In this document: one piece after another, positions 1-64,000 of the stretch | How positions within the stretch are numbered: the stretch's first letter is position 1 | Layout: each line of letters begins with the position of its first letter | NCBI GenBank assembly: GCA_030295235.1 | Contig: AP026125.1 | Coordinates: 124,001-188,000 of the forward strand | Origin: Fistulifera solaris | Lineage: Eukaryota | Length of the DNA stretch: 64,000 nt | Reading direction: 5' to 3' | Position numbers and translations under genes: made by a program | The notes under the pieces: model-generated | What the model was told of the DNA's origin: nothing | What the model saw: the letters and a program-made list of their open reading frames with translations, nothing else | The model's database searches: none

Positions 1-150
1 TTGTAAGCTTCTCTTTTCGAACCGTATTGAACGCAGTTTCATCTTTTCTTGCATGTTGCGCCGCATCCTCCGCCATGCAACATGCAAACGATGCAACAAG
101 CAACGAACGTAAAAAAAGAATGGAAGGAACGCAGTTCAATTTTAATAATT

Positions 151-2564
151 ATGAAATCTCTTCCAGTTCTTTTACTTCCGTTCTTGCTACAAGCTACCTC
201 GGCAGAGTTATTGCGTGCTGACAAGGCAACAAACCGCGAAGGAAACGATGAAAGCGTGAAGACAGCGCGAGATTCGAAAGCACCTATCCGCAACCGACGT
301 CTTTTCAATGTATTCAACTTGCAATCGCTCTTGGATGACACGACAAAAACCGAAGAAGTCATTGATGACTCGTCATTTGAGTCGGGTCGTAGCTACTTCA
401 ACCTTTTCACCAACATTTTTACTGGCGAACGTGAACCGAGTGAGTCACCCGCGAACGAAAAGCCTGCGAATGAGAAGCCGCCCGCGGACAGCAAAGAGGA
501 GGAGAAAGAAGAAGAAGTCGTGCCGAAAGTAGAAGACACGACTCTGGCTCCGACGCGCGCCCCTGTGGAGAAACAGACAGTTCAGCCGGTCACCGCCGAG
601 AAGGTAAAGGAAACAGCGAAAAACTTTCTGGAAACGTATACCGGAGGTTGGGTGCCCAAACCGGAAGGAACCTATTCGGAAATCTTCTTGAGTGTGTTTG
701 CTGCTCGTACGGTGAATCCTACAATCTCGCCGGCTCCTACGATGTCTCCTGCCCCGAGCGCTGTGCCCACAATTCTTCCGGTTGCTGGTACGGAAGGACC
801 CACAACAACTGTATTCCCTACGACTGGACCCACAACCGCTCCTTCTTTGATTCCATCTTCGCAAATTCAAACAGTTCCCCCATCCGTCTCAGTCCCTCCG
901 TCACTCGCGCCGAATGATTTAAGCGGTGCACCGACTTCGAGCTTTTCCCCGACTTCGAGCCAATTGCCTACGTTAGTAGGAACTGGAAGCGAGGATCCAA
1001 CTCTTTCGCAAGTACCGACAAGCCTTTCGCCTTCGACATCTTTGGCGCCTTCTCTGGTGCCAAGTTCGAATATCATTGCCTCGATTAAGCCTTCCGTGTC
1101 GGCAGCTCCTTCCATTACCGCGCTGCCATCCGCATCGAGAGCACCTTCGTCAACTGCACAGCCTTCTGGATCGGTGCAGCCTTCTCGATCATCACCTCCG
1201 ACTGTTTCGGAATCTCCTTCCGTGTTGCCCACAAGCAACAGTACTATAAGTGTTCCCCCTAGTTCGGGTCCCACTACGACAATTGCTCCCTCTCTCGCTC
1301 GTGTCGAAGGAGGCTTTACGACCGAACTCAATCTGGATCAAGTGCCCGAAGCATATCGACAAGTGTTTACTGACGCCGCTGCGCGGTGGGATACAGTCAT
1401 CGTGGGCGACTTACAGGACTTTGTCATGACCGAAGCCGACCGCGCTACGGCAGGGTCACGTTGTGATGCTTCCACGATACCTGATGTTATCGATGATGTG
1501 TTTATTTGTTCCAGCCTTCCCAGCATAGACGGCGCCGTGGGAATCCTCGGTTCAGCCGGCCCTCTATTAGGTTTGTTTTGATTGAAGAGATTGCTTTGTT
1601 TTGTTGTGTTGAACAGCGAAAATTTTCGCTCGATTTTTCCTCTTTTTAGCTCCAAACTCATTTTTATTCGTTCTTCGCAGCTCGAAGTGGAGAAATCTTG
1701 CAGACATCTGTCGGATATATGCAGTTTGATTTGGCAGACATCGATATTTTGAATGAAAATGGTCAACTTGCCGGGACAATTGTAAGTTCGACCTTAGATT
1801 TTCTGTCTTAACCCTAACCCTAATTTGTTTTGCAGTGACTTCTTTGTCGTAACCCCTAACCCTAACTCACCGATCATTTTTCCACTTTGTTCAGCTCCAT
1901 GAGATGGCACATGTGGTGAGTAGTCTCAATTCAAGTTCATGACTTTCCTGTCGCAACATATTTGTCTCACTTCAGCGGCTATTGCGTCGTATTCCTTCTG
2001 CAGTACGGCATCGGTACGCTATGGGGACCCAACTCTTTGGTAGAAAACAACGACATTTGTGCGTATCGCTACGATTCTAAGGCTAGTGAAGAGTATCGTG
2101 CCTTGAGTGGATGCGACGGAGCTGTTCCCATTGAAACTGACGGAGCCGAGGGAACGAAATGCTTGCATTGGGATGAAGATTGCTTTCAATCCGAACTCAT
2201 GACGGGTGTCAATACAGGTAGCCAAGAACTCTCACGCATCACCGTAGCGGGCTTGGAGGATTTAAGTTACACGGTAGATTACAGTCAAGCTACGCCTTAC
2301 CCGTCGTCTCTGTTGGCGCCCAGTTGCAACTGCAATGCGAATCGCAACTTGAACGAGGATGTTTTCTTCAATGAGCGACGACAATTACAGACAGAAACTA
2401 CCACAGCGGCGAGATTGAATGCGATCGATTATGGACGTTCCCAGCTGCGATCGTTTCGAGCTGCTGCTTTGGGCGGCAACTCTGTATACTTAGGTGACAA
2501 GGTGATTGTTGTGTTGTATTGGGATGATGGGGTAAAGTCCGTCGTTGTTCGGTCTGATACCTAA
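151..2564 (+). CDS. Secreted leishmanolysin/M8-like zinc metalloprotease with Pro/Thr/Ser-rich stalk (copy 1)
   Basis: Signal peptide MKSLPVLLLPFLLQATSA. Exons inferred from GT-AG sites: 151-1570, 1681-1781, 1895-1915 (LHEMAHV), 2004-2564. Spliced motif HEMAHVYGIG, then CLHWDEDCFQSELMTG (third His and Met-turn). Confidence 0.85.
1809..1866. repeat. Short telomere-like CCCTAA tracts in intron 2 of copy 1
   Basis: taaccctaaccctaa (1809-1823) and taacccctaaccctaac (1850-1866). Confidence 0.55.
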
Positions 2565-3026
2565 TGTGTGACTGAAAGAGTTACAGAATACATAGGTAGA
2601 ATAGTGATATTTGTTTTCAGGTTTCTATTGCATTTGCTTCGTCAAATAATTGTGTCTTCGTTTTCATTTATTACTGAGTAAAAAATACTCTACTCCGAGT
2701 AAAAGGTTATACAACTATACAACGGGTCGCTTCACTCGGGACTCGACTAATTACCTGTTCAACACCAAAGCTACTGTAGGGTGTATTGTACTATATCCTT
2801 GTACAGCTGTCAAGCATAATGTGAGCCATGTGTCTTACCGCTATCACCAATGTACATTATATCATAGAGTCCCGAAGTGGATGCCGTTGCGCGGTTTGAA
2901 TTTTTTTGGCGGAACGCCTTGCCTTCACATTTTGGAAGTTGAAAGCCTCGGCTTTTTCATCCTTGATCGCGAAAGAACCGAACGCCACCTGCAATAATTG
3001 CCAATGAGAACAGAATCATAGCCAAG

Positions 3027-5181
3027 ATGAATACTAAGAGCGCCCTACTTATCCTTTCTGCTCTTACGACTATGTCGTCGGTATCTGCTAAGACCACAAG
3101 ACGAAGCGGCTATACGGTGCAACGCGGAGAGAACGATTCCGCTCGCCGAAGGCAGCTGAAGAAATCCAAATCGCATTCGGTCGATAAAGAACACAAGTCA
3201 GATTTAAAATCGAGTTCACGGCCAAGTGTAGTGCCAACACAGGCACCTGTCGCAACTCAACCTGTAGCGCCTTCTCCACAATCAACGTCGAAATCGAAGA
3301 AGCTTGATGATCGTCATGAGTTAGGCAAGGGCAAAAAGCGAAAGGTACCGAAACAAGAAAGCTCTAAATCGAAAAAACTAGACGATCGAGAAGAGTTGGA
3401 CAAAAATAAAAAGAAGAAGAAATCACGCAAAAAGTCTAAAGAATGCCAGAGTTTAGAGGAAGAAGACGAACCGACAACATCGCCCACTTCTTCACCGAAA
3501 AAGAAATCCAAGTCGCATTCAAAAGAAAAAGGCAGAGGTAAAGCTTCGTCTCCTGTAACATCGCCAACGCAACAACCTTCCAAAGGCCTTTATTACGTGG
3601 GTAAGCGAGAGAAGTTGAGCAAGGATTACCCAGAGACGGATTGTGTTACATCTACGACAAGTCCAGTGACATCGCCAGTATCTACATCGAGCCCGTTGGC
3701 ATCTTCAGTCATTACATCAAGCCCACTGGCGTCTTCTGTGACAACACCCAGTTCTCTCCATCCGCCTACGAGCAGTCCAACTGCTCTCAAAACCGCAGCA
3801 CCTACGGCTCCTCCGCAACCCGACACTGCGCCTCCTACTCTATCCCCAATCAAATCACCGACACGAGCTCCCAATCCTCCTCCTGTAAAGCCTCCAGTGA
3901 CACCTCCTGTGCCGCGCCCTGTTCCACGACCCGTAGCTCCTCCTGTACCGAGACCTGTGCCTCGTCCGGTGGCTCCTCCCGTTCCACGCCCTGTGGCACC
4001 TCCTCCAATCACCGCCGGAGAGTTTGAAACGACTCTAAATCTAGACCAAGTACCTGATCGTTTCAGATCAGCATTCATTAATTCCGCAACAATATGGGAC
4101 AACGTCATTGTTGGAGATATGTCGGACTTTGTGGTGGACGCTTCTGTACTGAACAGCCCGAATTTGAATTGCGATACGTCGACGTTGCCGGACGTAATTG
4201 ACGACATTTTCATTTGTGCTTCGGTCCAGCCGATCGACGGGCCGGACTCCATCCTGGGGACAGCCGGGCCCACATTTTTCCGCTTTGAAGATACGATTAC
4301 TTCTACAATTGGCTTTATGAATTTCGATGAAGCTGACATGGATCTTCAGCGGGAAGAAGGCACTTTACAAGGCTTGATTGTAAGTTTCTCGACATTCAGG
4401 TGTATTGTTGTGCTCTCAAACAATATTCTAACACTCTGTTCTTTTAACAAACTGTTAGCTTCACGAAATGGCCCACGTCGTAAGTTGCAGATAGCGTGTC
4501 CAACTCATTCCTTTACATACTATCATTTCTCACTCGATTTTTCCTTTTAAAATCCAGTATGGATTCGGCACATTGTGGGACTTGAATGGCCTTGCCGCGG
4601 CAACAGCTCCGTGTCCATACAAATCGGATTCTCGTGCGAGTGAAGAATATCGAAAACTAAGTGGCTGCGATGCCTCCATCCCTGTCGAACAAGAATTTGG
4701 TGCCGGAACGGCATGTTTGCACTGGGATGAGACTTGTTTCATGGGTGAACTCATGACAGGTTCCAGTTCCGATGGCTTGGAGTTGTCCCGTTTCACAATA
4801 GCTTCTTTAGAAGACCTGGGCTATACAGTCGATTACTCGAAAGCGACTGCCTTTGATACTTCCCAAATGAGTCCGAGTTGCGTCTGCAACAATCGGAGAC
4901 AGTTGAGAGGTAGCCACGACCGTGGTATTTTCTCGTATCAAAACGTAGGCAACGTTCCACAATGGGCATCGGACGCGCAGCTTCGATCGCACAAGCCCCC
5001 ACTCAGCGAAGAGGGAAATCGAATTGCCCGAGCGCACGGTTTATCCATTTTAAACGCCAACCATGAGTGGAAAAAAGCGTATTTGAGGGACGACTTGGCG
5101 GAGCACTATGTCGGTGATCAAATCATCGTTGTCCTTTACATGGAAAATGGGTATAAATACTCTGTGATGGTGAAGAGGTAG
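3027..5181 (+). CDS. Secreted M8-like metalloprotease with Lys/Ser-rich and Pro-rich (PVPRPVAP) N-terminus (copy 2)
   Basis: Signal peptide, RRRQL. Exons 3027-4379, 4459-4479 (LHEMAHV), 4558-5181. HEMAHVYGFG and CLHWDETCFMGELMTG. Confidence 0.85.
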
Positions 5182-5673
5182 TAGATGCCATGATGTCACC
5201 TGTAAATTCCTAGCTTTTTTCGTTTTTGCGAATCAACCGTAGCTGCCTTTGAAGCAGCTTCTCATGCGACAAACACAAAATACAGCTAAAACGTAGTAAG
5301 CAAGAATGCATTACCGAGAAATAAGTCGTCGGTTTCTCTAACCATAGACTGCATGCCTATTATTATTTGTCATCGCATGCATTTTTCTTCGATCCACCGC
5401 CGCCTTTCGTCTTGCGTGAAGTTGCAGTCACGCGTCATTTGTCATTGTTGAGTCACGTGTCGAAACAGGGCGCGCGCTAGGAGCGAATGGTTGTGTACTC
5501 TGTAGCCCAGTTTCGAGTACCGGTTTTCGTTGTGGCGAATTTTTGGCCGTAACGGCTCACTTTTTGGCGCAAAACAAAAACCTCGTCACAAACATCCGAA
5601 GACAAAGTAAAATTCAAAAACACACGCCTTCGTCAGGAACAGGTATCTTGTTCTTGTGATTTAAATAACAAAC

Positions 5674-7917
5674 ATGAAGGCCGAGCAACTTTTATCAGTT
5701 CTCTTAGCCGTGTCGAGCTTTTCCGCGGCGCAAGCCCGGCATGTGCGAGCATCACTTCGTGCTGATCGCAACCTCAACGTTCAGGTTGTCAATGACTTGA
5801 TGTACTTAAAGAAATCGACTAAAACAGACTCCACAAGTAAGAAAACAACAAGAGGGAAAGGAACGGAAACTTCGGGCAAGGGCGGAAAAGGTTCGCAAAC
5901 AACCTCCAAAACGACAAGTCAGAAAACATCCAAAGGCAAAGGGTCGGCATCTTCATCACCATCACCCACTATGCCATCTTCGGGTAAAGGCAGCGGCAAA
6001 GGCAGCGGTAAAAAGAGCTCAAAGGTTTCCATGGATGAACCCACCGCGGCTCCAACTGTGCATCCTGCTTGTTCTCCGAGTCCAATTGTGTCAATATCGA
6101 CCGAAATGCCCTTAGCAGCACCCACCGTTCCTGTACCGAGTCCGGTTGTTGTCCCCGCTCCAGTGCCTGCACCGACTCCGGTTGCTGCTCCAGTTCCTGT
6201 ACCGACTCCTGTCGTTACACCTACTGTTTCGCCTTCCGCTATTTCGGAGCCAACTGCGACACCACAAGCTGAGATTACGGATGCTCCGACAACCGCCAAT
6301 CCGACAGCAAGTCCGACGACATCTGAACCCTCTGTCACGGCTTCACCGACATCGACTGACACGGAAAGTCCAACTGCAAGTCCTACGACGCCCGAACCAT
6401 CGGTCACAGCCTCTCCTGCACCTTCACAAGCAGTGACCGGAACTCCCTCGCAAGAAGCGACTACCAGTCCCGCGCCTACAATCACTTCCTTCCCCACCAT
6501 AACAGCAGAACCTTCTTCAGCAGTTACAAGCGCACCATCACAGGACAATTCCAGCCCCGAGCCTACTTCTACTGTCGCTCCATCGCCCGCTGGAACGTCG
6601 GAACCTTCACTAGCAGTCACGGATCCTCCCTCCGTAGATAATTCGAGTCCAGAACCAACACCGGTACCAATCTCCGAATTCGACACGACGCTTGGTCTCG
6701 AACAGGTCCCCGATCGATTTCAATCGTCCTTTATTGACGCAGCGAGGATCTGGGATACGGTGATTGTCGGGGATATGCCAGACCTTGTTGTGGACAGTGA
6801 TGTCTTGAACAGCCCCAGTTTGAACTGCGATCCTTCAACATTGCCTGATGTTATCGACGATATCTTCATTTGCGCCAGTATAACACCTATTGACGGGCCC
6901 TTCGGAGTTCTTGGAACAGCCGGCAAGTCTTTTCACAGTTTGGGTTAATTTGGCTTCGTATTGACCGGCAACTCACACAACGTTTCTTTTTTGAAGGCCC
7001 TCAACTTGCTCGCTTTGGTGATACGATCACAGTTACTGTCGGCGGAATGAACTTTGATGAGGCTGACATGGACTTGCAACTCGAAGCCGGTACTTTAGAA
7101 GGCCTAATTGTACGTTGACTGATGCTTTTATGTCATTCAATAAGCTTTGTTCACTAACACAATGATACTCTTTGTTAACCGACTTGCAGTTACACGAAAT
7201 GGCACATGTGGTAAGTTTGCTGCAGCACGAACGTAATAATTCAATGAACTTGGTAGTTTCTTACACAGTCGCGTTCGCTTTCAGTACGGATTCGGTACTT
7301 TGTGGGCGTTTAACAATCTTGCTCCACAAGCGCTTCCATGTCCATACAGTTATGATTCCCGAGCCAGCGAAGAATATCGATTGCTAAGTGGGTGCGATGC
7401 TTCTATACCAGTGGAAGATGATTTCGGTGCTGGGACGCAGTGTTTGCACTGGGATGAAGATTGTTTTTTGGGTGAGCTCATGACAGGATTCAGCACGGAC
7501 GGCTTAGAGTTGTCAGTCTTAACGGTTGCCGCCCTGGATGATCTTGGCTACACGGTGGACTATTCAAGAGCGGAACCTTATGATACGTCCAAGATGAGCC
7601 CGGATTGCGTTTGTAACCGGAGAGAGCTACAAGGCACACCAGAGAAAGACATACCTGAAGTGTTTACCTACCACAACGTGGGTAAACTTCCCATATCGCA
7701 CATCAGCACAACCAGCAGTTCTAGTCTTAGGCCACCGCTCAGCGAAGAAGGAAATCGAATTGCGAGGGCTCACGGAATGGCCATCTTGGACGCAAACCAC
7801 GAGTGGAAGAACGCTTACCTCAAGGATGAGCAAGCTGATCAATATATTGGTGATCAAATAGTTGTTGTTCTTTACATGGAAAATGGCTACAAATACACAG
7901 TCATGGTGACAAGATAA
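5674..7917 (+). CDS. Secreted M8-like metalloprotease with KxGK-rich and PTS-rich N-terminus (copy 3)
   Basis: Exons 5674-6922, 6997-7109, 7190-7210 (LHEMAHV), 7285-7917; the first intron is GC-AG. CLHWDEDCFLGELMTG. Catalytic domain closely resembles copy 2. Confidence 0.85.
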
Positions 7918-8622
7918 CGACATGTCTATACGCGTGAACGAAAGCGTGCTAAGAGTCATAGAATCATAATCGCAGACCGAGGTCGCACTTGTGAAATAGT
8001 TTGTTATTAAATGGAAGGGCGTCTTTTGTGGAGGAAGGGAGTTTGTTATTGTTATTTACATGAAATCGGGAACTCCTTCAAAGCAAATATAGAATTCCAA
8101 TGTAGCGCAAACCTCTCAGAATTAGTTTGATAATGGTTAGTTTGAATGAGGGGGCCCTAGGTGTGGCATTTTTTCCGCATTTGACCGGAAGGACGTTAAA
8201 ATTCTGCCTCTCAGTACAAGTTCCTACGTAAAGCCTACGGCGAGGCAGAATTTTAACGTCGTTTCCCGTAACAAGAATGTGAGCACGTGCTTCCAATCTC
8301 CTCAGTAGTTTCCAGAATCTTACCGGTACACATTTATCTAATCCGCAAAACCCATTTGAAAATCAAACTAGCGGTACTGAATTGACTATACGCTCAACAA
8401 GTAAACTCAAAAATTCATCGCGGATGCGTTGAAAAGAAAAATTGCCTCACAAATTGATCGATCTTGTAGACGACCATCGGAGAGCCGGCCATAACACAGA
8501 AACGATTCAAAGCGTGCCGTTGAATAAGAACATCTTGTCTTCTGACACCCGAAACTCACGAGTTCTTTTACATTGACGATTGATATCGCAAAACCGTTAT
8601 TAAAGCCAAAGTCAGAACCACC

Positions 8623-11494
8623 ATGGTTCGTTCTATCGAAAACATAATAGTGCTGGCGACAATTGCCTTGACTGCCGCATGGGGATACGACTTGAGTCAA
8701 GATATTGGATTGGAAGGCACGAGTCGATCGTCGGTAACAAGGCCTTCGCACGAGCAACTCATTCAACAACGCCATCTACAGCAAACAGTTGCCGAGAAAG
8801 TGAAAGCGGCCATCGAGCTTGCTGCCGCCGAAGCACATGACGACGACCATACTCCCTCGCCAACGAATTCATTTGAACCCACTTATCAAAGCGGCAAAGG
8901 AGAGACGAGTGCAAAAGCCAAAGGCAAGAAAAGTGGCAAGGGCAAAGGCGATTCAAGTGACAGTGACGACACTCCCTCCGACTACCCCACTTATTTGCCG
9001 ACTAGCACTGCTATTCCAACAGGCACAGCATACCCGACGACGATTGAATTGAAGAGTAAGAAAAGTGGCAAAGGAGAGACGAGTGCGAAGAACAAAGGCA
9101 AGAAGAGTGGGAAGGGTAAAGGCAATTCTTCAAGTGACAGCAATGAGACTCCGTCGGATTACCCCACCTTTGTGCCTACGAGCTCAGCTATCCCGACAGG
9201 AACAGCATACCCGACAACCGAATTGAAAAGTAAGAAAAGCGGCAAAAAGGTGAAAACAGTGCCAAAACAAAAGGCAAGAAGAGTGGCAAGGGCAAAGGCA
9301 ATTCTTCAAGTGACAGCGAGGACACTCCCTCCGACTACCCCACTTATTTGCCGACTAGCTCAGCTATCCCGACAGGAACAGCATACCCGACTACTGAGTT
9401 GAAAAGTAAAAAGAGCGGCAAGGGTGAAAATAGCGCGAAAGCCAAAGGCAAGAAGAGTGGAAAGGGCAAGGGCGAATCGAGTGACAGCGACGACACCCCT
9501 CCGACTTCCCCACTTTTTTGCCCACTCTTCTGCCTACTAGCTCAGCTATGCCAACAGGCACAGCATATCCGACGACTGAGTTGAAAAGTAAGAAAGGCGG
9601 CAAAGGCGAAAGAAGTGGCAAGGGCAAAGGCGAAAAAAGTGGAAAAGGTAAGGGTAAGGGTGATTCAAGTAGCAAGGGCAAAGGTGAAAAAAGCGACAAG
9701 TCAGGCAAGGGTGAGAAAAGCGGAAAAGGTCAAATGAGCAAGTCGAGTAAATCAAGCAAATCAAGCAAGAAGTCTTCGAAAAGAGTGCCTCGCCGGCTCC
9801 TTCACTAAGCCCAACGGCAATTTCCACTGAAACAGAAGGTCCGTCAATATCATTGAGCCCAACGACGTCTCCCAGTGTGTCAGCAAGCCCTTCGGTAATC
9901 TCTCCGTCTACTCTTCCATCAGTCGCGCGAACTTTTGCACCGTCTGAGGTTGTGTCAACTTCCCCCTCATCTCAGATTGTCGAAACTGCCAGTCCCGCTC
10001 CAACAGAGGAAGAAACCATAACGTCAGCTCCCACTGCCGCTCCTAGTATCGGTACACAGAGTCCAAGCGCTGACACCCAAAGTCCGAGCTCAACACCGGG
10101 TCCAAGCACCGACACGCAGAATCCAAGTGCCGCGACCGAAAGTCCGAGCTTAACTATAAGTGAGGCACCCTCAGCTGACACGCAGAGTCCTAGCGTTTCT
10201 GCTGAACCCACCACCACCGTAGTTCCTACAGCTGTCCCCACTACAACAGTCAGCCCAAGTGGTACGCCTTCGGAATTTCCATCCATCATTCCTACCGTAT
10301 TTCCAGAGTGAGATTCCATCAACTGAACCTTCGGCCGATGATGGTAATTTGAGGGAAGCCAGTTTTGAGACAACCCTTGATTTATTCAATGTAGATGAGA
10401 GGTATCAGGATGCGTTTATTGTGGCTGCCGATCGATGGGGATCGATTATTGTTGGAGATCTGCCTGGTCTTTCCGTGACGGACGATACACGAGATGGTGT
10501 GTCATGCGAAAGTTTGCCTGACACGATCGACGATATCTTTATCTGCGCCACGGTGGGCGACATTGATGCTATCAGCGGAGTGCTGGGCTATTCGCAACCG
10601 GAATATGGGGTAAGGCTGGATGGTAAAATCATTCCTGTTATTGGGAGTATGACTCTTGATAGTGCTGATATTGATGATTTGATTGATTCGTCACTTCTCG
10701 AGTCTGTTATTGTAAGTATAGAAGACAAAAGCAGTCACTTCTGATACCATCATGATCTCACCTGGAATTTCGCCCTCCTTTATCAATGAAGACGCACGAA
10801 ATGGGTCGAATTGTAAGTGTCATTTTGGCTGCGTGCCTTATACTTGCTGCAATAATTACGATGACTGACATGCCGTTTGTCTTTTCAGTATGGAATCGGT
10901 TCCTTGTGGACGATGAATGGATTAGTCAAAGAGACCGACTTTTCGTCGTGCTCTTATGCTGCTTCCTCGAAAGCCACGGCTGAATACCAGGAGCTGAGTG
11001 GATGCGACAAGCCCATTCCACTCGAAGGCTGTGGCTTCACGGACAAGACATGTTTCAAAAAGGAAGTCATGACGGGCTACGAAGGGGGTAAAGTTGTGTT
11101 GTCGAGAATGACCGTGGCTTCCTTGGAAGACATGGGATACACCGTCAAGTACGATGCCGCGGATGACTACGGTGTCGAAGATATGGACCCCAGTTGCGTG
11201 TGCGCGACGACATCGACGATTACAATCGGTGATGTCGGCATCACAAAAGTTGAGCGCAACAGACCGACGGTGCGAAAGCTCGGAACGGGCAAATTTGAAT
11301 CGAACCATGCGCATTTAAGTCTCAGTGGTCGCTTGGAGGCAGAAGCTTTCGGTTTGGAACTCTTGAAAGCGGCCAAGCGGCGGAAAAAGTATGTCATTGA
11401 GCGTGAAGGATTTGTCTTCCTCGCGGACCAAGTGGTCTCTGTACTGTATAAGGAAAAAGGACAAATATACGGCGTCGAAGTTCGAAGCGAATAG
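8623..11494 (+). CDS. M8-like protein, probably catalytically inactive, with Lys/Gly/Ser-rich tandem repeats (copy 4; frameshifts in this sequence)
   Basis: Signal peptide and QRHL. Exons 8623-10711 (several frameshifts), 10792-10812 (THEMGRI), 10889-11494 (YGIGSLW...EVMTG). The HW motif is absent. Confidence 0.75.
8889..9600 (+). repeat. About four coding tandem repeats of ~175-180 nt
   Basis: Unit KSGKGETSAKAKGKKSGKGKGDSSDSDDTPSDYPTYLPTSxAIPTGTAYPTTELKSK recurs near 8889, 9061, 9236 and 9411, with a partial unit at 9593. Confidence 0.9.
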
Positions 11495-11888
11495 AAATGC
11501 TTCGGCACCGCCATTTTTGTCTATAATTGTGTAGCGCAACTGTAAATGTAATCACCAGCTATTTGTGAAATTATTTGTCATATGTATTGTATCATTCAAA
11601 ACGCCCTATACACAGTGATCATTGAGAGGCTAGCTAAAATGTGTTTGATTACACTACTTAGGACAGCTACGAATAGACTGATAAACGTCAAGCAAACGTT
11701 CCTCCAAAACAAAGAAGAGTCAACCTTCTTGCTTCACTTAAGACGATCGTTTCATAGGTTGCTAGTCATCTATTCATGACGTCAAAATTCTTCAATTCAG
11801 TTGAAAACAGTCTCCTATCGTCGGCGTCTTCTTAGAAAAAAAAAGTCTCTCTTTCGAGTCGTACTACTACATCTGACATTTTCCGTCA

Positions 11889-12623
11889 TTATCGCATCCC
11901 AGTTTCGGGCGACACATCCTCCCGCTCTTCATTCTCATCTACCACCGTCTCGGCGACCGTATCACCGTCTTCTTCCCACATCACCGGCCGTTGTCGTCTC
12001 CGTGGTGGAGGTGGCGGCGGAGGAACTGTCGTTGACAACCACATGAGAAGACACGCATTGATAAACCAAGTGACGGAAGAAAGAATCGAAAAGGCCCAAA
12101 TCCAGGACCGATTCTGACAAAAGAAATCATAATCCGTCGTGTTTTCTTCTTCTTCTTGCGGTGCCAGTGTCGTGTTGGTATCCGCGTTGTTGCTAGTATC
12201 CGTCGTTTCGTTACACACGGTCGTCAAGGCAATCACAAAGACCGACCACATCATGACACCACTGCACACAAACGACAAGAGGGACGAAGTTAAGAGCGCC
12301 GTCGAGGTCGGTTGTTGTTGTCGATACAATTCGTTCGTTTGTTTCACCCAACACGTCGAACACGTATATAAAATGACTATCGTAAGACCCAAGACGGTGG
12401 CAAAGAAATCAAACGACAGAAACGTCATGCTGAACGACAAAAGGTGAGTCCCTGACACGCGTGGATGGTGCGTTTCCGGCGTTGGCGTTGCAATGATCCG
12501 GGGAGTCTGTGGTATATTTGCGTCGTTGAAGATAGAAGAGGATCGTGGATAGAAATAAACATAGAAAAGTTGTGTAGAAAAAAGAAGAAGGATGTGCATG
12601 AGAAGCGAAGACTGAATTCGCAA
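11889..12623 (-). CDS. Hypothetical multi-pass membrane protein
   Basis: 244-aa ORF with 3-4 hydrophobic segments, an N-glycosylation-rich loop and a poly-Pro/acidic tail. Start uncertain. Confidence 0.5.
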   Translation of the reverse strand: MRIQSSLLMHILLLFSTQLFYVYFYPRSSSIFNDANIPQTPRIIATPTPETHHPRVSGTHLLSFSMTFLSFDFFATVLGLTIVILYTCSTCWVKQTNELYRQQQPTSTALLTSSLLSFVCSGVMMWSVFVIALTTVCNETTDTSNNADTNTTLAPQEEEENTTDYDFFCQNRSWIWAFSILSSVTWFINACLLMWLSTTVPPPPPPPRRRQRPVMWEEDGDTVAETVVDENEEREDVSPETGMR

Positions 12624-13339
12624 AGCAGGAAAAAAAGAGGGGAAGCATCACACAATAAGGCTCCCTTTCATCTGGTTTCTTATCCAAAAATACGTACGCC
12701 ATTGTAATTGACTTCTATGCAAATCGAAAATTAAGGTCGTGTAACAAGGAACTGTAATAACAATCAACGAATGAATGAACTAGGTAGGAAGCAAATAAAC
12801 GCTGCGCTGCGTTTCGTGTCGTGCCTTTTTTGTCGCGACGCGATGTCTTCGTCGTGCTTTTTCGCTGCATGCGTTGTGCTCGTTCCGCACTATGACTATA
12901 TACTGTAGGCGGAATCCCGAGTCCAGTACCAGTGTGATTATCTAACTCGTACGCCATACGGACTATTGTAGTCTAGCCGTCGTCCGATTTTTTTCAACTG
13001 GTGTGCATCGTTCTCCTACTTCTTTAATGATAATAATGACTGAGTATGGGAGTTCTTGTACAAAAGCGCGCGCCGAAAGCGCGGTTTTGCGCTGTACATT
13101 TTTCGGACACTTCGAGGGTCATCGTTTGGGTCACGAATGGGACCGGCCAAGAAATCCGCAAAGCGCGAAACCGAAAAAGATTTTTATTGTTGTTGCTATT
13201 GTTGCTGTTTTGGGTGCTGTGGTTGCTTGTCTTCCTAGCAACTCATAAACTCTGGCTGCAATCTCAGAAAGTTGCATCTAAAACGACCTAGAAAGAGACA
13301 GCGCAAAAAGTCCTCTGAGCGCAAGTAAGAAAGTCAACC

Positions 13340-15607
13340 ATGTTACGCCACATTCTCACGAAATTCACAGGGACTACTACTTCACGGTGGATGGCCGTGG
13401 CCGCCGTGACGGCGGGCTATTCCTTACAAAATGAAGACGAACTTGTTTCCTACTTTGAACGAAAGAAATCCTATTGTTGTGGATTAGTGGGAGTTATTGG
13501 GAGTGAGAATTATTCGTCGCGGTGCGTAGCCCAAAAGAATCCTCTTGCTGTATGTCTTTCTTTCTTTGTTACTCACTTTTACCGCAGCGACTTTTTTATT
13601 GAATGGTTTGAGTTTACTGAAGAATCGTGGTTTCGATAGTGCGGGAATTGCTACAATGGATGCTCAAGGAGAACATATGGTGCGTCAGCACGGAAGGGAA
13701 ATAAACGAGGAAGAAAAAGTGCTCTTTTCATTCTCTCACACAATCGCTTCTCTATTCGACACACAGACCATTACGAAATTTGCCAGCGTCGATCATGGCA
13801 TGAATTCGATTGAATTGGTGCATACGCAACATCCTATTACCGTCGACAGCATGGGCATTGCGCATACACGGTGGGCGACCCAAGGGGCCCGGACGAACGA
13901 AAATGCGCATCCGCACACGGATGCGGCGGGACGCATTGCGGTCGTGCACAACGGGAATATCAATAACTATGATGCCCTGCGGAAGGAACTGATTGAAGTT
14001 CATAAAATATCGTTGCAAGGACAAACGGATTCGGAAGTCTTGGCCAAATTGATTGGTCATTATTACAACGGCGACAATTTGAAACACGCGGTCGAAAAAG
14101 CACTCAGTCGTTGTGATGGGACGTGGGGATTGGTTGTCATGAGTCAAACGCAGCCCGATCAACTCATTGTCGCCTGTCACGGGTCTCCCATGGTCATTGG
14201 CGTCGATGATCGTCGCATGTACGTTGCCAGTGAAGCCGAAGCCTTTGCCGGATTGACCAAGACGGTCGTGCATATGGAAGATGGTGAAATTGCGACTCTG
14301 TATGCCGATGGACGGTCGTTGGATTTTTCGCGGGTGGAACAAGTGGCGGAGGACGAAGAAGAACAACGGGCTTTGTCACCAGCACCCTACCAGCATTGGA
14401 CGTTGAAAGAATTGTCGGAAGCCCCGCAAGCCGCGGCACGTGCTCTCGGGTTTGGTGGTCGTTTGGGTGCGGATCGGGTGTATCTGGGGGACTGGATGAT
14501 CAAGTGGAGGCCTTGAAACAGATACGTCATTTGGTATTGGCGGGTGTCGCTACTTCGTTGCATGCCGCGAAATATGGTGAACTGCTGATGAAACGATTGG
14601 GGAGTGTCACTTCCGTGGCGGCCTTGGATGCGGCCGAATGTGAATCCAAAGATTTTCCCATTTCGGAGGATTTGCGAGAAACTGGTTTAGTTGTCATTTC
14701 GCAATCGGGTGAAACCAAAGATGGTGTTTCGTTGGTGCAAATGGCCAAAGGATTGAATATTCCCACAATGTCAGTGGTCAATGCCGTGGGCAGTACGATT
14801 GCGCGGGCCACCAAATTGGGTGTGTACTGCAATGCGGGGCGCGAAAATGCCGTGGCCAGCACCAAAGCTTTCACCAGTCAAGTCACGGTGTTGTCTTTGA
14901 TTGCTCTGTGGTTTCAGCAGAACCGTCCGAATCGTAAGAAACAACATTTGGTGGAAGCCGAGCAATTAAAAGAATCTCTCATGCGACTCCCCATGTCGTT
15001 TGGTGCATCGTTGCAGACGCACGAGCAGTGCAAAACCATTGCTCGTAAACTCAAAGGCAAAGAACATTGTTTCGTGCTGGGCAAAGGATTTGGTGAGCCC
15101 GTGGCACAAGAGGGTGCGTTGAAGTTAAAAGAATTCAGTTACATTCATGCGGAAGGATACAGCGGCGGATCATTGATTCATGGGCCGTTTGCATTGTTGC
15201 AAAGTGATTTGACTGGTAAACAAGGTGCAACGCCCGTGATTATGATCATTTTGGACGACGATCATGCTCAGGAAATGCGCATGGCCGCCGAAGTCGTCAA
15301 AGCACGCGGTGCCCAGATTCATATCATTACCGATAATGTTGCATTGGCGGAAGACTTGGACGACGATCCGATTGTGATCCCGAACAATGGATACTTGACA
15401 GCCTTGGCGGCAACAATTCCTCTGACACTGATTGCGTACGAATTGGCGTTGATCAAGTAAGTGATCGATTAGTGGGAACGTGGTGGGAATCGAGCCTCTT
15501 TTTATTCTGAATTTTCCTAACCTTGTTTCTTTCTATTTCTATGATGCAACAGAGGCCTTAATCCTGATACTCCACGCAACTTAGCGAAAGCTCTTTTGGT
15601 GAGCTAA
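13340..15607 (+). CDS. GFAT: Glutamine:fructose-6-phosphate aminotransferase (GFAT/GlmS), divergent, with N-terminal extension
   Basis: CGLVG, NRGFDSAG, HTRWAT, VHNGNINN, TDSEV, SQSGETKD, VASTKAFTSQ, EGALKLKE, PRNLAK. Introns ~13522-13587, ~13680-13767, ~15457-15552; homopolymer frameshifts at ~13595 and ~14490. Confidence 0.93.
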
Positions 15608-16451
15608 GAATATAGTTCGAAGTGCATTGCAGGGAACTTTATAAAACAATTTCGAATGGCCATCCATGATAGACATCAATCATCAATAACAGTAATACGA
15701 AGAATGAGAAGAACTACTGGAGATTAAAGCATCAATAGAACAACGTAGCGCTGCTTAATGACCTTCGAACGATTATTTATAGGACGTCAAAGATTAGACC
15801 AATGAAGATATGGTCTGGAGCGAATGCGGTCGTACACGTTCACAAAGGAGAGATAATAGATGATCACCTAAAGACGATGTTGTAGTTTTCGATCGTGCGA
15901 ATAGTGAAAGCAAAGAGATCGAGATTAGATTCGCTCGCGTTACTAGCACTTTGCGTGACCTATTCATCCGTGATTCATTCGAGTACTTTATCGACGTTGA
16001 AGAATGACGACGGCATTATGACTTATGACTGTTCTATTGGATAAAGGCTTAAGCGTTATTTAAAACAATAAGACTCAAAATTCCTCGGTCATTATGCCCC
16101 TGTGTTCTCTGTTCTCTTTTGAACATCAGAGAAGCAACAAGCGACAATTCTTCAGATCTACGAAACTTTCCCTTGTCTCCAGTAGTAGTACTCGGGAAAG
16201 AATGCCCATTCTATTTTCTTACAATAAGAAATCGGCACCTGATACCTGATGACCTCTATTCATTCCATACTATCAGTGAAAGTGAACTTCCGAGAAGATC
16301 GATGCAGCTGCCACACGCATAAACATGCATGCAAAGCAAAACGTTTTCGTTATTATTTTTTACCAACATTTTCCTCGACCAGCTGCCCTCTCTCTCAAAC
16401 GCTGTGGTTTTGCCTCGTTTCGATTAGCTTATTAGTTCGTCAATAATCACA

Positions 16452-17788
16452 ATGCATCATCGTTTGTTTCAGCGCTCGTCGTCTTTCACCATGGGTCCAC
16501 CCACAGCGGCCATGATGCCGCCCCCTCTTTGTTGCAAGACGTCAAAGGCAAACCAAAAGCCGATTCTTCGGATCAGCAACACGTCATGGGAAGCTTGGAT
16601 GCTGCCTTGCATCGAATGGCTCAGCGGAGACAGTCCGAGTGTGCATCGGATCAAAAGAGTGTTCAGTCCATGATCGAATTGAGAAGAGCGCCGCGTGTTT
16701 TGAGTCAGTCGCTGACACTACCCAAGAGCCAAGATGATCTCGAGCATCGTCGCACGAAATCCAATGATGTGAATCTGTTTACCATCAAGTGGAATAGCCG
16801 TTCCACAATCAATCGCAGGGAATCGATTGAATTCGAAGGAGACTTTGATGAGATTGATTGGGACAGTGATGCCGACGACACATCCGAGAGCCATCAACTA
16901 TCACGGACCTTGTCGGCTTTGGAACAAGCGCCGTCCTTTCGATCTTTATCATGGAATCCGTGTGACGACGATGATGTCAGTCAATCCTCCATGATGTCGT
17001 CGTCTTCCACAGTGAGCAAATCTCGAGGACGCCGTCCCCGGCTCATTCGATCGGGTTCCATAACTAGTAGTTCTTCCAAGGCGATGAAATACATGCAACA
17101 ACGCAGTTGTCTCCAACAATCGCTTTTGCGTGCAAAAAGAAGAAGCCCAAGCGGCGCCATTCTTCGGACGAGGTCAGTCTATCACTGGTCCAGCGGGACG
17201 GCCAAGAACCAATGCAACGCCAATTGTCACGCAAAAAATCCAATCGTTCGAAAGAAGAAACCAACGCTAAAAGCCACACTTTCAAATCAGCGGCACAAGA
17301 TTGCGAGAAGTCGTCACGTTCCTCTACGACTCGGTCTACGAAACACTCCCAACATGGATCCAACTGTTCGTCAAAAACACAATGACAGACAAAAGGAACA
17401 ATCCAAGTTACATTCGCGACTTCAGGGGTGTGTGGAAAACGTTTCTCGGATGTCTCAAGAGTCTTTGACGAATAAAGAAAGAACTGCAGCAAAGACGGCG
17501 GGAGCGGTGCGATCTAGCAAACCTGTTCAGCATCGTCGTTCATCGAGATTAGCTGATCCTTATGATATTCGAATGTCAATGAGCAAGAAGAAGGAGACGG
17601 GGCAGTTGGATCCAATATCACAGCAAAACGTGCGCAAGTCTGCTTCACAGCAACGAGCAAGTGCAAAATGCTCCACATCAAGGAAGATAACCGACATTTT
17701 AGCCGTGCCGAACCTGATCAATGGTGGCGATTCACCTCGAAAAAGCGCCAGGCGGAGTGTTGTCGTATGCACAAAGAGTAGACTTTAA
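16452..17788 (+). CDS. Hypothetical Ser/Arg-rich low-complexity protein (frameshifted)
   Basis: Overlapping ORFs 16452-16673, 16529-17788 and 17107-17385 join into one disordered-looking protein. Confidence 0.5.
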
Positions 17789-20049
17789 AGGTATAGTGAA
17801 ATTCGTAAGTATAAAATAGGTATTGTGATTTGTGACCGATGCGTTGTGGTGGGACAAGTATCCAAAGCGGCATCCTTCACTCCATTTTACTATACCTCCT
17901 GTTGTACTTTGCAATAAAAATGCCAGATACAGGTCTTCGACGGCCTTGGTGGCTTTGAAAACTCCACTCTCGTCTTCAGGATTCGAGCGACTAGAGGATT
18001 ATAATGGCTGGCGTCTTCTTGGTGGAAAAGTGATGAGCGGTACATAAGTATTGGTGTTTTGCTTTTGTTCTTGAATTGTTGTTGTATTTTTCTTTGAATG
18101 AAACCATTCTTTGTGTGTTCCTCAAGATCTCACCAAAAAGCCAATTCGTTCGACTCCTCGCAAGACGAATCGATTTTCATTTGTTCCACACTGCTTTGTA
18201 AATTCCGTTTCGCAGTTCGTTTCAAGCAATCGAAGTCTCAATCATTCCCTCCGTTCTCTCTTTTTCTCCTATCTCATCAATTTTTCTCTCCTTTCTTTTG
18301 TCTGGTCGCTCAATAATAAAGCTTTGAGGACGCGCATCAAGCATTTGATCTTCATTCATAATATTATCTTTGCCTGTCGGCAAAAGGCAGAAAAGTATTC
18401 GCGAAAACTTTTGGTGAGTATTGAGTATAGAGCCAGGTTGTCCGCCCGAATGTTTGTTCTTGAAGCATCTCGCACTGCATAATAGGGATCTTGCTTTAAA
18501 AACTTCCCTATCAAAATACGTAATGAGGGCATATAAAAGTCGCGGTCCGACAAAATAAGCTTTGCGTGAACGAATGATGACTTACTTGGATGTTAACTAA
18601 AGGATCTAATGATGCAATAGAGGTGTAAAGGATGTAGAGATGTAATGGTCTCTTAGATTGTGTGATGAATTGAGATAGGGGCGGAGGCTGACGGATGAAA
18701 GCCTCCGAACTTGTGGTCATTTCACTTCAACTGGTTCGTGCGTCGTAAGGTTATGGTCAACAGAATCTTGGTTATGGTGACCGTGTAAATAAAGGGCTAC
18801 GTAGAAGTCTACGTTTCCTGGTACATTACTTGGTCCCCTCAATCGATTAACGTGGAACGCGATGATCGATTGTTCATGCATGTCATTAATAATACGCAAC
18901 GTTACCAAATAAAATATTTCGCTTGAGCCTGGAAAGTCGTTTCGTGAAATGCGTCGGCCAAATTATCATCCGTAGGGATCCATATAACTTCAATGATTCC
19001 TGCGGCAACGTGCCATCGCGTCATGTGGTAAGCAACTGAATTGTGCTTCTTCGAAAGAGTTGAAGCGAATTCCGATGAGTTCAACACAACTGAACTATTG
19101 TCGCAAAAGATTTTACTCGGTTCGTCATCAAGTGGAACGCCCATCATTCGCAGCTTGTAACGTAGTCCTGTTATCATCTCGATGCATACTTTCATTGCAT
19201 TAAATTCACTTCGCGAATGCGTTTGTTTCAACTGTCGGTTGCTTTTTACTAAACCACATCACAAGTGCTCGATTGACAAAGATCTGAACACCAGTATGGG
19301 ATTGTCTTGTTGCTTTATTTGCGGCGTTTCTGATTTGTTGGCGTTGTGAGCCATCCCTTGTGCTTTGGTACTGCCTGATCTGTGGTGCGGTAGTCGATGA
19401 TTTCTTCGAGTTGGCGTCGTCCGTAACCATGGTCGTCAACCTGTGACAAGATGTTCTCAGCAATGACGTTGGCGGTGACAACTTCGCTTGTGCCATCGAT
19501 ATAGTTAATGACATATTGGCGGGAGGTCGAGGACGGGGTTGTTATTTGCCGTTCAGCGTGGCTTGCCATCGTCGTCTGTTGCCCGTTCCGTGACCTTTGC
19601 TCCTATGACTTGACCGTCGCTTGTGCGTTTCATGCTGAGTCTCATATTGACATACGGGTCGCCTTCTTCCTGTTGCTCTCGCAAGTCGTCCACTGCATGC
19701 GGTAGGTCGGGATCGTCAATGACGGCTGAAAGTCGTCAATGAAGGCCTGTGTTTCGTCCAGAGAAGTCGCCTAAGATGCAATCTTCGTGAACGTGCGGTG
19801 GAATTTTGACGGGTTCCATTACTGCCATCTTTTCTTTTATCCTCTCGCTGTATGCCTCCATGCTTCCACTCATCTGTTTGCATTTCCAATCGAGTGACTC
19901 GTTGTACTGTGCTGCATGAGATTGGTATGCCCGAAGCTGGAAGGATCCAGTAAGACATGAGGTTGCCAATTGTGTGAGACACGCCAAGCCACCGTCCAAT
20001 GCTTATTTCACCAAGTCCTGCATTCTCACGGTACGCCACCCAGTCATAG

Positions 20050-20562
20050 TGTCAAATTATATTTAGTTCTGGTCATGAGTATTCGGGACTCCTAGTGTGT
20101 GTGGAGTGTACTTACTGTCTTTGTGATAGTGAGTTTGTGTATCCGGTACTCATGGTATCTTTTGGGGTTCGCTTCCGCACACGTCATCGGAAGTTTGGCG
20201 CATGTGCAAGTTCTTCTCTTGACACGTCGCAGAGGTGTGCGTAGTGTGTGGTATAGTGTTCTACGTGACGTATAAGTTGGTACCAGAGCTAAGGAAGTTA
20301 TGTTTAAGTCTACGACGGCATAGTACTGGTCAAGTGTCGACGTCGACAAGATTTGGTTCAAGATCACAAGATCTTGACTTCATTTCCGCCCTCTTTTGCA
20401 GTCTCACATGAATAACAATAGTGAATTTGGTTTGCCTCGACTTTCCTTGTTCGCTCTATTCTATTGCATCCTGTCTCTTGAAGACAAGCTTTCTTTCAGT
20501 CTCGCTTACTGTTTTGAAGATTCGTTTCGGGTGAGCTATCTGTGCGCTCCCGGAATTTGTCA
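20050..20562 (+). repeat. 5' LTR of inner element (513 bp)
   Basis: TGTCAAATT...AATTTGTCA; direct repeat of 26480-26993. Confidence 0.97.
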
Positions 20563-20576
20563 GATTAACAGTCGCA
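20563..20576 (+). other. Primer-binding site complementary to a tRNA-Asn(GTT) anticodon arm
   Basis: GATTAACAGTCGCA abuts the LTR; its reverse complement is TGCGA-CT-GTT-AA-TC. Confidence 0.7.
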
Positions 20577-20604
20577 GTTTTCAAGTTTCGCTTTCCGTCC
20601 CGCC

Positions 20605-23600
20605 ATGGTTCTCTCTCGAGCTCAATCGCGGGCGCTTTCAACCACGTGATGGACAATGTCCTTGGCCGTGGTGATGATTCTACTCTTAAGCAAGCGTTGG
20701 TGTCCGCAGGGTTTCTGGACATCTACTTGCTCCTCGAGTTACGTCCTTTGGACATCGGAAGTCTTGAGTTTCGCGAACGGCCGGCGAAAACTTCCCAGTC
20801 GCTCGTGGTGATAAGACTTTGTTGTATGCCTTCCTCGAGTTTGTGTCTCATCGTGGTCGTTCTGGTGACCCGATCGATGACTGGTTGGCGGTCACTGAAG
20901 ACGGGTTCAATGAGTTCCGCTTAAGCCCGAACGCGTTTTCGATCGCGAACAACCTCGAGGCCCCCGGGGTTCCTGTTCCCCCTCCTGTTGCATCCCGTGC
21001 GCGAGGGAATGTCTCCCGCAGCTCTTTTCAAGCGTGGTATTAAACGTGATCCTTCTCTCTTTCCTACTCTCAAGGACGAGAGCTTCAACGGCGCCTGGCA
21101 TCGTTCTTTTGTCAATCAGGCCCGAGCTCAAGATGTGGAAGAGGTGCTCAACGAGGATTATGCCCCTACTACTGAAGACGAAAGAGAGTTGTTCGACGAA
21201 AAACAGAAGTTTCTCTACGCCGTCTTGGAGAGTAAGGTGCTTACGGACCAAGGAAAAGCCCTTATTCGCGACTACGAAGACACTTACGACGCCCAAAAGG
21301 TCTATGCAGCGTTGAAGCGCCATCACCTACAGTCTACCAAGGCCCAGATGGATTCGGCAACGATTCTATCCTACATTACTTCCGTTCGTTATGGAGAAGG
21401 TCATCGTGGTGGTACTGCATCTGGATTCGTGCATGATTGGATTGAGCAAGTTCGCCGTTATGAGCGCATGTCCGGTGACCCCTTTTCCGATAAGCACAAG
21501 CGAATCCTACTTGAGAATGCTGTTAGTACTGTCGCTGAGTTCCGTCAGGTCAAAACTAGTGCTGATTTGGAGTTGACCAAGAATGGAACGGAGTTAACTT
21601 TCGAGCAGTACTGCGCTCTCTTGATTTCCCGCTGTGTCTCAGTTGAAGAACAAGCCAAACGCAAGTCTCAGCGTCGGTACTGTTAACTTCCATGAGACTT
21701 ATGCTTCCGATTTCTGTGATGAGGCCGGTACTGGGGAAGTTGACCTTTCTGGTTATCTTGTGGACTCCGATGTTCCTGTTTCTGAGTGGCAAGTTAATGC
21801 TACTGACCGGCGTTCTGTTGGATTCCGTGGTTCTCCTTCAACTGGGTCTGCTCCTAGAACGCGAATGCCGCGCGAACGTTGGTTCCAGTTGAGCGATGAC
21901 GCGCGTCAAATTTGGGATTCTTTGGCGGATCGCGATAAAGCCATCATTCTTGGTTTGCTTTCCGCTCCCGGACGTGATGTCAATGGCGGAAATCGTGACA
22001 CGCATTCCATGACTCAGACCGGTCGTCCGTCCATCCTCCGTCGCACGGTGCAGTTTCACGACCTTGACCCTATTGCATCTCACGACTCTTCCCCTCCCGG
22101 AACCTACTGAAGAGTTTCATGATGCTGCTCAAGATCCTCCAAGTGCCGTGCTTGATGGTGAGTCTACCGTGCTTGTGAATGCCGCTCGCTCTAGTTCTAC
22201 GCTGGCCCCGCACGATATTCGTCGCCTTCTGTCTCGTTCTTCGCAGAACAATTCGAATCGTCAAGTTAACACTTTGACGACGTATCGCGTGTCCCTTCAA
22301 CACGTTTCTCCTGTGGATTCGCTACTCGATCGCTAGGTGCCAACGGTGGTGTTGCCGGCTGTGACGTCCGAGTCATTCACAAGGATTTTCCCCATCGGCG
22401 TGTCAACATTCAAGGCATCGACAACCATCAGATGACCGATCTCGAACTTCCGGTACTGTTGGCGGCGAGGCGCGCAACACGGACCGGTCATAGCTGTTTT
22501 CAACCAGTACGCGTTGTATGGAAAAGGCCCTACCATTCACGCTTCCGGACAGTTGGAGCACTTCAAGAACGTTGTCGATGACAAGTCTATCCACGTGGGC
22601 GGGCGGCAGTGCATCGCAACTCTCGACGGTTACGTGATCCCTCTTCAAGTTCAACAGGGACTCGCTTCGCCTTCCTATTCGTCCGTTTACCGACGACGAA
22701 TGGCGTTCTCTCCCGCGTCATTATGACGAGCCTTCTCGATTGGGATCCTTCTGTTCTCGATCATGCTAACGATCAAGCTGATTGGTTCGATCGCATCAGC
22801 AACACGCTCGATCTTGAAGATCCTCGTCCCCTCTTCGACGAATTCGGCGACTACCATCGCGGGGATAGTATGGACATCGAAGATCGCCGTTTTTGCCCAC
22901 GTCGCCCTTCCTCCGATCTTTCCGGCCCTTGACGAAATCATCGAGTTGCGCCCACGACGCTTACGGTATTGAGCCCGCCGCTTTCCAGGCTATTGCCCGC
23001 CATTTCGAGGTCTACAACAACGAATTTGTCGCACAAGGCCATGTTGATGACGACGACGACGTGACTGGACCACCCGTGAAAGCCCTTCCCGTCACGCCAC
23101 GTACTATTCAGCGCCAAGACCCGGATCTAGGTCGACTTCGTCCTTACTTTGGATGGATTTCCAACGATTTGATCAAGAAGACGCTTGAAAATACCACCCA
23201 GTATGCTCGCCTTCCACTCCCTGGCAGCACCCTTCTCAAGCGCGCCTTCAAGTCTTCAAATCCGGCTCTCAATGTTCATCGCCGTTCCGAAGCCGTCGCG
23301 TGTGATATCGTCTCACAGCCAATACACCGGCTATTGACAATGGGTCCCAGTCTGCCGTTATCTTTGTTGGCTATGATACCATGGTTACCGATGTTTATGG
23401 TATCAAGACGGATCGCCAGTTCATTCGGACCTTGGAAGACAATATTCGTGAACGGGGGAGCCCCAACTCGTCTCCTTAGCGATCGCGCCCAAGTTTTGAT
23501 CAGCAACGCGGTTCAAGACGTTCTTACTTTCTGTATCGGCGTGTGGCAAAGTGAGCCCCACCAACAGCAACAAAACCCTGCCGAACGCCGTTTCCAGACG

Positions 23601-26329
23601 ATCAAGAATACTGCCAACCGCATCTTAGACCGTACCGGCAGCCACCTTCTCACGTGGCTTCTTTGTCTTCAATACGTGTGCTTCCTCCTCAACCACACGT
23701 ACAATCAAACTTTGAAGACTGTTCCGTTGTTGGCGTTGACGGGTTCGACTCCTGATGTTAGCGTTCTTTGCGCTTCTACTTCTGGCAACGTGTTTTGTAT
23801 TTGAAGCACGACTACGGTTTCCCTTCTGATTCTCCTGAAGGCCTTGGCACTATCGTCGGTATTTCCGAACATGTTGGGCCCGCTCTTTGCTGGAAGATTC
23901 TCACTGCTGACACCAAGCAAGTCATTTGCCGATCTTCCGTTCGTCCGTACACTGAGGACGACCCTAATTTGCGCCGCTCAGGCTGCCGGGAGATGTCTTC
24001 TACTACTTCTGCTCCTGTCATCCTGTCCCGCAAGGATTCAGTCACAGAGAAAATTTCGTTTTCTCTCAGCCCTCCGACAGCCTTAGCGACCGTGCCTCCT
24101 CCTCCACCGTTGATGTCGAAGATTTGATTGGTCGAACGTTTCTGACGGATGTGGCTTCTGATGGTCAGAAACACCGAGCAAAGATTGCACGCTCGTCGAC
24201 GATTTCGATTCTTCCGTTGAACGAGTACCAGAATGAATCAAGTTTGTGTGCAAGGTTGGAGAATCCGAAGCCGAAGAAGTTTTCAGCTATGCCCAGATCA
24301 TGGCATACCTAGCTCGAGACGCGGATGCCCCTGTTTGGAAGTTCAAGCACATCATTTCGCATCAAGGTCCCCTTAAAGATGGAGATCTCGACTACAAAGG
24401 TTCTTCCTACAATGTATTGATCGAATGGGAGAACGGGGAGATCACAGCTGAGCCTCTAAATGTTATTGCTTCCGATGACCCTGTGACCTGTGCTATTTAT
24501 GCCAAGGAAAATAACCTCTTGGATGTTCCCGGTTGGAAAAGATTCAAGTCCATCGCAAAAAGACACAAGAAGTTCGTCCGGTTGGTGAACCATGCTAAGC
24601 TTCGCTCCTACAACACGGCTCCGCGATACAAGTATGGTTTCGAAATTCCCGTGACTATGCACATGCGATGCGTCTAGACGAGCAAAACAAGAACACCAAG
24701 TGGAAGGATGCCGTTGCCTTAGAGTTGCTTCAAATTCAAGAGTACGAGACCTTCAAGGATTTAGGTCACAAGTCGGTTGGGAGGCCTCCTCAAGGTTACA
24801 AGAAAATTAGCGTCCACTTAGTTTTTGACGTCAAGCACGACGGACGTCACAAGGCTCGACTGGTGGCAGACGGACACTTAACCGATATCCCTACTGAGTC
24901 TGTCTACTCCGGCGTTGTCAGTTTACGGAGTTTCCGTCTGGTTACTTTTCTTGCCGAGCTTAATTCTCTCAAGTTCTGGGCTACCGACATCGGCAATGCC
25001 TATCTCGAGGCGTTTACCTCCGAACGCGTCTACATTGAGGCTGGACCTGAGTTCGGTGAATTGGCTGGTCATATTCTTCTTATCAGCAAGGCCCTTTACG
25101 GACTACGTACCAGCAGCGCAATGGGCCGATCGATTGGCTGACGTTATGCGAATTGGGTTTTCAACAATGCAAGGCCGATCCCTACATTTGGCTACGACGC
25201 AACGAAGATGTTTACGAGTATGTTGCGGTCTATGTTGATGATTTGGCCTTAGCGATGAAGGATCCTCAAGCGTTTGTCGACTTGCTAACGAAAGAGTACA
25301 AGTTCAAGTTGAAGGGAACCGGCCCAGTCAGTTTCCATCTCGGAATGGACTTCACTCGTGACAAGGATGGTACTCTTTGCATGTCTCCCAAGAAATACAC
25401 CGAAAAGATCATCGCCGAATTACGAACGAATGTACGGGGAGTCGCCCGAAACAGAATGTCACTTCACCGTTAGAAAAGGGCGATCATCCGGAACTGGACA
25501 CTTCAGAGTTTCTGGATGAGAAAGGTACTCGAGATTACCAGTCTTTGATTGGTTCGTTGCAATGGTTGATCAGTATCGGGCGCTTCGACATCATGACTGC
25601 TGTTATGACGATGTCCGGCGTTTCGTTCTGCTCCCAGCGCAGGGTCATTTGGATCGCGTTAAGCGGATCTTTGGATACGTTTCGAAGATGCGGAACGCCG
25701 CCATTCGCTTTCGTACAGGGGTTCCTGATTTGTCCGATCTACCTAATTTTGAGTACGATTGGTCCAAGTCGGTTTACGGTGACGTGAAAGAGGTTGTTCC
25801 CCATGATGCTCCTGGACCTCTCGGCAAGGCAGTTGTTTCTCACGCATTATGTCGATGCGAACTTGATGCATTAGTGGCTACGGGGAGATCTGTGACTGGT
25901 ATTCTACATTTCCTTAACCAGACGGCCGATCGATTGGTATTCCAAGAAGCAAGCTACTGTCGAGACGGCTACGTATGGATCCGAGTTAGGTTCGCCGCCA
26001 AGGACTTGTGTTGAACAAATCATCGACATTCAAACACACTTCGCTATTTGGGTGTTCCTATCCGAGACAAGGCTTATATGTCTGGCGATAATCAATCGGT
26101 TGTCAACAGCTGACGCAAGTTCATGCCAAGCTTCACAAGCGTCACACGATGCTTTCCTTTCATCGAGTTCGTGAGGCAATTGGCGTCTGGTATGATTGCT
26201 TTCCTTCACATCCCTGGCGACATGAACCCGGCCGATATTCTCAGTAAGCATTGGGGATACTCGCAGATCTGGCCGCGTTTGAAGGCTGTGTTGTTTTGGA
26301 TGGGTGACACCTCGGAGATCGAAGACTAG
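20605..26329 (+). CDS. Gag-Pol polyprotein of inner element (multiple frameshifts)
   Basis: gag FKRGIKRDPSLFP; protease LLDR.GANGG; integrase SDRAQ...QNPAERRFQTIK; chromo-like YNVLIEWENGEITAEP; RT VFDVKHDGRHKARLVADG and YVDDL; RNase H TGRSVTG...NPADILSKHW. Confidence 0.9.
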
Positions 26330-26465
26330 TTCAGGATTCCAAGGTGTCGAGTGATATTTGTGGTTATGTGTTGAGTGGTTTTACATGTTTATATGTCTGA
26401 GCGAGGCAAACAGGGATGGAGTTTGGTTTGAATTGGTTTGGATTTGGATTGGAGACCGTGTCTGC

Positions 26466-26479
26466 GAGAAGACGGGGAG
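26466..26479 (+). other. Polypurine tract of inner element
   Basis: GAGAAGACGGGGAG immediately 5' of the 3' LTR. Confidence 0.85.
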
Positions 26480-26993
26480 TGTCAAATTATATTTAGTTCT
26501 GGTCATGAGTATTCGGGACTCCTAGTGTGTGTGGAGTGTACTTACTGTCTTTGTGATAGTGAGTTTGTGTATCCGGTACTCATGGTATCTTTTGGGGTTC
26601 GCTTCCGCACACGTCATCGGAAGTTTGGCGCATGTGCAAGTTCTTCTCTTGACACGTCGCAGAGGTGTGCGTAGTGTGTGGTATAGTGTTCTACGTGACG
26701 TATAAGTTGGTACCAGAGCTAAGGAAGTTATGTTTAAGTCTACGACGGCATAGTACTGGTCAAGTGTCGACGTCGACAAGATTTGGTTCAAGATCACAAG
26801 ATCTTGACTTCATTTCCGCCCTCTTTTGCAGTCTCACATGAATAACAATAGTGAATTTGGTTTGCCTCGACTTTCCTTGTTCGGCTCTATTCTATTGCAT
26901 CCTGTCTCTTGAAGACAAGCTTTCTTTCAGTCTCGCTTACTGTTTTGAAGATTCGTTTCGGGTGAGCTATCTGTGCGCTCCCGGAATTTGTCA
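26480..26993 (+). repeat. 3' LTR of inner element (514 bp)
   Basis: Matches the 5' LTR by eye except one extra G near 26884. Confidence 0.97.
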
Positions 26994-29900
26994 CATAGAA
27001 ACCGAAGTCGGCGTATTCTGTGATGTCGGGAGTGATTCCGGTGACACACTCAAGTGGCGGCCATTTGAGTATCTTGAGGAGTTCGTGGTGCGGTTTCCTA
27101 TTTCCGACACCCACTTCAATCCGAGCGACCACAGCCTGTTTGGAACATTCCTGCGATGCATTGCACGATACCATTTCATTTTGAGCTGTCGTATGCCGCC
27201 TTCAGCAGGGTTCTGGTTTGGGCGATCCTTTTCAGACGTGTGCGTGATGATGTCGTATTTTCGTATTCTTCGTTGAAATTCGGTCTTTGGTCCTGTTTGA
27301 TTTGCAGCACCGTCATAAGTCAAATGGTCGGGTGCGCCGTGTTCATTAGCAAAGTTGCGCAGTGTCTCACCCACCGCATCACCAGTTAGTGATTCAATGG
27401 GGTAGACTGCGGAGAATCCATTCTTGTGCGTGTAGGCTTGTGCGTATTTCTTTCCGTCAATGGACTTTATATCGCCATACATGGTGTCAGTGGCAAAGCG
27501 TCCTTGGAGTCGCCTGAGATTGTATTGACGGTCCGCACGGTAGCGACGACCGGCTGGCATTATTAGCGGATCGAGTTCCTCTTTGCCTGGTTGCTCGTAG
27601 AAGTTGCCCGTGCCTGTTCCAGTCCGATTGACCATTGGTCGGATAAGTTCTCTGCTGTGATAGCTAGATGTCGTTCGGCTTGAAATAAAGGTGCGCCCTG
27701 GCTGGTACGTCTTCAAAACCGAGAATGGGCTCTGGTGCTGGGCCCAGTCGATTGCTTAAAGTGCCAGTCCCCTCAATCCCTGTATCTGTCCCCTCAGGCC
27801 TTGTTGCAAGTTCGTGATAAGCGGAAGAGATCCTGACACGAGAAGTTGCTAGTTCCCGAAGTTGAACAAGGGCTGGATCGACGTTGTGAAGGAGTGAATC
27901 ACTTGTGAAAGGGTGAATGAAGGGTTCAGGCGTGGCCGCTGGTTCAATGGAGGTCAAATCAACAGCACCCAACGTGACTTGCTTTGGGTTCCATTCGTTG
28001 AAGTTGGTCATATGGAGCTGACGACAGTGTTGAAGTTCATATTCAGTTGGAGCACGCGTGATAAACTGGCCTTTTGTGCCGAATGTGTGAAGCGGAATCA
28101 CAACGTCCTCTACTCGTATTGACATGCGTGTTTCAGAAGTGTCGTACGGATTGTCATTTACTTCCACACCGTTGTGGCGCAGCTGGTTTGGATTCCAGAG
28201 CGTGTCGCGGGAAGTGGCGTGCCGTAGTAAAGTGTTTCATTGAAGACAAGGATGAAAGTTTGGTCTGTTTCGGGATTCGTCCATGCCGTGGCAGCCGAGA
28301 CAATTAGTACGTCTTTGATCGGCTGATAGGAGCTATCGTACGGGTAAACATCGGCAAAGCGTGACGTGTACTGCATAACGACAAAGTTGGTCCCGGCGCA
28401 GCAAGTGTCCGCGTTTGAATCGCATTCATTTGCAGCAGCAACTCCCGGCTGTGGTGGAACGCCCGACTTGCATTGATTTCATATCTAACTGGTGCGACGT
28501 GTACACAGAATGGAAATGTGCTATGTTTCGATTGCCTCGCCTGTTTGCTTCTTCGTTCACGTCCGGCCAAAAGGTGTGCCTCCTGGCGTTTGCGTGTTGG
28601 CCTGGCTTAGCTGCATGGTGATGGCTGATGCAATTGTATTAGCATCAGTACCATCTGGAATTGAGAGAGTGAGCTGGTTGATACTGCGACCAAACTGGCC
28701 ATTGTTGTTACCGTTTGCTCGCTGGTTTCGATACTCCGCTCGCTTGTTGTAGATGTTTTGCCTGTCGTTGCGGGTGCATGAGCGACATCTCCTCATCAGT
28801 GAAACTGTAAGAGGGGTGTCGTCGATGACCTTCCGTTCGTGAGTGTCAGTTTGTAGTTGTCGGGATGAGCGCGTGGTTTGTTGTAACGGTGTGCACCGCG
28901 CCCACCGCGTCCTCCGCGCCCTCGTCCACCGTGCGTGAAGGGCTGGCCTCGGCCACCGTTTCCACGGCCGCCTCTGCCGCCACGTCCCCCATTTCCTGCG
29001 TTCTTATGCTGCTGGCGTGTGGAATTTGTATTTCCCACGTTGCGTCCTTTGCCTGTTACGTCCTTGTTTTCTGTGACGATGATGTTCGCATGTCAGCAAG
29101 TACGGCCTCAAAGGTCATATCGCCATAGTTGGGCTTGCCGAGGTCTCGCTGAACGGAAATCGCTACGTCGCGCAACTGGCTGCATGGTTTGATCATTTTC
29201 AACAGCTTCTTGATCTTTTCGATGTCGTCATACACAACAGTTCCTTCCCGAGCATTCTTGTTCTTGTCGTGGAATGCTTTTACGAGCCTGCTTTCGAAGG
29301 TGGTCCAAGGGAGGCGCCCATCCTTTTCACCATGGTACATCATGGTGTCAAGAGTGGTTTCGGCATTGACGATTTCGATTTTGAATGCACCTACAGCCGA
29401 ACAAAGCTTTCAGTGCGAACCAATCGGTACGGCCGCATAGCTTGGACTTAAACTGTTGCGTGGCACCTTCAGCACGAGTATTTCCTGCAATAAGGGCAAG
29501 GAGATACGTGTGCACCTCCATGGAGTCGGACTCAAATGCAGGACCGGCGAGTGCTGCAGCGGCGATGTAGCGGTTTTGGGCAGTGATGCGTTCATCGGGA
29601 TCGAACTCGGGGTCTTCCCTCGTCGCGAATAACGTAGACAAGTGGATGCCCAAGGCGTCCAGGGAGCTGGCGAAGGTAGTTTGTAAACTGGGCTGCAAAG
29701 TCTGGCCAAGACTGGTTGTTACGGAACTTATCCGGCTTTGCAATTGTCGCTAAAGTTTTGGAGCGCGTGACGAATGCTTCATGGTCTGCCTGTTCGTACG
29801 TGAGAAATAGTGCCTGATTCGTTGGAAAGACGTAAGTCTCCGGGGTTTGAAGGCAGCGGAAGCACTGCTTCACCCACTCGATGAATGCCTGGAGTTTGGT

Positions 29901-30922
29901 TCGGACCGCAGGGGCCACCACGATCGGTGGCACCATCTTGCTGATCGTCTTAATATCCTGGTCAAGATCCTGCGTTGTCATGTTGAACGCACGTTCGTAA
30001 CTGTTCATAAAGACGTCCGTTCGCGATGCGTTGGGCAGTCGAAAGACCGCCGCCTTCGGGTGCATCGTCACTGATGCCGCGAGAGGACCATGCAGAGGTG
30101 AACCGTCTGCGGCTGATCGTGAGGTGCGAGAAGTTGAAAGCTTTCGAAGCTCATTGCGTGGCCTGGCCTGATTGTAATATTAAGGGTTTAAAGCCCGTAT
30201 GCGTGAGATAATTTTTTCATTTGCTTTTGCATTTTGCATGGCATGATTTACACTTTTCATTTGTGTTTTCCTGGCCTGGCCTGGCGTGGTCGTTTCTTTT
30301 ATGCAACATGATGGTGTGCACGCATACACCTGTCAATTGGCTCGATGGCACAATGATTGACCAATACTTTGGAGGCGCAACAAACATACCGCCTAGAATC
30401 CCGTTTGACAGCTGGCAGAATTACTTTCGGGCTTTTGTAGTAGCAGCACAACCGATCCATCTCTGAGTGCAAAATGAGAAGATGATATCTCAGGCATACC
30501 TTGCTGGATTCCGATACGTCATCGAGCGATCCGTGGAGACAAAAATCAACATTGCTCTGGGTGTGGTCAACTTTGTTATTGTTCTTGTGGCTGCAATTGC
30601 CTCTCGTTGTTGCTATACGTGGTTTTAATACCGAATAGAGGCTATAAAGGAGGAAATAGAGTCAAATCAACATGCGAGGGTGGAGACATTACCGAGGGTG
30701 TACCGGTGTGCTGGACGAGTTAAGGAACAAAATCGATTCAATGAACTTAGAAAATGTGACAAACTCTACCGCGTACCCTAGTTCGTGATATATTTTAGGT
30801 TTTAGATTTTATGGCATGAGCCTCGCCTGCCTTACCCTCTCATCCTTGTTGTTCTCGCTAGAATGTTCAGTTGAGTTGAGTCCACAACCTGTAAAGCTCC
30901 TCAAACACAGCCATCACGAACT

Positions 30923-31522
30923 TCAATGGAGTGCTGCCCTTCTCGCAATGAATGCAAGAGACGCAAGAAAATCCATGAGTTCGACAATGTTTCCGGGGTT
31001 TGCTTGTCGGAGTTGATCAAAGAAATGCTCCCTATCGCCAATAGTCGCGGCGTCAACGTCCATAAGAGCACTGAAAGCAAGGTCTGTCATCTCTAGATTG
31101 CCTTCCGGTCTCGTTGATGCACCAATGAGCGATGCTCTGAACGCGCAAATCCCAATTAGGATTGCGTTACGCGTCGGCATCTCATTTCTTGCAGCAAAAT
31201 GGTTCAAGATATTTTGGATGAGCACTGTTTGGTCATTGTCGTAGAGGTTGCCGATGTTGTTGCTATTTAGCAGCACACGGATCGTGTTGCGCATTTCGTC
31301 GATTATGGCTGCGTCGACATGGGGCGAACCATTTGTAAGGTCATACCTTGCTAAATGCCAGCCCAGTGTGAGACCAAATCCATTTTGCTCCATAGCTTGT
31401 CCTTTCAATAAATTGTTTTGAATAATACCCTCAGCAACCTTCGTATTTGGGCTTTTGTGTTCAACAAACACGACTTTTGGTGTGAAATGTAGGGGGGGCG
31501 CTTTATTCGCGAAAGAGATCAT
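30923..31522 (-). CDS. Hypothetical 199-aa protein
   Basis: Intact ATG-initiated ORF with globular, helical-looking composition; no motif recognised. Confidence 0.5.
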   Translation of the reverse strand: MISFANKAPPLHFTPKVVFVEHKSPNTKVAEGIIQNNLLKGQAMEQNGFGLTLGWHLARYDLTNGSPHVDAAIIDEMRNTIRVLLNSNNIGNLYDNDQTVLIQNILNHFAARNEMPTRNAILIGICAFRASLIGASTRPEGNLEMTDLAFSALMDVDAATIGDREHFFDQLRQANPGNIVELMDFLASLAFIARRAALH

Positions 31523-32032
31523 GTCATGTTTTGTGTTCAGTGTTCAACGAATAAACTTGCGTGACATGACGGACCAATCGTGCTTTTACCAGTACTAGTC
31601 TATGAGTACTTTACTATCTGTACTCTTTATTCTACTCAGGATGTCTGAGTTGTCGAATGGATATACCTTAATATACCAGTACCTTTGCTAAACTTCTGAA
31701 GATTTTCTGGGAAGTTTTGTGCCACGCACGCAAGTTCTTCTCTTGCCCACACGTCTGACTTGACTCACAAGGAGACGAGCGATGAGAGGAGTACTTGTAA
31801 TTACAAGTTTCCCTCGTCGTTAGGGCTTTACTTACGATGAGAAAGATATAAACGTAAAGATGTAAAAAGGATCGTAAGGTCGTAAAAACGTCTTAGAGAA
31901 ATTGTGCGTTAAAGGCTAGCAGCAAGGTGTTGAAGAGGAAACCCCGAAGGGACAAAAACCTCTCGGACGTGGCGAGGAAGCCATGTCGCACTGTGACGAA
32001 CATGACCGTATAGACCGCATATTTTACTTGAT

Positions 32033-32358
32033 TAGACATGTGACTTTTCAAAATTTTCGTGAAAGTGAAGTGAAAGTGAAGTGAAAGTAAAGTCAGTGGC
32101 CTTCAAGTGAAGTTTGCAGTGAACAGTGAACTAAGCGGTAATGAATTACTATCGTATTTTGTGTGAGAAACTGTGTCGCACTGAGCTTATGAAAGTTAGC
32201 CCTTTCCCTCTTATCCCTAATCGACGCTGTCCTACGTACATTTATGTAGGTTGGGTACTTCAAGTGAACTCACCGAAGTCTCAAGTAAAGTGAAAGTAAA
32301 GTAAACTTCAGGTGCTCAAGTGAAGTTGCAAGTTACAGTGAAAAAAGCCACATGTCTA
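32033..32358. mobile_element. Putative MITE (hAT-like termini)
   Basis: Terminal inverted repeats TAGACATGTG(A/G)CTTTT at 32033 and ending 32358; AAGTGA/AAGTAA subterminal repeats at both ends; non-coding; TSD imperfect. Confidence 0.7.
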
Positions 32359-32837
32359 CTTGTAATAGTGTAGTGGATATCGATGTACAGTACTGGTAAT
32401 GAAGATGGAATCGAATAGAATGAGATCCGTTCGCATAATATGAGAACCGTTCGGATAATGAAGGTACCTGGTACCGGTACCGACAATGACAGACCGCAAG
32501 GTCACTCCCAGGCAGGAAGAATGTTATAGGACTCTCTTGGGGATAGTGACAGTGTCGTAGGACGCGCTTGGTGTATTTTCGAGTGCCGTCTACCGAAGAA
32601 ACTACTTATTTCATACGCGCATTGTTTCTTCTCATGCACGTTTTTACCTAAAGGATATCTAAAAATTGACGTGTCGAAGGATTAAAGATTTAAAGCACGG
32701 TGGACATGATTCATTCTGTCATTTGCACCGCGACCGCACCTCGTCGTTTGCGTCGATCTTTTGTTATTTACTCTCAATCCGATTTACTTTATTTAGCTAT
32801 TTGAAGCAATCTCTTCTACTGCTTCTTATTCTTACAA

Positions 32838-33738
32838 ATGCCCGGCTATTCGATCTCCCAAGTTCGCGAAATCGCCAAACAGCATCATAACAAAGAAATT
32901 AGCTTCAATGAAACCAGTCGGCTGATTTCCTTTCACAAAGACAGCGTCCGCGTCAATGTGTTTTATACAACTGGAACTGTCGGAACAAGCCTGAATCATC
33001 TTTTCACACGCAAAACTCAACTGTTTCGCCGCAATGTGACGCTGCCCGAACTCAATAACAATTGATTGTTTCACAATCCCCCGGAAACACACGGGCCAAG
33101 GCTATATTACCGCAAACAAACGTCGGACAGGCCTGGAAATGCGGTGCCACGGTCGTAACAGACATGGCACGTCGTTGGGAAGTATGTTGCCAATACGTCG
33201 GGTCTCTTGTTGGCCTCGAAAGATCCGTCGAGCACCATCCGTGAATTACAACAATTTCATGGACCACGTGTCGAAACGATTGTTCGGTGCACAAAGTATG
33301 ACGCCCCGGCGTGTCACTGTTCCCGGTGATGCTCGACATTTTGGTTTATTGTTACTTTTGAAACAAGCCGTGGCCGATGGTGCTGTGGGGATGGTCACTC
33401 AGGATGAATATACGACAATGAATTGTTCCGAGTGGTCGTTGCAGACTCCCGCAGATTTGGATTTTACCATTAACGGTATTCCGACGCCCGATGGTTTGCA
33501 ATTGTACGACTTGTGATAGACATTGCAAACGAATATTCCCAAACCCTTGCGGTTGGAACTGTGTCACTGGTGTTTGGGATTATTGGGCCGTGTTTTGGTC
33601 ATGGAACATCATCATCAATACTTTCAAGTCTTTCCTACAGCGGAAGCTGTCAAACTGGCACATGCGGAGTATTCCAAGTCGTTTTATTCGAAACGACAGT
33701 TGAAGTATTTGCATAAGACGTACGGTATTGTTTTGTAG
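32838..33738 (+). pseudogene. Frameshifted paralogue of the downstream YTTGTV-domain gene
   Basis: QVREIA...VNVFYTTGTVGTSLNH...KTQLFRRNV, then TDMARRWE in another frame; several frameshifts. Could be assembly error rather than decay. Confidence 0.55.
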
Positions 33739-34099
33739 AGGAAGAAATTTGTTCGTCGTAGCATTATAGAAGTGAGATCATTACAAGCTGCGAGTCAAAA
33801 GTCAGATAATAGTCGGGCATGAGATTAATAAAATAGATGGAAGTGAAATCAACAAATAGCTTTGGAAAGATTACGATGGGTATCACTTTAGTATAGGATA
33901 AGATGATAACACTGAGCGTTACGTTTCCGACTCGCGTCATGCCGCCATTCACGAATATGACGCGACCAGTGGTCGAAGAGCAGACGAGCGCGCCATTCCG
34001 CGCTTTTCGACGAGCTTCTGGCGTCCGATATTTCGATCGCATCTACATGGACTTTCTTCTTGCAGAGGACTTGCTTTCTTCCTCTAACCTTTAATAATC

Positions 34100-35067
34100 A
34101 TGTATGAGAAGACAAAGGCAGAAGATTGGGTCTTTACACCCGATCAAGTTCGTGAAATTGCGGCACAACATAATTATCGCGAAATTTGTCTCAATTTAAC
34201 CAGTCGCGTCATTTCCTTTCGTCAACAAACAACTCGGATCAATGTCTATTATACGACCGGTACGGTGAGTACCTGTTTGAATCATCCCGTCCAGGGCAAG
34301 ACACAACTCTTTCGTCGCAATATTGTGACAACGGAATTACTCGATGCTCTTTTAAGAATCCCCGGAAACATACGGGAGAAGGCTATTATTATACCCGCAA
34401 ACAGGCGTCACAGGAATGGAAATGGATCAGCCGAAATAAAGGGAAGAAGAAGAAACCCAACATGACTGATATGGCACGACGGTGGGAATATGTCGCGACG
34501 GCGGCAAATCTCGTAGAAGACGACCAACAGTTGCTTCGTTTGACCAACACCATGAATCAAATTTCTCATCTCTTTTGGGATGCTGGTACTCTTCCCAGTT
34601 TGGAAGAATTGAATTACGCGTGTGGTTCCTTGACGGGTGTCGCTCTTATGGTGCAAAATGTAGCTCGAGGTTACGGTGCCGTGGGTCTTTGTCACTTGAA
34701 ACAAGTTCGAAATTATATTACACAAAACGATGGACGTCCTCCGCAATTTATTGAATTCGAATGTTTGAACGATTGTGAAAATGTACCGCCCTTTATGGAG
34801 GCACATTCTCGTACGTTGCACGAAATTGAACGTTCGTTAAAGTCTCTTCCTTTGAACTTGCGAAGAGAGGTATGTCAATGGCTGTTGGGTTTGAAAAAAT
34901 GCGGTACGGTACTCGTGGATGAAAATTATCAGTATCATCTCAGCGAACAAGTGGTAGAGATGCACGAAGAGTATTCGCAATTGTACTATGCCAAGAAACA
35001 TTTGGCGAAAGTATGTCCAGTTCATGGTGTGGTCATGTTTGAGAAAGAAGACCACGATTCCGAATGA
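34100..35067 (+). CDS. Uncharacterised protein with N-terminal INVYYTTGTV...GKTQLFRR...NPRKHTGEGY domain
   Basis: Two ORFs joined by one frameshift near 34352; clear homology to 32838-33738. Confidence 0.7.
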
Positions 35068-35159
35068 AAACGCGAAACGGCGAGAATGAACAAAACGATA
35101 TAACAAAATGGTCTTTCTATTAACTCGTGGTCAAGCGTTTCGTCACGCGACCCTGGTAC

Positions 35160-36948
35160 TTACGTGCTACGATCTTCAACATGTTGTTTTAGAGCTTGCA
35201 GAATCTTTTTGACTCCAGACGTGATACCGACTTGTTGCATATCACCGGCAGTCATCCACTGCATCGCACGTCCATCTGGTGTGCTCGCTGCTTCATCCAT
35301 GGCGTCGTCAACTTGTCCGGTTTGTAACCACAGAATGTGCTTCACATGACTAAAGACATGCTCCAACGACGAAACTCCTACCGTTTGTACGGAGGATACC
35401 GTACCCACCGACAACTCTATCAGTAACTTCTTCCAGGCTGCTCGTTTTTTCGTCAACGGAATTGTCGGTGGTTCTGGATCGACGGCCTTTTTCAGTGTTT
35501 TGAACTTTTTATCGACCTTCGTATCGGCACTGTCCCAAAGACAAATACAGGGAAATTCCCATTGCCCCGCCAACAATCCCGTTGGTGGACGTTGTACCAA
35601 CAGCCATCTCTTTTCTTTACCAGCGCTATGACTCAAGGCGGCAACTTGCCACACTTGAACGCGTTTGGCAGATTGCGGTGGCGCCATGGGCAAATATTGA
35701 TGTCCATAGACACGTAGATTGGGTATTATAGCACATTCGCGCCATTGTTGAATCACTTGTTCCACGCCGTCCTCCGCGCACAGTGGACACGATGCAGCTG
35801 TGGTTGGAGCCATCGTAGACGATACTAGAATAGGAGATAGATCATTCGACACGATGGCCGGTTCCACCAATCGTGTCGAATAATAAAATTCTTTGAGAGG
35901 ATCTCCCTCCTCCAATCCCGTCCCCGCAGGAGCACAATACGTGGCTCCCAATTCCATCAGCGCTTGATTGATATTCCCCGGTTCGTCGGTATGTTCCACG
36001 AGAGGCTGCAACAACGTCCAGGCGTATTGATCTTTGAATACAGGTGCTTTCACATGTTGTGCGACACCCCGCAATCGCGAGAATACGCGACACACATTGC
36101 CATCGACGACCGGTACAGCGACTTGAAAACAGATGGAACATATCGCACTGGCGGTATACCGTCCCACACCGGGCAATTGTTGCCACGCCGCAACGGTGGT
36201 GGGCCACTGGACGGTGCCATCTTTTGTTGTGTAATGCGTGACGACGTGTTGTGCCCCCGCATGCAACATTCGTGCGCGGCGATAAAATCCCAATCCAGCC
36301 CAATGGGCATTGACTTGTTCTGGTGTCGCGGTGGCTAATGCTTGGACCGTAGAAAAGGATTGCATCCATTTGACCCAATAAGGAATCACCGCTTCCACCC
36401 GTGTTTGTTGTAACATGATTTCACTGACCCATACACCGTAGGGGTGTCACGGGGAAGGTCGGTAAAGAAGTGTCGTCGTTTCCAGTCATGTCGTCGGGGT
36501 TCTTGAAAAAGCTTTTGAGGGAGGTTTGTTTTTGTTTCTTGTTCCCACAGTTCCCAAAATTGGAAGTACTACCATTCCAGGGCGGCGGATCGCCCCGCCA
36601 TGGCAATTTTCGACGATGGGCATGATACCACGTTAACAGTTGGTGTTGGATGCGTTGGATTTCGGAAGGATCCGTAAAGGCATGAAATTGTAATGAATCA
36701 TGTGCCCGCCATGCTTGAAACAGTTCCGTGCCATTCGTTTTGTGCGAAGGAATTGAGGAAGAAGATAATGAGACAGCTTTGGTCGGCAGAACATCATCGG
36801 CCGATGCTGATGAGCCTTTCACAAACGATGAGGACAATAAGACGGCCTGAACCGTTCGTTTTCGAGACGACGGCGGCATCTTCGACAGAAAAGAACAAAC
36901 AAAGGAAATATTGACAAGAAACGAGACTATAATTTGCGTCCAGAGCAT
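35160..36948 (-). CDS. MUTYH: A/G-specific adenine DNA glycosylase (MutY/MUTYH)
   Basis: RRKLPWR, VWVSEIMLQQTRV, WAGLGFYRRA, HhH LPGVGRYTA, VVDGNVCRV, NQALMELGA, NUDIX-like GLLAGQWEFP and HVFSH. Frameshift near 36440; start at 36948 or 36879. Confidence 0.95.
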
Positions 36949-37272
36949 TCTATGATTGCAATATTGAGGCTCATCTGGCGAAAAAAAAGAGGGATCGATC
37001 GCGAAATAAATACCAGTAACCTTACTACTGTAGACCTGGTACGGAGTATAATCATCGCGTTGATTAGTAGTCGTCCCAAGAACGGACAAAGGACAAACGT
37101 ATCGTTTACGTGAATCGTTTCAGTCACGATTTAAAGAAAACTGCTTAAGAGTATACAGTAACGAGACGCCTTATAAAGATTTATAAGTATCTCCGGTCAG
37201 AACACTTCTTGGTAAACAAGTGGTATCCCTTTCGTTACTTCCTGTGGAGTATTCACTACATTTTCGAACGAG

Positions 37273-38457
37273 TTAGAGCAACTCGAGCGCTGCGACGAGA
37301 CCCAAAGGAATCATCACCATTCTCATCGTCCACTTATCAGGGCTACTACTGCTCTCGCCCGGTATTCCTTGATTTGGTGTCACTTTGACAGTCATGCGAC
37401 CCTCTATGGCCGGATCGTTCTTTGTGTGCACAAACATGTAAAAAACATCCGTTTCCTTGTAGGGGAGCGGCATAGAAACACGGCAAAGTTCGTCTTGATC
37501 GTTTGGGTCGTCGTCGCCATAACGTCGTGTCATGTAATTCACCAAATACTGACAATCTGTACCATAATAAAAGGAAATATACAAGTTCTCATTGTTTCGA
37601 AGACAAGCATCGACGCCCCACGAAGTATAGTTCGCACTGTTCAAAATCATTCCTTCTTGTGGGATTCTATACCACACGCCTTTCCATTGATTGGTCCACA
37701 AACTGGAAATTGCGGTTGCTGATTCGGAAGTACCCGTGCAATTGATCTCCCCACAATCGGGTGGTACAACATCGGTATGGACGTTTGCAAAATCATCTGT
37801 CGTGATGGTCTGCGTTTGTACTTTTAAATGTATGGCATTCGAGCAGACGTCGTTCGGTACGACGAAATCCGTTACCATCGTCGTGGCTTGCAGACCTGAC
37901 AGCTCGGATGCCATGGTAACTTCCACATAAACAAAATACAATTGATCCTTCGTGGCGGAGAAACTCACAGTGCCGTAACTGGTAGCATTTGGACAAATAG
38001 AACCTTCCGAACGAATCATCGCTTCCGAAGTAGCGGGATGATTCATTCCCTCCGCGACACAATACAAATCTTCGCACGTGGTATTTCCCACGAGAGCCGT
38101 GTACACCATTGGTACCAAGACAGCGGTCGAATGCGTACAAAAGGCAACATTGATTTGTCCTCGTGATTCCGGACGTACCGGAAACCAAAAACCGCGTCCG
38201 GACGATTCAATCGCTCCACAGGCCGGACCCACCGGCTGGTTGACCGGGACCTGCAGCATTCCGTCCATGATACCAGTACTGATTTCTCCCGGTGTTCCAC
38301 CGAGTAAGTAAACAAAGTTTTGATTCGCGTAGGCGTTTTGGTTGTCGCAGGTCAAGGCGGGCTCAAAATCGAAATTGTCATCGCCTCGGGCCTGCCAAGC
38401 AGGACTTGTGGAAACGAGACAAGCGATCCATCCAAAAAGGTGTGAGTGTTTCTTCAT
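37273..38457 (-). CDS. Secreted/GPI-like Cys-rich surface protein (family copy A)
   Basis: Signal peptide; CG...GRGFWF, LYCVA, PNDVCSNA, KGVWY motifs; Ser-rich spacer followed by a hydrophobic C-terminus. Confidence 0.8.
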   Translation of the reverse strand: MKKHSHLFGWIACLVSTSPAWQARGDDNFDFEPALTCDNQNAYANQNFVYLLGGTPGEISTGIMDGMLQVPVNQPVGPACGAIESSGRGFWFPVRPESRGQINVAFCTHSTAVLVPMVYTALVGNTTCEDLYCVAEGMNHPATSEAMIRSEGSICPNATSYGTVSFSATKDQLYFVYVEVTMASELSGLQATTMVTDFVVPNDVCSNAIHLKVQTQTITTDDFANVHTDVVPPDCGEINCTGTSESATAISSLWTNQWKGVWYRIPQEGMILNSANYTSWGVDACLRNNENLYISFYYGTDCQYLVNYMTRRYGDDDPNDQDELCRVSMPLPYKETDVFYMFVHTKNDPAIEGRMTVKVTPNQGIPGESSSSPDKWTMRMVMIPLGLVAALELL

Positions 38458-39048
38458 TATTTGATTTGAAAAGCGTTGACAACGAAAGGATCTGAAACGA
38501 AGGAAGGAAAAAAGAAACAAAATAGTGTTTCTCGCGCTTTTGTTTTACATCGTAAGTTTCGCAGCGATTTGCAGTGCTTCCGAGTTCTAGTTTTGGCTTG
38601 TAATTATCGACATGGTGTTGTTTGAGAGGTAGGTAAGTCTACAAGATGCTCGGTACTCAATCAGATACTTTTCTGTACTTCCTTGCTTCCGAATCGGATG
38701 ATACAAGGTGTCCGTTGAGAGAGAGAAATAAAGCGAAAGCATGAAAACTGAAAACGCGATCCAAGGACGACGATGATCGACCTTTCCAGAACCTTAGCTC
38801 GACCAAAACCCAAGACCCAAGACCTCGGGTTGTCTCTCTATAGAGAGCTATGGACCCTCTAGACTAGCTTTAGTCTATACGATTGCCGTTACCAGATATA
38901 AACCATGAACCACATGCAATTAACTTGGTACTTCGTCTATATGCGGAGAATGGTAACACAGCGCTTTTTCAAATCTAGTCTGTATCGCCACAATCAGGAC
39001 TAGCACATCTTCTTTTCGTTATTCACTCAATTATTCAAAACGAGCTCT

Positions 39049-40208
39049 CTAGAGCAACTGGATCGCTATGACGAGTCCCAAAGTTGCCACCATTCTTGGC
39101 ATCGTCCATTTATTTGGGCTATGACTGCTCTCGCTCGGTATTCCGTCATTTGGTGTCAGGTTTAACGTCATGCGGCCTTGTATCGTCGGATCGTTTTGGT
39201 ATGCACAAACATATACAGATTTGTATCCACATCATAGGGAAGACCGACATTGAGACGGCAGTCGTCGTCGTCACCGTAAGAATGTGTCATATAATGCACC
39301 AAGTTCGGACAGTCCATGCCGTAATAAAATGACACATATAAATTATCATTGGGCACCGAACATGCATCGACACTCGAAGTAATGAAATTTGCATCATTGA
39401 CCATCATTCCTTCTTGCGGAAGTGTATACCAAACGTCCTTTCCATTCTTCTGTCCACAGATCGATGACTGATGATTCCAACGTAAAACTGCAGTTGTTAC
39501 TTTCACAATCACGTGGCACAAGATCCAAATGGACGTGTGTGAAATCCTCCGTCATAATGGCTTGAGTCTTTAACTGCACGTCGATGGCATCCCAACAAAC
39601 ATCATTGGGTACGACGTTCTCCGTCGTCCGGGTCGCAAGACCAATTCATTCGTCGTCGGAACATCGAGGTAAACAAAATACACCTGATCTTCCGCGGCAA
39701 TAAATCGCACGCTGCTGTAGCTGATCATATTGGAACACACCGACCCTTCCAGGCTCAGGTCGACCGGAAAAAATCCGAACTCCAATCCTCCGTGACACAA
39801 GATAAATGGTCACAGCGTGTGGTTGCATTCACCGGTGCCGTGTATACCATCGGTGTGATAATCGCATTCGAGGGCGTTTAAAAGAGTGACTCCACTTGTC
39901 CTAGTGTTTGGGGACTCACTGGAAACCAAAACTTTCGCCACGAAGACTCGACGGTGCCACACGCCGGGCCTACGGCTTGCGCGGAAGGGATGATTAAGAT
40001 GCCTGGATGACTGACAGTATAGGTAACTCCAACATCCGATCCGACTTCGACCACCATAGATTGCTGGGCATAGGCACTTTGGTTGCCGCAAGTGAAGGTG
40101 GGTTGGGTCTCGCGAGCCTTTTCGTTGATGAAACCGTCGTCCCCTTGGGTGAGGGAGGAGCGTCTGACATATTGTCAAGAACCAAACAATCGGTTGAAGC
40201 TGTATCAT
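39049..40208 (-). pseudogene. Heavily frameshifted copy B of the same family
   Basis: Fragments EGSVCSNMISYSSVRF, DVWYTLPQEGMM, NLYVSFYYG and LGLVIAIQLL* lie in different frames. Confidence 0.7.
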
Positions 40209-40918
40209 GTAAATTGTAGCAAAAATGAAGTAAGGAAACGTTTGATATGGTGGCCTTCGAAGGAAATTTAAACCGCTTGTTCGACATAACGATGCCGATC
40301 TTTTTCATCATGATGTGAGGAAAAACCTTGAGCGTTGAAAGTTGAAAATAGCGGACAATATAAGCTGCTTCCGAACGTCGTATTTCGCGTTGTCGCTTTG
40401 GTTTTAAGGGATGTTGTTCGCGAGGAGTTAGCGAGAATTCGGCAGGCAAAGTACGCCATCCATAAATTATTGTATTCTGAATTCTGTATCGTTTCGTACT
40501 TTATCAGTGCGAGTTTCACAGAGAAGGAGAGAAGGGCTGGAGGCTGGAGGCATAAGTCTTTCGTGTTACGTACTGTACTACGTATAAACAAATTCACTTA
40601 TAACACTAACGTCTAAAGTGTCAACTGATAATAAGACTCAAGTACCAAGCGTCTTTACTTGTAAAGAAGTAGCCTAAATGTCTTGTGTCTTGGAAATTCG
40701 AGGTTCAAGACTCAAGACAATGCAACCCAATTGACTATGAGTACAAGTAGAATGTCCTTCTGCGAAGAACAAGTGGGCAGAAAGCAGAAAGAACAAAAAC
40801 AATTTCCAAAAATTGCACGTAGGATCTTGGATCCAGCAATCATCAAGCAAGCAAATCAGGCCAATCGTTTGCTCATTGCGATAAGCGCCATTCAACATTC
40901 CATTATTCCTCAAGCAAC

Positions 40919-41432
40919 ATGACCCTTCTAGCAACAGACAAGAACTCTCACAGTTGGATGGCTCTTGGCAGCGCCATCTTGCTCTTCTCAGCTGCGACAG
41001 TCGGCTTCTACCACACCAGCTCGTTCGAAACTCTCTTGGATCGCAGTCTGCTTCATCAGTGCAACGGTCCGGCGCGTGGTATCAAACTCACACCGGATCG
41101 ACCGCATTACGTGGCGGCCATAGTCAACCCTCGCATCTTTTACATTCCCACTCCGACGGCCGAACTCAACAGCTTCCTGCAGCTGCGAAGTGGAATGCGA
41201 GACCGGCTTTATCGATCTTTACATGACCGATCATGAAGGCTTCTGGACATTCCCCGATTTTATCAACAACTGGGTGCCAGAAGAAGAGTACGAATGTATT
41301 TCCTCCAACAAAGGGAATTCGAAGGAAACTTGCCAGATTCGCGGTGTCGGCGATGAGTGGTATTGTTACATCATGATCAAAGCCAAGGTTCCCGCCTCCC
41401 GGTGCGCTATCGAGTGTTCTTACGTCGTCTAA
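40919..41432 (+). CDS. Small membrane-anchored or secreted protein with PPC-like domain (one frameshift)
   Basis: Hydrophobic N-terminus and RSL; CETGFIDLY...YECISSNKGNSKETC resembles the GDADLY...YDC...NNETC signature of pre-peptidase C-terminal domains. Confidence 0.55.
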
Positions 41433-41849
41433 ACAGACGACATGGTTACGTACTTGTATTTTAGATAAAACAGAAATTAACCAAAGCAGTTTAATGCAAT
41501 GCATGGAGAGTTCGTGCATTGGATGATATTCGAATGAATCGTTCATTCTCGAGTACAATTCAGCCATCGATAGGACAGGTGCAAAAGATATGCTCGTTGT
41601 TGCATATGAAAAGTGCAAAGATCGATCCGAATTCGCCGAAGAAGGATAGTTGACAATGAGGCATTGTTGCGAGCGATACGTATAGCGTTGGAAAGATATA
41701 CGATGTCACCACGAAGCATTATAAATTGTGATTGTTTTGTTACCGAGTGTTCGATAAATAGTCGATACAGATCGCGGGTAGTTACCAAATGATTTACAAA
41801 ATAAATACATCGCTCATCCGATGAAATAGTCATTCATTTATTAGTATCT

Positions 41850-43073
41850 TTATTGCAACACAACAAACATTAGTAACAAGAGTAGCCAAGGAGCTTCACC
41901 ATTCATCATTCTTCCCCACCCAGGAAAGAAATTCGCGCTACCACTATCACTAGTAGCAATAATACGTCCGTGTGGTGTAGCTGTCAATGTGACACTGCCT
42001 CCAATCGCTGGATCTCGGTTCGTAGACACAAACAAATGGTAGACTTGATCGTTCTCGTTCGGAAGTCCAATCGAAAAGCTGCAAAGTTCGGTAACGCCAA
42101 TGAAACATTTCATATTCTGACAATCACGCCCTTCGTAAATATACATGTCAAACTCGGGGCTGCCATCGGCTGTCGAACAAAAGTCCATGTCCCAAACTGT
42201 CTCGTTTTGATCACTCATAAAGTTCTCAACAGTGGGCAAGGTAAACCAGACTCCTTTCCTTTCGTTATTCCATGCACGGGAGGCCGACTGCTCTTGAGCT
42301 GTAAGGTTCGTATTAGTAGAATTGATATTGCAAGTGGGTACTAAATCCATTTGCACCATGACAAAATCGTTTGTGATAAGCGGCTGCGACGCATCCAGCA
42401 GTATCGAATTGGAACAATGATCATTCGGTACTTCTAGATCTGTTACCATGGTCGTGACTTGTAAATTATTCAGTTCTGTTTCTGCCGTGGTGACATCGAC
42501 GTACACAAAATAAACCTGACCCTCGGTGGCTGGAAAACGCACACCCGCATAACTCGTGGCATCGGGACAAACGGTACCTTCCAACCGCAACGTGTCCACG
42601 GATGACGATGGCAAAGTGTTGGTAATTCCTTCCGCAACACAGTACAAATCGTCGCAATCACTCGTTGTAGCTTGACGTATTGCGGTGTACACAATCGGTA
42701 CGATTGTAGTAGACGATGTATTGGTGCAAAAGATGACATCCACTTGTCCGCGTGTGTCGAGTTCCACCGGAAACCAAAAGCCACGACCCGACGGTACCAC
42801 CGTTCCACAGGAGGGACCCACCGGTTGGTCTTGCGGTACGGGCAATCGAATTTCCGTGCTGGAGGTGAGTGTACCTAGTAGATTTCCTCCCAGCAAGGCA
42901 ATGAAATTTTGACTTTCATAGACACTTTGATTGCGACACTGCAACGCCGGTTCGAACTCGACTGTGGTTATTGTATTATTGATGTCATCGCCTTTTGCAC
43001 TATCGATGAGATGATGAAATGCTGCTGTGAAAACAATCCATCCGCAGCGATGCAAATAATTCGCTGTCTTCAT
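41850..43073 (-). CDS. Secreted/GPI-like Cys-rich surface protein (copy C)
   Basis: Intact 407-aa ORF collinear with copy A (FEPALQC, GRGFWF, DLYCVAEG, PNDHCSN, KGVWF). Confidence 0.85.
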   Translation of the reverse strand: MKTANYLHRCGWIVFTAAFHHLIDSAKGDDINNTITTVEFEPALQCRNQSVYESQNFIALLGGNLLGTLTSSTEIRLPVPQDQPVGPSCGTVVPSGRGFWFPVELDTRGQVDVIFCTNTSSTTIVPIVYTAIRQATTSDCDDLYCVAEGITNTLPSSSVDTLRLEGTVCPDATSYAGVRFPATEGQVYFVYVDVTTAETELNNLQVTTMVTDLEVPNDHCSNSILLDASQPLITNDFVMVQMDLVPTCNINSTNTNLTAQEQSASRAWNNERKGVWFTLPTVENFMSDQNETVWDMDFCSTADGSPEFDMYIYEGRDCQNMKCFIGVTELCSFSIGLPNENDQVYHLFVSTNRDPAIGGSVTLTATPHGRIIATSDSGSANFFPGWGRMMNGEAPWLLLLLMFVVLQ

Positions 43074-43380
43074 CGTGCAATCGTTCTTTTATTGAGACTT
43101 ACGTTTTTGTTCTGTGACGAGAAAATGAGAGGATGATTATGAAAAAAATCTTGTTTTGAGTACGATTTTCCCGGTGACGGTCGTACTGGTATTGAAGTCA
43201 GTCGTGTTTTATATCTCTAGTACGACTAAAAGTCGGACGTCGGACATACCATTTTAACACTAAGGTTATCTCTTCTGTATTTCAGCTTAGAACCTACCTG
43301 GTATAAAATATTTCATACTCCTATTCTTTTTTTTTGTTTTCAAGTGACCCTTCCCCATCTATTAAAAAAGTAGATTTGTT

Positions 43381-44094
43381 TCAACACTGCATCCATGAAA
43401 TCAGCAACAAAGTAGCCATGTTGGTGGTAAGCCACCAAGATACACGTGACGCGGTATACAAACGACCACCACTACTACTCTCCGTTACGTGAGAGATGGC
43501 TTCAAAGCCCTCTAGTTCCGCTAAATCGGTAGTTACGTCCACATGAACATAATAAATTTGATCCTTTGTGGCCGCAAAGTGGACACCACCCACGTTGGTT
43601 GCATTCGGACATAGATCTCCTTCCGATTGAATGGTTTCAGATTGCGGAGGATCTTTCGTTCCGATCGCAATGCACGTCATGTCTTCGCAATTGGTCTCTT
43701 CGACCGCATGCTCCGGAGGAGCTTGGTACACGGTCGGTATGATCGTCAAGGGTGTTTCGGTCAGGGTACAAAACAAAAGATCAACCTCGCCCTGTGTTTC
43801 GTTGGAGACGCGAAACCAGTATCCCTTTCCACCGGGCGTGACACCACCACACACGGGTCGATCGAGTGCATCGTCGGGCAAGGCGATGGTTCCCGTGGTG
43901 GATACGGCATAGGTAGCGGGGGCTCCACCGAGATTGATATTAAAGGCGGAAAACATTTCGACCCTTTCATTGCCACAATTCAAGGCATAGCCTTCTCGTG
44001 TTGCCGTGTTTTGGCCCTGAGCCATGCCGATGAGGACATGAGCCATCATGAGCCCGACAATCCAATCGAAACTGGGCGACAATGTAGTTTTCAT
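43381..44094 (-). CDS. Single-module member of the same family (copy D)
   Basis: 237 aa; signal peptide, CGG...GKGYWF, CPNAT, DQIYYVHVDV, SSSG and a hydrophobic tail; lacks the second module. Confidence 0.8.
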   Translation of the reverse strand: MKTTLSPSFDWIVGLMMAHVLIGMAQGQNTATREGYALNCGNERVEMFSAFNINLGGAPATYAVSTTGTIALPDDALDRPVCGGVTPGGKGYWFRVSNETQGEVDLLFCTLTETPLTIIPTVYQAPPEHAVEETNCEDMTCIAIGTKDPPQSETIQSEGDLCPNATNVGGVHFAATKDQIYYVHVDVTTDLAELEGFEAISHVTESSSGGRLYTASRVSWWLTTNMATLLLISWMQC

Positions 44095-44790
44095 GTTCGA
44101 GTCAAAACAATGAAATTGTATGCTGGATCGAAAAGAGCGAAGATAGACGAGGAGAGCACAAAATTATGAGTTTGATTGTGAAGAGTGGTAAATGGCGGCA
44201 CTTTGATGAGCGATAATAAAGCGATGGCATCTTTGTGATCTTTTGCGTGATGTGCTTCCGAGTTGCGAGTTCAGTGAAACGTTTTGTCGTTTTGAGAGAA
44301 GTGAATCGGAAGCCGCTCGGTACTAACTTTTTGATAATAAATTTTATTCGTAGACCGGATCATCTTTCGACTTTCGATGATACAAGTAGACGTAGAGATC
44401 TGCAAACTGTAGCTTTTGGCTGAGCTGCTATTAATCAATACGTGCGAAATTGTATCAGGATATCTCTAGGCGGCTCCTTGGCTGTGTCCAAGTTTTCACA
44501 GCCTTTTTCATTGCCAAGATTTTGGCTAATTGGTCGTTGTCATAGACTTGGATATAATTCAAGGCTTCTACCGCAGAAAGCATCCAATTCGTGAATCATT
44601 TTTTCGAGTGACCTTCTCAAAACTATTCTTCATGCTTCATGCTCTACATGCTCCGCTCTTGCATGTACCGATAGTATATGATGATCATGTTGCCCAAGCA
44701 AGCGGAACAACATTTTTGCTCAGTCGCAAACACCAAAAAGTCAATAACCATCTTCTTTGTTTTCGTAACAAGCGATCGTTTTTGTAACTG

Positions 44791-45444
44791 TTATTTCATT
44801 CCCAATTTGCCACGTCGTTGTTTATTGGCCCATTGACAGAAGGAATAGATGGTTTTATCTTCCAATAACTTGTCCACGGTGTTGAATTGCAACGCCAGAG
44901 TCACATTGTCGTGGGTTTGATGAATGGTCGTATGACACGGTCGACAAATGGCACACGTCATTTGCAAAGCTTGTCGGACACGTTGCTTATTGGTGAAAGC
45001 GTCCGACGTTTGTATCCGATCGAGCAACGACTCCAAACCATCGACGCTCGACGAGCCTTCCAACGCTCGTAACATTCTGGGCTCCAAACGACTCCATGTA
45101 CATCGAGGTACTAGATGATGACGCGTCAATCGCATGGACCGTTCGCAAAGCTCACATTCTCCTTCTCCGAGATAAGCGGCGGTGTCGTCGTCCTCACTTT
45201 TTGCAATAAACTCTTCTTCTTCAACCTCCTCACTTTGCGACGAGTCGTCGTCGTCGTCATTTGGTTCGGATTCATGAACTTTGCGCCAAAGAGACTGGGC
45301 CTCGGGTAACGCAATACCGAGGTATTCGTGCAATCCTTGTTCATCCTCGACCGTATTGACAATGGCATCGGCTTCCTCGTACGTCCAGCAATAACCTTCG
45401 TCGATGAGAATTTGAATGAAACGAGATATATCACGAGCTGTCAT
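44791..45444 (-). CDS. HNH-like (YisB-type) zinc-binding protein
   Basis: CELCER..LTRHHLVPR...ICRPCHTTIH...LALQFNTVDKL...FCQWANKQR. Confidence 0.8.
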   Translation of the reverse strand: MTARDISRFIQILIDEGYCWTYEEADAIVNTVEDEQGLHEYLGIALPEAQSLWRKVHESEPNDDDDDSSQSEEVEEEEFIAKSEDDDTAAYLGEGECELCERSMRLTRHHLVPRCTWSRLEPRMLRALEGSSSVDGLESLLDRIQTSDAFTNKQRVRQALQMTCAICRPCHTTIHQTHDNVTLALQFNTVDKLLEDKTIYSFCQWANKQRRGKLGMK

Positions 45445-46239
45445 TCCATCAAATTTTCAAAGTAGTAGTGAATCATGATTGTATCGAAGACAATGGGTGA
45501 ATGCGATTGCTCTATGCGAGCGCTGACTATTGTTTGTTTTCTTTCATCGTCTCGTCGTATTTTGCAGTTTTGTGCGTTTCGTTCTGCGTTCCGCCACTGA
45601 ATTTAGTGGACTGAATCATCATCGAGTCACGCAATCAGTCCCGACCAACGACCCTGCCAGGCATAAGGTTTGCGTTGAAAATCCGAAAGGCCAAACTGTT
45701 CTACAAATAATGACCCCAATGCGATTTTTTGGGTTATAGGAAGTTCGTGACTGGTGCATGCAGAACAGTACACCCGTGGGTCTACGAAGCAGAGAACACC
45801 AAACCATCTGAAAACAGGTTCTTCTACTTTGTACCGGATAGCGACATGGGACTGCGTTCACGTTTGCTTTCGGAATAATTAAGCGGCGTACCATAGTACA
45901 GTACTACGTATTCGTTGGTCGTTTCTTTTATTGAGAACAACAAAAGACGACGCGTCCATTGAAAGGCATCCTGCATCCGAATGAATGAATCATCATCTAA
46001 GGACGTATAAAAATGTATCATCATCAGCTAAATAATACTCCGTATTAGAATACAACACGTTATTGATGAGTTCGACATTGTGTAAATAAACAATCCGCAA
46101 TAAATAAGTCAATCACAAGCCTACGAGCAACAGTTGCTGGTTTGAAAAAGGCGTTCCTATAATCTTCTTTGGACCGGCCCAGCATCTCGGGGAACCTCGA
46201 CAACACGGCGAATTTCTTTGCAAAAGCCAAAGCAACAAC

Positions 46240-48246
46240 CATGGCAACCGCGTTAATCATGAGCAATAAAATGTCATGGGAGAATCAAAATGATCCGTCT
46301 CTTGTCTCTGCGGACGACGCGCATTTATTGGAATCCGCAGAGGAGAACGGAGAACCGTCCGAAGTTTCCTTATCGTACGAAGATGACTTTTGCATTTTAC
46401 GGGCGGCCGATCCGCACGTGACCGAACAATTTCACATGTCCATGGGGAATCGCAGCAAAAGTCCGGCGACACGGAAATTGCAAGCCGTCGAATTATTAGC
46501 ATTGTCCAAGTCCATGCCGAATTTAGAACATGAAGAAGGCGAAACCATTTCGTTTGAATCTCCCATGCCGTCTCCGAAGGAAACACTGTTTTATGGCTCC
46601 AAGCAAGATGTTTTCGCGTCGCCAGCGAGTATCGATGATAATTCATCCTGTACGAGCTCGAAAGAGGATGTCTTTTCCTCGCCACAACCGGTTTCGGTCG
46701 GCAAACCCAAGAATCTAGTAAAGAATGTAAAGCCGGCTTCGATACTGACAGCGGGGAGTCCGAAGAAACAGCAAATGAAAGCATCGTCGTCCCGTCGTCC
46801 TAGCGTTAAAGCTGTTACGAGCGATGTGTCTCCAAAGACCGCTTCTTCTCCAGGAACAATACGTGTTCCGGTGAGTGCCGTAAAAAAGGCAAAGACAAAG
46901 TCGCGACCTTCATCGTTAAAACGCGGCAAACAACCCGAAACACCCAAGACTAGTAGTAAAAAGGAGTTGAAAGAACAATTGTTGCGCACCTTGTTGACCG
47001 ATGCGAATCCGCCGAAAAGCGGTGGATCGAAAAGCGTTAGCTCGAAAAGTGTCTCGACCACGTTGACACCGACCGAAGTCGACAGTATTGTAGGAAATGT
47101 CAGTCAACATCATCGTTCCCGAACACCAACGACGAATCGCATCAAAGTCGCGAAATCCGACTTGTTGCAGAAATTGCAACACGACCATATAAAGACGCCT
47201 GAGGGAACCGTCACCACGTCGACTTCGACGAAAAGTTCCAAATCTCCCACCAAGCAAAAACGTGTCATTAAGATTCGAAAAAGTGACTTGGAAGACGAAA
47301 AGAAGGCGAATTTAGATGATTTGTTGGATAAGGCTGCCAGTGAATGGAAAGCGACACTCCGACGCAGCTCGATGAGCAGCGGAACGAAATGGACGCCCGA
47401 TGATCCGGTCGTAAAAGAAAAGAAAGTGGAAAAGAAACGGCCATCGTCACGTAGTCGTCGTGAAAAACGTTCCGTCACGGATGTCGAGACAATCATCGCT
47501 GCCGACAAAAGTCAAGCCAAGCTTGCCGCTACAACTCGCGATAAATCCGTACCAAGGATAGATGCCACGATACCCAACGGAGAACAAACCCGAGACTCCT
47601 CTCGCAATCGCAGTCGTCGTCGTAGTCCCCGATCTTACGAGATGTTGCGTTCTGTTGATGATCAAGCTTCCAATGATCATTCCTTAGACGGTCACAGCAG
47701 AAGCCGCAGTAGCCGGAAGAGTTTGACGCAACCGTCTCCCGCGCGAAGAAAGAGTCTGTTTGGTGATTTTCGTATGGGAGAACGATCGAGTCGTTCAACA
47801 CGAACCGGTGATGCTACGCGACGACCATCGATCATGGCATCGGTCGCGAAAAAGTTCAGTTCCGAACGCAAAGAGCGCAGTGTTTCCACTCCCCGCGCCA
47901 CGAGTCCGTCTCTGGTGGAGATCGACACGGCGAAAGCCCGTCGCCGGTCACTCAGTAACCCACGAAGTCTTGCAACAGATGACAATAAGCGAGGGCCTAC
48001 GTCCAATCCGTTTTCCTTGCAAGGCTTGCAAAGATGCTCGGCTTTTCGCCTTCGAGCAATAAAGAAAAGATACAGGTGGAGAGCCCCGTCAGTCCCAAAG
48101 GTTTAATACCTTCTCTATCCGAAAGCCCAGAAATGAATAGCAGATTACTCGCACGTATTCGACAAGCGGGTGTGACGGATGAGATTTTACTTGCATTGTC
48201 GGCACAGGGTTTGGTAATTGTGGAACGAAAAGCTATTACGCAATAA
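46240..48246 (+). CDS. Ser/Arg/Lys-rich disordered protein with conserved C-terminal helix motif
   Basis: Long ORF plus frameshifted tail ending LLARIRQAGVTDEILLALSAQGLVI. Start uncertain. Confidence 0.65.
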
Positions 48247-48882
48247 AGAATAAAGTTAAGCTCGATTATGCTGATCTTGTTGTTGTGGTGTAGATAATGA
48301 AATGATTGTTTCCAATAATTCAATGGCGGTGCTATGAGAAGAATATCTAGGATAACACTAGCTTCCGCAGGACTCGTGACTCGTGACTCGTGACTGCCAA
48401 CAAAAGGTCATCCGTTTGCGAAAAGTCAGAAAATCAGAAGTCATTGTCGATGGTCATTGAAAACTTGAAGCGTGCAGCTCGTTTGTATCACGATGAAAGT
48501 AGAGCAAGGTAGGGTGGGTCACGAGTGGGGACTCGGTAGTAGAATTCGGCCCCTTCTTCGACACTGAATAATGATGTACACGTGGTCCATTTAGTACATG
48601 ACGACAGATAGACAAAGAAGTACTATGGTCTGAAATGTACCTCTTTTCCGATCAAAGGATGGCGCGCTTTTTTCCTTATGGCAAACGAATGATGCGTTCA
48701 CGACAAACGAGACTTTTTCTATTGATCGTCTTCTTGTGTTTGTTGTTGCTCTTATTGAAGAGCAATTTATTAATTTTGAAGCAAGGTATATGATCCTTGC
48801 TTTTGAATATCGCCTCTTTTGTTTGAGAGCGTTGTGGGTCGCGTTTCGCGCTTTTTGAGGCTCGAACAAAAACGTGTAAAGA

Positions 48883-51042
48883 ATGGTAGAGGTCACAAAA
48901 GAAAACAACGTCAAGTCGATGCGGCGCTTCTGGGGCGGATTACGTCAGGGCAAGTCTCAGGAGTCGGTAGGAACAGACACAACAACGAGCGGTACGAGTA
49001 CGCCGGCGAATGAGGATGATAACATTCCGTTGATTGAACGCATCAAAATGGATATGGCCGCTTCTTCTTCGTCTCTGGGGAAACGTTCTACCACGAAAGG
49101 AGCCAGTGAAACCGTAGAAGAGTCGGTCAGTGAGCAGTCATCGACATCCTGGATGAATGAGGAGAGTCATTCGGTGCTGTCTCTGGTCGGCCCGCGATCC
49201 ATCACCCGCGCGCCGTCGACACGCAAAGTGGAGCCTTCCGAGGATGCGGAGGCTGCGCCCCGAGTGAACACTTCGTTGAAAAAGAAACTCATCAAAGTCA
49301 AGCGGACACCCGGAAGTGCCGCCAGTGTCGATGGAAGTGTCGACATTTCGGTTCTTTCGGCGATGAAAAGTGCCGGAAAGACCAAATTCACCGCCAAGGA
49401 GTTGAAAGAAATGGGGGTCGATATTCCCGCACAGCGGGGCCGTGCCGTGGCCAAGGTGAAGGAAAGCGACAAGAGCGTGCGTCGATCCCGCAGCAAGTCG
49501 CGGGCGCGTGATGGTGATGATAGTAGTAAACACTCCAGCTCGCGAGGACGAGACAAGTTGCGTTCGAAAAGCAGTGGACGAGCTCGTTCGAGAGTTCGTG
49601 CGCGTTCGAGCACCAGTGTTTGTGGCAATTACGAAGAGGAGGCTACGCAAGTAGTTCCTATTGAAATTCGTCCCAAGTCGCCTTCGAAAGAAAAGCTTTC
49701 AGTCAAGGAACGTGCCAAGAATTTTGAGCAAAAAGTGAAGCGGCCAAAGTCAAGGATGGTAGCGCGTCGCGTTTACCAAGCGTCCCGGGGCTACGTTGCA
49801 CGACAGTGCATCACGAGGAAAGGACTCGACCGAAAAAACGAGGTCGCGATCAGTGCATCGCAGAAGCATTGAGGTAGAGGACCGCGAAAGCGAGTCGCTG
49901 GAGAAGTCCTCGCGAGGAAGAGATGCGACCGAAAAAACAACACGAAGATCGAAGTCAGTGCATCGCAGAAGTACGGAAGAAGAGGAACAAGACGCCGGCG
50001 AGAAAACAGCCCGAAGATCCCGATCCGTACATCGTAGATCTATTGATCTAGATGATCGTGATGGCGAGTCGCGAGGAAAAGATTCGGCTGAGAAATCTCC
50101 GCGAAGATCCAAGTCAGTGCATCGTAGAATCATCGACCTAGATGATCGTGATAGTGAATCGCCGGCGAAGTCTTCTCGGGGAAGAGATGTGACCGAAAAA
50201 ACAACACGAAGATCGAGGTCGGTGCATCGCAGAAATGTTGAAGATGACCCTGAAACGGAAGCTGGCGAGAAAACAGTTCGAAGGTCCCGATCTGTGCATC
50301 GTAGATCCATTGACGTAGAAGATGTAGATGGTGAGTCGCCTGGAAAGTCATCGCGAGGAAGAGACGCAGCCGTGAAATCTCCCCGAAGTAGGTCCAAGTC
50401 GGTGCGTCGTAGAAGTATCGATGCCAACGAAGGGGTCGAATCGCCCGTGAAGTCATCGAGGGGAAGAGATGCTACCGAGAAATCTCCTCGAAGGTCCAAG
50501 TCCGTACGTCGTAGAAGTATTGACCACGACGATCGCATTACCGACTCGCCTGGAAAATCTTCTCGGAGTAAAAACGTAACGGAAAAGTCTCCCCGAAGAT
50601 CCAAGTCTGTACATCGTCGAAGTATCGGCCAAGGCGAGTCTTCTGCTGAAGGAACAAGGCGCAAAAGTCTTGCCAGCGAAAAGTCACCTCGCCAGAGATC
50701 CATCGGCACGGATGAAGAAGGCCGGTCACCCCGGCGATCAGTAACATCGTCCGGAAAATCTCCTCACAGAAGGTCGAAAAGCATTGGCAGAAAAGTGGAG
50801 CCGAAACCAAAGTCGCAAGATTACGAAGACTATTCGTCTTCCGAGGAAAGCATGCCTCCTGTTCCTACTCAGATATTGATTCGGCCCGATCAGGAAGACG
50901 AAACGGATGAAGAAAAGAGGTGCCCCAGCAGGTAAAGAAAAACAGCGATGAAATCTACAGCAAAATCAAACATGCAGGTATTACGCAGGAGCAATTCTTG
51001 GCGTTGACACAAGCTGGTTTGACGATTACGAATGAGGAATGA
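48883..51042 (+). CDS. Ser/Arg-rich repeat protein with the same C-terminal motif
   Basis: ORFs 48883-49872 and 49796-50935 plus tail IYSKIKHAGITQEQFLALTQAGLTITNEE* joined by frameshifts. Confidence 0.7.
49805..50710 (+). repeat. Coding tandem repeat SRGRDATEKSPRRSKSVHRRSI (about nine units)
   Basis: RSxSVxRRxI recurs throughout ORF 49796-50935; near-identical blocks 264 nt apart (49917 and 50181). Confidence 0.9.
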
Positions 51043-52230
51043 AACGCACTAGGTGAAAGCCTTTCATGATTATTTTGAGAGCTTATTTCCCGCCCCGGAA
51101 TCCATAGAATGTTTTAAAGATACACAAGTAGCATGTCTAATAATGTTTGCTTTCTTCCTTCTTCCTCATTACTCATTACTCATAACGTGATATATTTCAT
51201 ATCAGCCGTGTACAAGTACAAAAGATATGCACTGCGCTTTAAAAAAGTGAACACGAGCGCTCAAGATTCGTACAAGGCACAAGGCACATGCCTGGTGGCC
51301 TGGTTTATGGTGTGAAAGTAGACTTAGTTTGCTTTGCCTGCTGAATTTAACACTTAGTATTCTCTCAGCTCTCAGGTCACATGTCGCGTCTTTTGCTCCC
51401 AAACCTCGTCATTAATTGCAGGCTTAAAATGAAACTGCATCAAGCGAAGGCACCAAGCACATATTATTATAAAACAAAACAGTGCACATGTGCACATACA
51501 AGATACAAGCCATGCTAACTCCCAAATTTGAACTCTCCTCAAAGGAGGATCTTAACCTCGCTAGAGAGCTAGACTAGCCTCTTTTAATAGCTAGCTCAGC
51601 GCTCAGCGTCGTCTTCCTAAGGTTTTTTAGCGAAATCTAAAGCGAGAACGTTGAAACACGTTTTGAAAACGTGATGTACAGTGCTGTAGTAGATGTATCG
51701 GGCAAATGCAGCGTTTTTTTTTTATACAGCTGTAAAACTTTGGAGCGATTCGTGATTTCAGATTACAGTACTGTGTACTGTAGCATATTTTATTTAACGT
51801 CTAACGGAACGTCAATGAGCTTGTCAGAAAGCGAGTAAATTTGCCGTAAGGAGTTGCTTAATTAAGCCTTAGCTTAGCACTATTGCCTCCACGAGCGTCT
51901 CATTATCGCCTTTTCTTCTTTGTAGATGTCGAGAATACCATTTATCCAAATGAGAATTATAGCTCATATTGTCAGATAGTGAGCGGACAGAATGTCGTGT
52001 ATCAGCGTTACTGTTCATTCAATGGTCAACATATTCGCCGAAGAGGGCTTAACAAGAACCTAGTATTTGTTTCCTTAAGCCCCACCGTTTCCAGGGCTTT
52101 GTGCAGTTTTGTGCAGTCTCGAGTCTTGAGCCACCCAAACTATAAACCATTCGCATCGTCTCGCCACAAAACGAACCATCGGATTGCACAAACAACAATA
52201 AGTAAATCTAAACTTGATAATCAGTTGACC

Positions 52231-52899
52231 ATGCCACCCATCGTCTGGAATGACGGCGAATCCGCCGCTTCAGAATCGTCATTCGATAGAAGAGATCTGT
52301 TGTGCCAGAAGCGCGTACGATTTGATGATCGCTGCAATCGTGTCTTTTGGGTCTACTCGTTCCTGGACTTTCGATTCGACCTGTGGTACAGTCGCGCTGA
52401 ATACGAAGATATCATGGAAAAGAACTGGGACATTGTGGATCGAAAGACAAAAGGAGGATTCCGAGAAAGCCGGCACGACAGCTACCGTGGACTGGAACCT
52501 TTGACACAAGAGAAACCCATCTACATGAGTGCCGTCTTTGCTGTTATACAAGAACAGGAACGACTGTATCGGCAGGGCGCTTACTGTGCCGAAAAAATAG
52601 CACAAACGTCTCAAGTCATGTCACGCGAAGACAAACGCATTGCCTTGAAATACGCGGAGCAAGATTATTGCAGTGTGTACGGCAAGTCGAAAGCCACACA
52701 ATCCAAGATAGTGTCCGACGACAAGAGCATATCGTCGACTGTTTCTACATCATCAACCTCCACATCTTCCTTGTCACATTCGACGAAAGAGACACGAAAA
52801 GTATATGTATCGCCTATCCGACGAGTGAAGCGGTTACTGAACCCCAAAAAACACTCCGATACCCACAGAGTTATGCCACAAGGCATACCCATACTTTAA
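52231..52899 (+). CDS. Hypothetical protein of the diatom RVxF...WY...RGLE type
   Basis: KRVRF, LWYSRAEY, YRGLE, AVIQEQER and a Ser-rich tail; likely ATG at 52231. Confidence 0.7.
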   Translation: MPPIVWNDGESAASESSFDRRDLLCQKRVRFDDRCNRVFWVYSFLDFRFDLWYSRAEYEDIMEKNWDIVDRKTKGGFRESRHDSYRGLEPLTQEKPIYMSAVFAVIQEQERLYRQGAYCAEKIAQTSQVMSREDKRIALKYAEQDYCSVYGKSKATQSKIVSDDKSISSTVSTSSTSTSSLSHSTKETRKVYVSPIRRVKRLLNPKKHSDTHRVMPQGIPIL

Positions 52900-53214
52900 T
52901 CAATTTTCATAGTCGCAGTAGCCTGGTTAAATCATAGCTATACAATCTTTTGATATCATTTCTTGCGCATCGCTTCTAGCAATCTTCGGTCAAATCATCA
53001 TCATCCTTTCTATCGATACCGCGTTCGCGACGTAGCGGTATTCGCATCAGTTCTTTGATTTGCGATGCGTTGCGTTTTTTTGAGAAAGCCAGAAAATACA
53101 TTTGACATGACCATAGCTTTCATACCATTACAACTTAGCCTTTAATTTGTGCTAGTCGTCAGAAAAAAGGAAATCGGAACGTGCTGGATGGTACGGTTAT
53201 TCACTGAGTAACAA

Positions 53215-54812
53215 ATGACCAAGAAAGTTCGACTAATATGGCATCGTCGTGATTTGCGTTTACACGACAATGCACTGTATCAGGATAATACCATTCTCTA
53301 CAGTCTCTTTGTCTTGGATCCGGCTTTTACGGAACCCCGACCTTCGACTGTCTGTCAAGAATGGCAGACGGTTTGGATGGGACCTCATGCTCTGAGTGCT
53401 TTATTACATGCGCTGCAGAGTCTCCGAGAATCGTTGCGCGAATGCGGTAGTGATTTATGGATTCGTTCCGGTGATCCTGTGAAATGCATCTTGAATTTGG
53501 CTCGACAGCTGAAAGCTACGCAAGTGGCGTGGCACATCGAGGCAGGATGGTACGAAGAACAAGTATCACGACGATTACATGCGGCGTTGACGCGAACGGG
53601 GATCGAATGTATTGTATCCATGGGATGCAACTTGTATCATCCCGACGATCTACCGCAAACGGCACAGGAATGGAACATCAGTCAATCGTCGAAGTACAAG
53701 GAAAGTGAAAAGACGAAGCCTTTTACAGAATACCAAACGAATGGTTCGTCGCTCCTCCCATTGCAAGTTCCTCCGATAATGGGGAATTTTCGTACCGCGT
53801 GTCGCAATTTCGCTTCCGTGCGACGATCCCTGCCTGCACCTGTCACTATGAATACAGAGCCATCAACAGTGGAGCCGGGTGAAATTCCGACCCTGGCGTC
53901 ATTGTTAGAACCTCTTCTTCAACAGCAAGATGGAAATATTCTGGGGTTACGTCAAGTACAACTTCAACAAATCTGTGAGGCAGCAATAAAACGACACGAG
54001 GAAAATTCGAAGTGCCGAAAGGGCAGTGAGTTGTGGGCTTTGAAACGACTGGACTTCTTTTTAAGGAATCACGCGGCAACGGCCGATCGAAACCGAGCCG
54101 ATGTCGAGCTGAATCATTCCTCGAAATTGAGTCTACCGCTGGCGCTGGGATCCATCTCGCCTCGACGTGTCTACGAACAAGCTGTATTGCACAATTGTTC
54201 TTGGTTGATCAGTCATTTGGAAATGCGTGATTTCTTTCTCTTTACGGCGATGCAGGCGGGTTCAAAAATCTATAGAAGAGAAGGGCTACCGGTGAGGGCA
54301 TACACGGAAGAATGGCACTCTCCTCAACATCGACGTGAATTTTGGGAGAAATGGTCGTCAGGGACGACGGGATTTCCATTGGTCGACGCGGGGATGCGAG
54401 AATTGCAAGCCACGGGGTATTTTTCGAATCGAGTGCGACAGAACTGCGCCAGCTTTTGACGAAAGATCTAGAAATCGACTGGAGAGCGGGAGCCGATTTG
54501 TTTCAGTTCTTGTTGGAAGATCATTGTGTTGGGGCCAACTGGGGGAACTGGATGTATTTTTCGGGTGTAGGAAGTGATCCGAAGAACCGCCACTTTCGAA
54601 CTATATCACAAGCATTGCGTTATGATCCGACGGGGGCATACGTTACTCGCTGGATAGATGAACTGAAAGGTGCTGATATTAAGGAAGCCAGATTTCGGCC
54701 TTGGGGCTATCTAGCGGGATGGCGAACACCTGTCGTGAATCCCGCGACTCAACTCACATGGGACGACAGTCGGAAGTTGAAGGAAAAAGGCTATCTTTGT
54801 GACAACAAGTGA
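53215..54812 (+). CDS. Cryptochrome/photolyase family protein, CRY-DASH-like
   Basis: WHRRDLRLHDN, SSKLS..LALGSISPRRVY, GTTGFPLVDAGMREL, SNRVRQNCASF, DWRAGA, NWGNWMYFSGVGSDP; frameshift near 54457. Confidence 0.9.
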
Positions 54813-55587
54813 CGAAGCAAAGCAAGCAGATGGAAATTGGTTCTTCGTTGCATCTTTCTTGAAGCTAGCTATTTAGGGCCTCATATACTACGTATCTTTA
54901 TCTTCTTTTGAGTCGTTCCAAGTTTGCAGGGAAATTCTTAGAGAAATTAGTTGAATGGCCGACTAACACGGCCAAGATTGAGACACGTGTCGTGCGTCCT
55001 CTTCCATAAGGCGTACCGTCTTCAACGGATCGTACTATTCCTATGTGCCAGTAGTTCGAGCAAAGTATTTAGGAGGATTTTCTGACCTTTTTCGATACAG
55101 TAAAGTAGGATCAAAAAGGTATTGTACGATTGAGTGGACGAACAGTACAGTCTTATATCATTTTCTAAACGTTTCGGAATTGTAAATACTCCAAAGGCTT
55201 AACGCGTTATTACTCTAAAATCGAGAGTTATAATGACACGGTACTCAGTTTTCTACCGGCTCATAATGAAGAACGACAGATACTCTAAGTACATATCAGT
55301 ATAGGTTGTATTGTAGGATCTGATGGCGAGAAAATTCAACGGCTCGAAACGCCGTTGCCACATACTGCTCCTCCTCGCCTTTTTTTCCGTCACAACAACA
55401 ATCATCAGAGAACTTGGGTTGAGCCAAGCAAAGCGAATAACGCAATCTTGCTGGTTCATTTCAAGGCTGCTGACGACTCTTTTTGATACCTTCTTTTGCG
55501 ACCGAATTGATTTGAGCAAGAAGAGGTGGACCGTTTACGTAGCTACCGAATTGTTACGATCGATATCGAAAGATTCTGTTACAAAAA

Positions 55588-58104
55588 ATGGCCGCACACG
55601 ATCGTAAAAAATCAAAAGAAGACAATGCCCCTTCCTCTCATTTCCATGTCGACATAACACTTATCCTGTTTTGGGGAAGCATTGTTTCGGCGTCGCTGGT
55701 TGCTTTTGGAATTGGCTATTTTTCTCGTGTTTATTTGTTCACTTCATTGTCACCGAAAGTCAATATTTTACCATCTTCTCATGTTGTGCGGTCGGAAACG
55801 CTGCCACCACCATTGTTGGATAAATGCAAAGTGTTGCCACAATTTGTTTACACATCGAAGCATTATGAAACGGGCATTCGAACCACGAGTGATAATATGC
55901 TGGTCCGTCACCAGGCCAGCTCCGAGGACGTCGAGGCGTGTCCTTCTCCCGATGCGCAACCGGCAGACGAGGAAGAAGAACATCAACCGGCCGGTCAGCA
56001 CATGTTGGTGGATATTAAAAATGTCGACGGCAGTTTTTTGAATTCGGAACTGCGACTGGCGAATGCCATGGTCGAGTTGGTGCGAATGAGCGGTTTAACG
56101 ATGTTGTCGTATCACTGTCATGGATTGGATCCTGTGGGTGTCAGCTGTATCGGTGTTTTGTTGGAAAGTCACGTGTCCTTCCATACGTGGCCTATTGAAG
56201 GTGTCATTACGTTTGACTTGTTTACGTGTGGCCCAAAGTCGTTGATTCCGTATTTAGACACTATCAAGGAACTCTTTGGTGTCCCTCGTCAATTCGCTCT
56301 AAGTGGAGGTAGTACGGCGGATCAGCCTCACATGAACTGGTCGTACAAGAAACGAGGCTTCAAACGGGGCAGTAAAAGTAATGTCGATGAAACTACGGAT
56401 ATGAATATGTTCTTGTTGGGATGGATGGAATACGACATGAAGCAGATAGTGGCCGACGTTCAAACCGATTTTCAAACCATTGAAATTTACGACGTTCTCA
56501 ACCCTCGATTCCGTCATTTGGACTCTTACAAACGATCACTGGCCAACGATGGCTCGTATGAAGCGACTCATCCCGAGTTCTTCAAACCGGATCGCATTGT
56601 GTACATGGATCATATCATGCAATCTCGTTTGTTTGGTGAAGCTGCATACCATGAAGCACTCGTTCATCCTGCTCTCTTTGCTCACGCGAATCCTAAGCGA
56701 GTTGCTATTATTGGTGGAGGTGAAGGTGCGACGCTTCGTGAAGTATTGAAACACAATACCATTGAGCGTGTCACTATGATCGAAATCGATGAGAAGATGG
56801 TGCAAACGTCGCGCCAGTATTTGCCCGAATGGAATGACTGCAGCAATTTGGAAGGAAGTGCCGATTCTTGTTTTGACGATCCTCGGGCGGAAGTCTTTTA
56901 CACGGATGCCGTTCAGTGGTTCATGGATCGATACGGCGAGGGCAGCACCGACGATAAGTATGATGTGATCATTATGGATGCTCTGTACGTATATTCGAGA
57001 GATGTTCGACAAAGTTAACTTTGTTTCATTCCACTAACTCCAACTGTCGTAATTCTTCTTATATAATACAGAGATCCAAGTTCGGAGGTGGAATTTTCGG
57101 ACGTTCTGTACAACAACGACAAATTAGCCGCAGCTCTCTCTCGTGCCCTAGGTGATGATGGTATAATCATATCTCAGGTTGGCGAAGACGACTTTTTGTC
57201 TGATGCTGGCAGCCACATTTCGAAAAAGAAATCGGAGCAAACATTTATGAAACACCTGAGAAACAATGGATTCACTGCCGTGAAAGAATACTCGGAAGCT
57301 CACGGTAATTTCCATGGGGTTTGGCATTACGTAATTCTTTTTAAGGACCGAAAATCGCTGGCCAATTGGTACGCCAATGAAGCAGAAATTGATTTGAGAA
57401 TCCGGCAAAGAGGCATGAAAGTTAAGAATGATCCCTCGACGACACCATTCCGGTTTTTCGATGGTGCTACCATGATGGGCTACCAATATGCTACCCGTAT
57501 CAATGAAGAAGTGGCATGCCGCGGTATGCCCCGGGCCGCATTTTGTGAGCTACAGCATGGCTTTGATCCCATCAAAGAGAATACGCCAGCGTCTGCTTTG
57601 GAAGTAAAGCCAAGTCTAATACCGAATGGTGAGCAAGGGCTATTTCCGAAAGAGGTCATTCCCGAAGGAAGCTACGTTGCCATTGAAGAAAAGGTGAATG
57701 CTATCTTATCACCTCCATCCACCACAAAAATTATTCAGTCACTTCGAAGTCAAAGCGAGCCGCTGAAACCACTAGCTACCTATCTCTCTGAGTACGGTCA
57801 AGGACATACCTTTTATGGAATGTACGGCATGTCGGTTGATCCCAGTCGAATGCATTTTCTGAATTATGGTTGCGACAGCAATGGTGTTGTGGCGGATGCT
57901 TCCGCATTTGAGTCGTCCTTTTACAACCCGTATATCGATCGTAGTCACCTTTTGCTACTACGAGGAATGGAAACGGTAAACCGCGACGTACAAGAAGGTG
58001 AAGAATTGTTAGGCAACTTTTTCTCACTCCTAGTCGACAAGAACACCCAAAGCAGGAGAGCGCGTTATCGTGCTCAATGTCTCGCGGAGAATCCCGTGGC
58101 GTAA
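55588..58104 (+). CDS. AdoMet decarboxylase-aminopropyltransferase-SET fusion (putative long-chain polyamine synthase)
   Basis: N-terminal TM segment; GQHMLVD...LLESHVSFHTWP (pyruvoyl site); YHEALVHP, IIGGGEGATLREVLKH, DVIIMD; SET-like GLFPK...FLNYGC...GEELLGNF. Intron 56985-57071. Confidence 0.93.
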
Positions 58105-58366
58105 AATTGGCAGCATCGTTTCCATGGTGGCATGCATTACCCATAATCAGTTCATAGAGTGCAGTTTGGCTTCAAACGAATAAATATTAGCATTTTTTCG
58201 AATCAAATTGTGTTTAGAGGTAGTTTTAGGGGCAGCTAGTTGAGAGCGCCTTTTGATACAAGGATGACAGTGCATTCCATAGAGATTTCAAGTTCCGCTA
58301 CAGCGATTCATGAGTCTGTAAAAAAAAGACACTTCATTCATAAAACAATCGAAGAACTTTATTCCC

Positions 58367-59419
58367 TCATTCACGCCCCCAATTCCATACTCCCTCCAAA
58401 ATGCGACTCACCCGCGATCCACTGGCCCGCCCGAGCGGCACAATTTGTGGTTGGACGGGGACGTCTTCGAAACCCACCGTCACGGTCGGTCCATCTTCCT
58501 GCAAGGAGCCCCACTCCTGGTCTTCCAATTGCACCAATGATGATCGAATGGAAGGCACATTCGCGGATGATGCTGAGGAGTCCCGCGCTGCGGACGGTGC
58601 CTCCACCACGACTGTCCGCGCCGGCTGGGCCGCCCGGGGGAGCGGCGGATAATAGGAGGGTAAATACAGAGATTGTTCGACCGTCTCGGGTTCCTGGATT
58701 GTGTTGTCAGTCAATTTCACTTTTTTCGATACAGGTTCTTCCGACTCCTTGTCTCGTTTTCGTTTTTGGTTGTCATCGTCTTGGGGTAGTAGCGATCCCC
58801 AAGTTTGAAACAAAGTCTCCGGTAGATCGTCCGATACGGGTACTGTTGTATCGGATGTTTCGTTCATCATAACAGGTTTCTCAATGACAATGGTCTGCAG
58901 TTCCTCTTGAAGCAAGGAATGCGGATTGGCAATGAGCGCCGGATTTGCGACGACCGGAAAGTAGGGTATTTCTTCGGGATACGGCGCATACCATCCGGCG
59001 CGTGAAGCCGCACGGGGTCTCACTTTCCCACCTCCTCCTTCGGATCGTTCTTCTCGCTGTTCTTCTTGCATCCAATCGGGTCCGAACAAAAAAGCCGCCA
59101 ATCCTTTCCACGATGTATCGCTCGTCGTGACCGGATGATCGTCACTGGGACGATGATGCACTTGCGTGACGGCCGTTGTCGTACACAATTCCACTGCTCG
59201 CAAAGCATCCAATACATTTGCATGCGCACTCGATCGTCCCGAGGCTTCGACGGTATGACTGATGGTGCGTCCGAGACGTCCTAAAAATTCCAACAAGACA
59301 TCGCTTAACACATGCAAGGCTTCCGCCGTTAGGTCCGTCACACCCAAATGCAAGGCCGCCCGCGCGACGGCGCGTCGTGCAATGAGAGTGCAATACATAT
59401 TGTCCGATGCGTGTTGCAT
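58367..59419 (-). CDS. Bromodomain-associated histone-fold protein (TAF8/TAF3-like)
   Basis: RRAVARAALHLG...ALHVLSDVLLEFLGRLG...EASGRS...DALRA, followed by YLPSYYPPLP. Confidence 0.8.
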   Translation of the reverse strand: MQHASDNMYCTLIARRAVARAALHLGVTDLTAEALHVLSDVLLEFLGRLGRTISHTVEASGRSSAHANVLDALRAVELCTTTAVTQVHHRPSDDHPVTTSDTSWKGLAAFLFGPDWMQEEQREERSEGGGGKVRPRAASRAGWYAPYPEEIPYFPVVANPALIANPHSLLQEELQTIVIEKPVMMNETSDTTVPVSDDLPETLFQTWGSLLPQDDDNQKRKRDKESEEPVSKKVKLTDNTIQEPETVEQSLYLPSYYPPLPRAAQPARTVVVEAPSAARDSSASSANVPSIRSSLVQLEDQEWGSLQEDGPTVTVGFEDVPVQPQIVPLGRASGSRVSRILEGVWNWGRE

Positions 59420-59890
59420 AATTGAAAAAGAGAATGATGATAAGAAGAATATATTAGAACTGTTCTTGTTTCATCGAGTGGTATATTATGGCGTGCTGCG
59501 GTTTTGTGGTTGTGTGTGTAGAGTGTAATATCTAGTCGCCTTTGCAGTCACGAAAGAACGGGATCCATCACGAGAAGGTCATACCTTTCATAAAAACGAT
59601 TCTAAATAAATCGGACCGGTATTATTTGACGAAACAACATATGTACGGAGTACAACACATACTACGTACGGAGTACTCCGTATTATTATAGTCTTATTTA
59701 GCGCAAACAACGCGCGCGGAGCTGAGGAAAAAAACACCAATCGCAGGATGCTCTGCTTATTTGCAGGACGATGCAGGAGATAAAAGGCTATAAAAATACT
59801 ACAAAGAAGAAGAAAAATAAGAAGAACAAGAGCTCTTTCAAATCATACTACTAACAGCAACGGATCCTCTACTAATACCAGGTATCATTA

Positions 59891-61311
59891 TTATCCCAAA
59901 GTTGCTTTCTCATTGCGCATGGGCGTAAAATAAGGATTTCCTTTCCGTTCTCTCACTACCAAAAGTGTCACACCCCCGTCACCAAAAGAAAGGCGATTCC
60001 TAAGATTGCCATCAATACAATGGACCACGAAGGAATGGTCGATGAAGAAGAACGCATATTTTCTGTCACTTTGATGCGGGGACTATCTCCGATACGAACA
60101 TTGGATGTTCCGGGGCACATCGTCTCCAGATCCGTCTCATTCCAGACCGGAAAACGGGTGTAAACGCGGACACCACTTTGTGCCACGACTTCCTCGTTAC
60201 CACTCGTCGTATTCGCATTATTCATTGTGACCATGGAGAAATCCACGTGCGACAGTGGAATTTGACGTGCCAGTGCTACAAAGGCTTCGGCCAGATGGTA
60301 CGATAAGGCTCCCACACGGACACCGAGTGTACTGGCACTGAACGGGACCGAAAGTAAGGCACGATTTTGGACGGCCCGCAATTCACGAGTGATGGGATGT
60401 TGACACAATTTCGACAACTTTTCGTCGGCACGATCCCACGCGGCGTCCACCAACACAATGAAATCGGGGTCCTGTTCCGCCACATCGGTCCACGACACCG
60501 AATCCCAACTTTTCACGTCTTCCACACCCAAATCATCAAACACATTGACCGCCCCGGCATGTTCAAGAATCAGATTCACCGATCCGCAACAGGCACCGAC
60601 AAATGGAGTTTCGTCGTCCCAGCTGTCGAGCCACAAAACTCGAATGGGTGCGGAATTCAACGTTTTTCCGTATGCGGCCACTTCCCTGGCTTGTTCCAAG
60701 TGATCTTGTACGCTGTCGATCAAACGACGTGCTTGATCGTGGGCGTTGAAGATGTTGGCAATGTCCCAGATTTCGGCAAACAAACTTTCCATGCTGGCCG
60801 GTCGACGGTGTTCCTTGGTTTCACAGTACGGACTCTGGAGGTAGGTCTGTATGCCAAAGTCGTGCAGTTCCTTGCGACAGAACCAATCCGTTTGGTTGGT
60901 TCCGTCACTGTCCAGTGCGTGAATGGACAAGGAGCAGTTACCGATGTGGCGTGTATAATTCAAGCTTTCGCCCAGACGAAAGGCACTCGAGTACGATGCG
61001 AAAAGAAAGTCCGGTTGAACCGACATGAGTGTATCAATGTCGGGGTACGTTTCGGAAAGGACCGGAATCGTGGCGTACGATTTGGCCAATGCGGGCCAGA
61101 TTTCGTCGTCCAAATAGGCTGTCCCCACCATACGGTCCGATAGATTCATGGCCAGTAAAACCTCGGTGGTGCCTTGGTTCATGGTAACGGCTCTCTGCGG
61201 TGGAGATGCGATCCAATTGCTTTCTCCGCAGTTGGTCAATCCCACCGGATAGACAATGGCCTGGCACACAGTTAGAGCGAGGGCACTAGTGGTAATCGAT
61301 AGATGCGGCAT
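59891..61311 (-). CDS. Membrane-anchored Fe-siderophore/B12-type periplasmic binding protein (FBP1-like)
   Basis: Signal peptide; YPVGLTNCG, PPQRAVTMNQGTTEVLLAM...RMVGTAYLDD, PDFLFA, AGAVNVF, VSWTDVAEQDPDFIV; C-terminal TM. Correcting a frameshift near 59975 gives the tail RERKGNPYFTPM. Confidence 0.8.
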
Positions 61312-61795
61312 TTTGGAAGTATGGAGCATTACGGGAGCATCGTTTTGTGACACTTTTGTGGCTCGGTATTTTTGTTTCGTTGAGATCGTTTTGCATCCTT
61401 CAGGCCAATGTCGATTGGCAAGATCCATCAAACAGCCTTCATGATATTGAAGTCTCAAGAGCCTTCTGATTCGATTGCTATAGCATTGTGTGATGGACGC
61501 TTTAGCGACGACAAGTCAAATTATTTTTTAAAATGTAATGTTGTTCCATTCAACCGAATCTCAAAGCCTTTTTGAGGCTCTATAGCTAGAGCTAGACAAT
61601 AGGCCGTTTTCACTACCGATCCATAGTCAGCAACTTTAATTTCGAATGGCCTTGGATGATTGGATGAGTAGCCTCTTTTCTGAAGTCTAGGGTTTTTAAA
61701 GCTTTGTTGCTTTGAGCCTGTTTATTTGTCTAGCCGATCAAATGAACAACGGATAGTATAGTCCATTAAATAATGAAGCTGTGCTTTGTTTGTCG

Positions 61796-61803
61796 CACGT
61801 GCC
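61796..61803. promoter_or_regulatory. Candidate iron-responsive element CACGTGCC
   Basis: Matches, from recall, the CACGTG(T/C)C element described for Phaeodactylum iron-starvation promoters; about 485 bp upstream of the FBP1-like ATG. Confidence 0.4.
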
Positions 61804-61947
61804 GTATTCACTTCCATAAATACTGGTAAAATGTAATGCTGGGACGAATCACCTGGTCGCCTTGTTCGTAAATTCAGCTAGTGTCCTCGACATTATTTTT
61901 GTTTTAAAGTCATAGTTATAGCTAGCGCTACTTTTTATGCAAACAAT

Positions 61948-63756
61948 TCATAGCTTACAAAACTGGGGCAAGGATAGCTGGGTGCTCGTCCCCGGAAGCA
62001 TGATACAGGCTGTGATCGAATCATACACCAGCGAGATATAGCGAAGCATTTGACACGACAGCTCCGTAAAGTAAGGTTGCCAAGAAAATTGAAACACGGG
62101 ACGAGGAAATACTAAGCTGCCAATCGAGCGCAGTCCATCGAGGACCCAGCACACTAACATGTGCCCCAAATGAAAGATCCATCCCCACAGCTCGCTCAGA
62201 AATACAAAGGGAGATCGGCGACGCGCATTCTGTTCCAATTGCAGAATTCGAGCTTCTTGGTCACGTCGTATGGATTCCATTTCGACCATCAGTTCCATCA
62301 CAACGCGTTGGTAACATATGATGGACTCTTTCGCATACATATCATGGATCGACACGCTCGCTTGCAAAGCTTTAATTTCGTCCGTGAGTTTCTTGAAAAT
62401 GGGTTCCATGGGGCTATTGACCTGAGCGTTTCCGTTACTCGCCGACCCGGCAATTTTGGAATTGGCAAATTTTGTCTTAAAGTTGGGAAAATCGAGATCG
62501 AGGAGGCATCGGGAACTGGGCAGTCTCTCTAAAGCCTTGGCAAAGGCCAGTCCTGTTTCGACAAAATAATCCGCTTTTTCCGGTACTATTTCTGTAGACA
62601 GCACGGCATCAGCAACTTCGTGTTTCAATCCATATTTCTCGTGTGGTTCCGTGCCTTGTACTGTTTCCTCAAGGTCTTCCTTTCTTGCTTCGTGTATCAC
62701 AGGTTTTACAGTCTGTCTTTCATTTGGTGCTCGTTCACTATGCATTTTCTCAGGAACCATAGCTTTCGTTTCATCATTCGTATCCTTTACCACAATATGC
62801 CGAACTTTTTTCTGCGGTTCAACGCCCATATTTGCCAGCAGCTTGCGTATGTTTGTGACACAAGGTGCATCACTTCGTTCCACCAAACTCCACTCTCCTT
62901 TCTTCATCGTTTGTGGACTGGCGGCTGCTTTGCACGTGGGTTGTTCAGGTAACAAGCGACGACGTTGTAAGAGCGAATACTTTGGCGATGCGTTCGTACG
63001 AATCTTCACCCGCGACAAGAGAAAGATTGAAGCGACAGGAACGGCGGAGGGAGCGTTGAAGGATGACGCTGCAACGCCCGCGAAATCCAACGCCACCGGA
63101 CACGGAGCATTACTACTCAAAGGTAAAACGCAAGCCGTAATTGGATCCAAATCACTCGTCTCGGGTATCTCCGACGCGTCAACAATCTTTTCATCTACAG
63201 TTTCCACGGATGCTTCCTGATTCGTTTCTTCCCACTGTTCATGAAATCCCTGCAGCATCGTACTTCCGTGCACACTGATTTGGCTGACGGTGCAATAATA
63301 TTCGTTGCCGTAATGCGTCAAAAACTGAAATTTGAGATAGCGTGCCCAGGCGGGTTTCTGCAGTTCAAATGTCTGTTTACCATTGGTGGGCGATTTTCGT
63401 GAAGCCGTAAACGTCCCCAAATCCCTCCAGTTCCCCATGGTCATGGAACCTTGCACGCGGAATGTTTTCACATGACTGGAATATCGTTCGTAATTGGCCA
63501 AAACGACCTGTTTGACCAAAATATCTTCCGACAATCCAATGACGACGGATTTGTTGGGTTCTTCGCAAGGAACAATTGCGTATGCATCTTGATCGTTGGT
63601 CAATAAATTGGAAGTCCCTTGAAAATGCTCACTGCTTTCCAATACTAACGCACCGGCGGACTTGCTCGCATAATCGACTCGAAACAATTTGGCTTCTTCT
63701 TCGACGGGTTGGGGTGTCGGTAACGTGTCATCGATTGGTTGTTGTGTCTCATTCAA
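61948..63756 (-). CDS. Mid-SUN domain protein (SLP1/SUCO-like)
   Basis: DYASKSAGA, LSEDILVKQVVLANYERYSS, ARYLKFQFLTHYGNEYYCTVSQISVHG; coiled coil and hydrophobic C-terminus. The true start probably lies further upstream. Confidence 0.88.
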   Translation of the reverse strand: MNETQQPIDDTLPTPQPVEEEAKLFRVDYASKSAGALVLESSEHFQGTSNLLTNDQDAYAIVPCEEPNKSVVIGLSEDILVKQVVLANYERYSSHVKTFRVQGSMTMGNWRDLGTFTASRKSPTNGKQTFELQKPAWARYLKFQFLTHYGNEYYCTVSQISVHGSTMLQGFHEQWEETNQEASVETVDEKIVDASEIPETSDLDPITACVLPLSSNAPCPVALDFAGVAASSFNAPSAVPVASIFLLSRVKIRTNASPKYSLLQRRRLLPEQPTCKAAASPQTMKKGEWSLVERSDAPCVTNIRKLLANMGVEPQKKVRHIVVKDTNDETKAMVPEKMHSERAPNERQTVKPVIHEARKEDLEETVQGTEPHEKYGLKHEVADAVLSTEIVPEKADYFVETGLAFAKALERLPSSRCLLDLDFPNFKTKFANSKIAGSASNGNAQVNSPMEPIFKKLTDEIKALQASVSIHDMYAKESIICYQRVVMELMVEMESIRRDQEARILQLEQNARRRSPFVFLSELWGWIFHLGHMLVCWVLDGLRSIGSLVFPRPVFQFSWQPYFTELSCQMLRYISLVYDSITACIMLPGTSTQLSLPQFCKL

Positions 63757-64000
63757 ATGGGATATGGACTCGTTTCTTAAAAGCGTTGCATCCTCTTGTA
63801 TTATCTGCGGATCTTGCCGTGTATCTGAAGAATCGTCAGTAATATGACACCATTCCGTTTTATTATATACAAAAGTCCGTGGACAAGTGTCTTTTTCTAA
63901 AATTGTGGCGTGAAATAATTCAGAACCAAAAAAGTCATCCTGTAATAATCCGTAACTGTTCCTCCATAAATCATTCTTATCTTCAATAGCCAGAGGACTC

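What the first reader, a model, noticed from the sequence alone, without database searches (positions are those of the whole stretch)
1895..10812. HExxH zinc site encoded by a 21-nt symmetric micro-exon in all four paralogues
Seen: AG|21 nt|GT exons at 1895-1915, 4459-4479 and 7190-7210 (all LHEMAHV) and 10792-10812 (THEMGRI), each flanked by phase-0 introns and easily missed by ORF callers. Inference: skipping would delete exactly the active-site helix in frame, a potential splicing on/off switch; gene predictors may also miss the exon and hide the family.
Basis: partly seen in the sequence, partly recalled or inferred. Interest (0 to 1): 0.8.

Follow-up and report, generated by a model that had tools for sequence, protein, structure and literature searches.

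The report
Protease zinc motif on 21-base exon
Four neighbouring diatom genes for secreted leishmanolysin-like metalloproteases carry their zinc-binding motif on a real, old 21-base exon that is spliced into the transcripts seen, and nothing shows it is used as an on/off switch.

Summary
Four tandem + strand genes (151-2564, 3027-5181, 5674-7917, 8623-11494) each have a 21-nt exon between two phase-0 GT..AG introns. It encodes LHEMAHV in genes 1-3 and THEMGRI in gene 4. Spliced contigs of three public runs contain the exon in genes 1 and 3, and its upstream junction in gene 4. Gene 2 was not covered, and no skipping joint was reported.

The proteins are M8 (leishmanolysin-like) metzincins. The closest public protein, from Fistulifera solaris, already includes the motif twice, so eukaryotic annotation did not miss it.

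The same 21-nt exon occurs in metagenome relatives, so it predates the duplications. In one relative it is split 13+8 nt, in another probably 19+2 nt.

Gene 4 has lost the second and third zinc histidines and is probably an inactive paralogue.

Skipping would be in frame, but the switch idea has no support: only inclusion was seen, and the flanking introns are not conserved between the paralogues. My reading is a constitutive micro-exon, a gene-structure curiosity in a known family. Interest is modest.

The parts
151..1570 (+). gene 1 exon 1: signal peptide, Ser/Thr/Pro-rich linker, N-terminal part of the catalytic domain
   Evidence: open frame from ATG 151; donor GTTTGT at 1571
1681..1781 (+). 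gene 1 exon 2
   Evidence: frame and homology to P0001; joint 1781>1895 in X3 and X4
1895..1915 (+). gene 1 micro-exon, 21 nt, LHEMAHV
   Evidence: both junctions seen in contigs of X3 and X4
2004..2564 (+). gene 1 last exon: third His codon 2166-2168, Met-turn ELMTG 2193-2207, C-terminal domain, stop
   Evidence: Pfam PF01457 22.3 bits
3027..4379 (+). gene 2 exon 1
   Evidence: 77% identity to P0001 residues 1-282
4459..4479 (+). gene 2 micro-exon, 21 nt, LHEMAHV
   Evidence: no transcript cover; the 95%-identical public model P0001 includes the motif
4558..5181 (+). gene 2 last exon: third His 4720-4722, ELMTG 4747-4761
5674..6922 (+). gene 3 exon 1, followed by a GC..AG intron at 6923-6996
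   Evidence: joint 6921>6996 (can shift by up to 3) in X2 and X4
6997..7109 (+). gene 3 exon 2
7190..7210 (+). gene 3 micro-exon, 21 nt, LHEMAHV
   Evidence: X2 contig carries its letters between 7113 and 7284, and X4 has a loose end reading into it
7285..7917 (+). gene 3 last exon: third His 7447-7449, ELMTG 7474-7488
8623..10711 (+). gene 4 exon 1; as written in the window it has frame shifts in a repetitive Lys/Gly/Ser-rich part
   Evidence: one open frame of 697 aa if 4 of the 5 single-base differences shown by X1 contigs are taken; X2 contigs cover parts of it
10792..10812 (+). gene 4 micro-exon, 21 nt, THEMGRI (second zinc His replaced by Arg)
   Evidence: X2 loose end at 10711 reads its first 15 letters
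10889..11494 (+). gene 4 last exon; F in place of the third zinc His, EVMTG retained
   Evidence: no Pfam hit at E<=1

Best explanation
The window holds a tandem array of four diatom genes for secreted M8 (leishmanolysin-like) metzincin proteases. The closest named relative is from Fistulifera solaris. In the common ancestor of these genes, two phase-0 introns lay 21 nt apart. That left the core of the active-site helix (x-H-E-x-x-H-x) on its own micro-exon.

The introns are short (74-113 nt) and have ordinary GT..AG ends. The splice sites are therefore most likely paired across each intron, with the two introns removed one after the other, so the 21-nt exon is included by default. Intron definition and sequential removal are inferred, not shown.

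Inclusion is needed for an active enzyme, because the exon supplies two zinc ligands and the catalytic Glu. The third His and the Met-turn lie in the last exon. Gene 4 keeps the same exon structure but has lost two of the three zinc histidines, so it is probably a transcribed, non-catalytic paralogue.

Shown: the exon structure, its inclusion in transcripts of genes 1 and 3 (gene 4 in part), family membership, and conservation of the structure in relatives. Inferred: that inclusion is constitutive, the order and mode of splicing, secretion, and enzymatic activity.
For: - Sequence and frames.
- Spliced contigs with the micro-exon for genes 1, 3 and (upstream junction only) 4, in runs X2-X4. None of these joints appear in the DNA-like run X1.
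- All codon differences in the micro-exon among genes 1-3 are synonymous.
- Retaining any of the 8 modelled introns of genes 1-3 gives a premature stop.
- M8 membership: Pfam PF01457 at 22-30 bits for three last exons and 81.8 bits for P0001. Alignment to leishmanolysin 1LML matches HEMAH, the third His and the Met-turn. The AlphaFold model of the Seminavis robusta relative P0044 puts HEMAH 171-175 in helix 166-177, and its best PDB match is 1LML at E 2.3e-8.
- Age of the structure: the same 21-nt exon at the same place in metagenome locus L001. A 21-nt exon with a degenerate sequence in L018-L022. The same 21 nt split 13+8 in L005 and 19+2 in L002-L004. All modelled introns there are GT..AG and in frame.
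- The public F. solaris model P0001 includes the motif in both halves.
Against: - Gene 2's micro-exon has no transcript cover.
- For gene 4 only the upstream junction was seen.
- The runs X2-X4 are labelled RNA only as a guess. They come from one study and are assembled contigs, which drop rare isoforms, so a minor or condition-specific skipped form is not excluded.
- No raw reads, no conditions and no quantification were available.
- The structure was modelled on a relative (P0044), not on the window's own spliced proteins, which could not be handed to the tool.
- The organisms of the metagenome loci are unknown, and their gene models rest on sequence and homology alone.
Confidence: 0.8

Rival explanations
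1. Regulated cassette micro-exon. Under some conditions the donor of the upstream intron is joined to the acceptor of the downstream intron. This yields an in-frame secreted protein without the zinc site, so the protease is switched off or turned into a decoy.
For: - Skipping keeps the frame in genes 1-3.
- The combined skipped span would be only 175-222 nt, computed from the coordinates.
- Exon skipping as well as intron retention is reported for the diatom Phaeodactylum tricornutum (PMC5859163, passages read).
- Contigs cannot show that a rare form is absent.
Against: - No skipping joint in any of the 4 runs laid, while inclusion was seen for 3 of the 4 genes.
- No conserved intronic sequence flanks the exon among the paralogues.
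- Relatives have lost one or the other intron, or placed introns elsewhere in the same nine codons. That fits neutral intron turnover better than a conserved regulatory cassette.
- A dead paralogue already exists through substitutions.
Confidence: 0.08
2. The coding stretch for the active-site helix is a favoured place for introns in this family, either as an intron-gain or sliding hot spot or through selection. One possible selective reason is that unspliced or partly spliced messages then cannot give an active secreted protease. On this reading the micro-exon is a by-product.
For: - All 8 modelled introns of genes 1-3 and both modelled introns of gene 4 lie within about 430 nt around the motif. 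The rest of each roughly 2 kb coding region has none.
- In eukaryote-like metagenome relatives I count 8 different intron positions within the nine codons around HExxH.
- Intron 1 of gene 1 and intron 1 of gene 3 lie 12 nt apart at homologous places, and gene 2 lacks that intron.
- Every intron retention gives a premature stop.
Against: - There is no control for intron density elsewhere in those relatives.
- The long N-terminal linkers are fast-evolving low-complexity sequence and may simply be young.
- The introns share no sequence with each other or with the rest of the window, so there is no sign of a mobile intron family.
- The loci were chosen by similarity to this very region.
Confidence: 0.1
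3. The micro-exons are not used. The genes are pseudogenes or are read differently, and the AG/GT flanks are fortuitous.
For: Gene 4 as written in the window has frame shifts.
Against: - Spliced contigs contain the exon.
- There is no open frame without it.
- All differences within the exon are synonymous.
- The public model P0001 includes it.
- Gene 4's exon 1 becomes one open frame with 4 single-base differences that DNA contigs of X1 show.
Confidence: 0.01

Closest known systems
Leishmanolysin / GP63 (MEROPS family M8, Pfam PF01457; structure 1LML)
   Same: - HEMAH motif in the active-site helix, followed by x-G-F/I-G.
- A third zinc His about 60 residues further on, followed by a Met-turn (E-L-M).
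- Sequence match to 1LML at E 2.2e-5.
- Pfam score above the cut-off.
- 1LML is the best fold match of the model of the relative P0044.
   Different: - The conserved domain is much shorter, about 330 aa against 478 in the 1LML chain, and TM-scores are only 0.40-0.45.
- It has its own conserved C-terminal helix-plus-sheet module.
- A long Ser/Thr/Pro- or Lys/Gly/Ser-rich linker lies between the signal peptide and the domain.
- These are free-living diatom genes, and no role in parasitism is implied.
- Gene 4 lacks two of the three zinc histidines.
Fistulifera solaris FisN_11Lh317, 'leishmanolysin-like peptidase' (P0001)
   Same: - 95% identical to the last exon of gene 2 and 88% to that of gene 3.
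- It contains the micro-exon residues directly before YGFGTLW in both halves.
   Different: - It is one 1324-aa model that runs gene 2 and gene 3 together. In the window gene 2 ends in a stop and gene 3 starts with its own signal peptide, so the fusion is probably an annotation artefact.
- The N-terminal linker is only 77% identical. The window is therefore a diverged second copy or a close relative. That F. solaris is allodiploid is recalled, not checked.
Micro-exons of animals and plants (exons of about 3-30 nt)
   Same: A very short symmetric exon that is easily missed by aligners and gene callers and that encodes a few residues in a functional site.
   Different: - Regulated animal micro-exons are typically alternative, with conserved flanking intron sequence (recalled). 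Here only inclusion was seen, and the flanks are not conserved among the paralogues.
- The flanking introns here are very short (74-113 nt).
- I found no paper on micro-exons in diatoms (1 paper held both terms, and it was unrelated) or on an HExxH micro-exon (none of the 15 listed papers held 'micro-exon').
Bacterial M8-like peptidases (intronless homologues in metagenomes)
   Same: The same HEMGHVLGIG...H...M core. It is contiguous in 51 of the 79 loci fetched, and 33 of those have G+C of 0.55 or more.
   Different: They have no introns. Many match the query only over residues 2-99 to 2-130 and lack the diatom-type C-terminal module.

Membership tests
Peptidase M8 (leishmanolysin-like metzincin) | HExxH in the active-site helix (two zinc ligands and the catalytic Glu) | tested here: met
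   Genes 1-3 have HEMAH on the micro-exon, which aligns to HEMAH of 1LML through P0001. NOT met in gene 4, which has HEMGR.
Peptidase M8 (leishmanolysin-like metzincin) | Third zinc His far downstream of HExxH, after an insertion | tested here: met
   His at aa 569, 513 and 516 of genes 1-3, 60 residues after the first His. It aligns with the corresponding His of 1LML. Gene 4 has F there.
Peptidase M8 (leishmanolysin-like metzincin) | Met-turn after the third His | tested here: met
   ELMTG in genes 1-3 and EVMTG in gene 4. The Met is invariant in alignment A1 and aligns to ELMAP of 1LML.
Peptidase M8 (leishmanolysin-like metzincin) | Pfam PF01457 above the gathering score | tested here: met
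   22.3, 29.4 and 29.8 bits for the last exons of genes 1-3 (cut-off 21). No hit for gene 4's last exon or for the two upstream exon pieces tested. P0001 scores 81.8 bits.
Peptidase M8 (leishmanolysin-like metzincin) | Leishmanolysin-like fold | tested here: met
   Tested on the relative P0044, not on the window's own proteins. Model pLDDT is 77.3. Foldseek rank 1 is 1LML (E 2.3e-8, prob 1.00, TM 0.45/0.40), the only match at E<=0.001. Next come MMPs and astacins at E>=7e-3.
Peptidase M8 (leishmanolysin-like metzincin) | Zinc binding and endopeptidase activity | not testable with these tools
   Needs expression and an assay.
Micro-exon (very short exon present in mature mRNA) | Length of 30 nt or less with canonical splice sites on both sides | tested here: met
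   21 nt, with AG before and GT(A/G)AGT after, in all four genes.
Micro-exon (very short exon present in mature mRNA) | Seen joined to both neighbouring exons in transcripts | tested here: met
   Genes 1 and 3: both sides seen. Gene 4: upstream side only. Gene 2: no cover. The runs are contigs labelled RNA only as a guess, but they lack the introns that X1 holds.
Alternative (cassette) micro-exon used as a switch | Both included and skipped forms exist | tested here: inconclusive
   Only inclusion was seen in 3 runs from one study. Contigs drop rare forms.
Alternative (cassette) micro-exon used as a switch | Conserved regulatory sequence in the flanking introns | tested here: not met
   The alignment of the four paralogous regions shows conservation only in exons and splice sites. 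The homeologous or orthologous introns, which would be the better comparison, were not available.

The most novel reading that the evidence does not exclude
The nine codons around HExxH in this eukaryotic M8 clade attract introns. Eight positions were inferred among the relatives, and the 21-nt exon is further cut to 13+8 nt and possibly 19+2 nt. In the most novel reading, diatoms use this arrangement functionally. Either the 21-nt exon is skipped under some conditions to secrete a zinc-free decoy form, or the dense introns act as a safeguard so that only fully spliced messages can give an active secreted protease.
Probability: 0.1. Interest if true: 0.6.

Novelty: new member of a known kind. 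Interest (0 to 1): 0.3.

Why it matters
As it stands this is a tidy gene-structure fact. It gives a worked example, backed by transcripts, that diatom gene models can hinge on a 21-nt exon carrying the whole catalytic motif. It also shows that ORF-style calling of eukaryotic metagenome contigs yields headless protease fragments that barely reach the Pfam threshold. That is useful for annotating diatom secretomes, where leishmanolysin-type peptidases are reported among enriched secreted proteins (PMC9054022, one passage read).

If regulated skipping were found, it would be a rare case of a splicing switch on an enzyme's metal site in a protist. The inferred 13-, 8- and 2-nt exons in relatives would interest people who study the lower size limit of exons, but they need RNA evidence.

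Tried and rejected
- Whole genome of the window: none is held.
- RNA holders: no listed holder is on record as RNA. The three small runs were laid anyway and turned out to hold spliced contigs. Gene 2's micro-exon had no cover in them.
- A skipping joint was looked for in the joint table. None was listed, and contigs cannot show absence.
- Earlier notes of this scan: nothing for this genome, these words or this sequence.
- Long annotated relatives of gene 4: 1331 candidates, none at E<=0.001.
- Validating the split micro-exons of L002 and L005 with a matching full-length protein. No protein of the 151 is 70% or more identical to L001, L002, L005 or L018; only P0051 matches L006. The 'longer' search with L002's last exon gave the Seminavis robusta protein P0044 at 56% identity and nothing closer.
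- A mobile intron family: the 10 introns share no more than 11-15-nt chance words with the rest of the window.
- An alternative reading of L002. Its 102-nt inner intron is open in frame, so a 123-nt exon with a 34-aa insert after HExxH is possible. I rejected it as less likely, because every relative keeps HExxH-x-x-G-x-G contiguous.
- The first query alignment for the metagenome scan was too diverse. A 12-row alignment worked.
- Literature: 'microexon' + 'diatom' gave 1 unrelated paper. 'micro-exon' with HEXXH, zinc and active site gave 15 listed papers, none holding 'micro-exon'.


Full report
**What is in the sequence**

The first 11.5 kb of the window hold four + strand genes in tandem. 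A tblastn of the closest public protein against all 64 kb finds no further copy.

Genes 1-3 give single open frames with these exons:
- Gene 1: 151-1570, 1681-1781, 1895-1915, 2004-2564 (700 aa).
- Gene 2: 3027-4379, 4459-4479, 4558-5181 (665 aa).
- Gene 3: 5674-6922, 6997-7109, 7190-7210, 7285-7917 (671 aa).

Each starts with a hydrophobic signal-like N-terminus, followed by a long Ser/Thr/Pro-rich stretch and then a conserved domain of about 330 aa.

Each has AG before it and GT(A/G)AGT after it, and both neighbouring introns (74-113 nt) are phase 0. They encode LHEMAHV in genes 1-3. Six of the seven codons differ among these genes, and all differences are synonymous. Gene 4's exon (10792-10812) encodes THEMGRI.

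The nucleotide pattern occurs 3 times (4 with the looser form) in the window and 0 times in 100 shuffles. The copies are paralogues, so this only shows that the pattern is not background noise.

**Is the exon used?**

One DNA-like run (X1, 0.91 of the sampled words) and three small runs of the same study (X2-X4) were found and laid on 1-12000. X1 covers every bin and shows none of the intron-skipping joints. X2-X4 hold spliced contigs:
- Gene 1: joints 1781>1895 and 1915>2004 (listed as 1914>2003, cut +1) in X3 and X4, 20-21 letters apart.
- Gene 3: one X2 contig joins 7113>7284 with 16 micro-exon letters between the sides. This is the aligner's rendering of 7109>7190 and 7210>7285, because the first four exon letters resemble the intron start. 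X4 has a loose end at 7113 reading 18 letters into the micro-exon and beyond.
- Gene 4: an X2 contig ends at 10711 and continues with the first 15 letters of the micro-exon.
- Gene 2's micro-exon is not covered.

No joint that skips a micro-exon is listed. These are assembled contigs from one study, labelled RNA only as a guess, so they show presence, not proportions, and a rare skipped form could be lost.

**What the proteins are**

- The last exons of genes 1-3 match Pfam Peptidase_M8 just above the cut-off (22.3-29.8 bits against 21). Gene 4's last exon and the two upstream exon pieces tested give nothing.
- The closest public protein is a Fistulifera solaris 'leishmanolysin-like peptidase' (P0001, 95% identity to gene 2's last exon). 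It scores 81.8 bits.
- P0001 aligns to leishmanolysin 1LML at E 2.2e-5, with HEMAH, the third zinc His and the Met-turn in register.
- An AlphaFold model of the Seminavis robusta relative P0044 was built from a 31-row alignment (pLDDT 77.3). It puts HEMAH 171-175 in helix 166-177. Its only PDB match at E<=0.001 is 1LML (E 2.3e-8, TM 0.45/0.40), followed by MMPs and astacins.
- The family is large: 3291 cluster representatives at E<=0.001.

So genes 1-3 meet the sequence criteria of M8. The micro-exon supplies two zinc ligands and the catalytic Glu. The third His (codons 2166-2168, 4720-4722, 7447-7449) and the Met-turn lie in the last exon.

Gene 4 has Arg for the second His and Phe for the third. 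It is transcribed and spliced in the same way, so it looks like a non-catalytic paralogue. As written in the window its first exon has frame shifts. With 4 of the 5 single-base differences that X1 contigs show (at 9243, 9495, 9778 and 10306), 8623-10711 becomes one open frame of 697 aa. The shifts are therefore probably assembly errors.

**Was the exon missed by annotation?**

It was not missed in the nearest public model. P0001 contains the seven residues directly before YGFGTLW in both halves. P0001 itself seems to be two neighbouring genes run together.

ORF-type calls do lose it. I examined 151 proteins (the best 150 representatives plus P0001):
- 40 have HExxH directly before the [YL]G[IFL]G motif.
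- 22 start within 40 aa before that motif without HExxH.
- 7 have the motif deeper in the protein without an adjacent HExxH.
- 82 were not matched by my regular expression.
- At least 10 of the 151 read an intron end ('...Q') directly before the motif.

**How old is the structure?**

A metagenome scan with a 12-row alignment returned 79 loci.
- In 51 of them HExxHxxGxG is contiguous with 20 or more open codons upstream. Of these, 33 have G+C of 0.55 or more and look bacterial.
- In 5 loci the match starts too far downstream to judge (L011, L012, L043, L047, L065).
- L056, L057 and L060 have the motif contiguous, but my view of them was cut short.

The eukaryote-like loci show these arrangements:
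- L001 has the same 21-nt exon (LHEMGHV, 1738-1758) at the same place.
- L018-L022 (near-identical contigs) have a 21-nt exon there with a degenerate sequence.
- L005 has the 21 nt cut by a further intron into 13 and 8 nt. Read-through of that intron hits a stop.
- L002-L004 have it cut into 19 and, by inference, 2 nt. Here the inner 102-nt intron is open in frame, so a longer exon cannot be excluded.
- L006 and L007/L008/L058 have only the upstream intron. L039 probably has one too, a codon later.
- L010 has only the downstream intron. L009 has one 4 nt further on.
- L014 and L036 have an intron between the G and the second H. L016/L017 have one inside the second His codon.

That makes eight inferred intron positions within nine codons. 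All of these models rest on sequence, frame and homology only, and the organisms are unknown.

The shared 21-nt exon in loci only 33-43% identical to the query in the last exon, and in all four paralogues, shows that the two introns predate the duplications.

**The switch idea**

The arithmetic is right. Skipping keeps the frame and removes the motif. Exon skipping does occur in diatoms (PMC5859163, passages read). Against the idea:
- Only inclusion was seen.
- The flanking introns of the four paralogues share nothing beyond their splice sites.
- The introns come and go among relatives.
- An inactive family member arose by substitution.

With introns this short, pairing of splice sites across each intron and stepwise removal would include the exon by default. 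That very short exons need sequential splicing is recalled from the vertebrate literature and was not checked here.

I put constitutive inclusion at about 0.8 and a regulated switch at about 0.08. A further 0.1 goes to the idea that the clustering of introns at the active-site helix has a cause of its own. All modelled introns of the four genes lie within about 430 nt around the motif.

**Comparison and novelty**

Leishmanolysin-type peptidases in diatom secretomes are in print (PMC9054022, one passage read). The nearest protein is already named as such, and micro-exons are a known kind of feature. My searches found no paper on diatom micro-exons or on an HExxH micro-exon, though these cover only the held library.

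I therefore file this as a new member of known kinds: a real and neat feature that is useful for annotation, of modest interest unless raw-read data reveal regulated skipping.

Noticed in passing
L005:1192-1204 and 1310-1317: In this metagenome relative the 21 nt that form the micro-exon in the window are cut by an extra GT..AG intron (105 nt, with an in-frame stop) into exons of 13 and 8 nt. The joined model is in frame and homologous. There is no RNA evidence.
   Followed up: partly
L002:2203-2221 and 2324-2325 (same in L003, L004): The same 21 nt appear as a 19-nt exon plus an inferred 2-nt exon between two GTAAGT introns. Alternatively the 102-nt inner intron, which is open in frame, is kept as a 34-aa insert. 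No matching transcript or protein was found.
   Followed up: partly
L001, L002, L005, L006, L007, L009, L010, L014, L016, L018, L036, L039: Eukaryote-like relatives place introns at eight different positions within the nine codons around HExxH. No control was made for intron density elsewhere in these genes.
   Followed up: partly
window 8623-10711: Gene 4's first exon is frame-shifted in the window. DNA-like contigs of X1 differ by single bases at 9243, 9402, 9495, 9778 and 10306. Taking four of them (all but 9402) gives one open frame of 697 aa. These are probably homopolymer errors in a repetitive Lys/Gly/Ser-rich region.
   Followed up: yes
window 6923-6996; 1571-1680: Intron 1 of gene 3 is a GC..AG intron, supported by joints in X2 and X4. 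The corresponding intron of gene 1 lies 12 nt further downstream at the homologous place, and gene 2 has none.
   Followed up: partly
window 1619-1680: An X4 contig that has both micro-exon introns of gene 1 spliced out also covers position 1642 inside intron 1 (same depth 6.31, 363 letters). That molecule therefore kept at least the 3' part of intron 1 (tables 4, 5, 8). This rests on inference from contig lengths.
   Followed up: no
P0001 (public F. solaris model) against window 3027-7917: The 1324-aa public protein runs the counterparts of gene 2 and gene 3 together through a short linker. In the window gene 2 ends in a stop and gene 3 has its own signal peptide. The fusion is probably a model artefact.
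   Followed up: partly
window 1808-1866: Intron 2 of gene 1 holds two short runs of the telomere-like unit CCCTAA (about 1808-1823 and 1851-1866).
   Followed up: no
window 8189-8263: A 75-nt hairpin (28-nt arms, 89% complementary) lies between genes 3 and 4. It has about 100 times the depth of its surroundings in the DNA-like run X1 (1993 against about 20) and many loose ends, so it is a highly repeated short element. It occurs only once in the window.
   Followed up: partly
L001:1912-1914: This relative has TGA where all others have the conserved Trp codon of G-I-G-T-L-W. The contig has low coverage, so this may be an error or a pseudogene.
   Followed up: no
L018:2351-2371 (same in L019-L022): A relative keeps the 21-nt exon and both introns, but the exon no longer encodes HExxH (only the first His remains). 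This is a second, independent loss of the zinc motif with the exon structure kept.
   Followed up: partly

Follow-up and report, generated by a model that had tools for sequence, protein, structure and literature searches.

A tandem array of M8-type genes

What does a row of genes that join a secreted protease-like domain to silaffin-like lysine tracts do in a diatom? The question is raised by a 64,000-nucleotide stretch of Fistulifera solaris DNA (the window), in which four genes lie on the plus strand at positions 151-2564, 3027-5181, 5674-7917 and 8623-11494. The original prediction had described an array of four. Four genes are indeed present, but the full tandem array comprises eight, those in the window being the last four and the others lying upstream of it. 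The eight-gene array is mirrored on the homoeologous contig, and the same genome also carries short copies that have neither stalk nor tract (C9/C10 and C40/C41). The array is best read as a family of secreted M8 zinc endopeptidases, of the compact bacterial type, that has expanded in tandem in this lineage. Our preferred explanation, to which we give slightly better than even chances, is that these genes supply stalk-tethered M8 proteases at the cell surface or in the mucilage, with a removable C-terminal pro-module and one dead copy that has been reused.

Copy 1 (exons 151-1570, 1681-1781, 1895-1915 and 2004-2564) forms an open spliced frame for a 700-residue putative secreted M8 protease with all zinc ligands and no lysine tract. 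Its introns 2 and 3 are skipped in contigs of the public runs X3 and X4; the expression evidence consists of contigs from one study. Copy 2 (exons 3027-4379, 4459-4479 and 4558-5181) encodes a protein of 665 residues identical to public FisN_11Hu316 (P0097), and a spliced contig was not found for it in the public-run contigs, where cover is low. Copy 3 (exons 5674-6922, 6997-7109, 7190-7210 and 7285-7917) encodes 671 residues identical to public FisN_11Hh317 (P0094); its first intron is of the GC-AG type, and both this intron and the micro-exon are present in spliced contigs. The 21-nt micro-exons of copies 1-3 (1895-1915, 4459-4479 and 7190-7210) encode LHEMAHV. All four proteins start with a hydrophobic N-terminus and signal peptides are predicted for copies 2 and 3 (Table S1 of PMC8035641), in agreement with the proposed secretion. 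The signal peptide would take each precursor into the ER.

Copies 1-3 are compact leishmanolysin-family enzymes

The M8-like domain that had been proposed was recovered by a profile search against Peptidase_M8 (PF01457, curated cut-off 21 bits), which copy 2 (40.9 bits, full length), copy 3 (39.7 bits, full length) and the last exon of copy 1 (22.3 bits) all exceed. An NCBIfam search returned no match above its cut-off. HEMAH, H-W-D-E and ELMTG are present in copies 1, 2 and 3, and in a sequence alignment to leishmanolysin (1LML) the HExxH, third histidine and Met-turn line up (E 2.2e-5). A model of copy 2 (pLDDT 89) matched leishmanolysin in Foldseek with E 1.7e-9, and its domain aligned to 1LML with Z 21.4 (rmsd 2.8, 227 residues aligned), the next fold reaching Z 9.4. 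Judged from sequence and model, copies 1-3 are thus M8 zinc proteases, and their retained zinc ligands make them look active. The assignment is not new: it is already in public annotation, and orthogroup OG0000057 (PMC8035641 Table S1; Schoina et al. 2021) includes the accessions of copies 2 and 3 among its M08 proteins, each with a signal peptide. Copy 4 appears to be missing from this orthogroup, since the table has no entry of about 905 residues.

The array proteins share with leishmanolysin/GP63 (MEROPS M8) the fold of the first 240 residues, the HExxH, the distant third histidine, the Met-turn and the secretory route. Their domain is, however, half the size; because the match stops at 1LML residue 388, the GP63 C-terminal domain is missing. 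Simple hydropathy revealed no hydrophobic GPI-type tail at the C-terminus of any of the four, in line with the original description. They carry a long stalk rich in Pro, Thr and Ser (PTS), a lysine tract and a C-terminal module bounded by RXL. GP63 has a cysteine-switch propeptide, which is absent in copies 1 and 4, as no cysteine lies ahead of the protease. The nearest sequence and model relatives, at 35-45% identity, are compact bacterial M8 proteins annotated as "leishmanolysin-related zinc metalloendopeptidase"; bacterial proteins make up the top Atlas clusters (0.93), and the best non-stramenopile matches in Table S1 of PMC8035641 are Deinococcus and others. These bacterial enzymes differ from the array proteins: the C-terminal module is missing from them, and Ig-like, Calx-beta, PPC or other modules are present.

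RXL sites delimit a C-terminal module

Each copy has one N-terminal RXL at residue 32-50, exactly as predicted: RRL in copy 1 (residues 49-51, positions 295-303), RQL in copy 2, RNL in copy 3 and RHL in copy 4 (residues 50-52, positions 8770-8778). Shuffled residues 20-60 yield an RXL 27-57% of the time, so that the N-terminal site alone is weak evidence. A second RXL followed by a conserved C-terminal module had also been described, and both are present in all four copies. In copy 1 the linker (2343-2387, + strand) holds two sites, RNL and RQL, with the protease on one side and the module on the other; copy 2 has RQL immediately past the last cysteine of the protease domain (4897-4905, +), copy 3 has REL, and in copy 4 an RKL and the module after it span 11273-11491 (+; dN/dS 0.11 for 11216-11491). 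The linker is disordered in the predicted model. Across the family, a wide one among diatoms, 122 of 145 relatives carry an RXL in the linker that precedes the module, compared with 54.7 expected by shuffling. The RXL motifs are likely processing sites. Counting against our preferred explanation, 23 of the 145 lack a linker RXL, and in copy 4 some 25 residues separate the site from the last cysteine.

The module of copy 2 (4981-5178, +) is modelled as a long helix with a beta-hairpin (pLDDT 95 for the module alone). A Pfam family was not found for it, and fold searches with the module alone gave no clear match (best Z 4.1, Foldseek E 1.7, Atlas best 0.77), which is not proof of a new fold. All ten matches to the module in the F. 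solaris genome lie in array genes. Homology to the beta-hairpin tails of bacterial relatives is plausible by eye; it was not adopted, as profile comparison gave a probability of 0.27 and 11 of 60 shuffles were equally good. We suggest that a diatom RXL-recognising endopeptidase would trim a short N-terminal piece and, by its sequence position, the later site would free the 60-residue module. The module would most likely be a pro-module that aids folding or keeps the enzyme latent, a role that is our guess; a complex prediction of protease plus module, run without alignments, scored 0.02. The array enzymes themselves are unlikely to be the RXL endopeptidase, since T. pseudonana processes RXL proteins yet has no member of the orthogroup in Table S1 of PMC8035641.

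The position of the sites also bears on the proposal that cleavage splits every precursor into a protease and a free lysine peptide that binds silica or mucilage. Silaffin precursors are typified by RXL and K..K (PMC4557024), PTS stalks are found in trail adhesives (bioRxiv 2023.03.06.531300), and the protease could cut its own stalk. However, the sole RXL ahead of the protease precedes the lysine tract in all four copies. With no RXL between tract and enzyme, cleavage would keep tract, stalk and protease joined. Moreover, the repeat units of copy 4 have no separating RXL, copy 1 has no tract, and a Pfam search gave neither CAA nor vWA nor any further domain known from adhesives. We therefore regard release of a free peptide as very improbable. 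The tracts also differ from silaffin-1, in which each repeat ends in RXL (PMC4557024), and from silacidin-type peptide precursors, in that they are not RXL-delimited.

The preferred explanation instead keeps N-region, glycosylated PTS stalk and protease together in a single mature chain, which would be an enzyme on a stalk. The PTS-rich stalks proved to be as described, with a Pro/Thr/Ser content of 52-58% over the 200 residues before the domain in each copy. PTS-rich regions are common to many secreted proteins; diatom trail adhesives are marked by them and by CAA, vWA or GDPH domains. The trail proteins CaTrailin4, Ca5609 and CaFAP1 share signal peptide and PTS-rich regions with the array proteins, which are much smaller, whereas the trail proteins are without a protease domain in the sections of bioRxiv 2023.03.06.531300 drawn on here.

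Copy 4 is a conserved gene with a dead site

Copy 4 (exons 8623-10711, 10792-10812 and 10889-11494, + strand) encodes a 905-residue secreted protein when four frameshifts of the assembly are allowed for. Its repeat block (8890-9780) is built from units of about 58 residues, spaced 174-182 nt, in which Lys/Gly/Ser alternates with Pro/Thr/Ser/Tyr, and closes with a long tract of Lys, Ser and Gly that contains pentalysine clusters; the units are not separated by any RXL. A Pro/Thr/Ser stalk follows at 9781-10360. The 21-nt micro-exon (10792-10812) reads THEMGRI, with an arginine in place of the second zinc histidine, and at 11025-11075 the alignment shows that the H-W-D-E of the other copies is replaced and the Met-turn retained. 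Two of three zinc histidines are consequently lost, in both subgenomes (C5 and C6), and no Pfam M8 match was found in either of the two large domain exons. The prediction of four proteases therefore stands for copies 1-3 and fails for copy 4, which, judged from these residues, is not a protease.

A pseudogene was considered and ruled out. Each of the four frameshifts in the window is matched by single-base differences in public-run contigs; they are assembly errors. A fifth difference, which one contig shows at position 9402, would disrupt the frame; it is probably a misplaced repeat unit and was left out of the model. In a contig of run X2 the micro-exon letters come after exon 1 (loose end at 10711). 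The gene is spliced and under purifying selection, with dN/dS between 0.11 and 0.23 by region and both tract and domain constrained (0.12-0.17). Orthologues of copy 4 were not found in metagenomes. Its residues and constraint are best read as a protein that has lost catalysis and may have been kept for binding or as a structural or wall component.

The constraint weighs on a plainer alternative as well, in which the genes encode soluble or vacuolar scavenging proteases, stalks and tracts are fast-evolving spacers without targeting function, and RXL reflects generic secretory processing. Relatives indeed work without a tract and often with a short stalk, and between subgenomes the tracts of copies 2 and 3 (dN/dS 0.31 and 0.21) evolve faster than the enzyme (0.02-0.14). 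This alternative leaves unexplained, however, why the dead copy 4 was kept and why the acidic/aromatic N-region of copy 1 (331-720, +) has a dN/dS of 0.04 over 126 codons. The relative P0011 also retains the tract of copy 2. We consider it rather unlikely.

Lysine tracts and the silica question

The proposal of silaffin-like lysine tracts in copies 2-4 applies unevenly. K..K counts are 0, 15, 4 and 29 for copies 1 to 4. In copy 2 the RQL and the Lys/Ser/acidic tract after it span 3150-3623 (+); the 15 K..K of this tract are mostly lysine runs without K[SG][SG]K, and only through such a run does it fit the loose lysine pattern. In copy 3 the RNL and a short Lys/Gly/Ser/Thr tract with a single lysine-enriched region span 5767-6024 (+). 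We applied two published silaffin screens. One asks for a signal peptide together with K[SG][SG]K in pairs 1-6 apart (PMC5501833), the other for a pentalysine cluster of five non-consecutive lysines in 12-14 residues. Copy 4 passes both, with 15 K[SG][SG]K that form four pairs, pentalysine patterns at residues 354 and 357 and a signal peptide by hydropathy; copies 1-3 fail, each with no K[SG][SG]K pairs and no pentalysine clusters. The claim thus holds for copy 4 and not for the poly-lysine/acidic copy 2, the short tract of copy 3 or the tract-less copy 1. Copy 4 shares with silaffins, cingulins and silaffin-like proteins (Sil1p, TpSil3, CinW2, CinY2) the signal peptide, RXL, K..K clusters and richness in hydroxy amino acids. 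Those proteins are, in contrast, unfolded chains with few cysteines (PMC5525289), while the array proteins have a folded, cysteine-containing enzyme domain. Silaffins and cingulins are further marked by polyamine-modified lysines and phosphoserines and by their occurrence in biosilica.

These tracts are what could link the array to the frustule. Polyamine-modified lysine tags would bring active M8 enzymes to the wall or the silica deposition vesicle, where they would trim the proteins of the wall, and copy 4 would be a structural biosilica protein. Copy 4 passing both screens favors this, as does the resemblance of its tract to the lysine-enriched regions of cingulins (PMC9650480). K..K-rich tracts occur in six of eight array members, and a four-lysine DNA pattern is rare genome-wide, with 28 matches against six in the reversed control, three of the 28 lying in the array and its homoeolog. 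T. pseudonana is reported to have secreted proteases co-regulated with silaffins (PMC5501833). The failure of copies 1-3 in the strict screens stands against a frustule system, and the paper on the silica proteome of three species uses neither "metallo" nor "peptidase" in its main text. Furthermore, the pentalysine pattern occurs in 29% of silica-associated proteins compared with 1.5% of the whole-proteome background (bioRxiv 2021.09.18.460806), and a pattern at that background would mark many more proteins than are found in silica.

The range of the family points the same way. In Table S1 of PMC8035641, 19 of the 27 proteins in OG0000057 come from F. solaris, and the orthogroup is absent from T. 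pseudonana, F. cylindrus and P. tricornutum, while non-silicified Ectocarpus and Hondaea have members; on the strength of that table this distribution argues against a core silica function, and as most relatives have no lysine tract, such a role is unlikely. N-regions are very different among relatives; two K..K within 10 residues are found in five of 38, and the pentalysine pattern in four of 38. Since the latter exceeds the 1.5% background, silica targeting is possible for part of the family. Taken together, we find the frustule system unlikely. A doubtful extension, drawn by analogy, is that bacterial-type proteases were given silica-targeting lysine tags in some diatoms, so that active copies would be tethered wall-processing enzymes switched on by module removal and copy 4 a structural biosilica or wall-mucilage protein, parallel to sponge silicatein from cathepsin.

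In our preferred explanation the lysine tract, where present, would hold the enzyme at a polyanionic cell surface, either silica coat or mucilage, and the differing N-regions would send copies to different addresses. The stalked enzyme may then digest extracellular protein in scavenging, in turnover of mucilage or biofilm protein, or in defence; the originally proposed remodelling of wall or adhesive is a possible role. Leishmanolysins rank in the top ten secreted groups by enrichment in the osmotroph Nitzschia putrida (PMC9054022).

The headline is not new, since the protease family has been described before and two of these proteins have already been assigned to it. In the literature searched we found no description of a diatom M8 subfamily with an RXL-bounded C-terminal module, nor of a conserved, catalytically dead M8 member with silaffin-type lysine repeats; the entries for OG0000057 (PMC8035641) do not describe array, stalks, RXL or module. 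With this family one could test cleanly how RXL cleavage affects an enzyme, and whether K..K tags stand for silica or just for the surface. F. solaris is transformable. Should copy 4 sit in the frustule, a protease fold would have been turned into a wall component.

The subfamily with the RXL-bounded module occurs in centric and pennate diatoms. In a quick, unrooted tree with 70 of 142 module-less sequences and no GP63-type outgroup, a single branch (SH-aLRT 97) sets apart 67 of the 70 rows without the module; one row counted as module-less (P0258) has the module by eye. Horizontal transfer from bacteria would rest on this tree and was set aside. Elsewhere in this genome, Lys/Gly/Ser tracts occur on unrelated secreted proteins at six of the eight loci read, and a multi-RXL polyprotein (L032) is unlike the array copies.

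Array setting and gene models

Fistulifera solaris is allodiploid with two subgenomes, which agrees with the contig pairs C5/C6, C9/C10 and C40/C41 of the 51.7 Mb assembly. A genome search with a single exon as query revealed eight array genes on C5 (about 108.6-135.5 kb), of which the four that precede the window (G000:C5:124001-188000) are here called copies A-D. Contig C6 has eight matching genes, and C9, C10, C40 and C41 together hold another six; the resulting 22 matches are a lower bound for this one-exon query. The six genes outside the array are short and carry neither stalk nor lysine tract. Copies 1-4 (window 151-2564, 3027-5181, 5674-7917 and 8623-11494, all on the forward strand) share 45-75% pairwise identity in their protease domains and form one group in a quick tree (support 91). 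Three public proteins, FisN_11Hu316, FisN_11Hh317 and FisN_11Lh317, match the window genes exactly or nearly so and bear the UniRef name "Leishmanolysin-like peptidase".

Splicing gave open frames of 700, 665 and 671 residues for copies 1, 2 and 3, and the latter two match the public entries P0097 and P0094, respectively, without any difference. In all copies the HExxH segment sits on a separate 21-base exon. Gene models were compared with contigs of four public runs from one study (X1-X4), whose RNA label is a guess; X1 contigs include introns and behave as DNA. Contigs of X2-X4 lack introns 2 and 3 of copy 1 as well as copy 3's GC-AG intron, and they include the micro-exons that copies 3 and 4 are predicted to have. 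For copy 2, no splice joint was seen in the run contigs, where cover is low. Intron 2 of copy 1 (window 1808-1866) contains two short ccctaa-like runs resembling telomere repeats. We also noted that the 1324-aa public protein P0001 (FisN_11Lh317) wrongly joins in one annotation the two C6 genes homoeologous to copies 2 and 3, and that a single unrelated frame of 534 codons, leucine-rich-repeat-like by eye, lies between copy D and copy 1 (G000:C5:121018-122619).

Copies 1-3 carry a leishmanolysin-type domain

The original prediction of an M8 protease was borne out by HMM search for copies 1-3. Copies 2 and 3 matched Pfam M8 with 40.9 and 39.7 bits and the last exon of copy 1 with 22.3 bits (cut-off 21). 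A homoeolog aligned to leishmanolysin (1LML) across HEMAH, the third histidine and the Met-turn. The last 335 residues of copy 2, modelled with a pLDDT of 89, matched 1LML in Foldseek (E 1.7e-9) and superposed on it with Z 21.4 (rmsd 2.8 over 227 residues), while the second-best entry reached Z 9.4. The domain is of a compact type, and its closest relatives lacking the C-terminal module are bacterial where named. The M8 assignment and signal peptide of copies 2 and 3 are already on public record: entries in Table S1 of PMC8035641 place both in orthogroup OG0000057, as M08 proteins that have a signal peptide, and the same source describes a large F. solaris metalloprotease set, 53% of it secreted.

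An RXL-rich linker precedes a conserved C-terminal module

The first RXL lies where it had been predicted. Shuffling of this stretch produced an RXL in 27-57% of cases, and the weight of the site comes from its position and from known RXL-processed diatom precursors (described in sections of PMC5525289 and PMC4557024), not from the motif alone. As read from sequence, the later putative site is stronger evidence than the first. When a profile was run against 1.84 billion representatives, 479 proteins were retrieved with E < 1e-30. The module, of about 60 residues, was present in 149 of the best 150 of these 479, a circular count because the profile itself includes the module; among 113 further long matches, mostly bacterial by name or domains, it was found by score in four, plus two more by eye. 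In the linker ahead of the module, R-x-L occurred in 122 of 145 sequences versus 54.7 after shuffling (145 of the 149 carriers; four could not be parsed), and 77 linkers held two such sites. RL, R-xxx-L and L-x-R showed no enrichment in the same 145 linkers, and the enrichment of R-xx-L (88 versus 52.6 shuffled) probably arises via RR-x-L. The linker is predicted to be disordered in the copy 2 model. Modelled alone, the module forms a helix and a hairpin (pLDDT 95); it matched no Pfam family. Its matches in this genome, 10 of 10, all fall in genes of the array. Members with a species name belong to Nitzschia inconspicua, Entomoneis paludosa, Seminavis robusta and Thalassiosira minuscula, and the label "diatom family" rests on these four species.

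No RXL separates lysine tract and protease in the window copies

K..K motifs number 0, 15, 4 and 29 in copies 1 to 4. Those of copy 2 are mostly lysine runs amid acidic residues, copy 3 has one cingulin-like stretch, and copy 4 includes 15 K[SG][SG]K. We followed the passages defining lysine-enriched regions in PMC9650480, the pentalysine pattern in bioRxiv 2021.09.18.460806 and the paired-motif screen in PMC5501833; copy 4 alone among the window copies strictly passed both screens as set out there. Upstream copies A, C and D have tracts rich in K..K. Copy B shows an apparent globular domain where the tract would be expected, before a short stalk (G000:C5:111687-112400).

Release of a free lysine peptide together with a protease, as originally predicted, now appears very improbable. 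No RXL lies between tract and protease in window copies 1-4, so that RXL cleavage would not free the peptide; in the upstream genes, the stalk of copy D has one RTL on C5, which is not conserved on C6. The genome does encode a genuine silaffin-style multi-RXL precursor, a secreted polyprotein of His, acidic and Lys units divided by REL (L032:3251-4777, minus strand; G000:C23 about 498.3-499.8 kb), but the window copies lack such a layout.

A DNA pattern of four evenly spaced lysines matched 28 genome sites versus 6 for the reversed control; three of the 28 lie in the array or its homoeolog. Six of eight other sites read encode secreted or membrane proteins unrelated to M8, and two have no long frame. 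Consequently, the lysine tract is uncommon, yet portable. Of the 38 relatives whose domain is preceded by 60 residues or more, 5 had two close K..K and 4 matched the pentalysine pattern; the remaining N-regions are cysteine-rich, lectin-like, LRR or other. The N-region of copy 1 (window 331-720) is acidic and aromatic, as constrained as the enzyme (dN/dS 0.04) and without Pfam match, and is possibly a binding module.

Copy 4 is predicted to be inactive but is conserved

Copy 4 shows four frame changes in the window. X1 contigs differ from it by single bases at 9243, 9495, 9778 and 10306, and applying these gives a frame of 905 residues; a fifth listed difference (9402) would break the frame and was excluded from the model. 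Nearby, a gene resembling glutamine-fructose-6-phosphate aminotransferase by eye (window 13530-15460) is split by a frameshift at 14485 that the contigs of all four runs reveal as an assembly error, which indicates that single-base mistakes of this kind are inherent in the assembly.

Copy 4 does not fit the predicted set of four proteases: on C5 and C6 alike it has HEMGR in place of HExxH and no third histidine, thus missing two zinc histidines in both subgenomes. The third histidine is kept in 114 of 117 relatives with a parsable region. Between subgenomes, dN/dS of copy 4 was 0.15-0.17 for the domain, 0.12-0.16 for the lysine repeats and 0.11 for the module, and that of active domains 0.02-0.14 (simple counting, 90-120 codons per region). 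Judged by these residues and rates, copy 4 is a catalytically dead yet retained gene. The copy 4 pair seems to have been missed by the orthogroup table, since 22 genes minus one fused annotation (P0001) and this pair leave the 19 F. solaris proteins listed, none of them near 905 residues. A second conserved dead M8 pair, short and without stalk or lysine tract, has SEMGT for HExxH in both subgenomes (G000:C9:102859-104013 and its C10 homoeolog).

Silica, scavenging or surface attachment

Silica-targeted enzymes accompanied by a structural dead copy are an unlikely explanation. The pentalysine share among relatives (4/38, versus a proteome background of 1.5% that is not matched for secretion, with many relatives being truncated gene calls) speaks for silica targeting in a subset. 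The species spread of OG0000057 argues against a core silica role: Table S1 entries of PMC8035641 give 27 proteins (19 F. solaris, 4 Ectocarpus, 3 Hondaea, 1 T. oceanica; the Ectocarpus and Hondaea relation being orthogroup membership, not module content), with no entry for T. pseudonana, F. cylindrus or P. tricornutum. The main text of a three-species silica proteome (bioRxiv 2021.09.18.460806) names two serine proteases and contains neither "metallo" nor "peptidase". In a portion of PMC9054022 on Nitzschia putrida, leishmanolysins rank among the ten most enriched secreted groups, and its authors propose a part in the use of complex carbon, a comparison at family level. "Protease" and "peptidase" are absent from the text of a trail-protein preprint. 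Plain scavenging enzymes with neutral spacers are a somewhat more doubtful reading.

We favour, with reserve, a stalked enzyme held at the surface or in mucilage, with a removed module and copy 4 as binder or scaffold. The signal peptide would direct the protein to the secretory route, RXL trimming would occur at the N-terminal end and the C-terminal module would be cut off; the N-region of the mature stalked enzyme may then anchor it at the cell surface or in mucilage, and copy 4 may have been reused as binder or scaffold. The conserved RXL boundary and the lack of a cysteine before the domain in copies 1 and 4 suggest that the module is a pro-piece. The original observation was mostly right, but its peptide-releasing, wall-remodelling system is not backed by the anatomy. 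This is a known family in an arrangement that we did not find described in the open-access literature, and the RXL-bounded module and dead copy 4 are what remains worth testing.

Other features in the window

Between copies 3 and 4 (window 8187-8269) lies an element of 80 bases whose inverted ends measure 19 bases (hairpin z -6.0). Contigs cover it at very great depth and show it next to many different flanking sequences, so it is probably a miniature transposon of high copy number. The minus strand encodes three related proteins (window 37273-38544, 41850-43088 and 43381-44163) that are secreted, contain cysteines and have hydrophobic C-termini that look GPI-like by eye; the first two had no Pfam match. 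Broken retrotransposon frames, gag-, integrase- and reverse-transcriptase-like by eye, occupy both strands of window 20925-30179.

Follow-up and report, generated by a model that had tools for sequence, protein, structure and literature searches.

The window analyzed here is a 64-kb stretch of the Fistulifera solaris genome, and it carries on the plus strand an LTR retrotransposon of 6,944 bp (20050-26993). The element is delimited by a 5′ LTR of 513 bp (20050-20562) and a 3′ LTR of 514 bp (26480-26993), both with TG..CA ends and distinguished from each other by a single 1-nt gap, and the same 5-mer, CATAG, is found on its left (20045-20049) and right (26994-26998) sides as a target site duplication (TSD). 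Directly after the 5′ LTR comes the primer-binding site discussed below (20563-20576), followed by a leader (20577-20616) and by a gag-like region (20605-21686) spread over several frames, which was recognized by its placement after the primer site and has a probable start at the ATG at 20605; the profile search gave no Pfam match for this region. Further downstream we found an integrase-like region (23079-23804), with 61% identity over 231 amino acids to residues 834-1061 of the relative P0012, and a reverse transcriptase (RT) in two frames (24599-25473) that matches RVT_2 (Pfam PF07727) with E-values of 2e-12 and 3.4e-9. The rve match of P0012 itself, at 942-982, is weak (E 0.0045, under the curated cut-off). 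A polypurine tract lies at 26466-26479, flush with the 3′ LTR. We classified the element as Copia because of its RVT_2 RT with an integrase-like stretch upstream, and the features expected of Ty1/copia are present: an LTR pair with TG..CA ends, a TSD, RVT_2, an integrase-like stretch 5′ of the RT (weak rve) and a polypurine tract. A named relative of the RT, 90% identical, also comes from F. solaris. Given the near identity of the two LTRs, this copy is young. Its coding region is split into many short frames; the contigs of run X1 span the interior of the insertion and both flanks with few differing letters and have 13 and 54 gap letters in two long pieces, so some of the frame breaks may be assembly errors.

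The element is nested in an older Copia element, on the minus strand at 18552-20044 and 26999-29600, which shows 50-80% protein identity to a family with a tRNA-Ile-type primer site (L081, L084 and L107). A purine tract and an LTR of this older element lie near 18550-18840, its RT is seemingly missing, and we did not find its 5′ LTR or primer site in the window. A solo LTR of the L081-type family, with CAAG..CTTG ends and a 4-bp TAAT duplication, is located at 31804-32030 on the minus strand. Elsewhere in the window, open frames at 8584-10744 and 49763-50935 contain tandem repeats, with units of ~176 bp (rich in Lys/Gly/Ser and in Pro/Thr) in the former and of 90-177 bp in the latter. The window also has a class II glutamine amidotransferase domain (13530-14516, plus strand) and a periplasmic-binding-protein domain (PF01497; 59968-61515, minus strand).

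A sequence-only reading of this DNA had proposed that the 5′ LTR is not followed by a TGG-type primer-binding site, that another motif adjoins it, and that the complement of this motif reads as nt 27-40 of a tRNA. The LTR indeed ends in ...TTGTCA and is followed by GATTAACAGTCGCA at 20563-20576 with a spacer of 0 nt, its limits being fixed by the second copy at 26480-26993, the TG..CA ends and the CATAG on both sides. No TGG-type site lies directly after the LTR; a TGG-like 12-mer is internal to both LTRs. The complement of the motif, TGCGACTGTTAATC, occurs in two tRNA-Asn(GTT) genes of the host detected with ARAGORN (2 of the 28 loci), at nt 27-40; the sequence-only reading had beforehand been made to depend on its presence there. 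The end of the LTR does not extend the match to G41. Across the 51.7-Mb genome we found 28 exact matches to GATTAACAGTCGCA, compared to 0 for the reversed control. Twenty-six of them directly follow TCA or TTA, and the remaining two are the tRNA-Asn genes. When up to two mismatches were permitted, there were 26 perfect sites, 3 with one mismatch and 6 with two, compared to a control total of 12.

Conservation among the family copies, also proposed as a check, turned out to be complete: the 14 bases are unchanged in 17 of 17 distinct junction contexts, with diverged flanks, and conservation falls off immediately outside them. The base 3′ of the 14-mer is A in 7 of these contexts, G in 7 and T in 3, with C in none, so the pairing is not continued to G26. 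The nine LTRs that we compared fall into five groups that are largely unalignable, with at most 41 aligned bases in common. Regarding the other host tRNAs, complementarity to the site reaches at most 5 nt in eight nuclear ones (initiator tRNA-Met included) and at most 7 nt in 43 mostly organellar ones, compared to 14 nt in nuclear tRNA-Asn; the nuclear set comprises nine types gathered by patterns and is incomplete, most of the 63 candidates from an Rfam tRNA search of the genome being organellar. With no more than 5 nt of complement to the host initiator tRNA-Met, the site thus falls outside the copia/Ty5 primer type in its strict sense.

One could argue that the resemblance to tRNA-Asn is coincidental or relictual, and that the element relies on Tf1-type self-priming or on a hairpin. 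Other modes may exist in this genome, given that a distant Copia clade (L115-L118 and L139, RT ~31% identical) carries a 16-nt palindrome across the LTR border and no tRNA site, an arrangement reminiscent of the hairpin site conserved in GalEa elements of fungi (PMC5445492, in excerpt). In the present element, however, the site has a complement of no more than 6 nt within the LTR and no more than 8 nt within the whole element, and no palindrome longer than 4 nt is found at the LTR junction, so that self-priming is largely refuted. Chance is at odds with the gap between the 14 nt for nuclear tRNA-Asn and the 5 or 7 nt at most for the other tRNAs gathered, and a relic would not remain invariant across unalignable LTRs. 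Taken together, we regard this explanation as very improbable. We give even less credit to the idea that priming in fact takes place at the TGG-like 12-mer of 20278-20289, by the 3′ end of initiator tRNA-Met. This 12-mer, which in both LTRs lies directly 3′ of a TATAAG box, is identical at 11 of 12 positions to the metazoan GalEa site quoted in an excerpt of PMC5445492, but it is internal to both TSD-bounded LTRs, away from the LTR border, and agrees with the end of the host initiator tRNA-Met at 9 of 12 positions, with the first mismatch at position 6. Judged by its DNA, the element is very probably a half-tRNA-primed Copia: a complement to the anticodon arm of a host cytosolic tRNA, up to nt 40, is adjacent to its LTR, and neither a tRNA 3′-end site nor a self-priming complement was found with the incomplete tRNA set. 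The site, its location, the exact match to nt 27-40 and the sharp limits are direct observations, and they make it highly probable that this young diatom Ty1/copia retrotransposon has its minus-strand DNA primed by a 5′ fragment of tRNA-Asn(GUU) ending at C40.

A metagenome scan for the site returned at least 117 loci. Among the matches listed, 43 are tRNA-like and 12 follow TCA or TTA, compared to about 2 expected among 74 under even base use. C is the next base in none of these 12 listed junctions, and a protein match to Copia relatives was obtained in only one of the 12, with 400 bases available for each. Within the F. solaris genome, a group of elements of ~1.0-2.8 kb (L015-L018, L024-L025 and L140) carries the Asn site with no RT match nearby, and these are probable non-autonomous partners; in L016 the site is a variant with one base changed.

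To place the Asn elements among their relatives, we fetched 40 regions around RT matches (with no exact Asn match nearby, or otherwise unexplained) and 20 regions around Asn sites. An LTR pair was found in 34 of the 40 regions around RT matches; the primer site is of the Ile type in 20 of these and of the Lys type in 10, the other 4 carry a palindrome, and none has a TGG site. Several of the 20 Ile-type sites contain 1-3 extra or changed bases. The Ile core, GTTTATCAGACCCA, lies opposite nt 27-40 in the five tRNA-Ile(AAT) genes of the host, and the 18 matches to the Ile pattern comprise 5 tRNA genes, 11 non-tRNA sites with C opposite A34 and 2 non-tRNA sites with G there. According to an excerpt of PMC5066629, reverse transcriptase reads I34 as G. 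The C opposite A34 in the 11 exact Ile sites is as predicted by an inosine at position 34, putative in this host; since it is also expected from selection for pairing, by itself it points to use of the mature tRNA and not to copy-back. The two sites with G opposite position 34 (L180 and L181, at 1501-1514) could pair with a tRNA-Met(CAT) arm, which was not found among the tRNAs gathered. In L082, L088, L091, L098 and L103, the Ile-type site has 1-3 extra bases opposite the anticodon loop.

The Lys site lies opposite nt 27-40 of two host tRNA-Lys(TTT) genes. Among the 14 non-tRNA Lys sites (control, 2), three are exact and 11 are mismatched at position 32. The two full copies with an exact site, out of 11, are non-sisters, which fits repeated correction from the primer and also fits recombination or a modified C32 that is misread. 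Part of the Lys elements (L083, L085-L087, L092, L095, L100 and kin) form a family with LTRs of 88-89 bp, CG..CG ends and 4-bp TSDs, whose copies differ at only 22-60 sites in 5,028.

A quick RT tree was built from 46 rows, leaving out L139 (low cover) and the regions without an LTR pair; in it, the 12 Asn-site rows are all on one side of a branch with a support of 94, while the Lys rows are placed among the Ile clades. TSDs are 5 bp in the Asn elements with clean ends and 4 bp in most Ile and Lys elements. Hence, the type of primer site goes along with both the RT clade and the length of the TSD. G26 is present in all three tRNAs, and so is U36-A37, with A37 modified to t6A37 in other eukaryotes; a rule built on U36-A37/t6A37 would be broken by the Tyr primer of rust fungi. 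The use of a single register by three tRNAs is the strongest evidence, at the level of sequence, for an internal tRNA end at nt 40 as the primer. With register 27-40 recurring for Ile and Lys in the related clades, the half-tRNA priming by Asn put forward in the sequence-only reading is well supported and very likely correct.

We also looked at possible pairing beyond the 14 bases. In the present copy, the leader at 20577-20616 would pair with nt 1-26 of tRNA-Asn at -16.3 kcal/mol, with p 0.032 against shuffles and p 0.137 against other windows of its own locus. For the 40 nt after the site, pairing with tRNA nt 1-26 beats shuffles in the seven Asn groups (Fisher p 0.008), the ten Ile groups (p 1e-4) and the single Lys group (p 0.002), the groups being related, non-independent and pooled by a crude cluster rule; individually, p is <0.05 in only 2 of the 7 Asn groups. 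The 40 nt before the site gave no gain over shuffles (p 0.18 for Asn, 0.69 for Ile). The same was seen in eight metagenome junctions, with p 0.003 after the site vs 0.48 before it. A control with cognate against other tRNAs does not discriminate, as tRNA-Asn and tRNA-Lys have nt 8-26 in common. Among the Ile elements with extra bases in the site, L088 and L098 show the strongest D-arm pairing, perhaps as a compensation for these bases. As the groups are non-independent and the signal in the present copy is weak, we take a loose pairing of leader and D arm as a lead. Two other candidates were discarded: the U5 motif GAGCTATCTGTGCGCTC as a partner of the D arm, whose upstream pairing gave p 0.21 in this family and 0.18 pooled against shuffles, and a match in sense orientation between 12 nt of the leader (20598-20609) and nt 59-70 of tRNA-Asn, which we ascribe to chance; it spans the likely start codon, and the corresponding match is at most 7 nt in 13 of 16 leaders.

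These results suggest the following mechanism. The tRNA-Asn would be cut between nt 40 and 41 by some nuclease, before or after annealing. Its nt 40-27 would then pair with the site, and RT would in all likelihood extend from C40 into the last base of the LTR. Such direct extension would give flush DNA ends, as at the polypurine tract. Alternatively, an intact tRNA-Asn could anneal by its anticodon arm, with synthesis starting without a prior cut (e.g. from an internal 2′-OH), or the RNase H of the element could cut it after annealing, and no free half-tRNA would be involved. All of the results on site, register and clades fit this alternative too, as DNA sequence does not discriminate between the two, and the long tRNA fragments of 30-35 nt reported for P. 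tricornutum come, in the portion of PMC4247016 available, from libraries aimed at short RNAs and without Asn being named. On the other hand, a 3′-OH at nt 40 is the start described for Hemivirus elements (PMC1181622), and primers of the half-molecule class, cut in the anticodon stem, have been described (PMC6317226), both in excerpts of these reports. We therefore hold the uncut or late-cut tRNA to be unlikely, and favor a tRNA-Asn fragment ending at C40 as the primer.

Subsequently, plus-strand synthesis would copy the primer back from nt 40 to nt 27 and, somewhat more probably than otherwise, halt at G26, probably N2,N2-dimethyl-G26. The precedent is retroviral, with plus-strand synthesis copying the primer up to m1A58, the plus-strand stop of HIV-1 (PMC13191261, in excerpt). 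m2,2G26 is a known and common RT stop. We infer G26 as the stop because all three tRNAs have G26, dimethyl-G26 stops RT and the match ends at nt 27. Copy-back with such a stop would renew exactly 14 bases per cycle, and G26 would play the role that m1A58 has for 3′-end primers. Strict renewal in each cycle should nonetheless erase mismatches and insertions, and 11 of the 14 Lys sites are mismatched at position 32 while several Ile families keep insertions within the site. As for the leader, the chances seem even that it pairs loosely with the D arm past G26, as a part of the site that would not be renewed and would be family-specific.

Joining the three tRNAs, we tentatively propose, as a reading that we consider possible but rather less than probable, a large radiation of diatom Copia elements without an ordinary primer site, whose clades would be primed by a 5′ piece of tRNA-Asn, -Ile or -Lys that in every case has nt 40 as its last nucleotide. 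Their site would have two parts, a 14-base core renewed by copy-back to dimethyl-G26 and a loose, family-specific D-arm tail, and, as the primers have U36-A37 and G26 in common, the positions of both cut and stop may be determined by modified bases. If true, half-tRNA priming would obey a general rule and, in diatoms, be linked to stress-driven tRNA cleavage.

To our knowledge, half-tRNA priming is known from few elements only, and we know of no settled account of how the primer is cut and the plus strand stopped in it. To contextualize our results, we compared the element with described systems, the reports being cited here from parts of their text. For copia and Ty5, priming by a half tRNA is established, the primer being initiator tRNA-Met (titles cited in PMC10886601). 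The elements of the Hemivirus type (Drosophila copia and 1731, yeast Ty5 and Volvox Osser; PMC1181622) resemble ours in belonging to the Copia superfamily, in having an LTR-adjacent site and in starting at nt 40. However, while copia and Ty5 use initiator tRNA-Met, the primer deduced from the DNA of the diatom element is tRNA-Asn; to judge from its site, the element very probably works in a Hemivirus-like way, yet with a primer other than initiator tRNA-Met.

Among diatom elements, the CoDi elements (Maumus 2009, PMC2806351) are similar by description only: Copia elements of 5-8 kb with near-identical LTRs and mostly TG..CA ends. A term search of the main text of PMC2806351 gave no mention of tRNA, primer binding or priming. 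The novelty implied by the sequence-only reading stands in part, since no report of such a site in a diatom was found in the literature searched, which covered neither subscription journals nor Repbase entries. The replacement of initiator tRNA-Met by Asn is less new, as tRNA-Asn-GTT has already been named for the Helenus TRIMs of rust fungi (Kojima 2024, PMC10886601), and for Ile, Arg and Lys, too, half-tRNA sites have been published (PMC6317226, PMC4139406, PMC5445492). Helenus and its partner Copia elements share with the diatom element anticodon-loop sites for tRNAs other than Met, primer switches from one lineage to another and a 5-bp TSD; they differ in their fungal host, and priming is inferred there as it is here. 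This precedent is not clean, in that one passage names tRNA-Asn-GTT and two others in the same section name Asp, so the primers in print for rust fungi are Tyr, Ile, and Asn or Asp (PMC10886601). Bianca of plants (Neumann 2019, PMC6317226), with a half tRNA-Ile bearing inosine 34, is like the Ile clade of the diatom genome, but its hosts are plants, and the only half-molecule primers reported in the available part of PMC6317226 are Met and Ile. Internal non-Met sites are likewise carried by Copia elements of Candida albicans, for tRNA-Arg(UCU) (PMC4139406), and by FunCo1 of fungi, for tRNA-Lys (PMC5445492); their tRNAs and hosts differ from those of our element. Sites of this kind would be missed by tools that seek TGG, which our results explain. 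With three tRNAs, one fixed register and a sharp limit at G26, a stop at methylated G26 and a shared rule for the cut become testable. In comparison with these systems, our finding extends the known half-tRNA mechanism to another host group, and adds to it a register common to three tRNAs, a probable mark of inosine and a limit at G26.
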